Counted from the stretch's first letter, positions 1 to 58,310 are shown. The stretch is DNA of 58,310 nucleotides from Candidatus Saccharimonadota bacterium (GCA_027340655.1 DAHWQR010000003.1:1-58310), one strand, 5' to 3'. Numbers and translations are program-made. Notes: generated from the sequence alone by a model not told the origin.

Positions 1-1
1 T

Positions 2-151
2 GACCCTTTGACTTATTCAAGACAACTAGTACATTCAAGTATCGGTAGTTATAGATTTCGCATTGGTCATTATCGTATAGTTTTTGATATAGATGGCAAC
101 ACACTTCAGGTTATAAGCATTAAACACAGAAAAGATGTGTACAGAGGCTAA
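2..151 (+). CDS. RelE/ParE-family type II toxin, C-terminal fragment (5' end lies outside the window)
   Basis: Frame 2 is open from the window edge to TAA at 149-151. It reads ...SSIGSYRFRIGHYRIVFDIDGNTLQVISIKHRKDVYRG*, which matches the typical RelE/ParE C-terminal signature (YRxRxGdYRiif.......i..v.hRkdvY). It is absent from the ORF track because no start codon lies in the window. Confidence 0.6.
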   Translation, partial: DPLTYSRQLVHSSIGSYRFRIGHYRIVFDIDGNTLQVISIKHRKDVYRG

Positions 152-389
152 CTGCAAAACAATCACACATTCAGACTATTTAATGTGTTATTCCATCGAA
201 TAATTTCATTAGCTAAACTCTTATAAACCGACTGGTCTAGGGTCACCAAAAGGACATTACAGATAAGAAGTAGTTATAAATTTTTATAACGAAAAATAAC
301 TAAAATCTTTCATTTGTTAATTGATTCAATTCTGCTTAGCCAACTTTAATTCTGATACTAACAGCCTCTCAGTACTATAATCCAAGTTA

Positions 390-878
390 ATGACTGCGCG
401 TATAAACAGCAGAGGTTTTACGGTTGCTGAAATCCTAATAATTGTAGCTGTTTTAGTATTATTAGTGTCATTGGGCAGCTTTTTATATGTGCAACATCAT
501 AATAACAGCAGCAGTAGAAGCACAATAAAGAGTTATGCTGGCACAGGCTTAACAATTAAAAGAGATAACTCGCTTAATCAACCTGGCGTTGACAATTTCT
601 CGATAGCGGTAAGTTATTCATCTGCTGTTACTATCCTTAATGACATATATTCTCTAAAACTCTTACCAAAGGCCCCTTACGCCTACCAATGTCCTATTGA
701 CGACGGAGTTATATATACCTTTAATTTCGTAAATCCAACCTTAAATGCCATGGCATCAGCCACTGGCTGCCAGTTTGTAACGGTTAACAATAAATCGTAC
801 CAGTCCACTAACAAGTTTTGGAATGATGTAAGCAATGCAACTCATGAGCCCGTAGACCCTGACACGAATCTTCAATAA
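390..878 (+). CDS. Prepilin-type N-terminal cleavage/methylation domain protein (type IV pilin/pseudopilin-like)
   Basis: The N-terminus is MTARINSRG|FTVAEILIIVAVLVLLVSLGSF. This gives the class III signal motif G/FTxxE with Glu at +5, followed by a hydrophobic helix. The rest of the protein is unrecognised. Confidence 0.65.
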   Translation: MTARINSRGFTVAEILIIVAVLVLLVSLGSFLYVQHHNNSSSRSTIKSYAGTGLTIKRDNSLNQPGVDNFSIAVSYSSAVTILNDIYSLKLLPKAPYAYQCPIDDGVIYTFNFVNPTLNAMASATGCQFVTVNNKSYQSTNKFWNDVSNATHEPVDPDTNLQ

Positions 879-972
879 TATGCTCTTAAAGCTTTATTCC
901 ACCCAATAATCTTACTGACAATTTCCTTATCGTTGGCTATTAGATGGTTCACCATTCTGCTTATGCCTAATG

Positions 973-1581
973 CTAAAGACCGCTCACATCTATATTGTGA
1001 CTTATGACAAATTCAGCTAGGTGCTGTTCAACGTCTCCTATGCTAACAGATTCTGGCCTAAGCATATAAACTGGATTCTTCTGTCTTGTAGGGTAATTAT
1101 AAGGTTCTGAATCGTATTCTAAATTAACAAAAGGGATATTATTTGTAATATGCCCTCGGGTACTAAAACTAGCTAATCCCCCATCTGTAATAAGTAAAAT
1201 ACAATCCGTTGAGCGATATTCTGGTGTACTGCTATCATTACCGAAAGATTCAGTCTTGTAAACGCAAGATATTATCCAACCAAGGTAATTCGTTGTTGAT
1301 TGTGTAATTCGCTTACTAGAACGAATACCTTCACCACTCAAGAAACTAATAATCGACACAGTCGGTTCATAATAATATTTTTCAACTTGAATTCTAGTTG
1401 TTTTAATATTTGCTTCCAAAGCTTTAGACGCAACATCCTTGCCTAGTAACCCCAATTCAGCAAATCTTGCAGCTCTTTCTTGTTTCAGTGCTTCTTGGTG
1501 GTCTTGAAGTCTCTTCTGATTTACTGCATCCACCTCTCTTTTAGCAATGATTTCGTGAACCCTATCACTAAACTCAGGCAT
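973..1581 (-). CDS. Hypothetical protein (N-terminal coiled coil plus unknown globular domain)
   Basis: A 202-aa ORF in the AT-rich segment. Its start overlaps the stop of the upstream 73-aa ORF by 8 nt. I recognise no family motif. Confidence 0.5.
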   Translation of the reverse strand: MPEFSDRVHEIIAKREVDAVNQKRLQDHQEALKQERAARFAELGLLGKDVASKALEANIKTTRIQVEKYYYEPTVSIISFLSGEGIRSSKRITQSTTNYLGWIISCVYKTESFGNDSSTPEYRSTDCILLITDGGLASFSTRGHITNNIPFVNLEYDSEPYNYPTRQKNPVYMLRPESVSIGDVEQHLAEFVISHNIDVSGL

Positions 1582-1795
1582 AAAACATATTATACCATTC
1601 GACTAACGTAAATACTAGACTCTTAAAAACTAGTGTATGAGTTCTATAACTAGGTGGGAGGTTTGTTGCATCTGGATTGCTCTTTGATAACTCATACCAC
1701 TGATTAATCTCCTCAAGGATATAGTTCCAATTCGATAATAGGTGGTTCACCATAGGAAAGTTTTTCAATCTTGGTAAATTCCTGTATCTATACAT
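1574..1795 (-). CDS. Small hypothetical protein, first gene of a two-gene minus-strand module
   Basis: A 73-aa ORF that overlaps the 202-aa ORF by 8 nt, giving an operon-like arrangement. No motif is recognised. Confidence 0.35.
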   Translation of the reverse strand: MYRYRNLPRLKNFPMVNHLLSNWNYILEEINQWYELSKSNPDATNLPPSYRTHTLVFKSLVFTLVEWYNMFYA

Positions 1796-1935
1796 AGTTA
1801 GTTATTGAACGCCTAAAAATAACTATCTAATCAGTCAGTTTATAGTTTGCATCGTGTTCATTTGTAATATTCGTTATAACCTAATTTAGGTAGACAGAGC
1901 CGGCAATACAACAGTGTCTATGCAATAATTATCGT

Positions 1936-3087
1936 ATGTCATGGTTAGAAGACGCAGTATTTTATCAAATATTCATTGATAGATTTGCAGGTTTTAAAAC
2001 AACCGATAATTGGGAGAAGCCTGATTATCTAGGGGGTAACATCAAAGGCATTATTAGTAAGCTCGACTACATAAATGACTTGGGCGCTAATGCAATTTTG
2101 ATTACACCATTTAACAAAGGTATTGCTTACCATGGATATCACATAACAGATTTCTATGGAGTTGATGAACATTTTGGTACAGAAGCAGATCTAAAGTACT
2201 TAATTAAAGAAGCACACGATAAAGGCATTAGAATAGTTTTTGATTTTGTACCCAATCACTGCTCCAATAAGCACCCATATTTTCTTGATGCCATAAACGA
2301 TAAGAATAGTAAATATAGGGATTGGTTTATTTTTGAATCTTGGCCTAATGATTATCAATGCTTTAGTAGATATAAAGAGCTACCAAAACTTAATCTAGGC
2401 AATAAAGAAGTTAGACAACATTTATTGGGCTCTGCGCGTAAATGGTTAGGTATTGGATTTGATGGAGTTAGAATTGACCATATTGTGGGAATTTCGAATG
2501 ATAATATCAAAGCGGTAATAAAACCCCTAAGAGAGGAATTTCCTGAAGCAGTATTTATAGGTGAAGCTTGGATAACTAGAAACGTAAAACTGCGGGAGAT
2601 GAAATTACTCCATACTCCATATAAATATTTAATATGGCTATTCCAGTGGAATAATCGTTTATATAAGAATTACGCTGGAATTTTAGATGGAATCTTAGAC
2701 TTTGAGACAGCTCAACTTTTGGAAAGATATGCAACTTCTGGCAGCGGAAAGTATAAAAGTCAAATAGTGAAAAAGATTGTTAGGCACAGAAATGTAATCA
2801 GCCACATAACCTTTTTAGATAATCATGATATGGAGAGGTTTTTATATCGTTGTGGTGACGACATTAATAAATTAAAGAAAGTGGCTACTCTTCAATTCTT
2901 GCTTCAAGCAATCCCTATGATTTACTACGGCACGGAGATTGGCATGTCCCAGACGAAGCCATTCTCGCCACTAAATAGTTATAGTGATATCCTCGCCAGA
3001 GAACCAATGTGGTGGGAGAAACCTAAACAAAACAGTAAATTATTAGACTTTTATAAAAACCTGATTAAGAAAAGGAGTTCTAAGTAG
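1936..3087 (+). CDS. GH13 alpha-amylase-family glycoside hydrolase (compact, no signal peptide)
   Basis: The four conserved GH13 regions are present: VFDFVPNH (I), GFDGVRIDH (II), FIGEAW (III) and FLDNHD (IV). The N-terminal motifs FYQIFIDRF and GGNIKGIISKLDYINDLGANAILITP are also present. Confidence 0.85.
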   Translation: MSWLEDAVFYQIFIDRFAGFKTTDNWEKPDYLGGNIKGIISKLDYINDLGANAILITPFNKGIAYHGYHITDFYGVDEHFGTEADLKYLIKEAHDKGIRIVFDFVPNHCSNKHPYFLDAINDKNSKYRDWFIFESWPNDYQCFSRYKELPKLNLGNKEVRQHLLGSARKWLGIGFDGVRIDHIVGISNDNIKAVIKPLREEFPEAVFIGEAWITRNVKLREMKLLHTPYKYLIWLFQWNNRLYKNYAGILDGILDFETAQLLERYATSGSGKYKSQIVKKIVRHRNVISHITFLDNHDMERFLYRCGDDINKLKKVATLQFLLQAIPMIYYGTEIGMSQTKPFSPLNSYSDILAREPMWWEKPKQNSKLLDFYKNLIKKRSSK

Positions 3088-3183
3088 GCTATTCCACTGA
3101 ATAATTTTACCTACTATTTCTTATAGATCGTACCCCTTAGAGTCACCCTCTCTATACGTTCGTCATTTGTTAAACTAAAAAGC

Positions 3184-3627
3184 ATGAAGTTAGATCAAAC
3201 AACGAAAATGGCTATACGGCATACCGTCCATTGCCTCATCGGTTGTGGCGTTGGTGAAATCGTCGGGATGATATTAGCCTCGACTCTTGGATGGCATAGA
3301 CTCGGCCGGCTACCGCTGGCTATATTATTTGCGTTTATTTTCGGTTACTCATTAACTTATCGTGGCGTACGTAAGCACGCAAGCTCCGCAAAAGAAGCTT
3401 TTAAAATAACTGCCGCAACAGATACGGTTTCAATTACTGTTATGGAGATAGTTGACAACATTATAGAGTTCATCATACCTAACGCTTTGTTAGTTACTGC
3501 CGATCAACCAAGATTTTGGTGGGGGTTAGCGCTGTCGTTAACAACAGCATTTATTATTACTGTGCCCGTAAATAGATACATGATAAATAAAAACCCCCAC
3601 CAACACATGCAGATGCACATGGATTGA
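3184..3627 (+). CDS. DUF4396-like small membrane protein
   Basis: The HCLIGCGVGEIVGM motif near the N-terminus plus 3-4 hydrophobic helices resemble DUF4396 proteins. The assignment is from memory of that motif. Confidence 0.5.
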   Translation: MKLDQTTKMAIRHTVHCLIGCGVGEIVGMILASTLGWHRLGRLPLAILFAFIFGYSLTYRGVRKHASSAKEAFKITAATDTVSITVMEIVDNIIEFIIPNALLVTADQPRFWWGLALSLTTAFIITVPVNRYMINKNPHQHMQMHMD

Positions 3628-3801
3628 ACGCTTCATATTGAACATTCAATTAATGGTCTAGCCTAAAGTCTTGGCGGACAAAGCTTATTTCATGAGCAAC
3701 TGGCTTTTGGAGTTCCTCGTCCCTGTTATTAGATATGCTAGTCAAGCACCGAGACTTCTTCTCAAAGGCCCAATTCTCACTCCTTAACCTAAGGGGGTCA
3801 G

Positions 3802-4443
3802 TTAGAGCAATTGGAAAGCCACTTTGCCTAATATAATCACTAGTCCGATACCGATGCCACCGGCCAGCAGGCCGATTAAACTTAGCAGGGCATCCTCGAA
3901 AATTAAGGCTAGTGCGATCAAGACCACTCCTAAGGAGGGTAGAGTGTCCAGTCCTGAAAAGGGGGGCGCTAAAAAGGCAAAAATGCTAAACAGTAGAACC
4001 ACTAAGCCGGTAATTCTTCCACCTAGTTTGCTGCTTTGAAGTTTAGCCAATCTAGGCTTTGTGTGCTTTTCAATAAACTTAGTTAGGCTAATCAGTTTTG
4101 GCAGCGCGGAAGTGCGCAGACTCGCGGGCAGCTCTTTGTTTAGCCAACTCTTTGGGAGCCAAACGGTATCTTTTCCGGCCACTAACTCAATCGAGAGTAG
4201 CATAACGATAAGTTCGAAAATGTGCGTTACACCTCCCGTTGGCAGCGGCATGGCAGGGAATATCATAAGCAACAAGAACAAAACGGCAAAACCCTTCTCC
4301 TTGAAGGCTTCAATCAAATCACCGAGAGTCTTTGGCTTCCTAGAAGATAGCCACTCGGAGAGCACCTGTCTAAGCTTGCTGCTTTCTACTACCGCCATAC
4401 TAAGTAAAACTATACAATTCGGGTTGCAGATAAGAAATATCAC
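3802..4443 (-). CDS. ExoD-family (exopolysaccharide synthesis-like) membrane protein
   Basis: The layout LGDLIEAFKEKGFAVLFLLLMIFPAMPLPTGGVTHIFELIVMLLSIELVAGKDTVWLPKSW is typical of ExoD proteins. A more likely start is the ATG at complement(4396..4398), giving MAVVESSKL. Confidence 0.55.
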   Translation of the reverse strand: MIFLICNPNCIVLLSMAVVESSKLRQVLSEWLSSRKPKTLGDLIEAFKEKGFAVLFLLLMIFPAMPLPTGGVTHIFELIVMLLSIELVAGKDTVWLPKSWLNKELPASLRTSALPKLISLTKFIEKHTKPRLAKLQSSKLGGRITGLVVLLFSIFAFLAPPFSGLDTLPSLGVVLIALALIFEDALLSLIGLLAGGIGIGLVIILGKVAFQLL

Positions 4444-4543
4444 TTTTCTTTACCCGTCCAAGATCCAATTAGGGTTATGGATAGTTTAAATAGCAACCGG
4501 ACTTTCTAGCGTGCAAGTATCTCGATTTTGCTATACTGCCTGT

Positions 4544-5398
4544 ATGGTAAAAGCATCACGCCTGGCGGTATTTGATGTAGACGGCACGATTGCAGATAAG
4601 GGAACCATACCGCCCAGTGTCATTGAAGGCATAAAACATCTTCGCTCAGTGGGTTATATGAGTACGGTTTCTACAGGACGCGGATATATACGCTTAAAAG
4701 AAATGTTAGGCGATGCCTTCAAAGATATTGTTTCCGAGGAAGCTCTATTAATAATTGAGCATGGCACTAAAATAGTAGATTTCAATGGCAAAGTTGTCTT
4801 CGGTGAGTTTTTCAGCGAAAGGGAACTTGATCATGTCATTGACTTTACTAGGGCAAACATTGACCTGTACAAACTAGTTTGGTTCAATCCCGTTGACCTG
4901 AACCAAAAAGTGCAGGTGTGGTGCATTAATCAAGAAGATATAGCTGAAGAAATCCAAAAACGCGGGCACTATGCCGATGTATTTTATTGCTCTATCGGTG
5001 AATTCGAAGACATCCTGCTAAAGCAGCGGGTCACAAACGTCACCCTAAAGCTAAAAGATTATGTTAAAGTAGAAAACCTTAAATTGTCGTTTACTCGAAC
5101 CGATACAAACGTTATATTTCAAGACGGTAATATGGAGTTTGTTAAAAACAACATCAATAAAGGTCTGGCTGTTGAATATGTGGCTAACCAGCTTGCTATT
5201 GAACCTGAGAATATATTAGTTGCAGGAAATGCAATTAACGATATCGAAATGCTAGATATTGATTCCGGATTAACGCTATTAGTAAGTATCGAGCCTATTC
5301 GTTCGGAAATATTGTCGTATTTGTCCAATCCGAAAAAGATTGTAAATGTCGACTCGCCTCACGAACTTGGCGAATATTTAAAAGCGAAAATTACTTAA
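4544..5398 (+). CDS. HAD-superfamily (Cof-like) phosphatase
   Basis: Motif I is FDVDGTI and motif IV is GNAINDIEML. The ORF-track GTG at 4511 lies upstream of a TGcTATACT -10 element (4529-4537), so the ATG at 4544 is preferred. Confidence 0.75.
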   Translation: MVKASRLAVFDVDGTIADKGTIPPSVIEGIKHLRSVGYMSTVSTGRGYIRLKEMLGDAFKDIVSEEALLIIEHGTKIVDFNGKVVFGEFFSERELDHVIDFTRANIDLYKLVWFNPVDLNQKVQVWCINQEDIAEEIQKRGHYADVFYCSIGEFEDILLKQRVTNVTLKLKDYVKVENLKLSFTRTDTNVIFQDGNMEFVKNNINKGLAVEYVANQLAIEPENILVAGNAINDIEMLDIDSGLTLLVSIEPIRSEILSYLSNPKKIVNVDSPHELGEYLKAKIT

Positions 5399-5517
5399 AT
5401 CCTGAAGAATTCCGCGCTGCATTAAACATAGCTCTTCCAAGAGCTGAAGTCTCTTTGGTATAGCTAGTAAGTGCAGTACCTAGACTTTTATATACGTTAT
5501 GCTTATGATTAATACAT

Positions 5518-5856
5518 ATGGCGCAACAAGAAGGGTTTCCATCTGATTCTCAAGAATTGGCTGCCGCAGAGGCTGTTATAAACCCGGACGGCACTCTAAA
5601 TGAAGATTTTTTAAGAAATCAGTATGGGTTAGAAGCCGAGGATGCGATGCAAACGGTAAGCTTCGGCAGGTTCAACGGGACGGTAGCCCAGATGCTTAGC
5701 GACGAAAGATGTCCTGTAGGGGACATGGTGAGGAATGCTTATCACGAAAAAGGCTTAGCTGGAGTTGAGGAAACATTTCAGAAGTTTAGCATGGTAGATC
5801 GTGCATTTGAGCCAAAGATTAGCGAGACAACCCGCGAAATCCAAAAAAAAAATTAG
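5518..5856 (+). CDS. Hypothetical protein, probable 5' part of a gene interrupted at an A10 tract
   Basis: A 112-aa ORF that ends at a TAG immediately after the A10 run at 5843-5852. The adjacent reading frame is open from 5823 through to 7169. Confidence 0.5.
   Translation: MAQQEGFPSDSQELAAAEAVINPDGTLNEDFLRNQYGLEAEDAMQTVSFGRFNGTVAQMLSDERCPVGDMVRNAYHEKGLAGVEETFQKFSMVDRAFEPKISETTREIQKKN
5843..5852 (+). repeat. A10 homopolymer at the junction of two reading frames
   Basis: Direct count gives ccAAAAAAAAAAttag. A further A7 and A8 lie within 90 nt downstream. Confidence 0.95.
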
Positions 5857-6038
5857 ATAATCCCAAAACTTCAGAGATTCCGGCTACAAATATATCCGAA
5901 AAAAACCCTAAAGAAAGAACTGAAGCGCCTAAAAAAAACAATGATAATGATAAAGAAAAACCTGAACCGCCAGTTGCTGCTAAGGGAGAAAATACCCGGC
6001 AATCCAACGAAGCCTTACAACTTGTTGAAATAGCAGTT

Positions 6039-7169
6039 TTGCAGGAGACTGTTCTACCAAAGAGTAATGAAGTAAAGTTACATGATACTAATGTTCCAAA
6101 GAAGCATAACTCGACCGTCCAAAACGATAAGAGCGCTCTTAAAGCCGCAAGTGTAATAAATAAAAGACAGCAACCAAAAGCTAAGCTAGCAACACCTTTA
6201 AGACCCCTAACTTCTGTCGATCACATTGCCAATGTCGGTCAAGTAAAAAGTGAAACCAAGCCCGCGCCTAACCCGCCCCAACTCGCTTCAAGCGCCGAGA
6301 ATATACATGACAGCCTCGATGCTGCCCCAAAAGCCATCGCTTTAATTAACTCGCTGACAACGGACCAGGAACAAATCGACGGGCCACTATTAGCCGGTAG
6401 TTTAGATTTAGACTTTCAGCTAGAGGATCTAGACATCCCAGGCCTTAGCTTTGATGAAGAAACGCTTCCTATGGAAAACTATTCTGAAGTTGATGTTTTA
6501 ACAGAAGACGTGTCCGAGATTGACGTCTCTATAGTCGAAAAGAAAGATTTAATGCAGGCCGAAACTGAATATATGGGCGAGCTACTGGTTAATTTGATCG
6601 CAAATTTTGCCGAAACTAGCCCGTTTGATGAGCAATTTGATATGATGCCTGATCAATTTGCTGATGAAATGAGCATTGATTCAGAACCGGACGACACAGT
6701 GGAGCGCGAAACAAGGTTGCAAGACATTATCGAGGAAGAACTCGGTCCTTACCTAAGCTCTATGGAACCAGAACGTATCGAGGTCGTTAAAAGAAGTGTA
6801 ATTGAGCTCGGGGCAATGTTAAGAATAGGCAATCTCAAGATCGAGAATTTACTAAGTTTTGAGAAGGGAGAAGTTGAGCAGAGGCTGGAAATGCTCTGCA
6901 TTCAGTTATTTTATGTGCTAGGTCTAAACTCTGACGCTTCTACTATCGAGAAATTTATGCGCAATATTATTGTCGCGAATCAAGGCGCTAACTTTATTGA
7001 ATCTGACGCATTGTCCATCGATCGCATCAACAGTCTCGGCACGCATGAGCATAAACTGCCGATTAACCTTCACTTGATTACTGGTCTGACTAAACTGATT
7101 AAACGACAGATGAACTCTCACCTGATTTTGGGCCGTTACGCTATCTTAGGTTTACAATCCAGTGCTTGA
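6039..7169 (+). CDS. Acidic hypothetical protein, probable 3' part of the interrupted gene (frame open from 5823)
   Basis: The ORF-track start is a TTG with no obvious SD. The same frame stays open 216 nt further upstream, reading NPKKKLDNPKTSEIPATNISEKNPKERTEAPKKNNDNDKEKPEPP... The protein is rich in D/E. Confidence 0.55.
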   Translation: MQETVLPKSNEVKLHDTNVPKKHNSTVQNDKSALKAASVINKRQQPKAKLATPLRPLTSVDHIANVGQVKSETKPAPNPPQLASSAENIHDSLDAAPKAIALINSLTTDQEQIDGPLLAGSLDLDFQLEDLDIPGLSFDEETLPMENYSEVDVLTEDVSEIDVSIVEKKDLMQAETEYMGELLVNLIANFAETSPFDEQFDMMPDQFADEMSIDSEPDDTVERETRLQDIIEEELGPYLSSMEPERIEVVKRSVIELGAMLRIGNLKIENLLSFEKGEVEQRLEMLCIQLFYVLGLNSDASTIEKFMRNIIVANQGANFIESDALSIDRINSLGTHEHKLPINLHLITGLTKLIKRQMNSHLILGRYAILGLQSSA

Positions 7170-7233
7170 GCCAATGAATATAGCCTGACTTAATCTCTAA
7201 TAAAGCGAAAATAGATTCCTTGGTCTGAAGCCT

Positions 7234-7241
7234 TGTATAAT
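7234..7241 (+). promoter_or_regulatory. Extended -10 promoter element (TGTATAAT) upstream of the PAP2 gene
   Basis: Sequence ccTTGTATAATagc lies about 50 nt upstream of the ATG at 7293. Confidence 0.35.
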
Positions 7242-7292
7242 AGCAAGAGCAGTCCTTTTATAAAATTAAAGCAAGGAATCTTAATAAAATAA

Positions 7293-7781
7293 ATGAACGA
7301 TATAATCATCTTCTGCGCCGCTTACTTGTACTTATTTGTAATCTTAGGCCTGGCTATCGCTTGGCTAAAAACAAACCGAGAAGTAAAACTCCAATTTATT
7401 TGGGCCACTATTGCCGCCGGGGCAATTGCCTTTATCCTATCGCGTATTGCTTCAAAGCTTTATTACGATCCCCGACCGTTTGTAACCGAACACGTTAAAC
7501 CGCTTATCGCGCATGCCGCAGATAACGGCTTTCCCTCAGACCATGCATTGCTAACTTCTACGCTGACGGCAATCACCTATTTCTATCACAAAAAAGCAGC
7601 TATTGTTATGGCCGTACTTAGCGTTTTGATTGGGGTGGCCAGGGTGCTAGCTAAAGTCCATTCTCCACTGGATATTGGAGCTGGATGGGTGTTTGGAATA
7701 GTCGGAGCCATTGCCGGTTATTATCTAGTCAGATACCTAATGAATAAGCCGCGCGCCAAAGCTAAGCAAACTAGCGTTTAA
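7293..7781 (+). CDS. PAP2-family phosphatase (undecaprenyl-diphosphatase/BcrC-like)
   Basis: The PAP2 motifs are KLYYDPRPF (KxxxxxxRP), FPSDHA (PSGH-like) and ARVLAKVHSPLDI (SRxxxxxHxxxD-like). There are four or more TM helices. Confidence 0.75.
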   Translation: MNDIIIFCAAYLYLFVILGLAIAWLKTNREVKLQFIWATIAAGAIAFILSRIASKLYYDPRPFVTEHVKPLIAHAADNGFPSDHALLTSTLTAITYFYHKKAAIVMAVLSVLIGVARVLAKVHSPLDIGAGWVFGIVGAIAGYYLVRYLMNKPRAKAKQTSV

Positions 7782-7853
7782 TTGCTGCGCAGGCTTCAAG
7801 CTAAACTTACGCAACCCTGTCCAATGGTGCCTAGCGAGTATTTCCCGGCTCGC

Positions 7854-8687
7854 TTAGTACTCTCCGCTAGAACGTAAGCTAATCATTATTGTGCCCGCCA
7901 AAGCTAGAGTTACCCCGGCAATAACCAAGCCCCATTGTCCTTGTCGCGGCCTGTCCCCCAGCAATGCAATGCCAATAGCAATCGGTACCAGGGTTTCGAA
8001 GGCTACCATAGTAGCATTAATTACACTTGCGTGATGTCTCTGCAGAGCTACGGTAAAGGTTAGAATGCCAACTAGACCGTAAGCGAACAGGGACCATAAC
8101 AAGGGGCTATAAAGAACCTGCCAGTAGGGGTGCGTAATTATCAGCATCCGACCGGTGATGGCTGTGCCGCCAAAGGCTAAGCCGCTAATAGCAGCTAAAA
8201 CTGCCGCCGAAGAATAGACTTTAGTTTTAATGGATATTGATGCCAGAAGCGCCAAAAGCAGCGGGAAGAACACAATAATCCACTTCGCGACTTGACCGAC
8301 GGCTTGAGCTTTCTCGGGCTGAGCCGTGAGGCTGAGCATGATTAAGCCAAAGAAGATAATTCCCATAGCGACTAAAGAGCGGGCACTTAATGCGCGGCGC
8401 AGAATAAACTTATCTATTAGTGCCGTGACTACTACGCTAAAGGCCACTATCGGCTGGACTACGAAGAGCGGCAATTCGTGCACCGCGACTAAAGTCAGCG
8501 GCCAGGCTATGACGTCGAGCAGAAGACCAAGGAGATATGGCCAGTCACGCACTAACCGGGTTAAAATGCTCAGTCTTAGAGCGCTTACCCGAGCATGTTT
8601 GTCGGCGCTGTTTTTCTCCAGCTCGGCAGCAATCCCGTTAGATAGAGCCACTCCGGCTGCGGCTAGTAAGGCAAGTCTGAATATCAT
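7854..8687 (-). CDS. Polytopic membrane protein, DMT/EamA-like transporter
   Basis: A 277-aa protein with about 9 hydrophobic helices and a two-halves architecture. No sharper motif is seen. Confidence 0.5.
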   Translation of the reverse strand: MIFRLALLAAAGVALSNGIAAELEKNSADKHARVSALRLSILTRLVRDWPYLLGLLLDVIAWPLTLVAVHELPLFVVQPIVAFSVVVTALIDKFILRRALSARSLVAMGIIFFGLIMLSLTAQPEKAQAVGQVAKWIIVFFPLLLALLASISIKTKVYSSAAVLAAISGLAFGGTAITGRMLIITHPYWQVLYSPLLWSLFAYGLVGILTFTVALQRHHASVINATMVAFETLVPIAIGIALLGDRPRQGQWGLVIAGVTLALAGTIMISLRSSGEY

Positions 8688-8810
8688 AGCTGTAACTTTA
8701 GCAGAGTAGTGACGCGAGTTTTAGGTTTTGGAGTTTGGTGTAAGCTAAATCATAGGAGATTATCAGGAAACTGAGTAATATTATGAATAAATAAGGAAGG
8801 AAGATTAAAT

Positions 8811-9065
8811 ATGTATTACAACTACGGTCCAGGCCCGATGGGCGCTCACAATTGGGGTATAGGAGCTTTAATGGGTGTGTTTTTCTTAATTTTCATTGTG
8901 ATTGTCGCTCTTATAGTAATCTGGTTGCTAAATCATCACGATGTTAGCTCCCGAGGAACGTCTATCGAAGGTAGCGCTGATCCGTTAAACATCGTTAAAC
9001 AGCGTTACGCAAAAGGCGAAATCAAAAAAGAAGAGTACCAGCAGCTGCTTAAAGACCTAAAGTAA
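8811..9065 (+). CDS. SHOCT-domain small membrane protein
   Basis: An N-terminal TM helix is followed by the C-terminal LNIVKQRYAKGEIKKEEYQQLLKDLK, which fits the SHOCT signature (RyAkGEI..eEy...k..L). A strong SD (aaggaagg) precedes the ATG. Confidence 0.6.
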   Translation: MYYNYGPGPMGAHNWGIGALMGVFFLIFIVIVALIVIWLLNHHDVSSRGTSIEGSADPLNIVKQRYAKGEIKKEEYQQLLKDLK

Positions 9066-9315
9066 CCTCCATTAATCAGGTGCGCTAGTTACAAGTTTTC
9101 TAGGCGTTTGTTTACTTATCCTAGAAAGTTCAGAGATATTTAATGCCCCTCGTCTAGTCGGGCCAGCTATTTATTTGCTAAAGCTTATTTCGGATTCTTC
9201 TAAAGATAAATTCCAACTGTCTATAGTTCTGGTGGTGGCCAAAAAAAGTCAACCCCTAGAACCAGATGACTTAACAATCGTAGCGAATTGGTTGCATCGC
9301 CCGAGCTGTCATAAA

Positions 9316-9321
9316 TATAAT
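9316..9321 (+). promoter_or_regulatory. Candidate -10 hexamer (TATAAT) for the T4SS-like operon
   Basis: Sequence cataaaTATAATccc lies 30 nt upstream of the ATG at 9351. A GGAGGGG SD sits at 9336-9342. Confidence 0.35.
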
Positions 9322-9350
9322 CCCTTCGAATTGACGGAGGGGATAAGAAA

Positions 9351-9713
9351 ATGTCAAAGAGAGTTAAGCAGGCCGCGGTTCTTAGCTGTTGGCTGATTGC
9401 GCCATTGCTTGCGTTAATAATAGCTCCGCCGGGGAATGCTCTGGCGGCTAATGCTCAGATGGGCCAGGTGGATAATTTTATCCGTAGCGTTATTACGGCG
9501 GTAACCGGCATTGCCGGATTAGTCGCCACCGGCTTCTTTGTTTTAGGCGGATTCAAGTACATAACCAGTTCGGGCAATCCGCATAACTTAGAACATGCTA
9601 AGCGAACGATTGTTTTCTCAGCCCTCGGTCTGGCTATCGCAATCGCGGCATTTGTACTTAGTGGAATCGTCACCAGTCTAGCGAGTTCGGCTTTCGGTAG
9701 CATCAGACTATGA
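9351..9713 (+). CDS. VirB2/TrbC-like T4SS pilin-type small membrane protein
   Basis: The signal peptide ends ...PPGNALA/ANAQ. Two hydrophobic helices then flank the loop GGFKYITSSGNPHNLEHAKRT. The size and topology match VirB2/TrbC-type subunits of Gram-positive and CPR T4SS loci. Confidence 0.6.
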   Translation: MSKRVKQAAVLSCWLIAPLLALIIAPPGNALAANAQMGQVDNFIRSVITAVTGIAGLVATGFFVLGGFKYITSSGNPHNLEHAKRTIVFSALGLAIAIAAFVLSGIVTSLASSAFGSIRL

Positions 9714-11020
9714 TTTACTTCTTTGCTTCAATTCACGGCTTCGTCGTTCCAATACTCGCTAGCCTAAGCGGACTAGCCACGCTTTTATGTACTTTTTTTC
9801 TGGTTTGGGGCGGACTGGCGTACATCACAAGTTCCGGCGATCCCGGTAAACTAGCCCATGCCAAACACATGCTCTCAAGGGCTATGCTTGGGCTGGTCAT
9901 TGTTTTGGCGGCCTCGGCGATCAGCCTAATCCTGACCCATACATTTGTTAGCTCGTCGGTCTCCACATCGCAAAAACTACCAACCCTAGCAGCGATCAAG
10001 CCGGTATCTGCAAGTGGCGGACTGGTGGAGGTGTTAATTAAAGCAATTGCCGGTATGATGGCGGTAATTGTCGAGACCGTTGGCAAACCATTCATTTTAG
10101 CCCTGTCGTACTTTACTAAGTCCACACCTTTGCTAACTCATAGTGCTAGCGTTATGCACCTTTGGCTCATCTGCACCGGTCTAGCCGACGGATTGCTAGT
10201 ATTAGTAATTGCGCTGCTTGGATTCCATGTAATGAGTGGCGAATACATCGGGCTCAAAGATATCAGCCTCTCCTCCCTAGTGCCTCAACTACTGCTGGTA
10301 TTTGTGCTAATTAACACTTCGATTTATCTACTGGACGGGGCAATTGAGCTTTCTAATACCATGATTTTGGCGATACGCGCCGGAGCAGGAAACATCACTC
10401 CCTGGCAATCTCTGCTAAAGGTTGTTTCCGGAGCCTCCGGATATAGTCTAGCCGCATTAATAGTATTTGTTATTTTTCTAGTCTTCAGCGTAATTTTAAT
10501 CATCTACTATATCGGACGCATTGTGGCCCTTTATTTAGGCGCCGTGTTGTCTCCCTTGCTTATTTTGCTCTGGCTACTGCCTAGTTTTAGGGATTTCGTG
10601 GAAAACGCCCTAAAGGCCTATCTCTCCACAATTTTTGTTTTGTTTATACATGTCATAATTCTGACCCTGGCCGGATCATTGTTCTTAGGCGTAGTTAGCA
10701 GCGGCAACAGCTCGCCTGACCCAATAATGTCGCTACTGCTTGGTCTGGCTACCCTGATTGCACTGATTAAAACCCAGGGAGTGCTAATGCAGCTTAACTA
10801 CGCCAGCCTGGGGGCGCGTTCGGCTCGCCGCCTGGGGAGTAATTTTATTAACGGCGTTAGTTACCTGGCTTTAACGGCTAGTTATGCTTACAGCAGTAGC
10901 GTCGCCCCGGCCTTAAGTGCCGCCGGAGGGGGCGTACGCAAAGTTTTACCAGAAGCAAAGTCCAAAATTAATCGTTCCAGTAACAGCACCCCCAAGAATA
11001 ACAAGGGGCCAAAAGCATGA
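9710..11020 (+). CDS. VirB6/TrbL-like polytopic T4SS channel protein with an N-terminal VirB2-like module
   Basis: A 436-aa protein with about 8 TM helices. Its first ~85 aa repeat the pilin motif of the previous gene (GGLAYITSSGDPGKLAHAKHM). It overlaps the upstream gene by an ATGA. Confidence 0.6.
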   Translation: MIYFFASIHGFVVPILASLSGLATLLCTFFLVWGGLAYITSSGDPGKLAHAKHMLSRAMLGLVIVLAASAISLILTHTFVSSSVSTSQKLPTLAAIKPVSASGGLVEVLIKAIAGMMAVIVETVGKPFILALSYFTKSTPLLTHSASVMHLWLICTGLADGLLVLVIALLGFHVMSGEYIGLKDISLSSLVPQLLLVFVLINTSIYLLDGAIELSNTMILAIRAGAGNITPWQSLLKVVSGASGYSLAALIVFVIFLVFSVILIIYYIGRIVALYLGAVLSPLLILLWLLPSFRDFVENALKAYLSTIFVLFIHVIILTLAGSLFLGVVSSGNSSPDPIMSLLLGLATLIALIKTQGVLMQLNYASLGARSARRLGSNFINGVSYLALTASYAYSSSVAPALSAAGGGVRKVLPEAKSKINRSSNSTPKNNKGPKA

Positions 11021-11514
11021 AAACTTCAATCGTACCTGCCCAAATCACTTCAATCGAGGATACCATTACCGCTAAATTATCCCTGACCCAGATTGTCCTT
11101 TTAGTGCTGCCGGTCTTTTTTGCGAGCATTGTTTTTGCCGGTTTACCGCCCTTGATGCACGTTAAGGTATACAAGCTGGTTATTACGTTTTTGGTTTCGG
11201 CACCAATCGCCGTGCTTGCTGTTCGATTCCGAGGCCAACTTTTATTGCATTGGCTAGGGGTGTTAGTGAGTTATCATATCCGCCCCCGTCGCTACGTAGC
11301 AACACTTGATCCGCCCTGCGAAAATGATCATAACGATTCCGGCTTAATAAGCATTGAAACCAAGGTTGCTCCAACTCTAATCACATCTGAATCGCTAGCC
11401 GATTTAACCCCTTCCGACTACCTGATGCTAGAGAATTTTCTGAGCAATAAAAAAATTACTTACTTTACGAATAATAAGGGGCAACTCAATGCACGTATTA
11501 AAGCGCAGCAATAG
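11017..11514 (+). CDS. PrgI/VirB3-like small T4SS membrane protein
   Basis: The N-terminus VPAQITSIEDTITAKLSLTQIVLLVLPVFFA resembles the PrgI-family start (vP.di...edki..gLt.rQl). Two TM helices follow. It overlaps the upstream gene by an ATGA. Confidence 0.5.
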   Translation: MKTSIVPAQITSIEDTITAKLSLTQIVLLVLPVFFASIVFAGLPPLMHVKVYKLVITFLVSAPIAVLAVRFRGQLLLHWLGVLVSYHIRPRRYVATLDPPCENDHNDSGLISIETKVAPTLITSESLADLTPSDYLMLENFLSNKKITYFTNNKGQLNARIKAQQ

Positions 11515-12136
11515 AATAGAACCGTCCCGACAAAACAATGGTTCGGCTAAGATCCAGATTAGTATAAAGGGGGTTCAAGAGGAGATCTTAGCGCTTTCGG
11601 ATAGGCGCTACTGCAGCATCATTGAAACCTCGTCGGTTAACTTCGAGCTTAAAAGCGAGGATGAGCAGGATGCATTAATCGAAACCTACCAAAGCTTTTT
11701 AAATGGGCTGGGCTTCCAGATCCAAATTATCATTCGGGTACGCGAAATAGACCTCGACCATTACTTAGACGATCTTGATGAGCGCTCGAAGAAAGAAGAG
11801 CATGCCGTTTACCGCAGTCAAATCGAGAGCTATGCCTCGTTTGTGCGCAGCCTAGTCAGTGTAAACCGGATACTGAGCCGAAACTTTTATGTCGTTGTAC
11901 CGCTGGAGTTGGATTCTCGGCATGACTTTGAATTTGCCCGTGAGCAGCTGTCTTTGAAAACCGAAATTGTCGAAAAGGGCTTAATGCGCTTAGGCATGAA
12001 TACCCGCGAGCTTAGAGGCATCGAAATACTTAATCTGTTTTATGCTTTTTATAATCCGAAACAGGCTAAGAATCAGCCTTTAACGGATAGCGTAATGCGA
12101 TTGATGCATACGGTACTGGTAGGAGATGGAGCATGA
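11489..12136 (+). CDS. VirB4 N-terminal-domain-like protein (separate ORF)
   Basis: YCSIIETSSVNFELKSEDEQDALIETYQSFLNGLGFQIQIIIR resembles the N-terminal domain of Gram-positive VirB4/PrgJ-type ATPases. Together with the next ORF it totals 215+573 = 788 aa, about full VirB4 length. It overlaps the next ORF by an ATGA. Confidence 0.5.
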   Translation: MHVLKRSNRIEPSRQNNGSAKIQISIKGVQEEILALSDRRYCSIIETSSVNFELKSEDEQDALIETYQSFLNGLGFQIQIIIRVREIDLDHYLDDLDERSKKEEHAVYRSQIESYASFVRSLVSVNRILSRNFYVVVPLELDSRHDFEFAREQLSLKTEIVEKGLMRLGMNTRELRGIEILNLFYAFYNPKQAKNQPLTDSVMRLMHTVLVGDGA

Positions 12137-13854
12137 AGCTAAAACAGCTACTCAATAGCAAGCAGTCGGATCATGTAGTCTGTTTTGGCGAGCAGGACCA
12201 GCTGAGTTTAATTAGCTACTCCGGCTTAGAAGAGTTTCCGGACTATCTCGAATTGGACGGACAATTCTTGCGCGTACTTTATATCTCCGGATATCCCTAC
12301 GTAGCTCATTCCGGCTGGTTGGATAGCTTAATTAACTTTAACCACGACGTAGATATCTCATTCCAAATTGAGGATATTGACGCTACCAGCGCTTTACCCA
12401 GACTGCAGCGCAAAATTACCGAACTTGAATCAACTAAGCGCACGATGATTAAAGCCGGCCGGATTGTCGGACCGGACATTACCGATCCGTTAGAGTCGGC
12501 CACCCAATTGCGTGACAAAATTCAGCGCGGTCAGGAAAAGTTATTTCAACTGGCGATCTATATTTGCTTAATAGCAGAATCGGAAAACGATCTCAACAAG
12601 TTAACCAAACTTCTAGAAACTGCCCTCGCAGCCAGAATGTTTTTTGTTAAAACGGCCCGGTACCAGCAACTTGACGGACTGCAGTCAGTATTGCCCAGAG
12701 CCGAAGACAGGCTTAAACAGAAACGTAACCTGGATAGTTCGTCGGCAGCCTTAAGCTTTCCTTTTATGTCTTCTGAGCTGGTACAGGAAAACGGCATTCT
12801 CTACGGAGTTAATAAATCTAACAGCTCGCTCGTGATGCTCGACCGCTTTGGTTTAAATAATGCCAATAGTATTACCTTTGCTCAGTCCGGAAGTGGCAAA
12901 AGTTATGCCAGCAAAGTTGAAATACTAAGACAATTAATGCTTGGAACGGACGTTATCGTAATTGATCCGGAACGCGAATATGCCAATCTGGCAAGTTCAG
13001 TTGGAGGCACCCATATTGAACTTTCTATCGGCTCGAGCCAGAAGATAAACCCTTTTGGATTGAATAGCAAAGATAAGACAACTACCTCTGCCTCATTAGC
13101 TGAACAGGTGCAAGGACTAACGGAGATTATTTCGCTGATGGTCGACGGCTTAAATGCCAGGGAAATGGCAGTCGTAGATAAAGCCATCCTAGCAGCTTAT
13201 AAGAAAGTATCATTAAAGCGCGAGGTGACGCTGGAGGACTTCTACGAGCAACTTATTAAGGCTCAGGAGCATAGATTGGCGGAACGATTGGAAAAGTTTG
13301 TTAACGGCTCCCTAGCCTCGGTTTTTAACCACCCGACAAACATTGATTTAGACAACCGCCTAGTGGTATTTGACATTAAAGATTTGCCGGACAATCTGCG
13401 CCAGATGATGATGCTAATAATTTCCAATTTTGTCTGGGGGAAAGTAAAGCATCAACCTAAAAAACGGCTACTGGTAATTGATGAGGGCTGGTTGCTGCTG
13501 GAGCATGAGCAAAGCGCCCGCTTTATAGCTGGACTTTTTAGGAGAGCCCGGAAGTACTGGCTGGGAGTGGCGGTCATTTCTCAGCAGGCATCGGACTTTT
13601 TAGCCAACGAATATGGACGAGCCATTGCCAGCCAAAGTTCACTAAGAATTTTAATGCGCCAAGACAGCACCACAATCAACAATGTCTCTCAGGAGTTTAA
13701 GCTAAGCGAGTTTGAACAGAGCTTTTTGCTGACTTGTGACCGCGGCGACGCATTAATTATTGCCGATTTGAATCACGTCGCATTAAGCGTTGTGGCATCT
13801 GCTAGCGAACACCCGCTAATTACTACCGATCCGAATGAGGTTTTTGCAAAATGA
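12133..13854 (+). CDS. virB4: VirB4/TrbE/PrgJ-type T4SS ATPase (C-terminal ATPase part)
   Basis: Walker A is FAQSGSGKSY and Walker B is RLLVIDEGWLLL. The conserved FRRARKYWLGVAVISQQ is present. The N-terminal DGQFLRVLYISGYPYVAHSGWLDSL is typical of VirB4. Confidence 0.85.
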   Translation: MKLKQLLNSKQSDHVVCFGEQDQLSLISYSGLEEFPDYLELDGQFLRVLYISGYPYVAHSGWLDSLINFNHDVDISFQIEDIDATSALPRLQRKITELESTKRTMIKAGRIVGPDITDPLESATQLRDKIQRGQEKLFQLAIYICLIAESENDLNKLTKLLETALAARMFFVKTARYQQLDGLQSVLPRAEDRLKQKRNLDSSSAALSFPFMSSELVQENGILYGVNKSNSSLVMLDRFGLNNANSITFAQSGSGKSYASKVEILRQLMLGTDVIVIDPEREYANLASSVGGTHIELSIGSSQKINPFGLNSKDKTTTSASLAEQVQGLTEIISLMVDGLNAREMAVVDKAILAAYKKVSLKREVTLEDFYEQLIKAQEHRLAERLEKFVNGSLASVFNHPTNIDLDNRLVVFDIKDLPDNLRQMMMLIISNFVWGKVKHQPKKRLLVIDEGWLLLEHEQSARFIAGLFRRARKYWLGVAVISQQASDFLANEYGRAIASQSSLRILMRQDSTTINNVSQEFKLSEFEQSFLLTCDRGDALIIADLNHVALSVVASASEHPLITTDPNEVFAK

Positions 13855-14327
13855 AGAAAATGGTCGCTCTGTCAGTGGCGGTAGTTATCTTTATGATGAG
13901 CATGCCAATTATTTTTCTGCTTACAGCGACGAATGTCGGCGCCTTGGCCTCCGCAGCGATTAGTTTATTCGACTCACCGGCTAACGCTTCAGACGCCTAT
14001 GAGTATGGCGAGTGCACCTACTGGGTAGCTCTGCGGCGTATCCAAATCGGTGAGCCGATACCAAACACCTGGGGCAATGCGATTACTTGGGCAACGCGCG
14101 CCGCGGCAGACGGCTATCAGGTCGACCACACACCCAGCTATGGAGCTATTATGCAGGATCCGCTGGCTCCCGGTGGACTAGGGCACGTAGCCTTTGTGGA
14201 AAGTGTTAATCTCTTAACCGGCTCCTGGACGATATCTGAAATGAACCGTGTCGGTTGGGATGAAGTTGATACGCGAACTATGCCTGCACAGGCAGCAAAC
14301 AAGTATAACTTTATCCATAACCAGTAA
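13851..14327 (+). CDS. CHAP-domain peptidoglycan hydrolase (T4SS-associated, VirB1 functional analogue)
   Basis: An N-terminal TM/signal segment is followed by the catalytic Cys context YGECTYWVALRR and the His context GLGHVAFVESV. It overlaps virB4 by an ATGA. Confidence 0.75.
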   Translation: MKKMVALSVAVVIFMMSMPIIFLLTATNVGALASAAISLFDSPANASDAYEYGECTYWVALRRIQIGEPIPNTWGNAITWATRAAADGYQVDHTPSYGAIMQDPLAPGGLGHVAFVESVNLLTGSWTISEMNRVGWDEVDTRTMPAQAANKYNFIHNQ

Positions 14328-14372
14328 GAAGTCTTTAAATTTATGCCTGTCACAATATATACTTAAGAGCGA

Positions 14373-15809
14373 ATGGTGGGCAATAAAACAAGAAAACCAG
14401 AAGTTCCAAGCGAACGAACACTAACCAAAATCTTAGCTACTATCGGTCCGGCGACTAGTAGCTATGAGCTGGTTTTAGAGCTGATTAAAAGCGGCGTTAA
14501 CGGTTTCCGGCTTAATTTCTCGCACGGTACTCACAAAGAGAAGGGCGAGCAAATTAAATGGGTGCGTAAAGCCGCGAGCGAGCTGGGCGTACGCGTGTCT
14601 ATCGTTCAAGACCTTCAAGGCCCGAAGATGCGTTTAGGAGATTTCGACGGCGCGCTAGAAGTAAAGCGCGGTCAAACTCTAGTGCTTGAACACGACGCCG
14701 ACTTTAGCCAGAGCGGACATTTGCCGACTCAATATGATCTAAGCACTAAGGTAAAACGCGGCGAAAGGGTGATGCTGTTTGACGGCCGTGTTATTAGCCA
14801 GGTTAGCGCTATAAAGAACGGCGAGGTTTATGTAGAAGTCCAAAACGACGGGATACTTATTAAGCGCAAGGGCATCAATCTACCGGATACAGATTTTGCC
14901 GGTGACGTTATTACGCCAAAAGACAGGGCCGACCTTATATGGGGCGCCAGCCAAGACATTGACTATGTAGCGCTCAGTTTTGTTCAGTCGGACGAAGACA
15001 TTAAACAGCTCAGACGTATTCTCTCGACGATCAACTTCAACGCTCGGATTATTGCCAAGATCGAAACCAAAGCCGCAATCGACAATTTGGAGGACATAAT
15101 TAAGGAATCTGATCTGATCATGATTGCCCGCGGAGATTTGGCGGTGGAGACGCCAGCCGAAAGCATTCCTTTAGTGCAACGCAACATTATTGCTCTAGGG
15201 CGGCGATATGCCAAACCGACAATCGTCGCTACACAGATGTTGATTAGTATGACTCAGGAAATGGAGCCTTCCCGAGCCGAAGTGTCCGATGTGGCCACGG
15301 CCGTTCTTATCGGCGCTGACTGTCTCATGCTTAGCGAAGAAACCGCGGCCGGTCGTTACCCGGTAGAGGCGGCCAAGACGATGCAGCGAATTATTAGCTA
15401 CACCGAAAGTCACGCTCCTGCGCTAGTTAGTCTCGATGACGCTAACCTAAACCAATCAATTCAAGACGCGATTACCGAGGCAATCATTAAACTAACTCAA
15501 ATCGTGAAAGCCAAGGCGATAGTCGCAGAGACTAAAACCGGGTCTACAGCGTTAAGTATTGCCGCCAGACGTCCAAGCACGCCCTTGATTGCCGTAACTA
15601 ATTTGGAACGTACGGCTCAGCAACTAGCGATTGTCTTTGGCTTGAGTAGTTTCGTAAGACCGGCAACCACTAAAGCTGCAGTTAAACTGACGGATTATCT
15701 AAGAGATACTCACGTTTTTAGCAAAGGCGACGTAATAGTTACGGTATCCGGTCAACAGCCTGGTGTGGTCGGTACTACGGATACAATAAAAGTAAGGATG
15801 CTAGAGTAA
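14373..15809 (+). CDS. pyk: Pyruvate kinase
   Basis: Motifs KILATIGPAT, NGFRLNFSHGTH, DLQGPKMRLG, IIAKIE, IMIARGDLAVE, ATQMLISM and SEETAAGRYP. Confidence 0.95.
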   Translation: MVGNKTRKPEVPSERTLTKILATIGPATSSYELVLELIKSGVNGFRLNFSHGTHKEKGEQIKWVRKAASELGVRVSIVQDLQGPKMRLGDFDGALEVKRGQTLVLEHDADFSQSGHLPTQYDLSTKVKRGERVMLFDGRVISQVSAIKNGEVYVEVQNDGILIKRKGINLPDTDFAGDVITPKDRADLIWGASQDIDYVALSFVQSDEDIKQLRRILSTINFNARIIAKIETKAAIDNLEDIIKESDLIMIARGDLAVETPAESIPLVQRNIIALGRRYAKPTIVATQMLISMTQEMEPSRAEVSDVATAVLIGADCLMLSEETAAGRYPVEAAKTMQRIISYTESHAPALVSLDDANLNQSIQDAITEAIIKLTQIVKAKAIVAETKTGSTALSIAARRPSTPLIAVTNLERTAQQLAIVFGLSSFVRPATTKAAVKLTDYLRDTHVFSKGDVIVTVSGQQPGVVGTTDTIKVRMLE

Positions 15810-17093
15810 ATGTTTGTTAAAAAAACAGTAGAAGACGTTTCGGTTGACGGCAAAACGGTACTCTTGCGGGCCGATTTCAACGTCCCGATTAAAGACGGTA
15901 AAGTCGCCGATGCCTATAGGATTAAGCAGGCTCTGCCGACGATTAAATATTTGCTAACGCACAACGCTAAACCGATTATCATCTCGCACTTAGGCCGTCC
16001 TGACGGTCACGTTAATCCCGAGTTTTCGCTGCATCCGGTAGCTCAAGTTCTGGAGCGGATGCTTAATGTTCAAGTGGAATTTGCCAAGGATTGTATCGGT
16101 AAACCAGTGGAGCGGTCTTTAGCTAAGCTAGAGCACGGTGGAGTTGTGCTTTGTGAAAACCTGCGCTTTCATGCTGAAGAGGAGGAGAACTCCGAGAGCT
16201 TTGCTAAGGCATTAGCTAAGCCGGCTGAACTTTTTGTTCAAGATGGTTTTGGCGTAGTTCACCGCAAGCACGCCTCAACTGATGCGATCACTCGCTTCCT
16301 GCCCTCAGTATCCGGATTTTTACTTAAACGTGAGGTAGATACAATTACCGAAGTGATGGCTAACCCGAAGCGCCCGTTAATGGCAATTATTGGTGGCGCG
16401 AAGATTACTGACAAACTTGACTTAATAAAAAGGTTCATTGAGATCTCAGACATTGTGGCCATTGGCGGCGCAATGGGCAACACCTTTTTAAGCGCCCAAG
16501 GCGTTTTTGTCGGCGATAGTCTAATTGACTCGAATGACCTACCTCTAGCCAGGGACATCATTCGTATGGCCGATGAAGAGGCCAAAAAGCGGCGTTTTGT
16601 GTTCGTGCTACCACGCGATGCGGTTGTCTCGGAGAAGATCGAGCCAGATGCAACAACCAGGATTGTTGACTTCAGCACGCACGTTGTCGCCGAAATTGAG
16701 AATTACCCGAGAAGGGTGCCGCATGGAGCGATTAGCGTAGCCAAACACGAGCGGATTCTCGACATCGGTCCATTCAGCGGTTCATTTATTGCCGGTGCGA
16801 TACAGCAGGTAAGTACTGTGGTTTGGAACGGTACGATGGGAGTAACAGAAGTATCTTCCCTGATCGGTGCCAGCGGGCCGTTCGCTCACGGAACCGAACT
16901 AATTGTAGACGCTTTACTGGGTCAATTTGGTTTTCGTCCCTTTAGTTTGGTTGGTGGCGGGGACACGGTCGGTTATGTTGAAAGCCGTGGTTTAATTGAG
17001 CAGTTTAATCATGTTTCTACCGGTGGCGGAGCCAGTCTTGAGCTGATGGCCGGACGTAAATTGCCAGGAGTCGAAGCTCTGGAGGATAAATAG
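15810..17093 (+). CDS. pgk: Phosphoglycerate kinase
   Basis: Motifs VLLRADFNVP, ISHLGRP, ENLRFH, AIIGGAKITDKL and STGGGASLELM. The ATG directly abuts the pyk stop codon. Confidence 0.95.
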   Translation: MFVKKTVEDVSVDGKTVLLRADFNVPIKDGKVADAYRIKQALPTIKYLLTHNAKPIIISHLGRPDGHVNPEFSLHPVAQVLERMLNVQVEFAKDCIGKPVERSLAKLEHGGVVLCENLRFHAEEEENSESFAKALAKPAELFVQDGFGVVHRKHASTDAITRFLPSVSGFLLKREVDTITEVMANPKRPLMAIIGGAKITDKLDLIKRFIEISDIVAIGGAMGNTFLSAQGVFVGDSLIDSNDLPLARDIIRMADEEAKKRRFVFVLPRDAVVSEKIEPDATTRIVDFSTHVVAEIENYPRRVPHGAISVAKHERILDIGPFSGSFIAGAIQQVSTVVWNGTMGVTEVSSLIGASGPFAHGTELIVDALLGQFGFRPFSLVGGGDTVGYVESRGLIEQFNHVSTGGGASLELMAGRKLPGVEALEDK

Positions 17094-17095
17094 GG

Positions 17096-17101
17096 TACAA
17101 T
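17096..17101 (+). promoter_or_regulatory. Candidate -10 hexamer (TACAAT) 12 nt upstream of the tpiA ATG
   Basis: Sequence tagggTACAATaaggtaaatactATG. There is no SD in the short leader. Confidence 0.25.
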
Positions 17102-17113
17102 AAGGTAAATACT

Positions 17114-17899
17114 ATGAGCAGGGTCAAATTAGTGGTGGCTAATTGGAAAATGTACTTGAGCGTACATGAGTCAAGTCTGCTTGTAAACCGCTTGAATAAG
17201 ACCGTAAAAGTCCATCGTGGCGTTGAAGTAGTCCTATCTCCCAGCTATCTCAGTTTACAGCCCATAAGCCAGGAAATTGACCGTCGAAAGTTCCGCCTGG
17301 CGGCTCAGGACGGTTACTTTATAGACGAAGGGGCCTACACCGGAGCGGTTTCTTTAAGTCAGATGCGCGATCTCGTGCATTATGCAATTATTGGTCATTC
17401 CGAACGCCGGCGTTACTTTCATGAGAGCTTAGATGAAGTACGGGACAAGGTTGCCGCTGCGGTACGTAACGGCATCGTGCCAATCCTTTGTGTTGGCGAG
17501 ACCAAAGAAGAACGCACCCAAAGAGAGACAAAGCAAGTACTCCACGACCAAGTGGTTACAGCGCTTGCGAATCTTACCAGCCAAGATGTAGAGAATATTG
17601 TGATTGCCTACGAACCGGTCTGGGCGATCGGCGCCGACCAACCGGCACCTCCAGATGCCATCGCTGAGGCGATTAGTTGGATCCGCTTCCAGGTACGAGA
17701 ACTTTACGGACAAACTACTGAAGAGGCGGTGCGTCTTTTGTACGGCGGCAGCGATGAGCCGGAATACGTCGCGGCAATCATGGAAGTTAGCGGAGTTGAC
17801 GGCTTGCTAGTTGGCCGCGCCAGCCTAAATTATGAACGCTTCAGTGATATCGTTACAGGTGTTCATCTGGCGGCGTTAAGCGAATCTAAGGCAGAGTAA
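17114..17899 (+). CDS. tpiA: Triosephosphate isomerase
   Basis: Motifs VVANWKMY, IIGHSERR, ILCVGE, IAYEPVWAIG, LYGGS and LLVGRASL. Confidence 0.95.
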   Translation: MSRVKLVVANWKMYLSVHESSLLVNRLNKTVKVHRGVEVVLSPSYLSLQPISQEIDRRKFRLAAQDGYFIDEGAYTGAVSLSQMRDLVHYAIIGHSERRRYFHESLDEVRDKVAAAVRNGIVPILCVGETKEERTQRETKQVLHDQVVTALANLTSQDVENIVIAYEPVWAIGADQPAPPDAIAEAISWIRFQVRELYGQTTEEAVRLLYGGSDEPEYVAAIMEVSGVDGLLVGRASLNYERFSDIVTGVHLAALSESKAE

Positions 17900-17924
17900 G
17901 ACTAAGGTCAGAGGGAAATTTTCG

Positions 17925-18623
17925 GTGGCAGAAACTAAAAAGAGTAAAACAATCGATGTAGTCTCAGGCAGTTCCGAGCCTGAAACTAATCGCCCGATAA
18001 TTGTTAGCCGCAAGCCAATTATGTCCGATCCGGAGTTCGTTGCCCAAGCCGGCGAGGACGAGTCCATGCCCAAAGAGGAAGAAGATAATGTCAATCGAAA
18101 CAACTTTATTAAGTTTGATTCTTCTAAAGATAAAGCTGAAGCTAAACCAAAGGCCGAGCTAAAAATAGAACCATTAACTGAGAATAATTTAGACTCACCT
18201 AAAAACGAACCCCAAGCTGAGCCGGCAAGTGAGCCGGAAGCAAAGACTGAAGCCAACGAACCCCAAGCTGAGCCGGCAAGTGAGCCGGAGCCAAAGCCTG
18301 AGGTAACTGAGCCCAAGACAGATAGCGAAAGTCAGTCAGCGCCACCAGAGGCCCAATCTGAGGCTGCCAAAATGCGCCGCCAGTTACAGCAAGAAGAAGA
18401 AAGTCGCGAGCGCATCGAAAAAATTAACCAGCTGGTCGAAAGTGAACGTTACTTCCTGCCAATCAACATGAAGGAAAAGCGCTACAACCAACGAGTTATC
18501 TTAATTGGGTTGCTAATTTGCATTTTACTGGCTGTAGTTTGGCTGGATGTGGCGTTAGATGCCGGAATAATTAATAACAGTTTGCACCTGCCGCATACGC
18601 ACTTCTTTGTTCTTAAGTCCTAA
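17925..18623 (+). CDS. Acidic repeat protein with a C-terminal TM anchor (hypothetical)
   Basis: It has a GTG start, a Pro/Glu-rich tandem repeat (NEPQAEPASEPE twice), a coiled-coil segment and then the TM helix VILIGLLICILLAVVWLDVAL. It is co-directional with its neighbours. Confidence 0.5.
   Translation: MAETKKSKTIDVVSGSSEPETNRPIIVSRKPIMSDPEFVAQAGEDESMPKEEEDNVNRNNFIKFDSSKDKAEAKPKAELKIEPLTENNLDSPKNEPQAEPASEPEAKTEANEPQAEPASEPEPKPEVTEPKTDSESQSAPPEAQSEAAKMRRQLQQEEESRERIEKINQLVESERYFLPINMKEKRYNQRVILIGLLICILLAVVWLDVALDAGIINNSLHLPHTHFFVLKS
18204..18289 (+). repeat. Tandem direct repeat with an exact 35-nt core and 51-nt period
   Basis: aacgaaccccaagctgagccggcaagtgagccgga occurs at 18204-18238 and again at 18255-18289. 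Each 51-nt period (17 aa) begins with the 12-aa unit NEPQAEPASEPE; the remaining 5 residues differ between the two copies (AKTEA versus PKPEV). Confidence 0.9.
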
Positions 18624-18641
18624 ACACCTTACAATTAAGAT

Positions 18642-20804
18642 ATGAATCAAGACTTGACTGAGCCATTTGCTGAATTACTGCGCGGATTAAACGACGAGCA
18701 AAAAAGAGCCGTTTTAAGCACCGAAGGGCCGCTCCTTATTCAGGCCGGTGCCGGTAGCGGCAAAACCAAAACTTTAACTCACCGCATTGCTTATCTGCTG
18801 GCTAGCGCTAAAGCCACGCCACCGGAAATTTTGGCGGTAACATTTACTAATAAGGCGGCGCAAGAAATGCGCAACCGGGTGGCAGCCTTGATCGGTGCGG
18901 ACGCCTCCAACCGTTCATTTATGCCATTTATGGGCACCTTTCACTCAATCTGCGTGCGCATCCTAAGGGTTGATGCAGACCGCATTAATTTGCCTAAATC
19001 ATTCGTTATTTTCGATGAGGGTGATCGCTTGGCGGCTATTAGAAGGGTCAGCCGGGAACTCTCTTTGGATGAGAAAGCCTTCCCGCCCAAAGCGCTTTCC
19101 GGTCTAATCTCATCTGCTAAAAACGAGCTTATTGCTCCGGAAGAGTATTCAGCGCTAGCTAGTTACCCAACGGCTGCGGCAGCGGCCAAAGTCTACCCGC
19201 TTTACGAGCGGGAACTAAAAACAGCCGGTGGTCTGGACTTTGACGACCTAATTGTCCAGACGGTACGTTTATTAGAAAGCCAGCCGGAAGTGAGAGCCCG
19301 GTGGCAGAACCAATTTCGTTACGTCCTGGTCGATGAGTACCAGGACACCAACGCCGCTCAATACCGTCTAACTAAACTGTTAACTAACGATAAACACAAT
19401 TTGGCGGTTATCGGCGACGACTGGCAGACAGTCTACGGGTTTAGGGGTGCTGACTTCCGGAATATCTTAAACTTCGAACGCGATTACCCGGAATGTACGG
19501 TTATTAAGCTGGAAGAAAACTACCGTTCTACTAGCAATATCTTAAATGCCGGCCAGGCGATCATAACCAAGATCTCCGAGCGCAGCGATAAAAAGCTTTG
19601 GACCGCGGCCGGGGATGGTTTGCCGGTACAAGTGCTTCATGTAAGGGATGAACGCGCTGAAGCCGAGGCAATCTGCCTAAGGATTGCGACTGCGGTTTCT
19701 GCCGGAAGGCGTAATTACCGGGATTATGCCGTTTTGTACCGCACAAACGCTCAAAGCCGGGCCATTGAGGAGGGTTTCATTCGTTTTGGTTTGCCATACA
19801 AAGTGGTTGGCGGTGTGCGCTTTTATGATCGAAAAGAGATTAAGGACATCATTGCTTACCTTCGTTTAATCTTTCAGCCTGATGACAACATCAGCTTTGA
19901 GCGGATTGTAAATGTGCCGTCCAGGGGTATCGGGGCGATTAGCTTAAAGCGGTTTTTGACATGGCGGACGTCAACCGCCAAGCCCTTAGTTGAAGCTCTG
20001 GGGCAAAGCGCGGACTGTCCTAAACTAAGTCCTAAGGCGGTGGCCGGGCTCAGAGATCTCGGGGATATTCTGCTTAGTTTTCAAAAGCAAGCTCAGCAAG
20101 CCAGCCCTTACGAGCTAATCGAAGCCCTCACCCGTCGATTGAACTATTTAGAGTCCTTAGATGATGGTACGCCCCAAGGGGAAGCCCGGCAGGAGAACGT
20201 CAAAGAATTACTCAGCGTTGCCCGGCAATACCAAGATTTGCAACTGGCGGATTTCCTCGAAGAAGTCAGTCTAATAAGTGACATCGACAGCGTCGATTTA
20301 AATAGCGACGCCGTTACTTTAATGACCTTGCATTCTGCAAAGGGACTGGAGTTTAACGTAGTGTTTATGGCCGGAATGGAAGAAAGCCTTTTCCCTCATT
20401 CCAGATCAATTTACGATCAAAAGGGAATGGAAGAAGAGCGACGCCTGGCTTACGTAGGCATCACCCGGGCCCGCCAAGAACTCTATCTAATTTCTGTTGG
20501 CTCACGCATGCTATTCGGTAGCGTACAACATAACCCGCCAAGTCGTTTTTTAAATGAAATTGATGCGGTGGTTTCTTCCGATTGGTCGACCCCTCCGGCT
20601 AATGAAACGCTACTTAATCAACAAGCTGCAATTGCTAATGAGCCGCGTTACGTAATTGAGCTAAATGAAGGAGACAACGTCAGGCACCAGCTTTTTGGTG
20701 TCGGCACGGTTCTTGAAATTGACGGCGACGTGGCTACCATTTTCTTTAAAGGTAAGGGGACGCGCAAGTTAGATGTCGGTTTTGCCCCTTTAGAAAAGCT
20801 TTAG
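18642..20804 (+). CDS. pcrA: ATP-dependent DNA helicase, UvrD/PcrA family
   Basis: Motifs GAGSGKTKTLTHRIAYLL (Walker A), VLVDEYQDTN, YRSTSNIL, TLHSAKGLEFNVVF and YVGITRA. Confidence 0.9.
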   Translation: MNQDLTEPFAELLRGLNDEQKRAVLSTEGPLLIQAGAGSGKTKTLTHRIAYLLASAKATPPEILAVTFTNKAAQEMRNRVAALIGADASNRSFMPFMGTFHSICVRILRVDADRINLPKSFVIFDEGDRLAAIRRVSRELSLDEKAFPPKALSGLISSAKNELIAPEEYSALASYPTAAAAAKVYPLYERELKTAGGLDFDDLIVQTVRLLESQPEVRARWQNQFRYVLVDEYQDTNAAQYRLTKLLTNDKHNLAVIGDDWQTVYGFRGADFRNILNFERDYPECTVIKLEENYRSTSNILNAGQAIITKISERSDKKLWTAAGDGLPVQVLHVRDERAEAEAICLRIATAVSAGRRNYRDYAVLYRTNAQSRAIEEGFIRFGLPYKVVGGVRFYDRKEIKDIIAYLRLIFQPDDNISFERIVNVPSRGIGAISLKRFLTWRTSTAKPLVEALGQSADCPKLSPKAVAGLRDLGDILLSFQKQAQQASPYELIEALTRRLNYLESLDDGTPQGEARQENVKELLSVARQYQDLQLADFLEEVSLISDIDSVDLNSDAVTLMTLHSAKGLEFNVVFMAGMEESLFPHSRSIYDQKGMEEERRLAYVGITRARQELYLISVGSRMLFGSVQHNPPSRFLNEIDAVVSSDWSTPPANETLLNQQAAIANEPRYVIELNEGDNVRHQLFGVGTVLEIDGDVATIFFKGKGTRKLDVGFAPLEKL

Positions 20805-20819
20805 ACTGATGTCTTCTGG

Positions 20820-20825
20820 TACAAT
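20820..20825 (+). promoter_or_regulatory. Extended -10 element (TGgTACAAT) upstream of the DUF348/G5 gene
   Basis: Sequence tcTGGTACAATaaac lies 77 nt upstream of the ATG at 20902. Confidence 0.3.
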
Positions 20826-20901
20826 AAACAGAAGTTGCGGGTTAAGACTAGGGCGTGCCAAATTATGAAGATTAGCTCATTGTTGCTTCTCGCACCCGAT
20901 C

Positions 20902-22176
20902 ATGCGTAAAAGGTATAATCTGTACAAACGGCGCTTTAAGCGAGCCCATAAGCGCCACGTTAAAGCCGCAAAAAAGGTCAGCCGGCATCCTTTTGCTGTT
21001 CCGGTGTTTGTTTTTGCCGGGCTGTTAATCATATTCACTCTCGGCTACCTTATTTTTAAACCAGACCAGGCCAGCAACAGCCAACCGGGGCCAAAACTGG
21101 TTATTATTAACCACGATCATGTTGAGCAGATAGTGCCGTCAATAGAGCCGACCGTCGGCAAGCTGCTCGATAAGCTGGACATTAAACTTAACCCCGGCGA
21201 TGTTGTCGAGCCGAGCCTGGCTACCCCGATTAACCAGTATGACTTCCGAATTAATATCTACCGCGCGGTACCAGTTGAAATAACCGAGAAGGGGCACAAT
21301 AGCTTCACTTTCTCAGCGGCCGCTACTCCTAGAGCGATTGCCGAGCAGGCGGGTTATAAATTGAACCCGGCAGACATCGTAACCACCGTTCCGACCTCCA
21401 ATTTTATTTCTCAGGGCGCGATTGGCGAGCAGGTAGTTATTAATCCGGCTACCCCGGTAGACCTTAATTTGTATGGTTCGCCGGTTGTTCTATACACCCA
21501 TGCCGCAACGGTTGCCGACCTAATAAAGCTCGAAAATATTCATTTGGTAAAAAATGATCAGGTGCTACCAAGTTTAGACACGCCAATTACTCCAAACCTA
21601 GAGGTTTTCCTGATCCGTAACGGCGAGAAACTGGCTTCTGTGACCCAGGGCATACCGATGCCGGTGGATACCGTATATGACAATTCCCTAGCCTACGGAA
21701 CCAGCGCAATTCAACAGAACGGTTCAGCCGGACAAGAGGTTATAACTTACCAGGAGAATACCCAAAACGGCATAGTAGTTAGTCAAACCCCGATTCAAAC
21801 TGTCGTAACGGTACCTGCAGTGACCGAAATTGTCCTTGTCGGTATTAACTTATCCGGTATTAAGGGCGACATGGCCTATGCCGGAATTGCTCCGGGCGAT
21901 TACCCTTATGCCGACTATATAATCAGCCATGAATCAGGCTGGTGCCCGACTAAGGCTCAAGGTGAAACTTATTGTCCTGGCGTACCAGATAATCCGATGA
22001 CTCCATACGGCTACGGTCTTTGCCAAGCTACTCCTGGATACAAGATGGCTTCAGCGGGTAGTGACTGGGAAACTGATCCAATCACTCAACTGCGCTGGTG
22101 TAACGGCTATGCGGTCAGTAAATACGGCAGTTGGTACAATGCCTATCAGCACTGGATCAACTATAGTTGGTGGTAG
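20902..22176 (+). CDS. DUF348-repeat/G5-domain cell-wall protein with a small Cys- and Trp-rich C-terminal domain (putative muralytic)
   Basis: A basic N-terminus and TM anchor are followed by three DUF348-like repeats (for example VGKLLDKLDIKLNPGDVVEPSLATPI). A G5-like segment follows (AIQQNGSAGQEVITYQENTQNG...VTEIVLVG). The C-terminus is ISHESGWCPTKA...YGLCQATPGYKMASAGSDWETDPITQLRWCNGYAVSKYGSWYNAYQHW. Confidence 0.7.
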   Translation: MRKRYNLYKRRFKRAHKRHVKAAKKVSRHPFAVPVFVFAGLLIIFTLGYLIFKPDQASNSQPGPKLVIINHDHVEQIVPSIEPTVGKLLDKLDIKLNPGDVVEPSLATPINQYDFRINIYRAVPVEITEKGHNSFTFSAAATPRAIAEQAGYKLNPADIVTTVPTSNFISQGAIGEQVVINPATPVDLNLYGSPVVLYTHAATVADLIKLENIHLVKNDQVLPSLDTPITPNLEVFLIRNGEKLASVTQGIPMPVDTVYDNSLAYGTSAIQQNGSAGQEVITYQENTQNGIVVSQTPIQTVVTVPAVTEIVLVGINLSGIKGDMAYAGIAPGDYPYADYIISHESGWCPTKAQGETYCPGVPDNPMTPYGYGLCQATPGYKMASAGSDWETDPITQLRWCNGYAVSKYGSWYNAYQHWINYSWW

Positions 22177-22187
22177 AAAGTGGAAGC

Positions 22188-22985
22188 ATGGCTGACTTAG
22201 ATATTGAAGCAAATAAAGACCTTGGGCAGCACTGGCTGATTGACCCGGATTCCCTAGAAGCAATTTGCGAACTGGCGAGACCCGGCCCCAGTGACTATAT
22301 CCTCGAAATTGGTCCGGGTACCGGCAATCTGACCGACATTCTTCTTAGTAAGGGCGCGCATCTAATCGCCGTTGAAATAGACAAGGGGCTGTTAGCGGGG
22401 CTTGCCAGGCGCTTTAATAATCGACCTGGCTTTGAACTTATTAATGCGGATATTCGTTCTTACGATTTAGGGCAGTTACCAAAGGGCTACAAAGTAGTTG
22501 CCAATATACCCTACTACCTAACCGGCTATCTTATACGGCAGTTAAGCGAATCTGCTAATCCGCCATCCTTATGTGTCCTTTTGGTGCAAAAAGAAGTAGC
22601 CGAGCGATTAGGCGCCCAGCCGGGTAAGCTATCCTTGCTTGGTGTAACCGCTCAGACCTACTGGAGCGTTACACTCGGGCCGGTTATCAAGGCGAGTTTA
22701 TTTAATCCGCCGCCCAAAGTTGACTCGCAAGTAGTAGTTTTAAAGAGGCGTTCTAAAGATTCTCAAATCCCAGCCAATCTAAACCGCCAGTTTTTTCGGG
22801 TTGTCGGCTCCGGGTTCAGTCAACGCCGTAAAACAATTGCCAACTCTCTTAGTGCAGGTCTTAAAATTAGTAAATCGACAACCGAAGACTATTTAAGGCA
22901 AGCGCACATTGATCCTAAACGTCGTCCACAAGAATTGAGCCTAGAAGAATGGACTAAACTAGCCGAAGCATTTCCCGAGGCATAA
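22188..22985 (+). CDS. rsmA: 16S rRNA (adenine1518/1519-N6)-dimethyltransferase
   Basis: Motifs LGQHWL, EIGPGTGNLT and VANIPYY. The ATG at 22188 is preferred over the ORF-track TTG at 22167. Confidence 0.9.
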   Translation: MADLDIEANKDLGQHWLIDPDSLEAICELARPGPSDYILEIGPGTGNLTDILLSKGAHLIAVEIDKGLLAGLARRFNNRPGFELINADIRSYDLGQLPKGYKVVANIPYYLTGYLIRQLSESANPPSLCVLLVQKEVAERLGAQPGKLSLLGVTAQTYWSVTLGPVIKASLFNPPPKVDSQVVVLKRRSKDSQIPANLNRQFFRVVGSGFSQRRKTIANSLSAGLKISKSTTEDYLRQAHIDPKRRPQELSLEEWTKLAEAFPEA

Positions 22986-22995
22986 TCTTAAAAAG

Positions 22996-23004
22996 TGGTA
23001 TAAT
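22996..23004 (+). promoter_or_regulatory. Extended -10 promoter (TGgTATAAT) for the tmRNA gene
   Basis: Sequence aaaagTGGTATAATatagc lies 54 nt upstream of the mature tmRNA 5' end. A perfect 9-bp hairpin (23013-23040) sits in the predicted leader. Confidence 0.4.
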
Positions 23005-23057
23005 ATAGCTGTGCTAACAGAGGTTTAGTTTTCTGTTAGCAAGCAACAAATTCGCGT

Positions 23058-23445
23058 GGGGCTGAATTTAGCTCGACGTCGGCTTTACAGGATAGATCGG
23101 CAGGCCGCTTGTCAGCGTTATAGACAAACCAATCTAAATGCAAACGCATTGAAATCTGTAGCACTGGCTGCAAAGAACTTGTTTCTAGCACCAGTACGCG
23201 CACCTGCTTTAGCTTAAACCTAAAGCGGCGCCTGACTTGACGCCGGATAGAGGCATGGCGCTTCATATTTTCCGGATGCGGCGACCAATTCGTTCGCGTC
23301 GGTCGCTAAAGTCATAGCGGACTATAGCAGCGGAAGTTTGACTGTTTAAATACCCGTTGCCAAAATTTTTAAAACAGCCTACGCCTGTAGAAGACTAACC
23401 ATAGTAAACCGACGGACCCGGTTGCAATAACCGGCAGCTCCACCA
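23058..23445 (+). ncRNA. ssrA: tmRNA (transfer-messenger RNA)
   Basis: The 5' end GGGGCUGAAUUUAGCUCGACG parallels the conserved tmRNA start GGGGCUGAUU..UUCGACG. The 3' end is ...CCGGU-UGCAAUA-ACCGG-CAGCUCC-ACCA. The acceptor stem GGGGCUG/CAGCUCC carries the alanine-identity G3:U pair and a T-arm is present. An internal open frame at 23140-23214 (ANALKSVALAAKNLFLAPVRAPALA) is followed by UAA and ends in the typical ...ALA. Confidence 0.8.
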
Positions 23446-23452
23446 AAGAACT

Positions 23453-23482
23453 AATGACCCCATTCGTTGAGGTCATTTTTAT
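23453..23482 (+). terminator. Rho-independent terminator after ssrA
   Basis: The stem atgacc (23454-23459) pairs with ggtcat (23471-23476) and is followed by tttttatt. Confidence 0.5.
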
Positions 23483-23574
23483 TGCTTTTAAAACCTGTCC
23501 TAGTAAGTCTCTCGGACCTGTATTAGAACATAAGTAATTTCATTGCGCAATTTTTTGTATATAATGTGGATAGG

Positions 23575-24273
23575 ATGAGTGAAATGGGGCCCCGGTCTGA
23601 GTCATATCCCGATCCCGAGCAGTTTGTGCCCGCGGTTAATTACGCATATCTAGAATATTTACTTGAGAAAGCTAAGCAAAGAGAAGAAAAACTTCAAGGC
23701 CAACTCGAATGGCTGGGTCGTGACGAGCTTACTGGTTTAATAGCAGATAAAATAATCCGTAACGAGCTGGATACCCGTGTAGAAAAAGCAGACAGAATAG
23801 GCGATCAATTTGTTCTAATAATCGGTGACGTAGACAATATGAAAGCTGCGAACACTGAATTTGGACACCACTACGGTGGGGACGCCTTACTAAAAGCTGT
23901 CGGCAGATCCTGCCGTAAAGGCGACCTTATAGGACGTGCGGGAGGAGACGAGCTTTGGTGGATAGCCGACTTAAAACCGCGTAAAGAATATCATCCCCAC
24001 CGTCCGCTGCATGTGCGTAGAGATTCACTTGAAGATGTCGCTGCTAAATTGGCGGCAGTCTTTGAAAAACGAGCCAACAGCGAAATTAAAAAGCTTGGTT
24101 TGGACGTGCCGGTTGGTTTCTCTGCAGGATTCGCACTCTATCGCCCGGAGGATAGCTCTGGAACGATGATCGATCGGGCTAGCAAAGCAATGCTGGCGCG
24201 CAAAACGGAAAACAAAGAGAAGCGCTTGAGTATGGACAAGCACCCGGCTAATTACCGTACTGATCAGAAATAG
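23575..24273 (+). CDS. Stand-alone GGDEF-domain protein (GGDEL variant, I-site present), putative diguanylate cyclase
   Basis: IIGDVDNMKAANTEFGHHYGGDALLKAVGRSC-RKGD-LIGRA-GGDELWW matches the GGDEF-domain core (DxDxFKxxNDxxGHxxGDxxL...RxxD-x5-GGDEF). The N-terminal ~60 aa form only a coiled coil. The ORF-track GTG at 23566 abuts a TATAAT at 23560-23565, so the ATG at 23575 is preferred. Confidence 0.8.
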   Translation: MSEMGPRSESYPDPEQFVPAVNYAYLEYLLEKAKQREEKLQGQLEWLGRDELTGLIADKIIRNELDTRVEKADRIGDQFVLIIGDVDNMKAANTEFGHHYGGDALLKAVGRSCRKGDLIGRAGGDELWWIADLKPRKEYHPHRPLHVRRDSLEDVAAKLAAVFEKRANSEIKKLGLDVPVGFSAGFALYRPEDSSGTMIDRASKAMLARKTENKEKRLSMDKHPANYRTDQK

Positions 24274-24335
24274 TTCGGGCTGAAGAAGCGTGCAGATTAA
24301 GATAGCTAATATATAATAGGGCGTAAAGTAATTAA

Positions 24336-24412
24336 GGGGCTATAGCTCAGCTGGCTAGAGCGCAGCATTCACATTGCTGAGGCCCATGGTTCGAGTCCAT
24401 GTAGCCCCACCA
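24336..24412 (+). tRNA. tRNA-Val (anticodon CAC), CCA encoded
   Basis: Folded by hand. Acceptor GGGGCTA/TAGCCCC, D-stem GCTC/GAGC, anticodon stem CAGCA/TGCTG with loop TT-CAC-AT, T-stem CATGG/CCATG with loop TTCGAGT, discriminator A, then CCA. Confidence 0.95.
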
Positions 24413-24441
24413 GTGCTAATCCGAGAGGGGATTGAATAAAA

Positions 24442-24879
24442 ATGATGTCTCAAGACGATTGTCCGTTTTGCAATATTAATGATCGTGTATTGAAGAGTAA
24501 CCGCTTGGCCCAGGCTTTTTTAAGTAACCCGCGCAAGGTTCCCGGGCATTTTTTAGTGACTCCCAAGCGCCACTTAGAGAAGCCATGGGAGCTGACTAAG
24601 GACGAACTTCAGGATATTTTTGAGCTAATCTTCTTTATTGAGGAAAAGCTGGTTAGTAAGCTTGGTCAGGGCGCAGATATCCGCCAGAACTACCGACCAT
24701 TTCTTGACCCCGGACGGCTTAAACAAAACCATGTTCATTTCCATGTTTATCCCAGATACAACCAGGATTATCTTTACCAGGTATCGGAAAAGTTTGAAAC
24801 CGATCTGTTTACCGATTTAGACCCGAGCGAGCAAGCCGAATTTGCGAAATTGCTGAAGAGTGATGAAGCCAATAACTAG
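24442..24879 (+). CDS. HIT-family nucleotide hydrolase/transferase
   Basis: The histidine triad is NHVHFHVYPR and the N-terminal motif is CPFC. Confidence 0.85.
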   Translation: MMSQDDCPFCNINDRVLKSNRLAQAFLSNPRKVPGHFLVTPKRHLEKPWELTKDELQDIFELIFFIEEKLVSKLGQGADIRQNYRPFLDPGRLKQNHVHFHVYPRYNQDYLYQVSEKFETDLFTDLDPSEQAEFAKLLKSDEANN

Positions 24880-25342
24880 CTACGGAATACTGGTGTATAA
24901 GATTGAGCAAGGACAAGTCAGCGTCTTACTGGCTCACCCTAGCGGTCCGTTTTGGGCCAACAAAGACAGTTGGACTGTTCCAAAGGGAGAACCAGAAGAA
25001 AACGAAACCGAACTTGCTACTGCTAAGCGCGAGTTTCATGAAGAAACCGGCCTGAGCCTGAACTTCGATCAGCCACTGCTTGATCTGGGCGAACTAAAGC
25101 AGTCCGCCGTTAAGACTAATCACATCTGGGCCATTGACGCCGATCCAGACCTAGATCACTTCTCCAGCAATAATTTTGAGCTTGAGTGGCCGCCTAACTC
25201 CGGTAAAAAGCAGAGTTTTAAAGAGGTTGATCGAGTAGCATGGTTTGATCTAAAGAGCGCTAAAACCAAGCTCTTTCCGAGCCAGCGCCTGTTTGTTGAG
25301 CGCTTAAAATCGGCACTCGATAAAGAACAACTGTTAAAATAG
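24860..25342 (+). CDS. NUDIX hydrolase
   Basis: The Nudix box is GEPEENETELATAKREFHEETGL (Gx5Ex7REUxEExGU). It overlaps the HIT gene by 20 nt. Confidence 0.85.
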   Translation: MMKPITSYGILVYKIEQGQVSVLLAHPSGPFWANKDSWTVPKGEPEENETELATAKREFHEETGLSLNFDQPLLDLGELKQSAVKTNHIWAIDADPDLDHFSSNNFELEWPPNSGKKQSFKEVDRVAWFDLKSAKTKLFPSQRLFVERLKSALDKEQLLK

Positions 25343-25354
25343 CTAAAAGGCAAT

Positions 25355-26827
25355 ATGAGTAAATATTACGTAACAACTTCAATACCGTATATTAACGCCG
25401 AACCGCATATTGGGTTCGCGCTTGAGCTGCTGTACGCCGATGTTCTGGCTCGTCATGCCCGGGCGAACGGCGAAGACGTGATTTTTGTTACCGGCACTGA
25501 TGAGCATGGCGGAAAAATTGCTGAACGCGCCAAAGCCAGCAATCTAACTCTCAAACAATATACCGACCAAGTATCTGAACGCTTCCGCGAGTTAACTAAA
25601 GTACTGGCGATTAGCAACAACCGCTTTGTTCGAACTACTGATCAGGGCCATGAACAGCGGGCTGCCGAGATATGGAAAAGATTAGAGAAAGACATCTACA
25701 AAGGTCGCTATGAGGGTTGGTACTGTGTCGGCGACGAAGCTTTCTTTACCGAAACCGAAGTTAAAGCTAACAAGGGTATTTGCCCGGCGCACAACCGGCC
25801 ATATGAAAAACTGGTGGAGGAAAATTACTTCTTTAAACTAACTAGCTACAGCGAACAAGTAAAACAAGCCATTGTTAGCGGCAGTTTTAACATAGTCCCG
25901 CCTACCCGGCGCAACGAAATCCTATCACTCTTAGAACAAGGTCTGGAGGATATTTCAATTAGCCGACCTAAAGACAAATTAAACTGGGGCATAACGGTCC
26001 CGGGCGACCCAGACCAAGTAATATATGTCTGGTTTGAAGCGCTGATGAACTATATAACCGTTCTTGGATATCCGGAGCAGGAAGAGTTCAAACAATACTG
26101 GCCGGCTAATGTTCAGGTTATCGGTAAGGACATTATCCGCTTTCATGCCGCAATTTGGCCGGCCATGCTCCTAGCTCTAGATATTGCGCTGCCCAAGCAA
26201 CTCTACGTACACGGTTTCGTTACGGCCGAAGGTAAAAAGATGAGCAAAAGCATAGGTAACGTAATTAATCCCTTTGACGCAATTAAGCCCTACGGAGTAG
26301 ACGCCTTTCGTTACTACATGCTTAAGAATATGCCGAGTTATGACGATGGGGATTTTAGCTGGGAAAGATTTAAGGCTGCCTACAACAACGAATTGGCTAA
26401 CGAGCTGGGTAATTTAGTGCAGCGGATTCGAGTTATGGCTTCAAAGTATCTAGAAGGCCAGGTCAAAGATATTCCTCCGGCCGAGCACGACATCACGCAG
26501 TACAACGAAGCTCTTGCCGAGTGCCATTTCGATAAAGCCCTAGAAACTGTTTGGGAGCAGGTCAGGGGGCTTAACCAATATATTGACGAAGAAAAACCTT
26601 GGGAAGTGGCTAAGGTTGGTGACCGGGAGCACCTTAACGAGGTAATCGCCTATCTAATTAGCAGTATTCGTGAAATTGCCGACCTACTAGCTCCATTTAT
26701 GCCGCTAACCTCAAGGAAGATAAGTGAAGTATTTAAAGACGGACCATTAACTCCATCGCACCTAGTGCTATTTCCGAAGCAAGATTCCGCTCCTAATGCA
26801 GAGAAACATGACCAAGCTAATAGATAG
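25355..26827 (+). CDS. metG: Methionine--tRNA ligase (compact form)
   Basis: PYINAEPHIGF (HIGH motif), KMSKS, and an anticodon-binding helical C-terminus. At 490 aa it has no C-terminal Trbp111-like extension. Confidence 0.95.
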   Translation: MSKYYVTTSIPYINAEPHIGFALELLYADVLARHARANGEDVIFVTGTDEHGGKIAERAKASNLTLKQYTDQVSERFRELTKVLAISNNRFVRTTDQGHEQRAAEIWKRLEKDIYKGRYEGWYCVGDEAFFTETEVKANKGICPAHNRPYEKLVEENYFFKLTSYSEQVKQAIVSGSFNIVPPTRRNEILSLLEQGLEDISISRPKDKLNWGITVPGDPDQVIYVWFEALMNYITVLGYPEQEEFKQYWPANVQVIGKDIIRFHAAIWPAMLLALDIALPKQLYVHGFVTAEGKKMSKSIGNVINPFDAIKPYGVDAFRYYMLKNMPSYDDGDFSWERFKAAYNNELANELGNLVQRIRVMASKYLEGQVKDIPPAEHDITQYNEALAECHFDKALETVWEQVRGLNQYIDEEKPWEVAKVGDREHLNEVIAYLISSIREIADLLAPFMPLTSRKISEVFKDGPLTPSHLVLFPKQDSAPNAEKHDQANR

Positions 26828-27623
26828 CCACTGCCATATTCACTCCTTCGGCCCGAACAGTGAAGACCAAACCGCAAGTAAATGGGCTAAGCTGGGACTT
26901 GACCCAAAGGAGATTATCCGACGTGCAGAAGCGTCAAAAGTGATGGAGTTTATCTGCGTCGGTACCGATCTGGCGGACAGCGCGGCAGCAGTTTCGTTCG
27001 CTCAAGCCAATGAGGGCTGTTATGCCGCCGTCGGCATTCACCCGCATGAAGCGAAGCGATATATTAACGATCCTAAAGCTCAAGCTGAGTTTAGCGAGTT
27101 GCTCAAGCAGCCTAAGGTAGTGGCAATTGGCGAGTGCGGCCTGGATTACTATTACCAGCATTCAGACCCTTTAGAGCAGGAGGCAATCTTAAAATTTCAA
27201 CTAGACTTGGCGCATAAGAACAATTTAGCGCTTATTTTCCATGTGCGGGAAGCCTTCTCTGACTTTTGGCCAATATTCGACAGTTACTCTAAGGGAACGC
27301 TGCGCGGGGTATTGCACAGCTTTACAGATACCAAAGAAACATTAACCGCGGCTATAGATAGGGGGTTATACATTGGCGTTAACGGCATTGCGACTTTCGC
27401 CAAGGATCCGGCCCAAAAAGAAATGTTTAAGGCTATATCGCTGGATCGTTTACTCCTTGAAACCGACGCTCCTTACTTGACGCCAGCCCCATATCGTGGT
27501 AATATAAACGAACCAAAATACATAGTGCGGATAGCCGAGTTTTTAGCGGAACTTAGACAAGTTAAGCTTGAAACTCTCGAACGAGCAGCTACGGATAACA
27601 CGAAACTTCTTTTTGGGATATAA
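26796..27623 (+). CDS. tatD: TatD-family metal-dependent hydrolase/DNase
   Basis: Motifs IDSHCHI, GECGLDYY, FHVREA, LHSF and ETDAPYL. An alternative ATG lies at 26808. The gene overlaps the metG 3' end. Confidence 0.9.
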   Translation: MQRNMTKLIDSHCHIHSFGPNSEDQTASKWAKLGLDPKEIIRRAEASKVMEFICVGTDLADSAAAVSFAQANEGCYAAVGIHPHEAKRYINDPKAQAEFSELLKQPKVVAIGECGLDYYYQHSDPLEQEAILKFQLDLAHKNNLALIFHVREAFSDFWPIFDSYSKGTLRGVLHSFTDTKETLTAAIDRGLYIGVNGIATFAKDPAQKEMFKAISLDRLLLETDAPYLTPAPYRGNINEPKYIVRIAEFLAELRQVKLETLERAATDNTKLLFGI

Positions 27624-27643
27624 TTAAACTTTTCGAGAACATT

Positions 27644-27964
27644 ATGAATCAAGACGACCACTCAATGGAAACACTAAGGACTAAGCACCCGGCAGAGGCC
27701 CGCTTGCGGGTGGTTGCACGAGGCGCAGACAACCTGGAAGCTGCTGTTGCAGTTAAGTTTTCTATTGAGCGGCCCCCTGTAGCGGTTCCCGATGTGCTAG
27801 CAAAAACAAATATTGCGCCAGCTCAGGAGATAGCGAAAGTTGAAGCCGTATCTGAAACGGCCATAGGCGTTGACGGCGAGCTAAATATTGTTTCAATCCT
27901 CTCTCACATCGAGCGTATCTACTCCGATCAACCAGATGAATTAGACGGCGAAAGGGCTGCTTAG
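27644..27964 (+). CDS. Small acidic hypothetical protein
   Basis: A 106-aa D/E-rich ORF. It ends 1 nt before the start of the next ORF. No motif is recognised. Confidence 0.45.
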   Translation: MNQDDHSMETLRTKHPAEARLRVVARGADNLEAAVAVKFSIERPPVAVPDVLAKTNIAPAQEIAKVEAVSETAIGVDGELNIVSILSHIERIYSDQPDELDGERAA

Positions 27965-27965
27965 A

Positions 27966-28331
27966 ATGATTATCGATTCCATTAAGAAAGCTCTAAGCAC
28001 ACCCCTGAACAGTACCCAGGAGCTGATCCGCTATGAAGCTAAAATTGGCGGATTGTTGTTCGGGCCGGTTCCAAACAAGCATCGCCGGGAATTTTTCTGT
28101 TTAGATGAATACACCTGGGTTTGGCACGAAGAGTGGCCGGATAAACGTGGTCGCCGGCGCAGCCTGACTACCCGTTATGACGTTCGACCAAACGGTGTTT
28201 TTAAGGCCCAAGGTAATAACCCCTACCGTGAAATCAGCCAAGAAGAGCTGCTCAACCTCTACCAGGCTAGCCAGTTATATCGCAAAAAAGTTACTCCTGA
28301 ATTGCAGCGTCTGGCCAACCAAGCCTCATAG
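27966..28331 (+). CDS. Small basic hypothetical protein
   Basis: A 121-aa ORF with R/K-rich segments (KHRREFF, DKRGRRRSLTTRY). It is tightly coupled to the preceding acidic ORF. No motif is recognised. Confidence 0.5.
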   Translation: MIIDSIKKALSTPLNSTQELIRYEAKIGGLLFGPVPNKHRREFFCLDEYTWVWHEEWPDKRGRRRSLTTRYDVRPNGVFKAQGNNPYREISQEELLNLYQASQLYRKKVTPELQRLANQAS

Positions 28332-28350
28332 CGGCCGGGTTTTTTAAGGC

Positions 28351-29493
28351 ATGAAACCAATCTATCTGGACTATGCGGCAGCCACCCCGTTAGATAAACG
28401 CGTTGCCGACTTAATGCTGCCATATGCTGCCGAGAAGTTCTTTAACCCTTCGGCAGATTATCAGGCAGCCAGAGAAGTTAAGGCTAGACTGAATCAAGCC
28501 CGCGCTCAGGTAGCCGCAGTTCTAGGCTCTAAGCCCGGAGAGGTGGTATTTTGCGCTGGCGGCACTGAAGCTAACAATTTGGCCATCAAAGGCGTAATGG
28601 AGAGCTATCCGAAGGCCAAGCTGCTAATTTCGGCAGTTGAACACGAATCGGTACTAGCCCCAGCTGCTCTTTTTAAGCACGCGGTACTTAAAGTTGACAC
28701 CGCCGGCCGTCTAGACCTTGAAGATTTGGTTCAACAGCTTGATGAGCGAACGGTTTTAGTAAGCGTCATGTACGCCAATAACGAAGTCGGTACCATTCAA
28801 CCGCTCAGACGAATTGCCGCGATCATTAACGAGCAAAGGGCAAAACGCCGGGCTCAAGGCAATCGGCTACCGCTACTGTTTCATACTGACGCCTGCCAGG
28901 CCGGCAACTTCTTGGATTTACATGTTAGCCGTCAGGGTGTCGATTTAATGACATTAAACGGCGGCAAGGTCTATGGGCCTAAACAGAGCGGCGCCTTATA
29001 TGTGCGCGCCGGCGTAGCCCTAAAGCCCTTAGTTGACGGCGGACATCAGGAGTCCGGCTTACGCTCCGGAACTGAAAATATTAGCGCCGACATCGGTTTT
29101 GCTGCAGCCTTGAGTTTGGCGCAGGAACAGCGCCTCGAACAGAGCGATGCGCAATCTAAACTAAGAGACTACTTTATTAAAAAACTAGAAGAAAATTTCA
29201 AGGCCTTAGTTACTATTAACGGCTCCCAAAAACAGCGTCTCCCTAATAACGTTCATGCCACATTCAAAGGCAAGGACAATGAGGTGATGCTTATTAAGCT
29301 TGATCAAGCCGGTGTTATGGCGGCCGCCGGTTCAGCTTGCAGTGCCGCCCGCAGCGAATCATCACATGCGCTGCTTGCCATGGGCCTATCTGACGATGAG
29401 GCCCGTGCTTCTCTTCGCTTTACTTTAGGCAGAGAGACCACTAAAGCCGAGATCGACCGGGTAATTGACATACTTCAGACCCTTGTCGACTAA
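28351..29493 (+). CDS. Cysteine desulfurase (NifS/IscS/YrvO-type, class V aminotransferase)
   Basis: Motifs IYLDYAAATP, GGTEANN, HTDACQA, PLP-Lys context NGGKVYGPK, RSGTEN and the catalytic loop GSACSA. Confidence 0.9.
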   Translation: MKPIYLDYAAATPLDKRVADLMLPYAAEKFFNPSADYQAAREVKARLNQARAQVAAVLGSKPGEVVFCAGGTEANNLAIKGVMESYPKAKLLISAVEHESVLAPAALFKHAVLKVDTAGRLDLEDLVQQLDERTVLVSVMYANNEVGTIQPLRRIAAIINEQRAKRRAQGNRLPLLFHTDACQAGNFLDLHVSRQGVDLMTLNGGKVYGPKQSGALYVRAGVALKPLVDGGHQESGLRSGTENISADIGFAAALSLAQEQRLEQSDAQSKLRDYFIKKLEENFKALVTINGSQKQRLPNNVHATFKGKDNEVMLIKLDQAGVMAAAGSACSAARSESSHALLAMGLSDDEARASLRFTLGRETTKAEIDRVIDILQTLVD

Positions 29494-29571
29494 TTGCTTG
29501 TCTGATCATTCTGGGGTATATTAAAACTTAAGCAGAAAGCATAAATAAGCAAAAATGGTGGGATAAAGTAA

Positions 29572-30192
29572 ATGACAATTTGGTGGCTGGCAGTCATATT
29601 AGTATCACTCGTTTCTGCCGGTATTGCTTTCATCTGGATAATAACTAAACTTTCGCGCCTAAGCGAAGCGCCCAAGAATGCCCACCAACAGCTGCTGGAT
29701 GCGGCAAATACTGACGTGGAGCATATCTTCAATGAGGAATTCCGAGAGGAATTACGCAATCGCGGCCGTCTGCACTTTGAGAAGATTATTGGTGAAAACG
29801 CGATGTTTTTGCAGCAGGACCTGCGGCTGACCACCAGCCAGCTAAATGAGTACATGAAGCAAGAGCTGGGCACTAAGCTTAAAGAAGAGTTTGCCAAATA
29901 TGAGGAGTCGATTACCGATGCTAAGCAAATGGCGATCGACTCAATTGAGAAAACCAAGGAAATTATTGAAGAACAACGCCAAATGATGAGCCAGCAAATG
30001 TCGGCTGAGGTTGAAGCTGAGAAGCAGCGCCTAATCGGCCGTTTTGAACAAAATATGGCCGACATCATCAACCATTACGTTTTGGCGGCCATCGGCAAGC
30101 AAATCGATCTAAGCGATCAACTGGAGTACATCTTGTCCGAACTGGAAGCTAACAAGCAGGCAATTGCAGAGGACATTACGCATGGCGCATGA
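29572..30192 (+). CDS. atpF: F-type ATP synthase subunit b-like stator protein
   Basis: A single N-terminal TM helix (IWWLAVILVSLVSAGIAFIWII) is followed by a long charged coiled coil. The gene sits directly upstream of delta-alpha-gamma-beta-epsilon. The assignment rests on architecture and position only. Confidence 0.55.
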   Translation: MTIWWLAVILVSLVSAGIAFIWIITKLSRLSEAPKNAHQQLLDAANTDVEHIFNEEFREELRNRGRLHFEKIIGENAMFLQQDLRLTTSQLNEYMKQELGTKLKEEFAKYEESITDAKQMAIDSIEKTKEIIEEQRQMMSQQMSAEVEAEKQRLIGRFEQNMADIINHYVLAAIGKQIDLSDQLEYILSELEANKQAIAEDITHGA

Positions 30193-30685
30193 ACAGCTGG
30201 TATTGCCCCTAAGGGTAATCAGTCAGGGCGATGCCATGCGCTTAAAGCGTGAGCTAGAGGCGCTGAATGATTACGTGCATCAATCCGAACTTCGCGATTC
30301 CGGAGCGGAGCTTAAAAGCTTGCCGAAACCATCTTTGGCACTGAATGATTTAGCCCAAGAAAACAGCCTCAGCCTACTCAAGCACGAGGATCGAGAAGCC
30401 GCTTTAGCGTTTCTTAATCAGCTGGTTGAGAGCGCCCCGATTATTCATATTAGTTTTGCGAGCGAACCTTCAAGCGCTTTCATGGCTAAAATTACGAGAT
30501 GGTTCAGAGATCAGGTAGATCCTCTGTTATTAATTAATGTCGGACTGGAACCATTAATTGCCGCCGGATTTACCCTTCGAACACTTAACCATTACCATGA
30601 TTTCAGTTTGCGCCAGCAATTTAGTAATCAGCGGGAGCTGCTACTTAACGGGATTAAGGAGTCCCAGTCAATTAAGGCCCTATGA
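30182..30685 (+). CDS. atpH: F-type ATP synthase subunit delta (OSCP)-like
   Basis: The C-terminal VDPLLLINVGLEPLIAAGFTLRTLNHYHDFSLRQQ parallels the delta-subunit end (vdp.liGG..v..gd..iD.S.r..L). The gene lies immediately before atpA. The ATG at 30182 is preferred over 30164. Confidence 0.6.
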   Translation: MAHEQLVLPLRVISQGDAMRLKRELEALNDYVHQSELRDSGAELKSLPKPSLALNDLAQENSLSLLKHEDREAALAFLNQLVESAPIIHISFASEPSSAFMAKITRWFRDQVDPLLLINVGLEPLIAAGFTLRTLNHYHDFSLRQQFSNQRELLLNGIKESQSIKAL

Positions 30686-32105
30686 GCGACAATCGTCACT
30701 TCGATCATTTAGTTGAATCCGGCAGCCCGATTGGCGAAGTGGCGGCGGTTAACGACTTTCTGATCAAGATTAGCGGCATGCAGCCGGTTAACGTGCGTTC
30801 GCTGGTCTTGTTCGAAGACGGCAGTAAAGGTTACGTTACCGAGGTCGGCGAACAGTTTACGAGCGTACTTCATCTTGGCACGGACACCTTAACTGTCGGT
30901 ATGCGGGCCGTGGTTCAACACGATGAACTGGTAACTCGAGTAGGGCGGGACTTTATTGGCCGGGTGGTCAATGTTTTTGGTGAGCCGCTAGACGGCAAGG
31001 GACCGATTGCCGCTGAAGCCACTTGGCCGGTATTTAAAGACGCTCCGCCGCTATCTGAAAGATTAGGTCTAAGCGATCAATTGGCTACGGGGGTGAGTGT
31101 GATCGACAGCCTGCTGCCCTTAATCAAGGGTCAGCGTTTGGCAATTCTCGGCGACAGTAAATCCGGTAAGACTGCGCTGGCCACTCAAATAGTCACCAAC
31201 CAAGCGCAAACCGATGAGGTTTCAATCTATGTCTTAATTGCTAAGCGCCGCACTGACATCTCTAATTTATTGTTACGCTTAGAAGCGGCTAAGGTAATGG
31301 ATAATTGCATTGTTGTCGTCTCGACTAGTTTCGACTCTTTAATCGCTAGCTATCTAGCTCCTTACGTTGGCTGCGCACTGGGGGAATATCTTTGGCAGAA
31401 GTGCGACCGCGATGTAGTAATTGTTTATGATGACCTAACCAGCCACGCCCATGTCTATCGCCAGGTAGCCTTGCTTTCCCGCATGAGTCCGGGACGCGAC
31501 TCATACCCTGGAGATATGTTTTATGCCCACTCCAGTCTGCTGGAGCGTGCCGGCCGTCTAAAATCCAACAAAAAAACATTTACCGCAGTGCCGATTGTCT
31601 TAGCCGACAGCGGAGATATTGCCGCCTATTTGCCAACCAATATTATGTCAATTACCGATGGGCAGTGGATATTAGACATGAAAGTCTTTAGGGACACCAT
31701 GCGCCCAGCAGTAAGTGTCGGCTTAAGTGTATCCAGGGTTGGCGGAGTTGGTCAGAATCAACGCCAGAAAGAACTAACGGCCGAAGCTTTGAAACTGCTA
31801 GCCGATTACAGCGAAGCCGAAGAATATGCTCACTTCGGATCGGAACTGGCATTGCAGGCCCAAACCTCGTTGGCTCGCGGCAAAATGCTGTTCCAGCTAA
31901 TGAACCAGCAGATAGACGAACACTACTCAGTGCTGGCACAGACCTTAGCTTTAGATATCGTGCTCCATGCGCCTTTAGACAAGCCACTAAACATTCAAAA
32001 GCTCAAAAGCCAGGTTAACCAGACGGCCCAGGAGTTTAAAAGTGATGCCGATTATGAACACCTTAGAGACAAGTTGCTTAAAGAAAGTTTGGTGGAGCTA
32101 AAGAG

Positions 32106-32109
<4 letters not shown>
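30682..32109 (+). CDS. atpA: F1 ATP synthase subunit alpha (short, variant P-loop GDSKSGKT)
   Basis: Motifs GRVVNVFGEPLDGKGP, LAILGDSKSGKTALA, VYDDLTSHAHVYRQVALLSRMSPGRDSYPGDMFYAHSSLLERAG and ITDGQWIL...RPAVSVGLSVSRVGG. Confidence 0.9.
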
Positions 32110-34263
<2,154 letters not shown>

Positions 34264-34264
<1 letters not shown>

Positions 34265-34527
34265 TGGCCGATCAAACTAAAACTTTGAAGGTCAAAGTGG
34301 CTTCGCCTTACCAGGTATATTTTGACGAGCCGGCTTTATCCATATCCGGAGTTAATAAGACCGGACCGTTTGATGTTTTGCCCGGCCACCATAATTTTAT
34401 TACCTTGCTTCAGCCTTGCGAACTGGTCATTAGGATGAACAACAACGATCAGCGCAAAGTAATCCGGATTAACGGCGGACTGATGCATGTCAAAGCGGAC
34501 ATGGCAAGCGTCTTTCTAGACGTCTAA
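34264..34527 (+). CDS. atpC: F1 ATP synthase subunit epsilon, beta-sandwich domain only
   Basis: LKVKVASPYQVYFDEPALSISGVNKTGPFDVLPGHHNFITLLQPCELVI matches the N-terminal epsilon fold (G.fgiLpgH.p.it.L.pG.l). At 87 aa it lacks the C-terminal helical hairpin. Confidence 0.75.
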
Positions 34528-34565
34528 ATTCGCATTAGCCGTTCCTCTTAGGATAAAATGTCAGG

Positions 34566-35621
34566 ATGAACCGAAAGAAGGTGTTCGTCGGCATGTCCGG
34601 CGGTGTAGACAGTTCACTGGCCGCGGCGCTCTTGCTTGAGCAGGGCTATGAAGTCACTGGGGTGTTCATGAAAAACTGGACCCGCGATCTGCCCGGATTT
34701 GCTTGCGGCTGGGAAGAAGACTTCAAGGATGCCAAGGCCGTTGCGGTGCAACTGGGAATCCCCTTTATGGTTTTCGATTTCGAGACTGAATACCGCCAAC
34801 AGGTTGTCGATTACATGCTGTCAGCCTACCAGCAAGGTCTGACGCCAAACCCGGATATTATGTGCAATCAGGAAATAAAGTTTAAGCTCTTCTTAAATAA
34901 GGCTACTGATCTGGGTGCCGAGCTAATTGCTACCGGACATTACGCGAGATCGATTAATGGCAAGCTGTTAATGGCTGAAGACAAATCTAAAGACCAGAGC
35001 TACTTTCTCTACCGAATCAGTAGCCAAGCACTAAAGCGCACCCTTTTCCCGCTAGGTGAAATGCACAAGAGTGAGGTTCGCAAGGAAGCGGCACGGCGTA
35101 ATTTAATAACCGCCGAAAAGCCGGATAGCCAGGGCATTTGTTTCGTCGGCGAAATCGGCATCAAGCAGTTTTTATTAAGCGAGCTGGGCGAACAACCCAA
35201 AGGAAAGATCGTTGATCAGCGGGGTAAGGTAATTGGCGAGCATGACGGGGCTATCTACTACACGATCGGGCAGCGCCACGGTTTAAACGTCGGTGGCGGT
35301 TTACCTTACTATGTAATCCGCAAAGACATGGCTAAAAACGAGGTTTATGTCAGCAGCGAATTAACTGATCCGGGTCTTTGGAGCAGCGAACTTGGATTAA
35401 CCGATCCCTGGTGGATAAATACTCAGCCGGAGAATGGCAGCGGCTACAGCGTTAAGTGCCGTTACCGCACCGATGCTGCCTCATGCCAAGTATCGATAGA
35501 TAAAGAGGAGGTTAGTCTTAAATTAGATGAGGCGGTGCGCGCTGCCAGCCCCGGCCAATCGGCAGTTATCTACCGCGGCGAACAGGTAGTTGGCGGTGGA
35601 ATTATTAATCGTTGCGCCTAA
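34566..35621 (+). CDS. mnmA: tRNA 2-thiouridine(34) synthase
   Basis: Motifs VFVGMSGGVDSS (PP-loop), NPDIMCNQEIKF, ATGHYAR, KDQSYFL and DSQGICFVG. Confidence 0.95.
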   Translation: MNRKKVFVGMSGGVDSSLAAALLLEQGYEVTGVFMKNWTRDLPGFACGWEEDFKDAKAVAVQLGIPFMVFDFETEYRQQVVDYMLSAYQQGLTPNPDIMCNQEIKFKLFLNKATDLGAELIATGHYARSINGKLLMAEDKSKDQSYFLYRISSQALKRTLFPLGEMHKSEVRKEAARRNLITAEKPDSQGICFVGEIGIKQFLLSELGEQPKGKIVDQRGKVIGEHDGAIYYTIGQRHGLNVGGGLPYYVIRKDMAKNEVYVSSELTDPGLWSSELGLTDPWWINTQPENGSGYSVKCRYRTDAASCQVSIDKEEVSLKLDEAVRAASPGQSAVIYRGEQVVGGGIINRCA

Positions 35622-35646
35622 ACTGCTAAAATACTTAGATTAAACT

Positions 35647-37536
35647 ATGATGACGACTCAAGAAATCCGTACCGCCTACCTGGAGTTTTTTAAAGCCCGC
35701 GCTCACCAGGTAATTCCGCGCTCTTTACTGGTTCCTCAGGAGGATCCAACAACCCTGTTTACCGGCAGCGGTATGCAGCCCTTGCTGCCGTATTTGCTGG
35801 GTCAGGAACATCCGGCCGGGGTGCGTCTGGTCGACAGCCAAACTTGTCTTAGGGCCCAAGATATAGAGGAGGTTGGCGACAACCGGCATACTACCTTCTT
35901 TGAAATGCTTGGCAACTGGAGCCTTGGCGACTATTTTAAGCGTGAACAGATATCCTGGGTCTGGGAATTTATGACCGAGGTCGTCGGCTTAGATAAAGAG
36001 CGTATTTTCGTCAGTTGTTACAGCGGCAACCAAAAGCTTGGAATTCCCAAAGACGAGGAAAGCGCAAATATCTGGAGCGAAGTTTTAGCCAAGTCCGGCC
36101 TCGACACTAAGGCGGTAGACCTGATCAGTACCGATCAGGCAGCGACTTTAGGCGAGCAAGGCGGACGGATTTTCTTCTATGAAGACAAGAACTGGTGGTC
36201 CCGTTCCGGCGGCCCGGAGCAAATGCCGGACGGTGAACCCGGGGGTCCGGATACCGAACTGTTCTATCTCTACCCTCAAGTCAAACACAATCCGAAGTAC
36301 GGTAAATTCTGCCACGTTAATTGTGACTGTGGGCGCTACATCGAGCTCGGCAACTGCGTGTTCATGGAGTACCAGAAGACAAAAGACGGCTTTTCGAAAC
36401 TGCCCAAACGCAATGTCGACTATGGCGGCGGGCTGGAGCGGATTGCCGCGGCCGCACTAGATGATCCGGACGTCTATTCAGTTAGCGTAATGCGCCCGGT
36501 TATTGAAACGCTGGAGCGCTTGTCCGGAAAGACCTACGAGACCGCTACCACCCCGATGCGGGTGATTACCGACCATCTGCGGGCGGCAGTATTTCTAGCC
36601 GTGGACGGAGTTACGCCCAGCAATAAGGAACAGGGCTATGTAATGCGGCGCTTAATCCGCCGCGCGGTGCGTTTTGCCTTTGAACTTGGCATTGAACAAA
36701 ACTTTATTGAAGAAGTCAGCCGTACGGTAGCCGATCTCTATGAAGCCGATTTCCCTGAAATGGCCCAGAGACGAGCAAATGTCATAGAAACCTTAAACCG
36801 CGAAGAAAAACTATTCCGCCAGACCCTAAGGAAAGGACTTAAGCAGTTTGACAAACTGTCCGACAAGGGCCGTCTAAACGGCGAGGACATTTTTACCTTG
36901 TACGATACCTTTGGTTTCCCGGTTGAGTTGAGCGCCGAAGAAGCTGCCACAAGAGGCATTAAGCTTGAAGCGGACTGGAGAGAAGTTTTTAATCAACAGA
37001 TGAAGTTACAGCGTGAACGCTCACATACTGCCGCCAAGGGAACTTTTAAGGGCGGACTCGCGGGGCACGGCGACATCCACAAGAAATATCACACGGCTAC
37101 GCATCTGCTATATAAGGCCTTGCGCGACCAGCTGGGGGAAGGCGTCGTACAGCACGGCAGCAATATTACCGAAGAGCGCCTGCGTTTTGACTTCAGCTAT
37201 CCAAACAAACTAACTCCCGAGCAGATAAAGTCACTTGAGGAAGAAGTAAACCGGCAAATTGAACGCGATCTTGAGGTGTCCTGGGCAGAATATCCAACCA
37301 AGCAAGCGTTAAACGAAATGGGTGCTTTTGGCGCCTTTGGTGATCGCTACGGGGAAATGGTTAAAGTTTATGCTATGACTCCTAAAGGAGAGACCAAAGC
37401 GTATAGCTTGGAAGTCTGCGGCGGGCCGCATGTTGAACATACCGGGCAACTAGGCGAGGGCGGAAAACACTTTAAAATTATTAAAGAGGAGTCTTCTTCT
37501 GCCGGGATTAGACGGATTAAGGCAGTGTTGGCTTAA
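35647..37536 (+). CDS. alaS: Alanine--tRNA ligase, short form lacking the C-Ala domain
   Basis: The catalytic core contains FFKARAHQVIPRSLLVP, HTTFFEMLGNWSLGDYFK and YGGGLERI. The editing-domain metal ligands are HTATHLL and CGGPHV. The protein ends about 35 aa after CGGPHV and totals 629 aa. Confidence 0.9.
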   Translation: MMTTQEIRTAYLEFFKARAHQVIPRSLLVPQEDPTTLFTGSGMQPLLPYLLGQEHPAGVRLVDSQTCLRAQDIEEVGDNRHTTFFEMLGNWSLGDYFKREQISWVWEFMTEVVGLDKERIFVSCYSGNQKLGIPKDEESANIWSEVLAKSGLDTKAVDLISTDQAATLGEQGGRIFFYEDKNWWSRSGGPEQMPDGEPGGPDTELFYLYPQVKHNPKYGKFCHVNCDCGRYIELGNCVFMEYQKTKDGFSKLPKRNVDYGGGLERIAAAALDDPDVYSVSVMRPVIETLERLSGKTYETATTPMRVITDHLRAAVFLAVDGVTPSNKEQGYVMRRLIRRAVRFAFELGIEQNFIEEVSRTVADLYEADFPEMAQRRANVIETLNREEKLFRQTLRKGLKQFDKLSDKGRLNGEDIFTLYDTFGFPVELSAEEAATRGIKLEADWREVFNQQMKLQRERSHTAAKGTFKGGLAGHGDIHKKYHTATHLLYKALRDQLGEGVVQHGSNITEERLRFDFSYPNKLTPEQIKSLEEEVNRQIERDLEVSWAEYPTKQALNEMGAFGAFGDRYGEMVKVYAMTPKGETKAYSLEVCGGPHVEHTGQLGEGGKHFKIIKEESSSAGIRRIKAVLA

Positions 37537-37572
37537 AGCGCCAATTCTTAAGCCTTACTTAAGCGTTCTCGG

Positions 37573-37581
37573 TGCTATACT
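37573..37581 (+). promoter_or_regulatory. Extended -10 element (TGcTATACT) 12 nt upstream of the FtsA-like ATG
   Basis: Sequence cggTGCTATACTgtagaagttattATG. There is no SD in the short leader. Confidence 0.35.
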
Positions 37582-37593
37582 GTAGAAGTTATT

Positions 37594-38931
37594 ATGCTTA
37601 GCAAGCTCAAATCGGTCGGTAAAGATACGGCCACTAAACTAGTTTCGACCTCTAAAGGTAAACTACAGAATATTCGCTCTAAGGCCGCCAAGGGTCCAGC
37701 GGGTAACGATCACTTAGTGGCTCTAGATATTGGCACCGAATATATTAAAGCTCTGATCGGCAAGATTAATCCTGACGGCAGTATTGATGTTGTTGGCGTA
37801 GGGCGCAAGCACCAAGCCTTAAGCGACATGCAGGCGGGAGCGATTGCTGACATTGCAGGGGTTGTTGAAAACTGCGACGCTGCTCTAAATGAAGCCGAAC
37901 AACAAGCTGGAGTTAGTGTTCGCCCGGCAATTATTGGTATAGCCGGCGAACTGGTTAAAGGAACGACTACGACCATCCGAGTGGCCCGCAAAACCGCAGA
38001 TAAGACTATCGATTTAGAGGAAATGGAGCAGATCATCCGCTTGGTGCAGCAGCGAGCTGAAGCCCGCGCTAAACAACAGCTGGCCTGGGAAATGGGCGGT
38101 AAAGAAGTCGCCATCCGCCTGGTGAACAGTGCTCTTGTGAGTATCGAGATTGACGGCTATCCGGTAACTAACCCGATAGGTTTTCAAGGTAAAGACGTAG
38201 TGATTCAACTCTACACGGCATTCGCGCCAATGATTCATATTGGCGCTCTAGAGAAGACTGCCGAAGAACTGGACCTAGATTTAATTGCCGTGGCTGCCGA
38301 ACCCTTCGCTGTCGCCCGGGCGGTGATTGGCGATAAACAGAATCAGAACCTAAGCGCCATATTGATGGATGTTGGTGGCGGTACTACAGATATAGCGGTC
38401 GTCGATGACGGAGGAGTGCAGGGAACTAAAATGTTCGGTATCGGCGGACGCGCCTATACCCACGCCGTAGCTAGGGATATGGATGTCACCTTCGAACAAG
38501 CCGAGACCTTAAAACTGGGTTATGGCAACAACCAGCTGCCGCCCCAAAAGCGTCCGGCCGTTGAAACGGCGCTCGAAAAAACCGCCGATGTCTGGCTCAG
38601 CGGCATTGAATTAGCTTTGGCCGAATTCCCCAAACTCGATCATTTGCCTAACCGGATGTTTCTTTGCGGCGGCGGCGCCAGTCTGAGCATGCTGCTGGAT
38701 CGTCTGGAAGGGTCGGATTGGTATAAAAGCTTACCTTTCACCAGACGCCCGAGCGTGAACCTGATTCGCCCTAATCAAGTAGTTGGCATTACCGACACTA
38801 CCGGCAAAGTTAACGATCACACCTACATAACCGCAATGGGACTATTAAGAGTCGGCTTAGACACCATGCAGTTAAGCGGTAGCGATGGCGGCAGTATTCG
38901 TGAGAAACTAGATAGGATGTTAAGCGTTTAA
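37594..38931 (+). CDS. ftsA: FtsA-like actin-fold ATPase (cell division or PilM-like) with a basic N-terminal extension
   Basis: Actin-fold phosphate motifs are LVALDIGTEYIKALIG and LMDVGGGTTDIAVV. IIGIAGE and FLCGGGAS are also present, and the tail is short and amphipathic. About 40 extra K/S-rich residues lie at the N-terminus. Confidence 0.7.
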   Translation: MLSKLKSVGKDTATKLVSTSKGKLQNIRSKAAKGPAGNDHLVALDIGTEYIKALIGKINPDGSIDVVGVGRKHQALSDMQAGAIADIAGVVENCDAALNEAEQQAGVSVRPAIIGIAGELVKGTTTTIRVARKTADKTIDLEEMEQIIRLVQQRAEARAKQQLAWEMGGKEVAIRLVNSALVSIEIDGYPVTNPIGFQGKDVVIQLYTAFAPMIHIGALEKTAEELDLDLIAVAAEPFAVARAVIGDKQNQNLSAILMDVGGGTTDIAVVDDGGVQGTKMFGIGGRAYTHAVARDMDVTFEQAETLKLGYGNNQLPPQKRPAVETALEKTADVWLSGIELALAEFPKLDHLPNRMFLCGGGASLSMLLDRLEGSDWYKSLPFTRRPSVNLIRPNQVVGITDTTGKVNDHTYITAMGLLRVGLDTMQLSGSDGGSIREKLDRMLSV

Positions 38932-38934
38932 GCT

Positions 38935-40650
38935 ATGGCAGACAATAAGGAAACAATTTACGTAGATGTCGATGACGAAATAACCGTTATCATTGACAAG
39001 GTTAAAGCTGCAAATGCCAGAGTGCTGGCATTAGTCCTGCCAAAACGGGCCAGCGTCCTCCAGTCAATCGTCAACATGAAGCTCTTAAAGCGCTCTGCTG
39101 ACAACGAAAAGAAGAATCTGGTCCTGATCACTAGCGAAGCCGGACTATTGCCTCTGGCTGGCGCAGTAGGCTTGTACGTTGCCAAGACCCTTACCTCGGC
39201 CCCGGAAATTCCGCCTTCACCGGCCATCGGTAGCGATAGCGAAACTGTCGACGAGGACATGAGCGTCATCCCTCTCGAGCCGGAAGCAGAAGAGGAGACG
39301 CCGGATTTAACTAAAGAAGCCGGCTTGGCTACAAGTGTCGGAGCCCTCGATGACGCGGCTAAGCATACCTCAAAGAGCGACCAGGCCTTAGAAACTCTTA
39401 AACTTGATGACGAAGCAGAGCCCAAGCCGGAAGACGGCAAGAAAGTTAAAGCGCCTAAGGACAAGCATCTAAAGGTCCCAAATTTCGATCGTTTTAGGCT
39501 GTTTCTCATTTTAGGCATTGTTGTTATTATCGGGCTGATTGTGCTTGCGGTATTCGCTTTGTCTGTCTGGCCGCATGCAGAAATCTCAATTAAAACTAAC
39601 GCAACAAGCGTTAACACCAGCAATAGCATAACTTTGGATCCCCAAGCCACATCAGCGAACATCGCGAGTGGAGACATTCCAGCTACCCAGGTCAGCGAAC
39701 AGAAGACCTTTACCCAGACCGTGAATACTACCGGCCAGCAAAATACCGGCAACAGCGCCACCGGTTCGGTTACACTCACGGCATCAGATTGTAACCTGAC
39801 CTACCAAGGGAACACCAACTTTACAATCCCAGCTGGTACGGGGATCAGCTATAACAACCTGACGTACATTACTCAGAATGCCACTGTTATGGACTATAAC
39901 GGGCTTGATCACACAAAGACCTGTTTTCAGTACATCTCAAACGGCCCGACAAACATTACCGCGCAAAGCCCGGGCACCGCATATAACGCCCAAATTCAAA
40001 ACGCGACAGTTGCCGCCTATCCGGAAGTGGTAGCTAACGGTTCAGCCAGCGGCGGAACAGATGTATTTGTGCAAATTGTCTCCCAGGCAGACATTACCTC
40101 TGCAACAGCAAAGATTAACGCCAGTAATAATTCTACCGTGGAAGCCGACCTGGCTAGTCAATTAAGAGGACAAAACCTTTACCCAATAAACGTCACTTTC
40201 GCAGCCGGAAATCCGCAAATTACCTCTTCGCCCAGCGTCGGCGCTCAGGGTAGTACGGTTACGGTTACCGAAATTATTACCTTTACAATGTTTGGAGCAA
40301 AGCAATCGGACATTAATGCCATAGTTGATGCTAGCATTCAATCTCAGACCTCCAAGAACCAGAACATCATCTCTAACGGCGTAAACGAAGCCGCGTTTAA
40401 GCAGAACGGCACCAGCGGCACGACAGACGAGGTGACTTTAGCTACCACGGCGGTAGTCGGCCCCAGCATCTCCCCCGCGCAGATTAGGCAAGAAGTGAAG
40501 GGCAAGTCAGCCAATGCTGCAATTGCGGCCATTAAGCAAAACCCGGATATAACCAGCGTAACTATTAAATTAAGTCCCTTCTGGGTAACTTCAGTTCCCG
40601 GCAACACTTCTAAGATAACGGTCAATATTGCAAAACCAAGTACTAATTAA
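38935..40650 (+). CDS. Bitopic membrane protein of unknown function (cytoplasmic N-domain, acidic linker, TM helix, T/S/N-rich extracellular beta-rich region)
   Basis: A 571-aa ORF starting 4 nt after the FtsA-like stop. The TM helix is LFLILGIVVIIGLIVLAVFALSVW. The extracellular motifs ATGSVTLTASD...FTIPAGTGI faintly recall baseplate-J/gp47-like proteins, but this is unverified. Confidence 0.5.
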   Translation: MADNKETIYVDVDDEITVIIDKVKAANARVLALVLPKRASVLQSIVNMKLLKRSADNEKKNLVLITSEAGLLPLAGAVGLYVAKTLTSAPEIPPSPAIGSDSETVDEDMSVIPLEPEAEEETPDLTKEAGLATSVGALDDAAKHTSKSDQALETLKLDDEAEPKPEDGKKVKAPKDKHLKVPNFDRFRLFLILGIVVIIGLIVLAVFALSVWPHAEISIKTNATSVNTSNSITLDPQATSANIASGDIPATQVSEQKTFTQTVNTTGQQNTGNSATGSVTLTASDCNLTYQGNTNFTIPAGTGISYNNLTYITQNATVMDYNGLDHTKTCFQYISNGPTNITAQSPGTAYNAQIQNATVAAYPEVVANGSASGGTDVFVQIVSQADITSATAKINASNNSTVEADLASQLRGQNLYPINVTFAAGNPQITSSPSVGAQGSTVTVTEIITFTMFGAKQSDINAIVDASIQSQTSKNQNIISNGVNEAAFKQNGTSGTTDEVTLATTAVVGPSISPAQIRQEVKGKSANAAIAAIKQNPDITSVTIKLSPFWVTSVPGNTSKITVNIAKPSTN

Positions 40651-40659
40651 AACTGATTT

Positions 40660-41094
40660 ATGATGCAACAGTCTCAAACATCGGTTTTAGGGCTGGATAT
40701 CGGCAACGTCAGGATTGGAGTTGCCAGAGCATCCTGGCCGGACGGTATACCAACTAAACTAACCGTACTTACGAATGACTTAAACCTGAGCGGCGAATTA
40801 GCCAAACTGGTTGCCAGCGAGAATGCCATCCTCTTAGTCGCCGGACTGCCGCGGACCCTGGAAGGCAAAGAAACTAACCAAACCAGGCTGACACTTACGC
40901 TAGTCGACAAATTAAGACAGGAGCTCAAATTGCCAATCTACCTACAGGATGAAGCGGGGACTTCGCTTAAAGCCGAAGAGGAATTAAGGACTAACAATAG
41001 AACGTACCTCAAGTCGGACATCGATCAGCTAAGTGCTGTATATATTCTTGAAGACTTTATGAGCGAGCATAAGGGCGGTAAGAATCTTGGCTAA
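40660..41094 (+). CDS. ruvX: Putative pre-16S rRNA nuclease / Holliday junction resolvase-like protein YqgF
   Basis: N-terminal VLGLDIGNVRIGVA, central LLVAGLPRTLEG.E and DEAGTS. Size is 144 aa. Confidence 0.85.
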   Translation: MMQQSQTSVLGLDIGNVRIGVARASWPDGIPTKLTVLTNDLNLSGELAKLVASENAILLVAGLPRTLEGKETNQTRLTLTLVDKLRQELKLPIYLQDEAGTSLKAEEELRTNNRTYLKSDIDQLSAVYILEDFMSEHKGGKNLG

Positions 41095-42133
41095 CCGGCG
41101 TTCATTTAAGCGCGTGCCGATGAAAGTCTGGCTTAGCACGGCAATAGTTTTATTGCTATTAATTGGCAGTATAGTCGGGGTCAGATTGTTCTATGATGCG
41201 AACCTTGGAGCGCTTAGTTCGAATCCGAAGAGCGTTATTGTCACAATCCCGAGTGGCGCGAGCGTCAGCCAGATCGGCCAGCTGCTAAAGGACAAGGGCT
41301 TAATTAGATCAAGCTGGGTCTTTGATTGGTACGTGCACAGTACTAATACCAGCAGCAGCTTAGAGGCTGGAACATTTGCTTTATCGCCGAGCGACTCAAT
41401 GTCTAAAATTGTCGGAATAATTGCTTCCGGCCATGTGGCTGAAGGTACGGTAACCATTTTGCCCGGCAAGACAATCGCTCAAATTAAGGATACTTTGATT
41501 AACGACGGTTTTGCTCAGTCCGCGGTTATCTCGGCCCTAAATCCCGCTAATTACAAAAATTTGCCTGTTATTTCCTATCTGCCAAGCGGAGTTTCAACGC
41601 TTGAAGGTTTGCTCTTTCCCGACACTTTCGATAAAACCAGTACTACTAAACCAGCGCAAATAATAACTGAGTCGCTAAGTGAAATGGGCGACCACCTGAC
41701 ACCCGCTCTGAAGGCCCGCTATAGTGCCGAAGGCCTAAGTGTCTACCAAGCGATTACCCTGGCCTCGATTATCCAGCAAGAAGTAGCTAAACCGACCGAC
41801 ATGACTCAAGTCGCGCAGGTCTTTTTAACCCGGTTGAGCCGCGGATTACCGCTCGGTTCAGATGTTACGGCCAATTACGGATCAATCATTGCCAATCAGG
41901 CACCCTCTCTTAGTTATAACTCGCCCTATAACACCCTAATCAACCCCGGCTTGCCGCCAACCCCGATCGGCACAGTTAGCCAAAATGCGCTTGTTGCGGT
42001 GGCTAACCCGGCGCCCACTAATTGGCTGTACTTCGTTACTGGAGATAACGGTACAACCTATTTTGAAACTACAATTCAACAGCACAATGCGGACACCGCG
42101 GCCTACTGCCATAAACTTTGCGCGCTACCGTAG
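41087..42133 (+). CDS. mltG: Endolytic murein transglycosylase MltG (YceG family)
   Basis: An N-terminal TM helix plus LEGLLFPDTF, ITLASIIQQE and YNTLINPGLPPTPIG. Confidence 0.9.
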   Translation: MANRRSFKRVPMKVWLSTAIVLLLLIGSIVGVRLFYDANLGALSSNPKSVIVTIPSGASVSQIGQLLKDKGLIRSSWVFDWYVHSTNTSSSLEAGTFALSPSDSMSKIVGIIASGHVAEGTVTILPGKTIAQIKDTLINDGFAQSAVISALNPANYKNLPVISYLPSGVSTLEGLLFPDTFDKTSTTKPAQIITESLSEMGDHLTPALKARYSAEGLSVYQAITLASIIQQEVAKPTDMTQVAQVFLTRLSRGLPLGSDVTANYGSIIANQAPSLSYNSPYNTLINPGLPPTPIGTVSQNALVAVANPAPTNWLYFVTGDNGTTYFETTIQQHNADTAAYCHKLCALP

Positions 42134-42428
42134 TTCTAGAATTAGACCCCTGATTCTGCTAAAATTAAACAATCGTTATCTGGGGTAAATTAGAGCCATC
42201 CTCCAGGCAGCGATCACCCAAGGAGTAGTTATTAACCGGACTATTTCACACAGCCTAAACTTAGACGCGCTGTCTTTTAAGACGAATCCCCTAAAGCGTC
42301 TACTTAATGTCGCGTTAGGCGGAAAAAGAAAGAGCAGGCGTAAATTAATTAGAGCCAGTCTGTTATTAGGAGAGGCTATTCTATTACTTGGTGTTATTGC
42401 CTTTATCCGTGGCTCAACTAGCGCCCAA

Positions 42429-43358
42429 GTGTCCCAAACTAGCAGTAGTACGCTGCCCCTGTCACCGGCCGCTGCTAATGCAACGAGTGCATTGAGCCCA
42501 TTAGATCAGCTTTCTTCTGCGATGATCGCTTTAACTGTAGCCCGGCTGGCAAACCTACCGGAAACCACCGCAGTTACCAACCAGGCGGATAGCGAAATAG
42601 CCTTGCTCTCAGTAGCTACGGCAAATAACGATGTCATCTCTAAGCCTCAGGTTGTCGCTACTAACTATGTATCTAATCGGGATATTAAAGTTTACGTCGT
42701 TCAGCCAGGAGACAGCGTGGCTTCAATTGCGCAGAAGTTCAACCTGTCTACAAACAGTATCATCTGGTCGAACAATATTATTGGAAACTATATAGCGCCC
42801 GGTACCAAGCTTCTAATACCGCCCATTAACGGCATTGTATATACCGTTAAATCCGGAGACACGCCGGCTTCTCTGGCTCAAAAATACAGCTCCAATGAAT
42901 CATTGCTGGTTGCCTATAACGACGCCGAAATTAACGGTATTTACCCAGGAGAGCGAATTATTATTCCAAACGGCACTGAACCGGCAGCCGTTAGCTACGC
43001 CAACGTCCTCTATGGATGGGGCTCGGTAGCGACATACGGATTTAATGGCTATGACCCCGGACAGTGCACCTGGTGGGTGGCTAAACTAAGAGCCGAAGCC
43101 GGCAATCCGCTCCCGACTGATCTTGGTAACGCCTATACCTGGGGAATTAATGCCGAACGTTTCGGCTTGCCGGTCGGCACAACTCCTCAAGTCGGGGCTG
43201 CAGTTGTGACCTCTACGGTAGGTTATGGCCACGTCGCCTACGTGACGGCAGTCAATCCAGACGGAACGATTACGATAAGCGAAATGAATTACTACTTTAT
43301 TCCCTACGTGACGGATACCCGGGTCATACCGAGCTCCGGATTACTTTATATCTATTGA
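42429..43358 (+). CDS. LysM(x2)-CHAP peptidoglycan hydrolase (true start probably upstream, near 42231)
   Basis: The LysM repeats are YVVQPGDSVASIAQKF...LLIPP and YTVKSGDTPASLAQKY...IIIP. The CHAP Cys context is PGQCTWWVA and the His context is GYGHVAYVTAV. The frame is open back to 42189 and there encodes a basic stretch plus a TM helix. Confidence 0.8.
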   Translation: MSQTSSSTLPLSPAAANATSALSPLDQLSSAMIALTVARLANLPETTAVTNQADSEIALLSVATANNDVISKPQVVATNYVSNRDIKVYVVQPGDSVASIAQKFNLSTNSIIWSNNIIGNYIAPGTKLLIPPINGIVYTVKSGDTPASLAQKYSSNESLLVAYNDAEINGIYPGERIIIPNGTEPAAVSYANVLYGWGSVATYGFNGYDPGQCTWWVAKLRAEAGNPLPTDLGNAYTWGINAERFGLPVGTTPQVGAAVVTSTVGYGHVAYVTAVNPDGTITISEMNYYFIPYVTDTRVIPSSGLLYIY

Positions 43359-43425
43359 TGATTCAGCTAATCTTAGGTCATAATAGAGCTCTCCTAAAGG
43401 GAAAGTTGAAGTTGAGGCACTAATT

Positions 43426-44700
43426 GTGAATTTTATTGATCAGGCAACAGTGAGTGTAGAGGCTGGTAATGGCGGCGACGGTGGGGTTAGCTTTAGGCAT
43501 GAAAAGTTTATTTCCCGCGGTGGCCCGGACGGCGGCGACGGCGGTAATGGCGGCGACGTTATCCTTCGCGCTAGCTATAACCAGGATTCCTTAGCAACTT
43601 TTCGCTACACCAAGCAGTTGCATGCCGAACACGGTGCACCGGGCAGCGGTAGGCGCAAACACGGCAAAAGCGGGGCTGATTTAGTAGTCGAGGTTCCGGT
43701 AGGCACAGAAGCTAGAGACGATTCCGGCGTCATGGTGGCCGACCTTATTGAGGACGGTCAGAGCGAAATCGTAGCCCTCGGTGGGCGCGGCGGCTTTGGC
43801 AACGCCCATTTCGTCAGTTCGCGCCGCCAAGCACCGAATTTTGCCGAAAAAGGGGAGCCCGGCCAGAGTTTGCAATTAAATCTGGAACTGAAAATGTTGG
43901 CCGACGTCGGTTTAGTCGGACTGCCGAACGCCGGTAAGTCGACATTACTAGGCGCTATTAGCCACGCTCATCCGAAGGTAGCGGACTATCCATTTACAAC
44001 GCTTAACCCTTCGGTCGGAGTAGTAGACGTTGACCAAAAGAGCAGCTTGTTATTTGCGGACATTCCTGGGCTCATTGAGGGCGCCGCCAAAGGCAAGGGT
44101 TTGGGTCATGACTTTCTGCGCCATATTGAACGCACCTCGCTAATTATTCATGTCATCGATGCCTATACAAAGGATGTGGCTGAGGCCTACGAAACAGTGC
44201 GCAACGAGCTCAAGGCGTATAATCCGGATCTAGCAAAACGTCCCGAAATCGTGGCCATTAATAAGGTCGAGGGACTTGACGAAGAGATAACAAGTGATTT
44301 AGTAGCCAGCCTAAAAAGAGTTCTTAAACCTAAATCGACCAGGATATTTCTAATTTCCTCAAGGAGCGGGCAGGGATTAAGAGACCTAGTGTTTGCTGCT
44401 AAAGCCGCTAAAGACAAGGCAGCTAAGCAGGTTAAACCAAGTGCGCCGGAATTGTTCGAATACCGTCTGCCGGAAAGTAAAAGCCGCTGGAGCATAACGA
44501 ATCCGGCGGACAACAAGTACCTAATTAGCGGCACTCAAATTGAACGCTTTGCTCTTCGCACAGACTTTAATAACGAGCAGGCGGTTTCTAGACTGATGGA
44601 TATCTTACGCAAACTTGGCGTGCTCAGGGCTTTGGTCAAGCAGGGCATTAAACCGGGAGATAAGATAGATATTGCCGGCAAGGGCGAGATTATCTATTAG
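43426..44700 (+). CDS. obg: GTPase Obg/CgtA
   Basis: The Obg fold is FIDQATVSVEAGNGGDGGVSFRHEKF..GGPDGGDGGNGGDV. G1 is GLPNAGKSTLL and NKVE is present. A C-terminal OCT-like domain follows. The start is GTG. Confidence 0.95.
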   Translation: MNFIDQATVSVEAGNGGDGGVSFRHEKFISRGGPDGGDGGNGGDVILRASYNQDSLATFRYTKQLHAEHGAPGSGRRKHGKSGADLVVEVPVGTEARDDSGVMVADLIEDGQSEIVALGGRGGFGNAHFVSSRRQAPNFAEKGEPGQSLQLNLELKMLADVGLVGLPNAGKSTLLGAISHAHPKVADYPFTTLNPSVGVVDVDQKSSLLFADIPGLIEGAAKGKGLGHDFLRHIERTSLIIHVIDAYTKDVAEAYETVRNELKAYNPDLAKRPEIVAINKVEGLDEEITSDLVASLKRVLKPKSTRIFLISSRSGQGLRDLVFAAKAAKDKAAKQVKPSAPELFEYRLPESKSRWSITNPADNKYLISGTQIERFALRTDFNNEQAVSRLMDILRKLGVLRALVKQGIKPGDKIDIAGKGEIIY

Positions 44701-44702
44701 TT

Positions 44703-46184
44703 ATGGCTCAACCGACACTTTTCTTTTACGATCTTGAAACCTCGGGCCTGCACCCTGATTCAGCTCGGATCATGCAGTTTGCCGGCCAGCGTGTAGATTA
44801 CCAGCTAAATAAAGTCGGTGAAGCGTTTAATTTCTTAATCCAGCTTAACGAAGATGTATTGCCTGACCCAAGTGCCATTTTGGTCCATGGTATAGCTCCG
44901 CAACAGACCATCCTCGAAGGATTAACGGAAGCCGAGTTTCTGCGCGAATTTTACGCCTCGATAGTAACCGAGAATACTACTTTCGTTGGCTATAACAATA
45001 TCCGCTTTGACGATGAATTTATGCGTTTCCTAAACTTCCGTAACCTGTATGATCCGTACGCCTGGGCCTGGGAGCAAGGTCGCTCGCGCTGGGATCTCTT
45101 AGACGTCGTGCGTATAACCCGGGCGCTTCGCCCGGAAGGGATTAACTGGCCTCTGGATAGTGATGCTAAACCGACCAATCGGCTCGAGAGTCTGGCCCAA
45201 GCTAACAAACTAAACCATATTTCGGCTCATGACGCTCTTTCGGACGTTGAAGCCACTATTGATCTGGCACGGTTAATTAAACTTAAGCAACCGAAACTTT
45301 TTGAGTATTTGTTTTCAATACGCGTGAAGGATAAGGCAGCTCAGGTGATCGATAACCAACAGCCGTTTATCTATACTTCAAGGCACTACTCATCGGCCAA
45401 TTTAAATACCACCTTGGCAATTAAAGTTGCCCCTAACTTATCTACTCCAGGCAGTTTCCTAGTTTATGATTTACGCTTTGATCCTACGCCGTGGTTAAAA
45501 CTAAGCCCCGAACAGTTAGCCGATAGCTGGCGCTTCAGATTCGACCGCGATTTGGAAGCTAATCCTCTGTTGCCAGTCAAGACAATTAAACTGAATCGCT
45601 GCCCGGCAGTTGCCCCGTCGGAGATTATTCGTTCCGACCCGGAAACTCTAAAGCGTTTGAATTTGGATATGGCGGCAATTGACCAGCATTTAAAAACTAT
45701 TAAAAGTCGGGACGCTCAAGAGTTCGCAGGACGTTTGAATGAGGCCCTAGAGATTTTAAATCAGGAGCAAAGCGCGCGTCAGCAGAAACGTAAGACGACC
45801 CTAGACGCCCGACTTTACGAGGGCTTCTATAACGATCATGACCGTAAGATGCTGCTTGAACTACACGCTGCTAAAGAATCGGCGAGTAAGGTACGTGATC
45901 TAAGGGATAAGTTTAGCGACCATAGATTGGCTCAGCTGTGCAGTTTTTATCTAGCTCGCAACTTTAAGCGCGAACTAAGTGAAAGCGAACGCTCCGGCTG
46001 GGATAAATATCTGAGACGACACCTGCTCGGCGGTGGAGACAATAGCCGTTTAGCGCTGTATTTTAAACAAATTGCCGATTTGGCGCAGGAACGAACGGAT
46101 GCGCGTAGTCAGGTTTTGCTCGAAGATCTCAAGTTGTATGGGGAGTCCCTGATTCCCGCTGACTACACTGGGGAAGAAGATTGA
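44703..46184 (+). CDS. sbcB: Exodeoxyribonuclease I
   Basis: The DEDDh motifs are FFYDLETSGL, YNNIRFDDEFMR and HDALSDVEAT. The 493-aa length includes the SH3-like and helical C-terminal domains. Confidence 0.9.
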   Translation: MAQPTLFFYDLETSGLHPDSARIMQFAGQRVDYQLNKVGEAFNFLIQLNEDVLPDPSAILVHGIAPQQTILEGLTEAEFLREFYASIVTENTTFVGYNNIRFDDEFMRFLNFRNLYDPYAWAWEQGRSRWDLLDVVRITRALRPEGINWPLDSDAKPTNRLESLAQANKLNHISAHDALSDVEATIDLARLIKLKQPKLFEYLFSIRVKDKAAQVIDNQQPFIYTSRHYSSANLNTTLAIKVAPNLSTPGSFLVYDLRFDPTPWLKLSPEQLADSWRFRFDRDLEANPLLPVKTIKLNRCPAVAPSEIIRSDPETLKRLNLDMAAIDQHLKTIKSRDAQEFAGRLNEALEILNQEQSARQQKRKTTLDARLYEGFYNDHDRKMLLELHAAKESASKVRDLRDKFSDHRLAQLCSFYLARNFKRELSESERSGWDKYLRRHLLGGGDNSRLALYFKQIADLAQERTDARSQVLLEDLKLYGESLIPADYTGEED

Positions 46185-46370
46185 CCCAGCACTAGCGCGG
46201 ACTTCTCGTTTGATCCGGGATATAGTCTGGTTATTTAAAATAAAGTGCAGCAGTGGCCTGCGCCAGCGCTTAAATACAATAAACGCAATTATGCCAAGCG
46301 AAAGCAGACACCACCAGACAAAACCGAGTTTTGTGCCAATCACTAATCCCAAATTTACTAACTGATACAT
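46050..46370 (-). CDS. Possible small membrane protein (doubtful)
   Basis: The first ~45 codons (MYQLVNLGLVIGTKLGFVWWCLLSLGIIAFIVFKRWRR) lie in the sbcB-uvrA spacer and look like TM helices. The remaining 135 nt run antisense through the sbcB 3' end. Confidence 0.2.
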   Translation of the reverse strand: MYQLVNLGLVIGTKLGFVWWCLLSLGIIAFIVFKRWRRPLLHFILNNQTISRIKREVRASAGSIFFPSVVSGNQGLPIQLEIFEQNLTTRIRSFLRQIGNLFKIQR

Positions 46371-46505
46371 AACCGTAATTGCCCGATATACCTCTCACGG
46401 ATTGATGAGCGGCAATAATACCACGAAATTGTACGTAGGTCAATAAGCGTTCACTCAATAGCCACTTCTTGTGCTTAGACAGTGGTCAAAAGCGGCAAAA
46501 TCAGT

Positions 46506-46511
46506 TATAAT
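46506..46511 (+). promoter_or_regulatory. Candidate -10 hexamer (TATAAT) upstream of uvrA
   Basis: Sequence tcagtTATAATtgttt lies 38 nt upstream of the ATG at 46549. Confidence 0.3.
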
Positions 46512-46548
46512 TGTTTACTTTGTCAATTAAGTGAATGGTTAGCGTTTT

Positions 46549-49362
46549 ATGGCCGATGTAATATCAGTTCAAGGTGCGCGGGAACACAACTTAAAGAATT
46601 TAAGTGTCGATATTCCACGCAACAAGCTGGTTGTGATTACCGGTCTTTCCGGCTCCGGCAAGTCCTCATTAGCTTTCGATACCATTTATGCTGAAGGTCA
46701 ACGCCGATATGTTGAGAGCCTGAGCTCTTATGCCAGGCAATTCTTAGGTTTAATGGAAAAACCGGATGTTGACCAAATTGACGGCTTAAGCCCGGCCATC
46801 TCCATCGACCAGAAATCCACCAGCCGCAATCCGCGCTCCACGGTTGCGACGGTAACTGAAATCTATGATTATTTACGATTACTTTATGCCAGAATCGGCA
46901 TACCGCATTGCCCAATCGATAACGTAGTTGTCGAGCGGAGGACAATTGAGGGAATACTGGAGCAAATCTTCTCACGCTTTAAAGGTCATCGGATCATAGT
47001 TCTAGCCCCGGTCGTTATCGATAAAAAGGGAGCTTTTGAACATATTCCCGAGCAGTACAGCCGGGCCGGTTTCGCTAGGGCTAGAGTGGACGGAGTGATT
47101 TATGCTCTTGATGAATTTCCGAGTCTCGACAAAAACCTACGCCATAAAATTGAAATAGTGGTCGATAGGCTGGCCCTTGACGAAGATAGCCGTGGCCGTT
47201 TAGTCCAAAGCGTTGAACAGGCTTTAGATCAAACCGAGGGCCATGTATATGTCTTGGATGCCGACAGCAGTGAGCTTTTAACTTACAGTCTGCGTTATGC
47301 CTGCCCGAACCATCCGGAAGTAGTTATCCCCGAACTGGAACCGCGCACCTTCAGCTTTAACAGCCCGCACGGTGCCTGCCCGGTCTGCACCGGCATTGGT
47401 TCACGACTCGAAGTCGATCCTAACCTGGTTATTCCTAACGGCCGTTTAACGATTGCCGAAGGCGCAATCCGCCCCTACAACCGGATTAATGTAGACAACT
47501 GGTATATGAAGAAACTGACCGCTGTTTCTGAGGCTTATCATTTCTCCTTGCACCAACCAACCGGCGAGTTGCCCCAAGAACAGTTAAACCTGATCTTGTA
47601 TGGAACCGGAGAGCAAACCTACCGCATTCGACTAGGTTCGGGGCGCAGTTTTGAGACAACTTATGAGGGCGTAATTCCTAATCTGGAACGGCGCCACCGG
47701 GAAACCGACAGTGATTTTATCCGCCGCGACATTGAGCGTTTTATGCAGGAAAGACCTTGTTACAAGTGCCATGGCTTGCGGTTAAAGCCCGAAGTCTTGG
47801 CAATTACAGTTAACGATTCCTCGATTATGGACGTCTGTCAGCTATCAATTACCGATGCTGCGGCCTGGGTCGATCAACTTAAGCTCAATCCAACTGAAAC
47901 ACGCATTGCACGCCTAATAATTAAAGAAATCACCGCGAGGCTTAGGTTTCTAATAGATGTTGGTTTGGACTACTTAACTCTACTGCGCAGTGCCGTTACT
48001 TTATCCGGTGGCGAGGCTCAAAGAATCCGCCTGGCGACTCAGATCGGTTCAGGATTAAGCGGTGTCCTATACGTGCTTGATGAGCCTAGTATTGGTTGGC
48101 ACCAAAGAGACAATGCGCGTTTGATTGAGACACTAAAGCGCCTGCGAGATCTCGGCAATTCAGTGTTAGTAGTGGAACACGACGAAGAAACTATCCGCAG
48201 TGCCGATTGGTTACTGGACATTGGACCGGGAGCCGGTATCCATGGCGGTGAAGTAGTAGCCGCCGGCACTCCTGAACAAGTAATAAAACAGCAGCGCAGT
48301 GTTACGGCCGGTTATCTATCCGGCAAGCTGGAGATTCCGATTCCGAAAACCCGGCGCCAGGGAAATGGTAAACAACTGCTAATTAAAGGCGCCAGAGAGA
48401 ATAATCTTAAGAACCTGGATGTGCCGATTCCTTTAGGTAGCTTAGTAGTGGTTAGCGGAGTTAGCGGATCCGGCAAATCCAGTCTGATCAATGACATCCT
48501 GGCAAAAGAACTGCTGGCTAGGCTAAATCGGGCCAGTACTGTGCCGGGCCGTCACGATGACATCGAAGGTATTAAGCAGTTGGACAAGGCAATCATCATT
48601 GATCAAAGTCCGATCGGTCGAACACCACGCTCCAATCCAGCAACTTACATCGGACTGTTTACGCCAATCCGTGAACTGTTCGCTTCGCTACCGGAAGCTA
48701 AACTGCGCGGTTACTCTGCCGGAAGGTTCAGCTTTAATGTGCGCGGTGGGCGTTGCGAGAACTGCCGTGGAGACGGAATTATTAAGATTGAAATGCACTT
48801 CCTGCCAGACGTTTACGTACCCTGCGAGGTTTGTCACGGCAAGCGTTATAACCATGAGGCGCTGGAGATTCACTACAAGGGAAAGAACATCAGCGATGTT
48901 TTAGCTATGACTTGCGAAACCGCGCTGGAATTCTTTGCCAACATCCCATCCGTTAGCCGCAAACTGCAAACTTTGGTTGATGTCGGGCTGGGCTACATTA
49001 CCCTAGGGCAGCCGGCAACTACCTTATCCGGAGGTGAAGCCCAAAGGATTAAGCTATCCAGCGAACTAAGCCGCCGGCCAACGGGCCGGACGTTATATAT
49101 CCTGGACGAACCGACTACCGGGCTGCATATGGCTGACGTCGATAAGTTGCTTAAGATGTTGCATGCTCTGGTTGATGCCGGTAATAGCATGATTGTCATT
49201 GAGCATAACCTAGACATTATTAAGAATGCCGACTACCTCATTGACATGGGTCCGGAAGGTGGAGACGGCGGCGGAAAGATTGTCGCTAGCGGCACTCCTG
49301 AAGCCGTGGCTAATGTAAAAACTAGTTACACCGGCCAATTCTTAAAGCATATTCTTAAGTAA
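46549..49362 (+). CDS. uvrA: Excinuclease ABC subunit A
   Basis: There are two ABC ATPase modules ([12 protein letters not shown] and [12 protein letters not shown], with LSGGEAQRI twice). Zinc-finger cysteines are present ([14 protein letters not shown]...CEVCHG). Length is 937 aa. Confidence 0.97.
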
Positions 49363-49364
49363 TC

Positions 49365-49373
49365 TGGTAAAAT
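49365..49373 (+). promoter_or_regulatory. Extended -10 element (TGgTAAAAT) upstream of rplY
   Basis: Sequence atcTGGTAAAATgtatg lies 47 nt upstream of the ATG at 49420. Confidence 0.3.
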
Positions 49374-49419
49374 GTATGCAAGTAGATCTAAACACTAGAC
49401 AGGGGACGATAGGCTAAGT

Positions 49420-50133
49420 ATGGCTCAAGATGTAATTAATCTGACTTTAGAACCGCGCAGTATAACCGGCAAAGCCGTTAAACACTTGCGTAAAGACGGA
49501 AAAACTCCGGCTGTTATTCATGATCACGGCCAACCATCAATAATTGTTGAAGCTGACACTGTTAGCTTGCTCAAGGCCTACCGCCAGGCCGGTAAGCACC
49601 ATCCAATCATTTTAAGCGCCGGTGGAAAAACCTACACTGCAATGATTAAAACCGTGGAATTCGAACCACGCAAGCACCTGCTGAATCATGTTGTTTTTAA
49701 CGCCGTTGCCGCCGACCAAGTCGTTGAGGCGGAAATACCAATTGAGCCACAGTTTAACGAAGGCAACGAAGCCTCTCCGGCCGAAAGATCCGGCCTAATC
49801 GTGCTTAATAACCTTGAATCGGTAACTGTCGAAGCCTTGCCTAAGGATCTGCCGGAAGTTATTTACTATGATGCCGAGAAATTAGTGGAGATAGGCGACC
49901 AGATCTCCGTAGCCGACCTGATTCTGCCACCGAGCGTCGTTCTTAAAACTGAAACCAACCACGCCGTAGCCACCGTTTACGAGCCGAGTGCTCTAGCCGC
50001 GGCTAATGAATCGGCAGGTGGTAGCGCTGAAGAAGCTGTTCCGGCCGAAGAAGGCGAAACCGCCGAAGAAGGCGCAACCGGCGAGGCTTCATCGGAGTCG
50101 GCTGGTGCCGGTTCCGAAAAAACCGAATCCTAA
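49420..50133 (+). CDS. rplY: 50S ribosomal protein L25/Ctc form with an acidic C-terminal tail
   Basis: The N-terminal LTLEPRSITGKAVKHLRKDGKTPAVIH is typical of L25/Ctc. A two-domain Ctc-like body follows, and the tail is rich in E, A and G. Confidence 0.85.
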   Translation: MAQDVINLTLEPRSITGKAVKHLRKDGKTPAVIHDHGQPSIIVEADTVSLLKAYRQAGKHHPIILSAGGKTYTAMIKTVEFEPRKHLLNHVVFNAVAADQVVEAEIPIEPQFNEGNEASPAERSGLIVLNNLESVTVEALPKDLPEVIYYDAEKLVEIGDQISVADLILPPSVVLKTETNHAVATVYEPSALAAANESAGGSAEEAVPAEEGETAEEGATGEASSESAGAGSEKTES

Positions 50134-50219
50134 GCAGATAATAGGGCCTCTTCTAACAGACAAAGAGATATACTTTTAAGCTGAAGCGCTCATAATTATT
50201 TAAGTAATATATTTTTGTC

Positions 50220-51647
50220 ATGGAAGTGAACCCAATATTCCCTAGTCCTGAAGACGATGATGAGTCGAGTGATAGCCAGGAAAAAAAGGTTAAGAAAAAA
50301 ATACCTTCGCTGGCCGAGTTCCTATTAAAAGAGAAGGAAGATCAGACCAAAGAAAAAACTGGCCTGGATATTGCCCAAGCATTGTTTGAAGATCCAAAGT
50401 CTAAGGATGAGGCCGAAACTGATCAATCTGTAATTGAGCTAGAGGATCAGCAAGCAGTGGAGCTTCAGGCCCAATCTGAAACAGAACCGGTTGCGCTGAG
50501 CCCAGAAGAGGTCAGCAGTATTAACCAGGCACTGGCCGAAGAGCATTTACAAAATCCGGTAACTGAAGATCCGCCCCTGCCGCCCGTAAACGAATTTCTG
50601 GAATTGGTGGTTAGTGGTGTCGAGCCGGAAACCGCCTACACGGCTACCAAAATTGCCCATCAGCTGGACGACGGCCAGATTGAACAATTGCCAACTCAAG
50701 ACAATCGTCCGGCCATTCGGATTTCCGAGGCCGCACCAATAACGCTCGTCAACCAGGAACCGGCTGAGACCTATAGGCCTCAAGCTTCATTTAGCGGAAG
50801 CGCTAAAAAAGAAGTACCTCCCTATAAAAGGACCGGCTCAAAAGTAGTCCCTAAATTAGCTTCGAGTATTATTAAGCAGCGTCAGACTAACTCTAAAAAG
50901 CAGCTTTCGGTCGTTAAGGTGGCGGCCAAAGAAAAACAGCTTGAGGGCGAAGTGTCCGGTCTGGAAGCTAAACTCACGACTCAAGAAGTAACTTTGCAAC
51001 AGCTCAGCCGCCAGAAAGAAATTTATAGCAACGCCAATGTTACGAATAGGCCTTTTGAGCGCGTGCAGCCCGGTCGCAGTGAAAGCCGGCTGGAGGCTAT
51101 TAAGCCGGAACGAGCCGGACATATCGGGAAAGTCGTAGTCGGTAAGGAAAGAACCGTTGCCGAGCGCCGTGAACCGACCGTAATTACTAACCCCGAGCAG
51201 ATTAAAAGCTTGCGCCGGAATGAACTTCTGGAGCTCAGCAACAATGTACGTGTTGACGGGGCATCGCTTAAGCACATGTTCGAAAACAACCTATTTGACG
51301 AAACCGCCCTGCGGCGTTTGGTCGAGGCTCACTATAAGGGGTTAAATATCCTGCCTCAATTAAGACGGGAGATTTTAGACCGCCAGAACTATTTTGAACA
51401 AGACCCGCGCCTACGTAACCAATCTCTTAGTTCGCGCCAGGCTAGCGACGAACTGCTTAACCAGATATTAGCTTCCACTAATAAGCAGCCACTAGTAGAT
51501 AAACCTCAAGCAGCCCCGCTAATGAGCAGCGCTCCATTGGCGCCTGTGGCGACTCCGAAATCTTTCGGCCCGTCGCTAGCTAATGCCATCTTAGCGGTTA
51601 TTATTGTGCTGTTAGTTGGTTTGATTGCCTATTTTGCCTTGCGCTAG
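50220..51647 (+). CDS. Acidic hypothetical protein with a C-terminal TM anchor
   Basis: A 475-aa ORF with a D/E-rich N-terminal half, a coiled-coil segment and the final helix ANAILAVIIVLLVGLIAYFAL. No motif is recognised. Confidence 0.5.
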   Translation: MEVNPIFPSPEDDDESSDSQEKKVKKKIPSLAEFLLKEKEDQTKEKTGLDIAQALFEDPKSKDEAETDQSVIELEDQQAVELQAQSETEPVALSPEEVSSINQALAEEHLQNPVTEDPPLPPVNEFLELVVSGVEPETAYTATKIAHQLDDGQIEQLPTQDNRPAIRISEAAPITLVNQEPAETYRPQASFSGSAKKEVPPYKRTGSKVVPKLASSIIKQRQTNSKKQLSVVKVAAKEKQLEGEVSGLEAKLTTQEVTLQQLSRQKEIYSNANVTNRPFERVQPGRSESRLEAIKPERAGHIGKVVVGKERTVAERREPTVITNPEQIKSLRRNELLELSNNVRVDGASLKHMFENNLFDETALRRLVEAHYKGLNILPQLRREILDRQNYFEQDPRLRNQSLSSRQASDELLNQILASTNKQPLVDKPQAAPLMSSAPLAPVATPKSFGPSLANAILAVIIVLLVGLIAYFALR

Positions 51648-51672
51648 ATAGGTCTGGCTTTTTATTGTGAAG

Positions 51673-51678
51673 TACAAT
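51673..51678 (+). promoter_or_regulatory. Candidate -10 hexamer (TACAAT) 8 nt upstream of the uvrC ATG (leaderless-type)
   Basis: Sequence gaagTACAATacccttatATG. Confidence 0.3.
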
Positions 51679-51686
51679 ACCCTTAT

Positions 51687-53204
51687 ATGTTGAGTCAAAA
51701 GTTAGAGCAGAAACTCTCAGCTCTGCCTTCCAGTCCGGGCGTCTATTTCTACAGGGATAAAGCAGGCGAGATTATCTATATCGGCAAAGCCTCGGTACTT
51801 AAAAATAGAGTTCGGCAGTATTTCCAAAAGAGCCGTTACCGCGACCCGAAAACTGACGCCCTAGTCAGGGAAATTGCCGATATTGAATGGATGGTCGTGG
51901 ATAGCGAGCTGGACGCTTTGTTTCTTGAAGCCGAGCAGATTAGACGCTACCTGCCGCGCTATAACATTTTGCTAAGAGATGACAAATCCCTGGTTTACGT
52001 GCGTATTGATTATGACAGCGACTATCCGACAGTCAGTTTTACGCGTCGTCCGCTAGATGACGGGGCGCGCTACTTCGGCCCCTATACTTCAATCGCCGCA
52101 ATTCGCCAAGCCCTAAAATTGTTGCGACGGGTTTTCCCCTATGCCACCAAGCGCCAGCCGAACCAGAAGCGAGCGACCTTAAGTTATCATTTGGGACTTG
52201 ATCCGGGACTCGAGGAAGGGCGTACCTCACTAAACGACTACCGGACAAACCTAAGGCGCTTAATGGAATATATTAGCGGCAAACGGGCAACCTTAATACT
52301 TGAACTGGAGCGTGAGATGAAGCAGGCTGCAGCCAAACGAGACTTTGAGCAGGCCGCCCGCAAGCGCGACCAAATCGAAAGCCTGAAGCGGCTTAGCCAA
52401 CAAATAGTCTTTTCCGACAAGGAGTTCCTAGATATTAGTAAGGATCAGGCCCTAAACGAACTGGTAGAACTACTGAGTCTGAAGGCCTACCCGCGCCGAA
52501 TTGAAGGCTACGATATTAGCCACATGCAGGGAACGGACGTGGTCGCTTCAATGGTGGTATTTACGAACGGAGTAAGCAATAAGACCAGCTACCGGAAGTT
52601 TAAAACCAAGTACGACATTAATAACGATTTTTATAACATGCACGAAACCATCGCTCGCCGTTTTAGCCAGAAAAACCTTGTTAGCTGGGGGGTACCGGAC
52701 CTAGTGCTAATCGATGGCGGTAAGGGCCAGCTGGAAGCGGCATTAGATGCCCGGGACGAGGCCAAAACCGCAAGCCAGGTAGTATTTATTGGTCTCGCGA
52801 AACGCGAAGAACAAATTGTCATTGACGTTAACCGCAGCAAGGTTAAACTAAACTACCAGCTGCTGGATAAATTACACGGGCACGCTGTTTTTTCCGGTCA
52901 ATTTGTGATGCTCAGCTTACCCCATAGCACGAACATTACTAAATTACTTCAAAGGGTGCGCGATGAAAGTCACCGTTTCGCAGTTAGCTACCACTCGAGC
53001 CTAAAGATTAAACGGGTTAGCGGTTCGACGCTTGAGTCGATTCCAGGCATCGGTCCTTCCAGTGCCAAAAAGCTACTCCGGCATTTCGGTTCTCTAAAAG
53101 CGGTAACTATGGCCAGTGAAAATGAACTATCTAAAGTGCTCGGTCCCAAAAAAGCCAATATTGTTCAAGAATATCTCAGTAAAAGCTCTAGTCTGCTAAG
53201 CTAG
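51687..53204 (+). CDS. uvrC: Excinuclease ABC subunit C (compact)
   Basis: GIY-YIG motif (PGVYFYRDKAGEIIYIGKA), UVR domain (MKQAAAKRDFEQAARKRDQIESL), endonuclease domain (IEGYDISH, LIDGGKGQL) and a C-terminal HhH (IPGIGPSSAKKLLRHFGS). Confidence 0.9.
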   Translation: MLSQKLEQKLSALPSSPGVYFYRDKAGEIIYIGKASVLKNRVRQYFQKSRYRDPKTDALVREIADIEWMVVDSELDALFLEAEQIRRYLPRYNILLRDDKSLVYVRIDYDSDYPTVSFTRRPLDDGARYFGPYTSIAAIRQALKLLRRVFPYATKRQPNQKRATLSYHLGLDPGLEEGRTSLNDYRTNLRRLMEYISGKRATLILELEREMKQAAAKRDFEQAARKRDQIESLKRLSQQIVFSDKEFLDISKDQALNELVELLSLKAYPRRIEGYDISHMQGTDVVASMVVFTNGVSNKTSYRKFKTKYDINNDFYNMHETIARRFSQKNLVSWGVPDLVLIDGGKGQLEAALDARDEAKTASQVVFIGLAKREEQIVIDVNRSKVKLNYQLLDKLHGHAVFSGQFVMLSLPHSTNITKLLQRVRDESHRFAVSYHSSLKIKRVSGSTLESIPGIGPSSAKKLLRHFGSLKAVTMASENELSKVLGPKKANIVQEYLSKSSSLLS

Positions 53205-53215
53205 AAGGTGAATGT

Positions 53216-54460
53216 GTGAGCGAAAGTATGTCTAAACTAAAGTTTGATGCCGAATTTTTTAAGGCCAACCGTCAGCGCCTGATTGCTCAGCTACCTGCGG
53301 ACTTGCCAATAGCCGTTACCGCCAACGGTCTGCTGCAGCGTGGAGCCGATACCACCTATCCCTTTACTCAAGACGCCAACTTTTGGTATCTGACCGGAAT
53401 CAATGACCCGGACATTACTCTAGTGATTGATCAGCAACGGGAGTTTCTAATTGTGCCAATCCGTGAAGGCTCACGGGTAACCTTTGATGGACAAATAGAT
53501 AAGCGTTTGCTCGCTAAAACCTCCGGCGTGAGTGACATTATTAACGAAGCCAGCGGTTGGAGGCGACTTGACGGCTTGCTGGCACGTACCAAACAAGTAG
53601 CAACCCTAGCTCCGGCTCCGTCTTTCATTGAACAGTATGGGCTGTATGCTAATCCTGCCCGCTCGCGTTTCGTGGATCGCCTAAAGCAACATGCCGGAGA
53701 AGAGTTAAGGCTAATAGATATCCGTGCTCAGCTGGCATCTCTAAGGGTTGTTAAGCAGCCGGTTGAGCTTGAAGCGATTAAGCAGGCAATAGATATTACG
53801 CTCGGCACCCTAAAGGAAGTCTTAGCGAAACCTTACGGCACGTATAAATACGAGTATCAGGTGGAAGCGGATATTAGCCGCGGTTTTCGTTTCCGTGGAG
53901 CCAGAGGCCATGCCTTTGAACCGATTGTCGCTGGCGGCTCTCGAGCTTGTACGATGCACTACATTAGCAACTCCACGCGCCTTAAGAACGGCGAAATCGT
54001 TATTTGCGATGTCGGGGCTGAAGTTAGCGGTTACGCAGCCGACATCACGAGAATGCTAAAAACTGCCAAACCAACCAAGCGCCAGGAAGATGTTTTTAAT
54101 GCCGTCAAGGAAACCCAGGACTATGCGCTAAGCTTACTTGGCCCGGGGGTATATCTTCGGGGATACGAGGCGAAAGTCGCCAAATTCGCTGGCCTAAAGT
54201 TAAAGCAACTAGGTGTCACAAAAGACCTTAGGCAGGAGACTATTAGGGAATATTTCCCGCACGCCGCATCGCATTTTTTGGGCCTGAACGTGCATGACGT
54301 TGGCGACTACACTAAGCCGCTGCAGCCGGGCAGCGTCATTACCTTGGAGCCGGGTATTTACCTGCCGGAGGAGGGAATTGGGGTGCGAATCGAAGATGAC
54401 ATTCTAATTACCGCCAAAGGAACTGAAGTATTGAGTTCCAAGCTGCCAGCCAAGCTTTAG
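53216..54460 (+). CDS. pepP: Xaa-Pro aminopeptidase (M24B family)
   Basis: The metal ligand contexts are CDVGAEVSGYAADITR, HFLGLNVHD, LEPGIY and GVRIEDD. The start is GTG at 53216, or alternatively ATG at 53228. Confidence 0.85.
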   Translation: MSESMSKLKFDAEFFKANRQRLIAQLPADLPIAVTANGLLQRGADTTYPFTQDANFWYLTGINDPDITLVIDQQREFLIVPIREGSRVTFDGQIDKRLLAKTSGVSDIINEASGWRRLDGLLARTKQVATLAPAPSFIEQYGLYANPARSRFVDRLKQHAGEELRLIDIRAQLASLRVVKQPVELEAIKQAIDITLGTLKEVLAKPYGTYKYEYQVEADISRGFRFRGARGHAFEPIVAGGSRACTMHYISNSTRLKNGEIVICDVGAEVSGYAADITRMLKTAKPTKRQEDVFNAVKETQDYALSLLGPGVYLRGYEAKVAKFAGLKLKQLGVTKDLRQETIREYFPHAASHFLGLNVHDVGDYTKPLQPGSVITLEPGIYLPEEGIGVRIEDDILITAKGTEVLSSKLPAKL

Positions 54461-54554
54461 ATTTGAACTAACTGCTAAGGATTTGCGGAGTTAACAATTA
54501 TCCTGCTAAACTAATAATTAATAAAGCCATTAAGGTAAGAGAGTTAGATATTCT

Positions 54555-54767
54555 ATGAACATATATGACTACATAGCTTTCGGTTCTATGCTGCTCATGG
54601 TACTGCTCATTTTGGTGCAAACCCGCGGTGCCTCCTTAGGTGCCGGATTGGGCGGAGCAGGTGATGTTAACACCACCAGGCGGGGTACCGAAAAGACAAT
54701 TTTTCAGCTAACAATTATCTCGGCCATTATCTTTTCGCTTTCTTTATTGTTTAGCGCCATAGGTTAA
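54555..54767 (+). CDS. secG: Preprotein translocase subunit SecG
   Basis: A 70-aa protein with two TM helices flanking the Gly-rich loop QTRGASLGAGLGGAGD, as is typical of SecG. Confidence 0.75.
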   Translation: MNIYDYIAFGSMLLMVLLILVQTRGASLGAGLGGAGDVNTTRRGTEKTIFQLTIISAIIFSLSLLFSAIG

Positions 54768-54789
54768 GCCAAGACGCGCATTTAAAATT

Positions 54790-56568
54790 ATGCGTAACCA
54801 AAAGATGCGCCGGGTCATACTCAGGCGCCGTGTGCAAGCTCTTGATCTGTCAAAACAGGCAAGCCGCTCGATTGAGAAAAACCTCTACAGCCGTGTCGGG
54901 CACTTAGTGGCAGTCCGCCGTTTCGTTAGCGTCTGGCTTTTATTTTGGCTATTGCTCGGGCTAGCCAGTGTCTGGCAAATTATTTCTTTGAACCACTATT
55001 TCCAAACCGTTCAACCGGTACCTGGCGGCATCTATAACGAGGGAATCCTTGGCGGGCTGACAAATGTCAACCCAATATATGCTACCGGAGAGGTGGATAC
55101 CAGCCTGTCGCAACTTATTTTTGCCGGTCTTTTGGGATATAACTCCAACAACCAGTTGGTGGACGTTTTGGCTAGCGGCTATAGCGTTGACTCGGCCGGA
55201 ACCTTATACACCGTAACCCTGCGGCCAAACTTGAAATGGCAGGATGGACAGCCACTGACAGCCGCAGATGTTGTTTTTACTATCGATATGATCCAAAACT
55301 CCAACGCCCAGTCACCGCTTTTCTCTAGCTGGCAAGACATTAGTGTCAGCGCCCCGAATCCCCTAACAGTTCAGTTTAAGCTACCGAACCCGCTAGCCTC
55401 ATTTCCCTACAATTTGACTGTAGGCATAATTCCCAAGCACTTGCTAGGCAATGTTGACCCCGCTAACTTGCGCTCGGCCTCCTTTAATACCAATAATCCG
55501 GTTGGCGCCGGCCCCTTTAGCTGGCACGCTCTTGAAGTTAGTGGCAATACGCCCCAAAACGCCATCGAACAAATTGCCCTGCTGCCGTTTAGCCACTACG
55601 TTCTCGGCAAGCCTAAATTAAGCGAATTTATTATGCATGCCTATGCCAGTCAAAACCAACTTTTGGCAGCTTTTCAGTCAGGGCAACTAAACGGTCTGGC
55701 CGGATTAAACAGTGTGCCTAATACGATTAAAACTATGCCCGGGGTCGAAGTTCACAGTTTAATATTGACAGCTGGAAGCTATGTTTTCTTTAAAACGCAA
55801 GGTAGTATTTTAAGTGACTCAAATATTCGCAAGGCTTTGGTTATGGGGTCTGACCCCCAAGCCGTGATCAACAAGCTCGGTTACCAGACGTATCCGGTAA
55901 CCGAACCATTGCTACAGGGGCAATTGGCCTTTAACCCGAAATATGCCGAGGCCACAAATCAGGTAGCCCAGGCTCAGGCCCTACTAAACTCTGATGGTTG
56001 GGTACTAGCTAAAGACGGCTACCGCTACAAAGCCGGGCAACAGCTTAGCTTTAATCTAGTTACTACCGATACCCCTGAGAACCGGCTGGTTGTTGGCATC
56101 CTTGCTAAGCAATGGCGGACGCTAGGAGTGAACTTAATGCCAATCTTCGAAAGCCCGGATACTTATGCAATTAGCTTAGCTGATCATAACTACGACTCCA
56201 CCTTGGATGGGATCTCCATAGGCAACGACCCGGATGTCTTCGTCTACTGGGATAAGTCTCAGTATGATCCGCGCTCCAGCAACCTTAATCTGTCAGAGTA
56301 TGACAGCAATACGGCAAGTATCGCTCTTGAGGATGCCAGGACACGTTTAGACCCCGCTCTAAGAGTAATTAAGTACGAGCCATTTTTGGCCGCCTGGCAG
56401 AAGGACGCGCCGGCTCTCGGCCTTTACCAACCTAGAGAGATATATATTACTAACGGTAACGTCTATGGTCTTGGCAGCGCGCAGATTAATGCCCAGCAAA
56501 ACCGCTTCAATAATGTTACAAACTGGGAAATCTTAACTACCGGCGTAACTGATCCCCGCCAAACTTGA
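54790..56568 (+). CDS. Family-5 (peptide/nickel/OppA-like) ABC substrate-binding protein, TM-anchored
   Basis: An N-terminal basic region and TM anchor are followed by GGIYNEGILG...NVNPIY, LIFAGLLGY, YTVTLRPNLKWQDGQPLTAADVVFT and a conserved W-rich C-terminal lobe. No permease or ATPase genes are adjacent. Confidence 0.8.
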   Translation: MRNQKMRRVILRRRVQALDLSKQASRSIEKNLYSRVGHLVAVRRFVSVWLLFWLLLGLASVWQIISLNHYFQTVQPVPGGIYNEGILGGLTNVNPIYATGEVDTSLSQLIFAGLLGYNSNNQLVDVLASGYSVDSAGTLYTVTLRPNLKWQDGQPLTAADVVFTIDMIQNSNAQSPLFSSWQDISVSAPNPLTVQFKLPNPLASFPYNLTVGIIPKHLLGNVDPANLRSASFNTNNPVGAGPFSWHALEVSGNTPQNAIEQIALLPFSHYVLGKPKLSEFIMHAYASQNQLLAAFQSGQLNGLAGLNSVPNTIKTMPGVEVHSLILTAGSYVFFKTQGSILSDSNIRKALVMGSDPQAVINKLGYQTYPVTEPLLQGQLAFNPKYAEATNQVAQAQALLNSDGWVLAKDGYRYKAGQQLSFNLVTTDTPENRLVVGILAKQWRTLGVNLMPIFESPDTYAISLADHNYDSTLDGISIGNDPDVFVYWDKSQYDPRSSNLNLSEYDSNTASIALEDARTRLDPALRVIKYEPFLAAWQKDAPALGLYQPREIYITNGNVYGLGSAQINAQQNRFNNVTNWEILTTGVTDPRQT

Positions 56569-56573
56569 GCGCG

Positions 56574-56596
56574 TTAGATATTAAGTAAGTGTTACC
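56574..56596. repeat. Left terminal inverted repeat of the IS
   Basis: The core is TTAGATAtTAAGTAAgTGTTACC. Similarity to the right end continues to about 56608. Confidence 0.7.
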
Positions 56597-56624
56597 AAAA
56601 GGTACTGTTTAAGCATGAGCTTTT

Positions 56625-57818
56625 CTAATAGTGGTAACCAAGTTCTCGCTGAGTCCTTTCCAACTTACTTGTTAATATATGGATTTTATCACGTAAAACT
56701 TTAGGATTTAGGCTTTCGTATTGCTCTGTCAGCTTATCTTTAACTGACTTATCAATGTCATTTCTATCCAGCACTCGTTTATACGGTGTTTTTACGCCGT
56801 CATAAACTCTCCGGTAGCTTTTCTGAACCTGTTTTTGGCCATCATCTTTAGTGACAACCTTACGCTTCTCAATTAACTTGAAGGTTGGCTGGAAGAAATT
56901 AATATATAGTCTTAGTGTCGCGTACAGGCCATTCATAGCTTCAACCGCTTCCTTGCAATCATATCTCTCATAGCCGACATATTTACGGACTACGACTAAG
57001 TTACGTTGCTCCACGAAACAGTTGTCGTTTTTCTTGTTAGGCCTAGATCTGCTTGATTCAATACCATTGTCCTCAAACCAGGGCAAGGCCAGTTCGTTAA
57101 TGAACTCGGAGCCGCTATCTGGGTGAACGCCCAGCCATGGGAACGGCAGTCTATCTTTAATAGTCTCCATGCTGGCTAGCGTAGCCCGGCTACTCTTGTT
57201 CAGCTGAGCCACCGGTTCCTGCCAATAAGTAGCAACATCGACATAATTAACCGTGTAGGCCATGGTGCCCATCAGTTTCGGCCCACTATGGACAACAGTA
57301 TCTATCTGGCCGTTACCAGCTGCTTTCTTATCCCAGGAACCAAAGAAGACCGGCACGCTCTTAAGCAATTCACTAGATTTGGTAGTGCTCTGTCCTCTAA
57401 GCAAACCTTTCTTTTTAGCCATAACCGTAGTGCGCTGCTTCATAGCTCCCAGGCTCATATTCCACAGTTGTTCGGTAGCTTCCTCAGAGTAATTCCACAT
57501 CTTATCCCTAATGAAGATCCTAATAGCTTCAGGGATCTCGTCGTGCAATCTCTCAGCGCAGGGATAGTCGTACTGCTCCCAGAGCCAGGCCAGAGCCGCT
57601 TCAGTTTCCCTGGTGTAATATTTCGGCCTACCAAACTTAGGCGGAGCTTTCCACTTAGAGCGTTTTCGCTCACGGGCTAGTGCTCTGATGAGTGATTTCC
57701 TGGGCATCTTAGTAACTGACATGACGTTACATAAAATGGCGCCCTTTTGTTTCTTATCTGCCTTTAGGTAGGCCGGCAGCTGTTCCTTAATTATGGCGTG
57801 TTTCATAGCTCTCTTCAT
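56625..57818 (-). CDS. DDE (rve/integrase-core type) transposase
   Basis: An N-terminal HTH-like region is followed by the catalytic contexts GQIDTVVH (D), GVHPDSGSEFIN (D) and NDNCFVEQRN (E). The IS family is not resolved by eye. Confidence 0.8.
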   Translation of the reverse strand: MKRAMKHAIIKEQLPAYLKADKKQKGAILCNVMSVTKMPRKSLIRALARERKRSKWKAPPKFGRPKYYTRETEAALAWLWEQYDYPCAERLHDEIPEAIRIFIRDKMWNYSEEATEQLWNMSLGAMKQRTTVMAKKKGLLRGQSTTKSSELLKSVPVFFGSWDKKAAGNGQIDTVVHSGPKLMGTMAYTVNYVDVATYWQEPVAQLNKSSRATLASMETIKDRLPFPWLGVHPDSGSEFINELALPWFEDNGIESSRSRPNKKNDNCFVEQRNLVVVRKYVGYERYDCKEAVEAMNGLYATLRLYINFFQPTFKLIEKRKVVTKDDGQKQVQKSYRRVYDGVKTPYKRVLDRNDIDKSVKDKLTEQYESLNPKVLRDKIHILTSKLERTQRELGYHY

Positions 57819-57829
57819 AGTGAGAATTA

Positions 57830-57852
57830 CGGTAACACTATTAGTATCTAAC
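57830..57852. repeat. Internal second copy of the IS end sequence (subterminal repeat)
   Basis: The reverse complement GTTAGATACTAATAGTGTTACC matches the left end GTTAGATATTAAGTAAGTGTTACC apart from one mismatch and a 2-nt gap. It lies between the transposase ATG and the outer right IR. Confidence 0.6.
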
Positions 57853-57864
57853 CGGTACTATTTC

Positions 57865-57886
57865 GGTAACATTACTTTTTATCTAA
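57865..57886. repeat. Right terminal inverted repeat of the IS
   Basis: GGTAACATTACTTTTTATCTAA is the reverse complement of TTAGATAAAAAGTAATGTTACC. Similarity extends inward to about 57852. Confidence 0.7.
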
Positions 57887-57933
57887 TGCGACTATGTTGA
57901 CGAATACCTAACAATGTGTTATATTTGATAGAT

Positions 57934-58310
57934 ATGAAAAGTCCTAATAAATCACCTTCTAGCAAAAACTCATTAAAAACTGCAGTGGCAGTATCAGCTT
58001 TAGCTTTAGCCGGCAGGGGTATTGTAGCCAATGAAGCAAGTGCTGCTACTCGTCCTCAAGCAAATGCAAAGCATGTAGATAAGAAAACACTGTTTAGAGA
58101 CTTAACCAATCTTGTTGTTCGTCTCGATAAGGGCGGTGAGGTTACGGTAACTGCTAAGGAAATCGACATACCTGGCCCAATAGATGAAGCTAAAGGCAGT
58201 CCGATTGTGTTTAAGGCTAATGGTCAAACATATTTTGCCTTTACACAGGATCACACACCCAACTTTAACCAGAAGAGACCAGCAGATGTAGCTCGCGACA
58301 TGGCGGTAGT
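57934..58310 (+). CDS. Secreted hypothetical protein, 5' partial (runs off the window end)
   Basis: The ATG at 57934 opens a frame that continues to the window edge. The N-terminus MKSPNKSPSSKNSLKTAVAVSALALAGRGIVANEASA/ATRP looks like a Sec signal peptide. It is absent from the ORF track because no stop lies in the window. Confidence 0.45.
   Translation, partial: MKSPNKSPSSKNSLKTAVAVSALALAGRGIVANEASAATRPQANAKHVDKKTLFRDLTNLVVRLDKGGEVTVTAKEIDIPGPIDEAKGSPIVFKANGQTYFAFTQDHTPNFNQKRPADVARDMAV

Follow-up and report, generated by a model that had tools for sequence, protein, structure and literature searches.

Does a cluster of T4SS-like genes that runs straight into pyk-pgk-tpiA belong to a conjugative element, or is it a fixed part of the chromosome, and what could so few genes do? 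We addressed this for a 58,310-nucleotide stretch of DNA (the window), which carries the cluster on its + strand. The reading we favour, at a probability of roughly 0.85, is that the cluster is a lineage-typical chromosomal T4SS of Saccharibacteria, a monoderm (MPF-FATA-derived) system whose relaxase has been lost and whose genes are passed on vertically as a core set, and not a mobile element. Saccharibacteria are ultra-small bacteria living on other bacteria. Among the Patescibacteria, a huge and mostly uncultured radiation, few machines are known to be indispensable for epibiotic life, and the T4SS is one of them. We know of no biochemical demonstration of a pilus for any Patescibacteria T4SS.

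The system is already known, and the window adds a clean, very compact six-gene example of it, not a new system. McLean 2020 (PMC7427843) described the Saccharibacteria T4SS. Wang 2023 (PMC10633639) found by Tn-seq that the T4SS genes SEML1_0006-0019, pilins included, are essential for epibiotic growth, a demonstration confined to Ca. Southlakia epibionticum with its much larger locus; that cluster has no recognisable coupling protein or relaxase, and comEC is dispensable. The phylum-wide survey of Quinonero-Coronel 2025 (PMC12102498), which also covers the missing relaxase, reports VirB4, TrsD, PrgI, VirB6 and VirB2-like genes as widespread in Patescibacteria and relaxases as rare.

Six overlapping genes encode a compact T4SS core

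The initial annotation described six consecutive + strand ORFs. ORF calling places them at 9351-14327, and HMM searches agree with all six proposed domain assignments, two borderline ones at the family level. The features discussed are the following.

9316-9321, + strand: possible -10 box TATAAT, read from the sequence
9336-9342, + strand: ribosome-binding site GGAGGGG ahead of the first gene, read from the sequence
9351-9713, + strand: VirB2-like T4SS pilin precursor, 120 aa (Pfam T4SS_pilin, NCBIfam NF045849)
9710-11020, + strand: pilin::VirB6 fusion (ORF2), 436 aa (T4SS_pilin and TrbL/VirB6 profile matches)
11017-11514, + strand: PrgI/VirB3-like membrane protein (ORF3), 165 aa (Pfam PrgI, TM scan)
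11489-12136, + strand: TrsD-like soluble protein (ORF4), 215 aa, a stand-alone VirB4 N-terminal-domain homologue
12133-13854, + strand: VirB4 ATPase (ORF5), 573 aa, without the canonical N-domain (NF045971)
13851-14327, + strand: CHAP-domain peptidoglycan hydrolase, 158 aa (Pfam CHAP, 1.5e-16)
56625-57818, - strand: weak rve-like ORF

As had been described, the genes are joined by ATGA overlaps at 9710, 11017, 12133 and 13851 and by one 26-nt overlap (11489-11514), and the cluster runs into pyk, pgk and tpiA, which start at 14373, 15810 and 17114, respectively. Its GC content of 0.45-0.48 is similar to that of the neighbourhood, and its composition is not anomalous. Position 9316, where the initial annotation had begun the cluster, is the first base of the TATAAT hexamer, and the ATG of the first gene lies at 9351. 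A consensus promoter scan returned sites no commoner than in shuffled sequence, so a promoter at 9316 is a mere suggestion.

The first gene product matches Pfam T4SS_pilin (PF18895; 6e-12, 45.9 bits against a cutoff of 26.6) and NF045849, the Mbov_0395 pilin-like conjugal transfer protein (43.5 bits, cutoff 40). Hydrophobicity scanning places the core of an N-terminal signal peptide at residues 8-26, with AxA at 30-32, and two further hydrophobic helices at 47-65 and 87-105, whose connecting loop, YITSSGNP..L..AK, is conserved among the 60 orthologues compared. ORF2 matches T4SS_pilin as well (1.6e-7), and an alignment of its residues 7-76 with residues 39-108 of the free pilin gives 41% identity (E 2e-14); this N-terminal region, of about the same bounds, is a pilin-like helical hairpin without a signal peptide, and is followed by a low-confidence linker and a polytopic VirB6/TrbL-like helical bundle. 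The TrbL/VirB6 match of ORF2 (1.6e-5, 25.2 bits) falls just below the cutoff of 25.9. Among 50 ORF2 orthologues, all match T4SS_pilin, 37 match TrbL and 5 match TrbL_4, and precomputed annotation adds TrbL_3. The VirB6 assignment, which depends on Pfam matches that score low or fall below threshold, is therefore borderline but appears to hold at the family level. The fusion is conserved, with at least 604 homologous protein clusters combining PF18895 with PF19590 or PF04610, and the pilin-like module seems to be permanently fused to VirB6. An AF2 model of ORF2 (pLDDT 82.7, pTM 0.71) has helices at 2-40 and 45-79, then seven long helices. Foldseek with this model returned nothing significant; its highest-probability matches, themselves non-significant, were R388 T4SS stalk-complex chains 8rtd_L (0.57) and 8rt9_F (0.35), of the TrwJ/VirB5-TrwI/VirB6 entry. 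A sequence-profile search for a solved homologue of this VirB6-like protein found none.

ORF3 likewise matches Pfam PrgI just below its cutoff (1.7e-5, 25.7 bits; cutoff 27). PrgI is matched by 47 of 47 orthologues, the best at 1.5e-8, and the borderline assignment holds for the family. The TM scan places helices at 26-44 and 51-69, with a C-terminal extension of about 70 aa. ORF4 starts 26 nt inside the PrgI gene and matches NCBIfam TrsD/TraD (NF041427) at 2.1e-9, below the curated cutoff, and Pfam TraC_F_IV at 3.5e-5; precomputed annotation gives PF26593 (TraC-like). It aligns to positions 13-175 of the CD1110-type VirB4 model (1.2e-11) and to positions 99-283 of the Mbov_0397 VirB4 model, and in 73 loci the TrsD-like gene is an ORF of its own immediately 5' of virB4. 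ORF5 takes up positions 202-732 of NF045971 (VirB4-like CD1110 family; 4.3e-112, 375.8 bits against a cutoff of 325), with further matches to Pfam P-loop_TraG (1e-20) and AAA_10 (1e-14), and keeps its motifs intact (P-loop AQSGSGKS; Walker B LLVIDE at 446). The CHAP hydrolase has an N-terminal signal/anchor helix (5-23), and its catalytic residues can be read from the translated sequence, Cys in GECTYWV and His in GHVAFVE. It occupies the VirB1 role, and in about 10 relatives its gene is replaced by a Peptidase_M23 gene.

The cluster is a conserved chromosomal locus of Saccharibacteria

The window VirB4 matches a Candidatus Saccharibacteria MAG protein at 100% identity and its counterparts in 79 other Saccharibacteria species representatives at 66-79%. 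A VirB4 search yielded 306 relatives, from which 80 loci were kept, nearly all titled as Saccharibacteria/Patescibacteria MAGs; judged by these matches, the organism itself is a Saccharibacteria/CPR bacterium. The cluster was found in all 80 related loci, and its order, the conservation of which the initial annotation had proposed to check, recurs wherever the contig allows: it is complete in the window and in 53 of the 80, most of the others being cut by contig ends, and is therefore far beyond chance. Most of the overlaps recur as well, at -4 between VirB6 and PrgI (55/74 loci), TrsD and VirB4 (36/79) and VirB4 and CHAP (64/68), and at 23-29 nt between PrgI and TrsD (35/78). In the nearest relatives, the T4SS genes diverge at rates similar to those of the flanking pyk, pgk, tpiA and uvrD; in relative L003, for example, identities are 75% for VirB4, 67% for pyk, 73% for pgk, 79% for tpiA and 72% for uvrD. 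On these comparisons the six-gene core appears to be invariant across Saccharibacteria.

The claim that VirD4, relaxase and integrase genes are absent nearby agrees with a survey of the window, where all other ORFs of at least 140 aa are housekeeping or envelope genes, save the weak rve-like ORF, and where no ORF is relaxase-like. No oriT-like repeats were found in the window, again as claimed, and no element-bounding ones. The cluster adjoins neither a tRNA nor a tmRNA gene; those for tmRNA and tRNA-Val are 9-10 kb further 3', behind core genes. A search for nucleotide similarity to plasmids found none, and no Replic_Relax homologue was detected in the window or in 83 Saccharibacteria loci. 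Of the marks of an ICE or conjugative plasmid, the window thus shows no relaxase, oriT, T4CP, integrase/recombinase or att site, no foreign composition and no patchy distribution.

The ancestry of the module is nevertheless conjugative. Compared with the MPF-FATA monoderm T4SSs (Clostridioides CTn2 with its CD1110-type VirB4, pGO1 TrsD/TrsE, the Mycoplasma ICE Mbov_0395/0397), the window VirB4 scores above the CD1110-family cutoff and is, by sequence, apparently of MPF-FATA ancestry. Its nearest plasmid-database counterparts are CD1110-type VirB4s of Bacillota and Actinomycetota, 31-38% identical and in clusters of the same order. The nearest non-CPR relatives, Pontibacillus sp. ALD_SL1 (NZ_CP062975.1) and Streptomyces sp. 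BHT-5-2 p1 (NZ_CP081497.1), have TrsD-like, PrgI, VirB6 and PG hydrolase genes ordered as in the window, with pilin-like genes upstream (T4SS_pilin 2e-12 and 8e-20, respectively). The p1 cluster, in which PrgI is fused to TrsD, combines this same module with a T4CP and a Replic_Relax relaxase-like gene. Such kinship, together with the rve-like ORF, might suggest that the cluster is what remains of an integrated conjugative element, the genes for relaxase, coupling protein and integrase having either decayed or ended up beyond the limits of the window. We consider this very improbable and strongly disfavour it, as all six genes are intact with their overlaps kept across dozens of species, VirB4 and the housekeeping flanks diverge together, composition is ordinary, bounding repeats, an adjoining tRNA/tmRNA gene and Replic_Relax homologues are lacking, and the rve-like ORF is 42 kb from the cluster, behind core genes. 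Unlike the MPF-FATA conjugative systems, the window cluster lacks both T4CP and relaxase and does not sit on a mobile replicon. Because order and coupling are conserved, the flanks co-diverge, GC is ordinary and mobility genes, bounding repeats and plasmid matches are missing, we take the cluster to be chromosomal and vertically inherited, not an ICE, which supports the original proposal of a chromosomally fixed system.

Likeness to known Patescibacteria systems

As known systems of the Patescibacteria/Saccharimonadia we considered those of Ca. Southlakia epibionticum ML1 (SEML1_0006-0019) and Ca. Nanosynbacter lyticus TM7x (PMC12102498). The window shares with them the phylum and class, the chromosomal location, the lack of a relaxase at the locus, and genes for a VirB2-like pilin, VirB6, PrgI/VirB3, TrsD, VirB4 and a cell-wall hydrolase right after virB4. 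The genes that mark the Patescibacteria-clade T4SS (PMC12102498; PMC10633639) were all found, namely an MPF-FATA VirB4, TrsD, PrgI/VirB3, VirB6 and a pilin, on what VirB4 identity indicates is a Saccharimonadia chromosome and at a locus that the Replic_Relax search indicates is relaxase-free. The two loci differ greatly in size, with 6 genes in 5 kb in the window and 14 genes in 19 kb in ML1. One free pilin plus the VirB6-fused hairpin stands against a six-pilin array in ML1, and a VirB6 of 436 aa against one of 1088 aa. The window cluster lacks the NTF2/VirB8-like gene and the large accessory proteins, its hydrolase is of the CHAP type, against a lysozyme in ML1, and it lies beside pyk-pgk-tpiA, whereas the ML1 locus lies beside the recF-proximal start of the genome.

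Most other Saccharibacteria sampled, such as TM7 oral taxon 349 (CP072328.1, L082) and GW2011_GWC2_44_17 (CP011211.1, L029), have a seven-gene cluster. Genes one to six of it are ordered as in the window, the pilin::VirB6 fusion and 4-nt overlaps are shared and VirB4 is 66-70% identical to that of the window. VirB6 is about 490 aa and CHAP about 184 aa in these loci, compared with 436 and 158 aa in the window. They add a T4CP-like ATPase of about 868 aa (TrwB_AAD_bind, TraG-D_C) that the window is missing. In oral taxon 349, several genes unmatched in the window, defence- or nuclease-like by Pfam name, come after the T4CP-like gene, and a PLD-like nuclease gene recurs at this place in other loci.

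A T4CP-like ATPase is the usual seventh gene

Among 64 relatives carrying a T4CP-like ATPase gene, 60 have it immediately 3' of the hydrolase gene. A tblastn search of the 58-kb window with the 64 Saccharibacteria T4CP-like proteins and the Streptomyces T4CP gave no match. The window belongs to a sub-clade (with L001-L006 and L048) in which pyk follows the CHAP gene by 45 nt and the locus holds no T4CP-like gene. The earlier description of a minimal channel without a coupling protein is therefore accurate for this locus, but cannot be generalised, since in most relatives such a gene stands next to the cluster. The T4CP-like ATPase thus appears to be the usual seventh gene, one that can seemingly be unlinked or lost. 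Nothing VirB8-like was recognised either, whether in the locus or in the rest of the window, and with the T4CP-like gene also absent here, the machine may be incomplete without unlinked genes. It is conceivable, if improbable, that the T4SS of this sub-clade runs without any coupling ATPase, following deletion of the T4CP-like gene and of the variable island that elsewhere separates the hydrolase gene from pyk/tpiA, and that the VirB6-fused hairpin is a built-in first layer nucleating the pilus in place of VirB5. If so, a pilin, a pilin::VirB6, VirB3, a split VirB4 and one hydrolase would constitute the most reduced functional T4SS known. The core, the T4CP that can be unlinked or lost and the fused pilin module narrow the requirements of a minimal working machine, and point to constructs that could be examined structurally and genetically in tractable strains.

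A likely pilus or tube between epibiont and host

The most likely role of the system is that of an epibiont-host interface pilus or tube needed for host-dependent growth. In such a machine the pilin, with its signal peptide and two TM helices, would be a Sec substrate that, once cleaved, is stored in the membrane. VirB6 would form the membrane platform, its hairpin acting as a covalently attached pilin copy that, as no VirB5 is present, probably serves to seed or dock the free pilin as it polymerises. PrgI/VirB3 and the separate TrsD may tether the VirB4 hexamer to this platform, as suggested by what VirB3 and the VirB4 N-domain do in solved T4SSs. ATP hydrolysis by VirB4, whose motifs are intact, would power pilin extraction, pilus growth and substrate passage, and the CHAP hydrolase would open the cell's own wall and possibly that of the host. 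The conserved four ATGA overlaps and the 26-nt overlap could couple translation of the six parts.

The roles put forward in the initial annotation, host contact, uptake and effector delivery, are those debated in the literature. The system might export effectors, with proteins or toxins secreted into or onto the host to condition it for parasitism, independently of a dedicated coupling protein, on the pattern of Bordetella Ptl or Brucella VirB. The locus has neither T4CP nor relaxase, protein-secreting T4SSs lacking a T4CP are known (PMC12102498; PMC12857230), Wang 2023 (PMC10633639) suggests that the system "may instead export proteins", and PMC12592800 and PMC7427843 read it as effector delivery. 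We nevertheless regard export as rather unlikely: within the window the cluster has no linked candidate effector gene, the "secreted array" earlier suggested to be effectors is now seen as VirB2-like pilins (PMC12102498), and the operon of most relatives retains a T4CP-like ATPase. Less likely again is an organelle for adhesion or contact only, in which a pilin polymer assembled by VirB4 and VirB6 attaches to or senses the host and passes no substrate. The strong conservation of both the pilin and the pilin-like hairpin of VirB6 would fit this, as would a locus whose parts (pilin, VirB6, VirB3, VirB4, hydrolase) are what pilus biogenesis needs and which has no linked substrate-recruiting ATPase. 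Yet the T4CP-like gene in the operon of most relatives suggests a substrate, and two type IV pili already serve Saccharibacteria attachment and motility (PMC12206443), so that a second essential adhesin, while possible, would be less parsimonious.

Our tentative preference is for transport in the inward direction, as acquisition of host-derived macromolecules. Bordetella Ptl, Brucella VirB and Helicobacter ComB are, like the window system, powered by VirB4 with no coupling protein at the locus, and ComB, a DNA-uptake system, is a precedent for inward transport (PMC12857230). Unlike the window system, these are diderm systems with VirB7/9/10 outer-membrane cores, and with the VirB2/3/4/6 families as the shared parts, a functional analogy to these T4CP-less T4SSs is only a lead. 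The pilus has been discussed as a possible uptake conduit (PMC12857230), and tubular structures where parasite meets host, as well as feeding on host RNA in a cultivated member of the phylum, have been reported (bioRxiv 10.64898/2026.06.21.733656).

A coupled six-gene T4SS cluster

The T4SS cluster at 9351-14327 is real and well supported, an ordinary representative of a biologically important system that is already known. It consists of six genes:
9351-9713, +, pilin, 120 aa
9710-11020, +, ORF2, pilin::VirB6, 436 aa
11017-11514, +, ORF3, PrgI, 165 aa
11489-12136, +, ORF4, TrsD, 215 aa
12133-13854, +, ORF5, VirB4, 573 aa
13851-14327, +, ORF6, CHAP, 158 aa

The initial annotation had described six plus-strand ORFs joined by four ATGA overlaps and one 26-nt overlap. 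All six ORFs are present, and direct reading of the junctions places the ATGA start/stop overlaps at 9710, 11017, 12133 and 13851 and the 26-nt overlap between ORF3 and ORF4 (11489-11514). The proposed start at 9316 needed correction: the first ATG, preceded by a GGAGGGG ribosome-binding site, lies at 9351, and position 9316 itself is a TATAAT hexamer. Scanning 8600-18700 for consensus promoters and terminators returned sites no commoner than in shuffled sequence. Downstream the cluster leads, as described, into pyk (14373), pgk (15810) and tpiA (17114).

Pfam and NCBIfam matches were obtained for all six proteins, upholding the initial domain assignments. The pilin matches T4SS_pilin (Pfam, 6e-12) and, above cutoff, NF045849 (NCBIfam; the 'Mbov_0395 pilin-like conjugal transfer protein' of a Mycoplasma integrative conjugative element, ICE), and ORF6 matches CHAP (Pfam, 1.5e-16) with its catalytic Cys and His intact. 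ORF5 exceeds the curated cutoff for the VirB4 CD1110 family (4.3e-112) over model positions 202-732, and ORF4, which matches TrsD/TraD (NCBIfam, 2.1e-9), also aligns to the start of two VirB4 models (first ~175-280 positions). ORF4 and ORF5 thus jointly span the whole canonical VirB4, indicating a split ATPase; the split is kept in relatives, and the P-loop and Walker B motifs of VirB4 are intact. ORF2 matches T4SS_pilin (Pfam, 1.6e-7, residues 15-72). Its Pfam call for TrbL/VirB6 (1.6e-5, residues 234-353) and that of ORF3 for PrgI (1.7e-5) are sub-threshold on single sequences and were rechecked on orthologue sets, which supported both: T4SS_pilin was matched by 50/50 ORF2 orthologues, TrbL by 37/50 and TrbL_4 by 5/50, and PrgI by all 47 ORF3 orthologues. 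A hydrophobicity scan predicts a signal peptide and two TM helices in the pilin, about nine TM segments in the ORF2 fusion, two TM helices in PrgI, one N-terminal anchor in CHAP and no TM segments in TrsD or VirB4.

Over its first 70 residues ORF2 shares 41% identity with the mature portion of the free pilin (E 2e-14). The two have a loop motif in common, Y-I-T-S-S-G-(N/D)-P...L..AK, which is conserved across 60 free pilins and 50 fusions; the fusion itself recurs in at least 604 protein clusters. In an AF2 model of ORF2 (pLDDT 82.7, pTM 0.71), a confidently predicted hairpin of two helices is followed by a flexible linker and seven long helices. Foldseek found no significant match to this model in the PDB; the highest-probability weak matches, below significance, are chains of the R388 T4SS stalk complex (TrwJ/VirB5-TrwI/VirB6 entry). 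Family profiles of the VirB6 fusion and PrgI likewise gave no meaningful match against PDB sequences. The fusion is unmentioned in the Patescibacteria T4SS literature cited here, in which VirB3-VirB4 is the only fusion discussed.

Conservation of the cluster among relatives

The window's VirB4 is 100% identical to that of a Candidatus Saccharibacteria MAG, and relatives are encoded in another 305 species-representative genomes. We kept 80 loci for comparison, nearly all titled Saccharibacteria or Patescibacteria MAGs; besides the identical MAG, the other 79 carry a VirB4 66-79% identical to the window's. The order pilin - pilin::VirB6 - PrgI - TrsD - VirB4 - CHAP, whose conservation the initial annotation had proposed to examine, occurs in full both in the window and in 53/80 related loci, most of the remainder being interrupted by contig ends. 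Overlaps of 4 nt recur at the VirB6-PrgI (55/74 loci), TrsD-VirB4 (36/79) and VirB4-CHAP (64/68) junctions, and PrgI and TrsD overlap by 23-29 nt in 35/78. The ATGA overlap between pilin and VirB6 is found only in the window's species, with 2-10-nt spacers elsewhere.

The hydrolase slot varies. In about ten relatives an M23 peptidase replaces CHAP directly after virB4 (e.g., locus L060, 11665-12291, +, Peptidase_M23 3.5e-30), so the wall-hydrolase position is filled by interchangeable enzymes. Elsewhere in the window, unlinked to the T4SS cluster, another CHAP hydrolase is encoded that carries two LysM domains (42429-43358, +; CHAP 1.1e-20, LysM 1.1e-20).

A T4CP-like ATPase in related loci

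An ~868-aa membrane-anchored P-loop ATPase resembling type IV coupling proteins (T4CPs) was found in 64 related loci, in 60 of them directly 3' of the hydrolase gene. Two examples are:
L045 (related locus), 12261-14867, +, T4CP-like ATPase with TrwB_AAD_bind and TraG-D_C
L082 (TM7 oral taxon 349, CP072328.1), 8001-10604, +, T4CP-like ATPase with TrwB_AAD_bind and TraG-D_C

Both domains exceed Pfam cutoffs, and SXT_TraD (4.9e-12), CedD and CD1115 VirD4-like models also match; the source annotation reads 'TraM recognition domain-containing protein'. The protein shares 28-34% identity (E 6e-40) with the T4CP encoded by a conjugative-type cluster in Streptomyces, and its family comprises at least 1425 protein clusters. 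Against the PDB, the family profile retrieved TrwB alone (E 0.004), confined to the Walker A region; the T4CP-like label rests on the Pfam/NCBIfam matches and the Streptomyces homology, not on this profile search.

The initial observation that no coupling protein was in view holds for the entire 58-kb window, which lacks any T4CP-like gene, including the usual hydrolase-adjacent one; in the window's sub-clade, pyk occupies that position. In oral taxon 349 the order is T4SS, T4CP-like gene, several genes without a match in the window, pyk and tpiA, and the sub-clade layout looks like this arrangement with the T4CP-like gene and the island taken out. Variable genes lie 3' of the T4CP-like gene (L082:10652-15118; L077:15070-15552, -; L046:15318-15833, -), with matches to CTD10, DUF2326, PLD-like nuclease, Polbeta and Mrr_cat; they look defence- or nuclease-like, those of oral taxon 349 by Pfam name. 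Ca. Southlakia epibionticum ML1 carries two T4CP-like genes away from its T4SS, of which SEML1_0142 is essential and SEML1_0293 non-essential.

Chromosomal context and ancestry

Could the cluster be an ICE remnant? Its GC resembles that of its surroundings, and the other window ORFs of at least 140 aa are housekeeping or envelope genes (uvrD, ksgA, metG, the ATP synthase operon, alaS, ftsA-like, mltG, obg, uvrA, uvrC, etc.). A repeat search of the window revealed no att-like, bounding or oriT-like repeats, bearing out the earlier statement that no oriT-like repeat lies beside the cluster, and no plasmid showed nucleotide similarity. In the nearest relatives (L002-L006 and L048) the downstream pyk, pgk, tpiA and uvrD are syntenic and have diverged about as much as the T4SS genes. 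On these combined grounds of synteny, co-divergence, composition, and absent repeats and plasmid matches we reject the ICE reading, in agreement with the proposal of a chromosomally fixed, non-conjugative cluster.

The only mobility-like gene in the window, 42 kb from the cluster, is a 397-aa ORF (56625-57818, -) with a weak rve integrase-core match (E 0.009), possibly an IS transposase. Core genes lie between the T4SS cluster and the genes for tmRNA (23058-23445, +, Rfam 92 bits) and tRNA-Val(CAC) (24336-24412, +); the ORFs around these two RNA genes include no mobility- or integration-related genes.

In the plasmid database, the nearest non-CPR VirB4 homologues are:
Pontibacillus sp. ALD_SL1, NZ_CP062975.1, 351.8-361.4 kb, 38% identity
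Streptomyces sp. BHT-5-2 p1, NZ_CP081497.1, 35% identity

Both clusters follow the module order of the window, T4SS_pilin-positive genes included. No T4CP or relaxase lies within 9 kb of the Pontibacillus cluster (two pilins, VirB6-like, VirB3-like, TrsD-like, VirB4, hydrolase), which is surrounded by chemotaxis and flagellar genes. The Streptomyces cluster comprises a pilin, a VirB6-like region, a PrgI::TrsD fusion, VirB4, a T4CP, Replic_Relax and a hydrolase; the T4CP, the Replic_Relax gene and the PrgI::TrsD fusion set it apart from the window's. Pilin-like genes in monoderm T4SS clusters are therefore not confined to Patescibacteria, and VirB2-like pilins may be commoner there than reviews state. 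The whole module probably derives from a monoderm conjugative system, with subsequent loss of the relaxase.

Proposed function

A region conserved in Saccharibacteria, carrying VirB4, VirB6 and VirB2 along with a small secreted array, has been described (McLean 2020, PMC7427843). Tn-seq in Ca. Southlakia epibionticum showed that epibiotic growth requires the T4SS cluster; pilins were noted there, and a coupling protein and relaxase were not recognisable (Wang 2023, PMC10633639). A phylum survey placed VirB4 in a Patescibacteria clade sister to MPF-FATA, found TrsD, PrgI/VirB3, VirB6 and VirB2-like genes widespread and relaxases rare, and concluded that the system had been recruited to a role other than conjugation, perhaps import (Quinonero-Coronel 2025, PMC12102498), findings repeated in a 2025 review (PMC12857230). 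The initial interpretation agrees with this published view (PMC7427843, PMC10633639, PMC12102498), and the T4SS finding is consequently not new. A 2026 preprint (bioRxiv 10.64898/2026.06.21.733656) reports tubular structures at the parasite-host interface and host-RNA feeding.

For the putative machine we count as established that all six genes are intact and translationally coupled, that the pilin is made as a Sec-type precursor, that the polytopic VirB6 carries a pilin-like hairpin, that the VirB3-like protein has two TM helices, that VirB4 is soluble, split and intact in its ATPase motifs, and that the CHAP hydrolase is exported. By analogy with solved T4SSs (PMC12857230), the VirB6 platform would supply pilin to the elongating pilus, the ATPase would be docked by VirB3 together with the VirB4 N-domain (here TrsD), VirB4 would power pilin extraction and transport, and the hydrolase would open the wall.

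From the Ca. Southlakia epibionticum Tn-seq result we infer a host-interface role for the window's cluster as well. Within such a role we tentatively favour uptake of host material through the T4SS (probability roughly 0.4); effector export through the same channel ranks only a little below uptake. We consider it improbable that the cluster is a minimal machine that works entirely without a T4CP and has its pilus primer on VirB6.

Other ORFs in the window

The low-GC interval 1-3000 (0.35 versus ~0.48 elsewhere) may have been acquired recently. It contains an alpha-amylase-family gene (1936-3087), an uncharacterised 202-aa ORF, and a 162-aa ORF without a Pfam match (390-878) whose N-terminus resembles a type IV pilin or pseudopilin (GFTVAEILIIVAVLVLL). 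A highly acidic 376-aa ORF (6039-7169, +), some 2 kb upstream of the T4SS cluster, has no Pfam match, and at the thresholds used the related loci yielded no homologue. The ORF at 17925-18623 (+) encodes a conserved, acidic protein of 232 aa that has a C-terminal TM helix and no Pfam match; within this ORF, a 51-nt tandem duplication (18204-18305) encodes NEPQAEPASEPE, and the gene stays 3' of tpiA in the nearest relatives.
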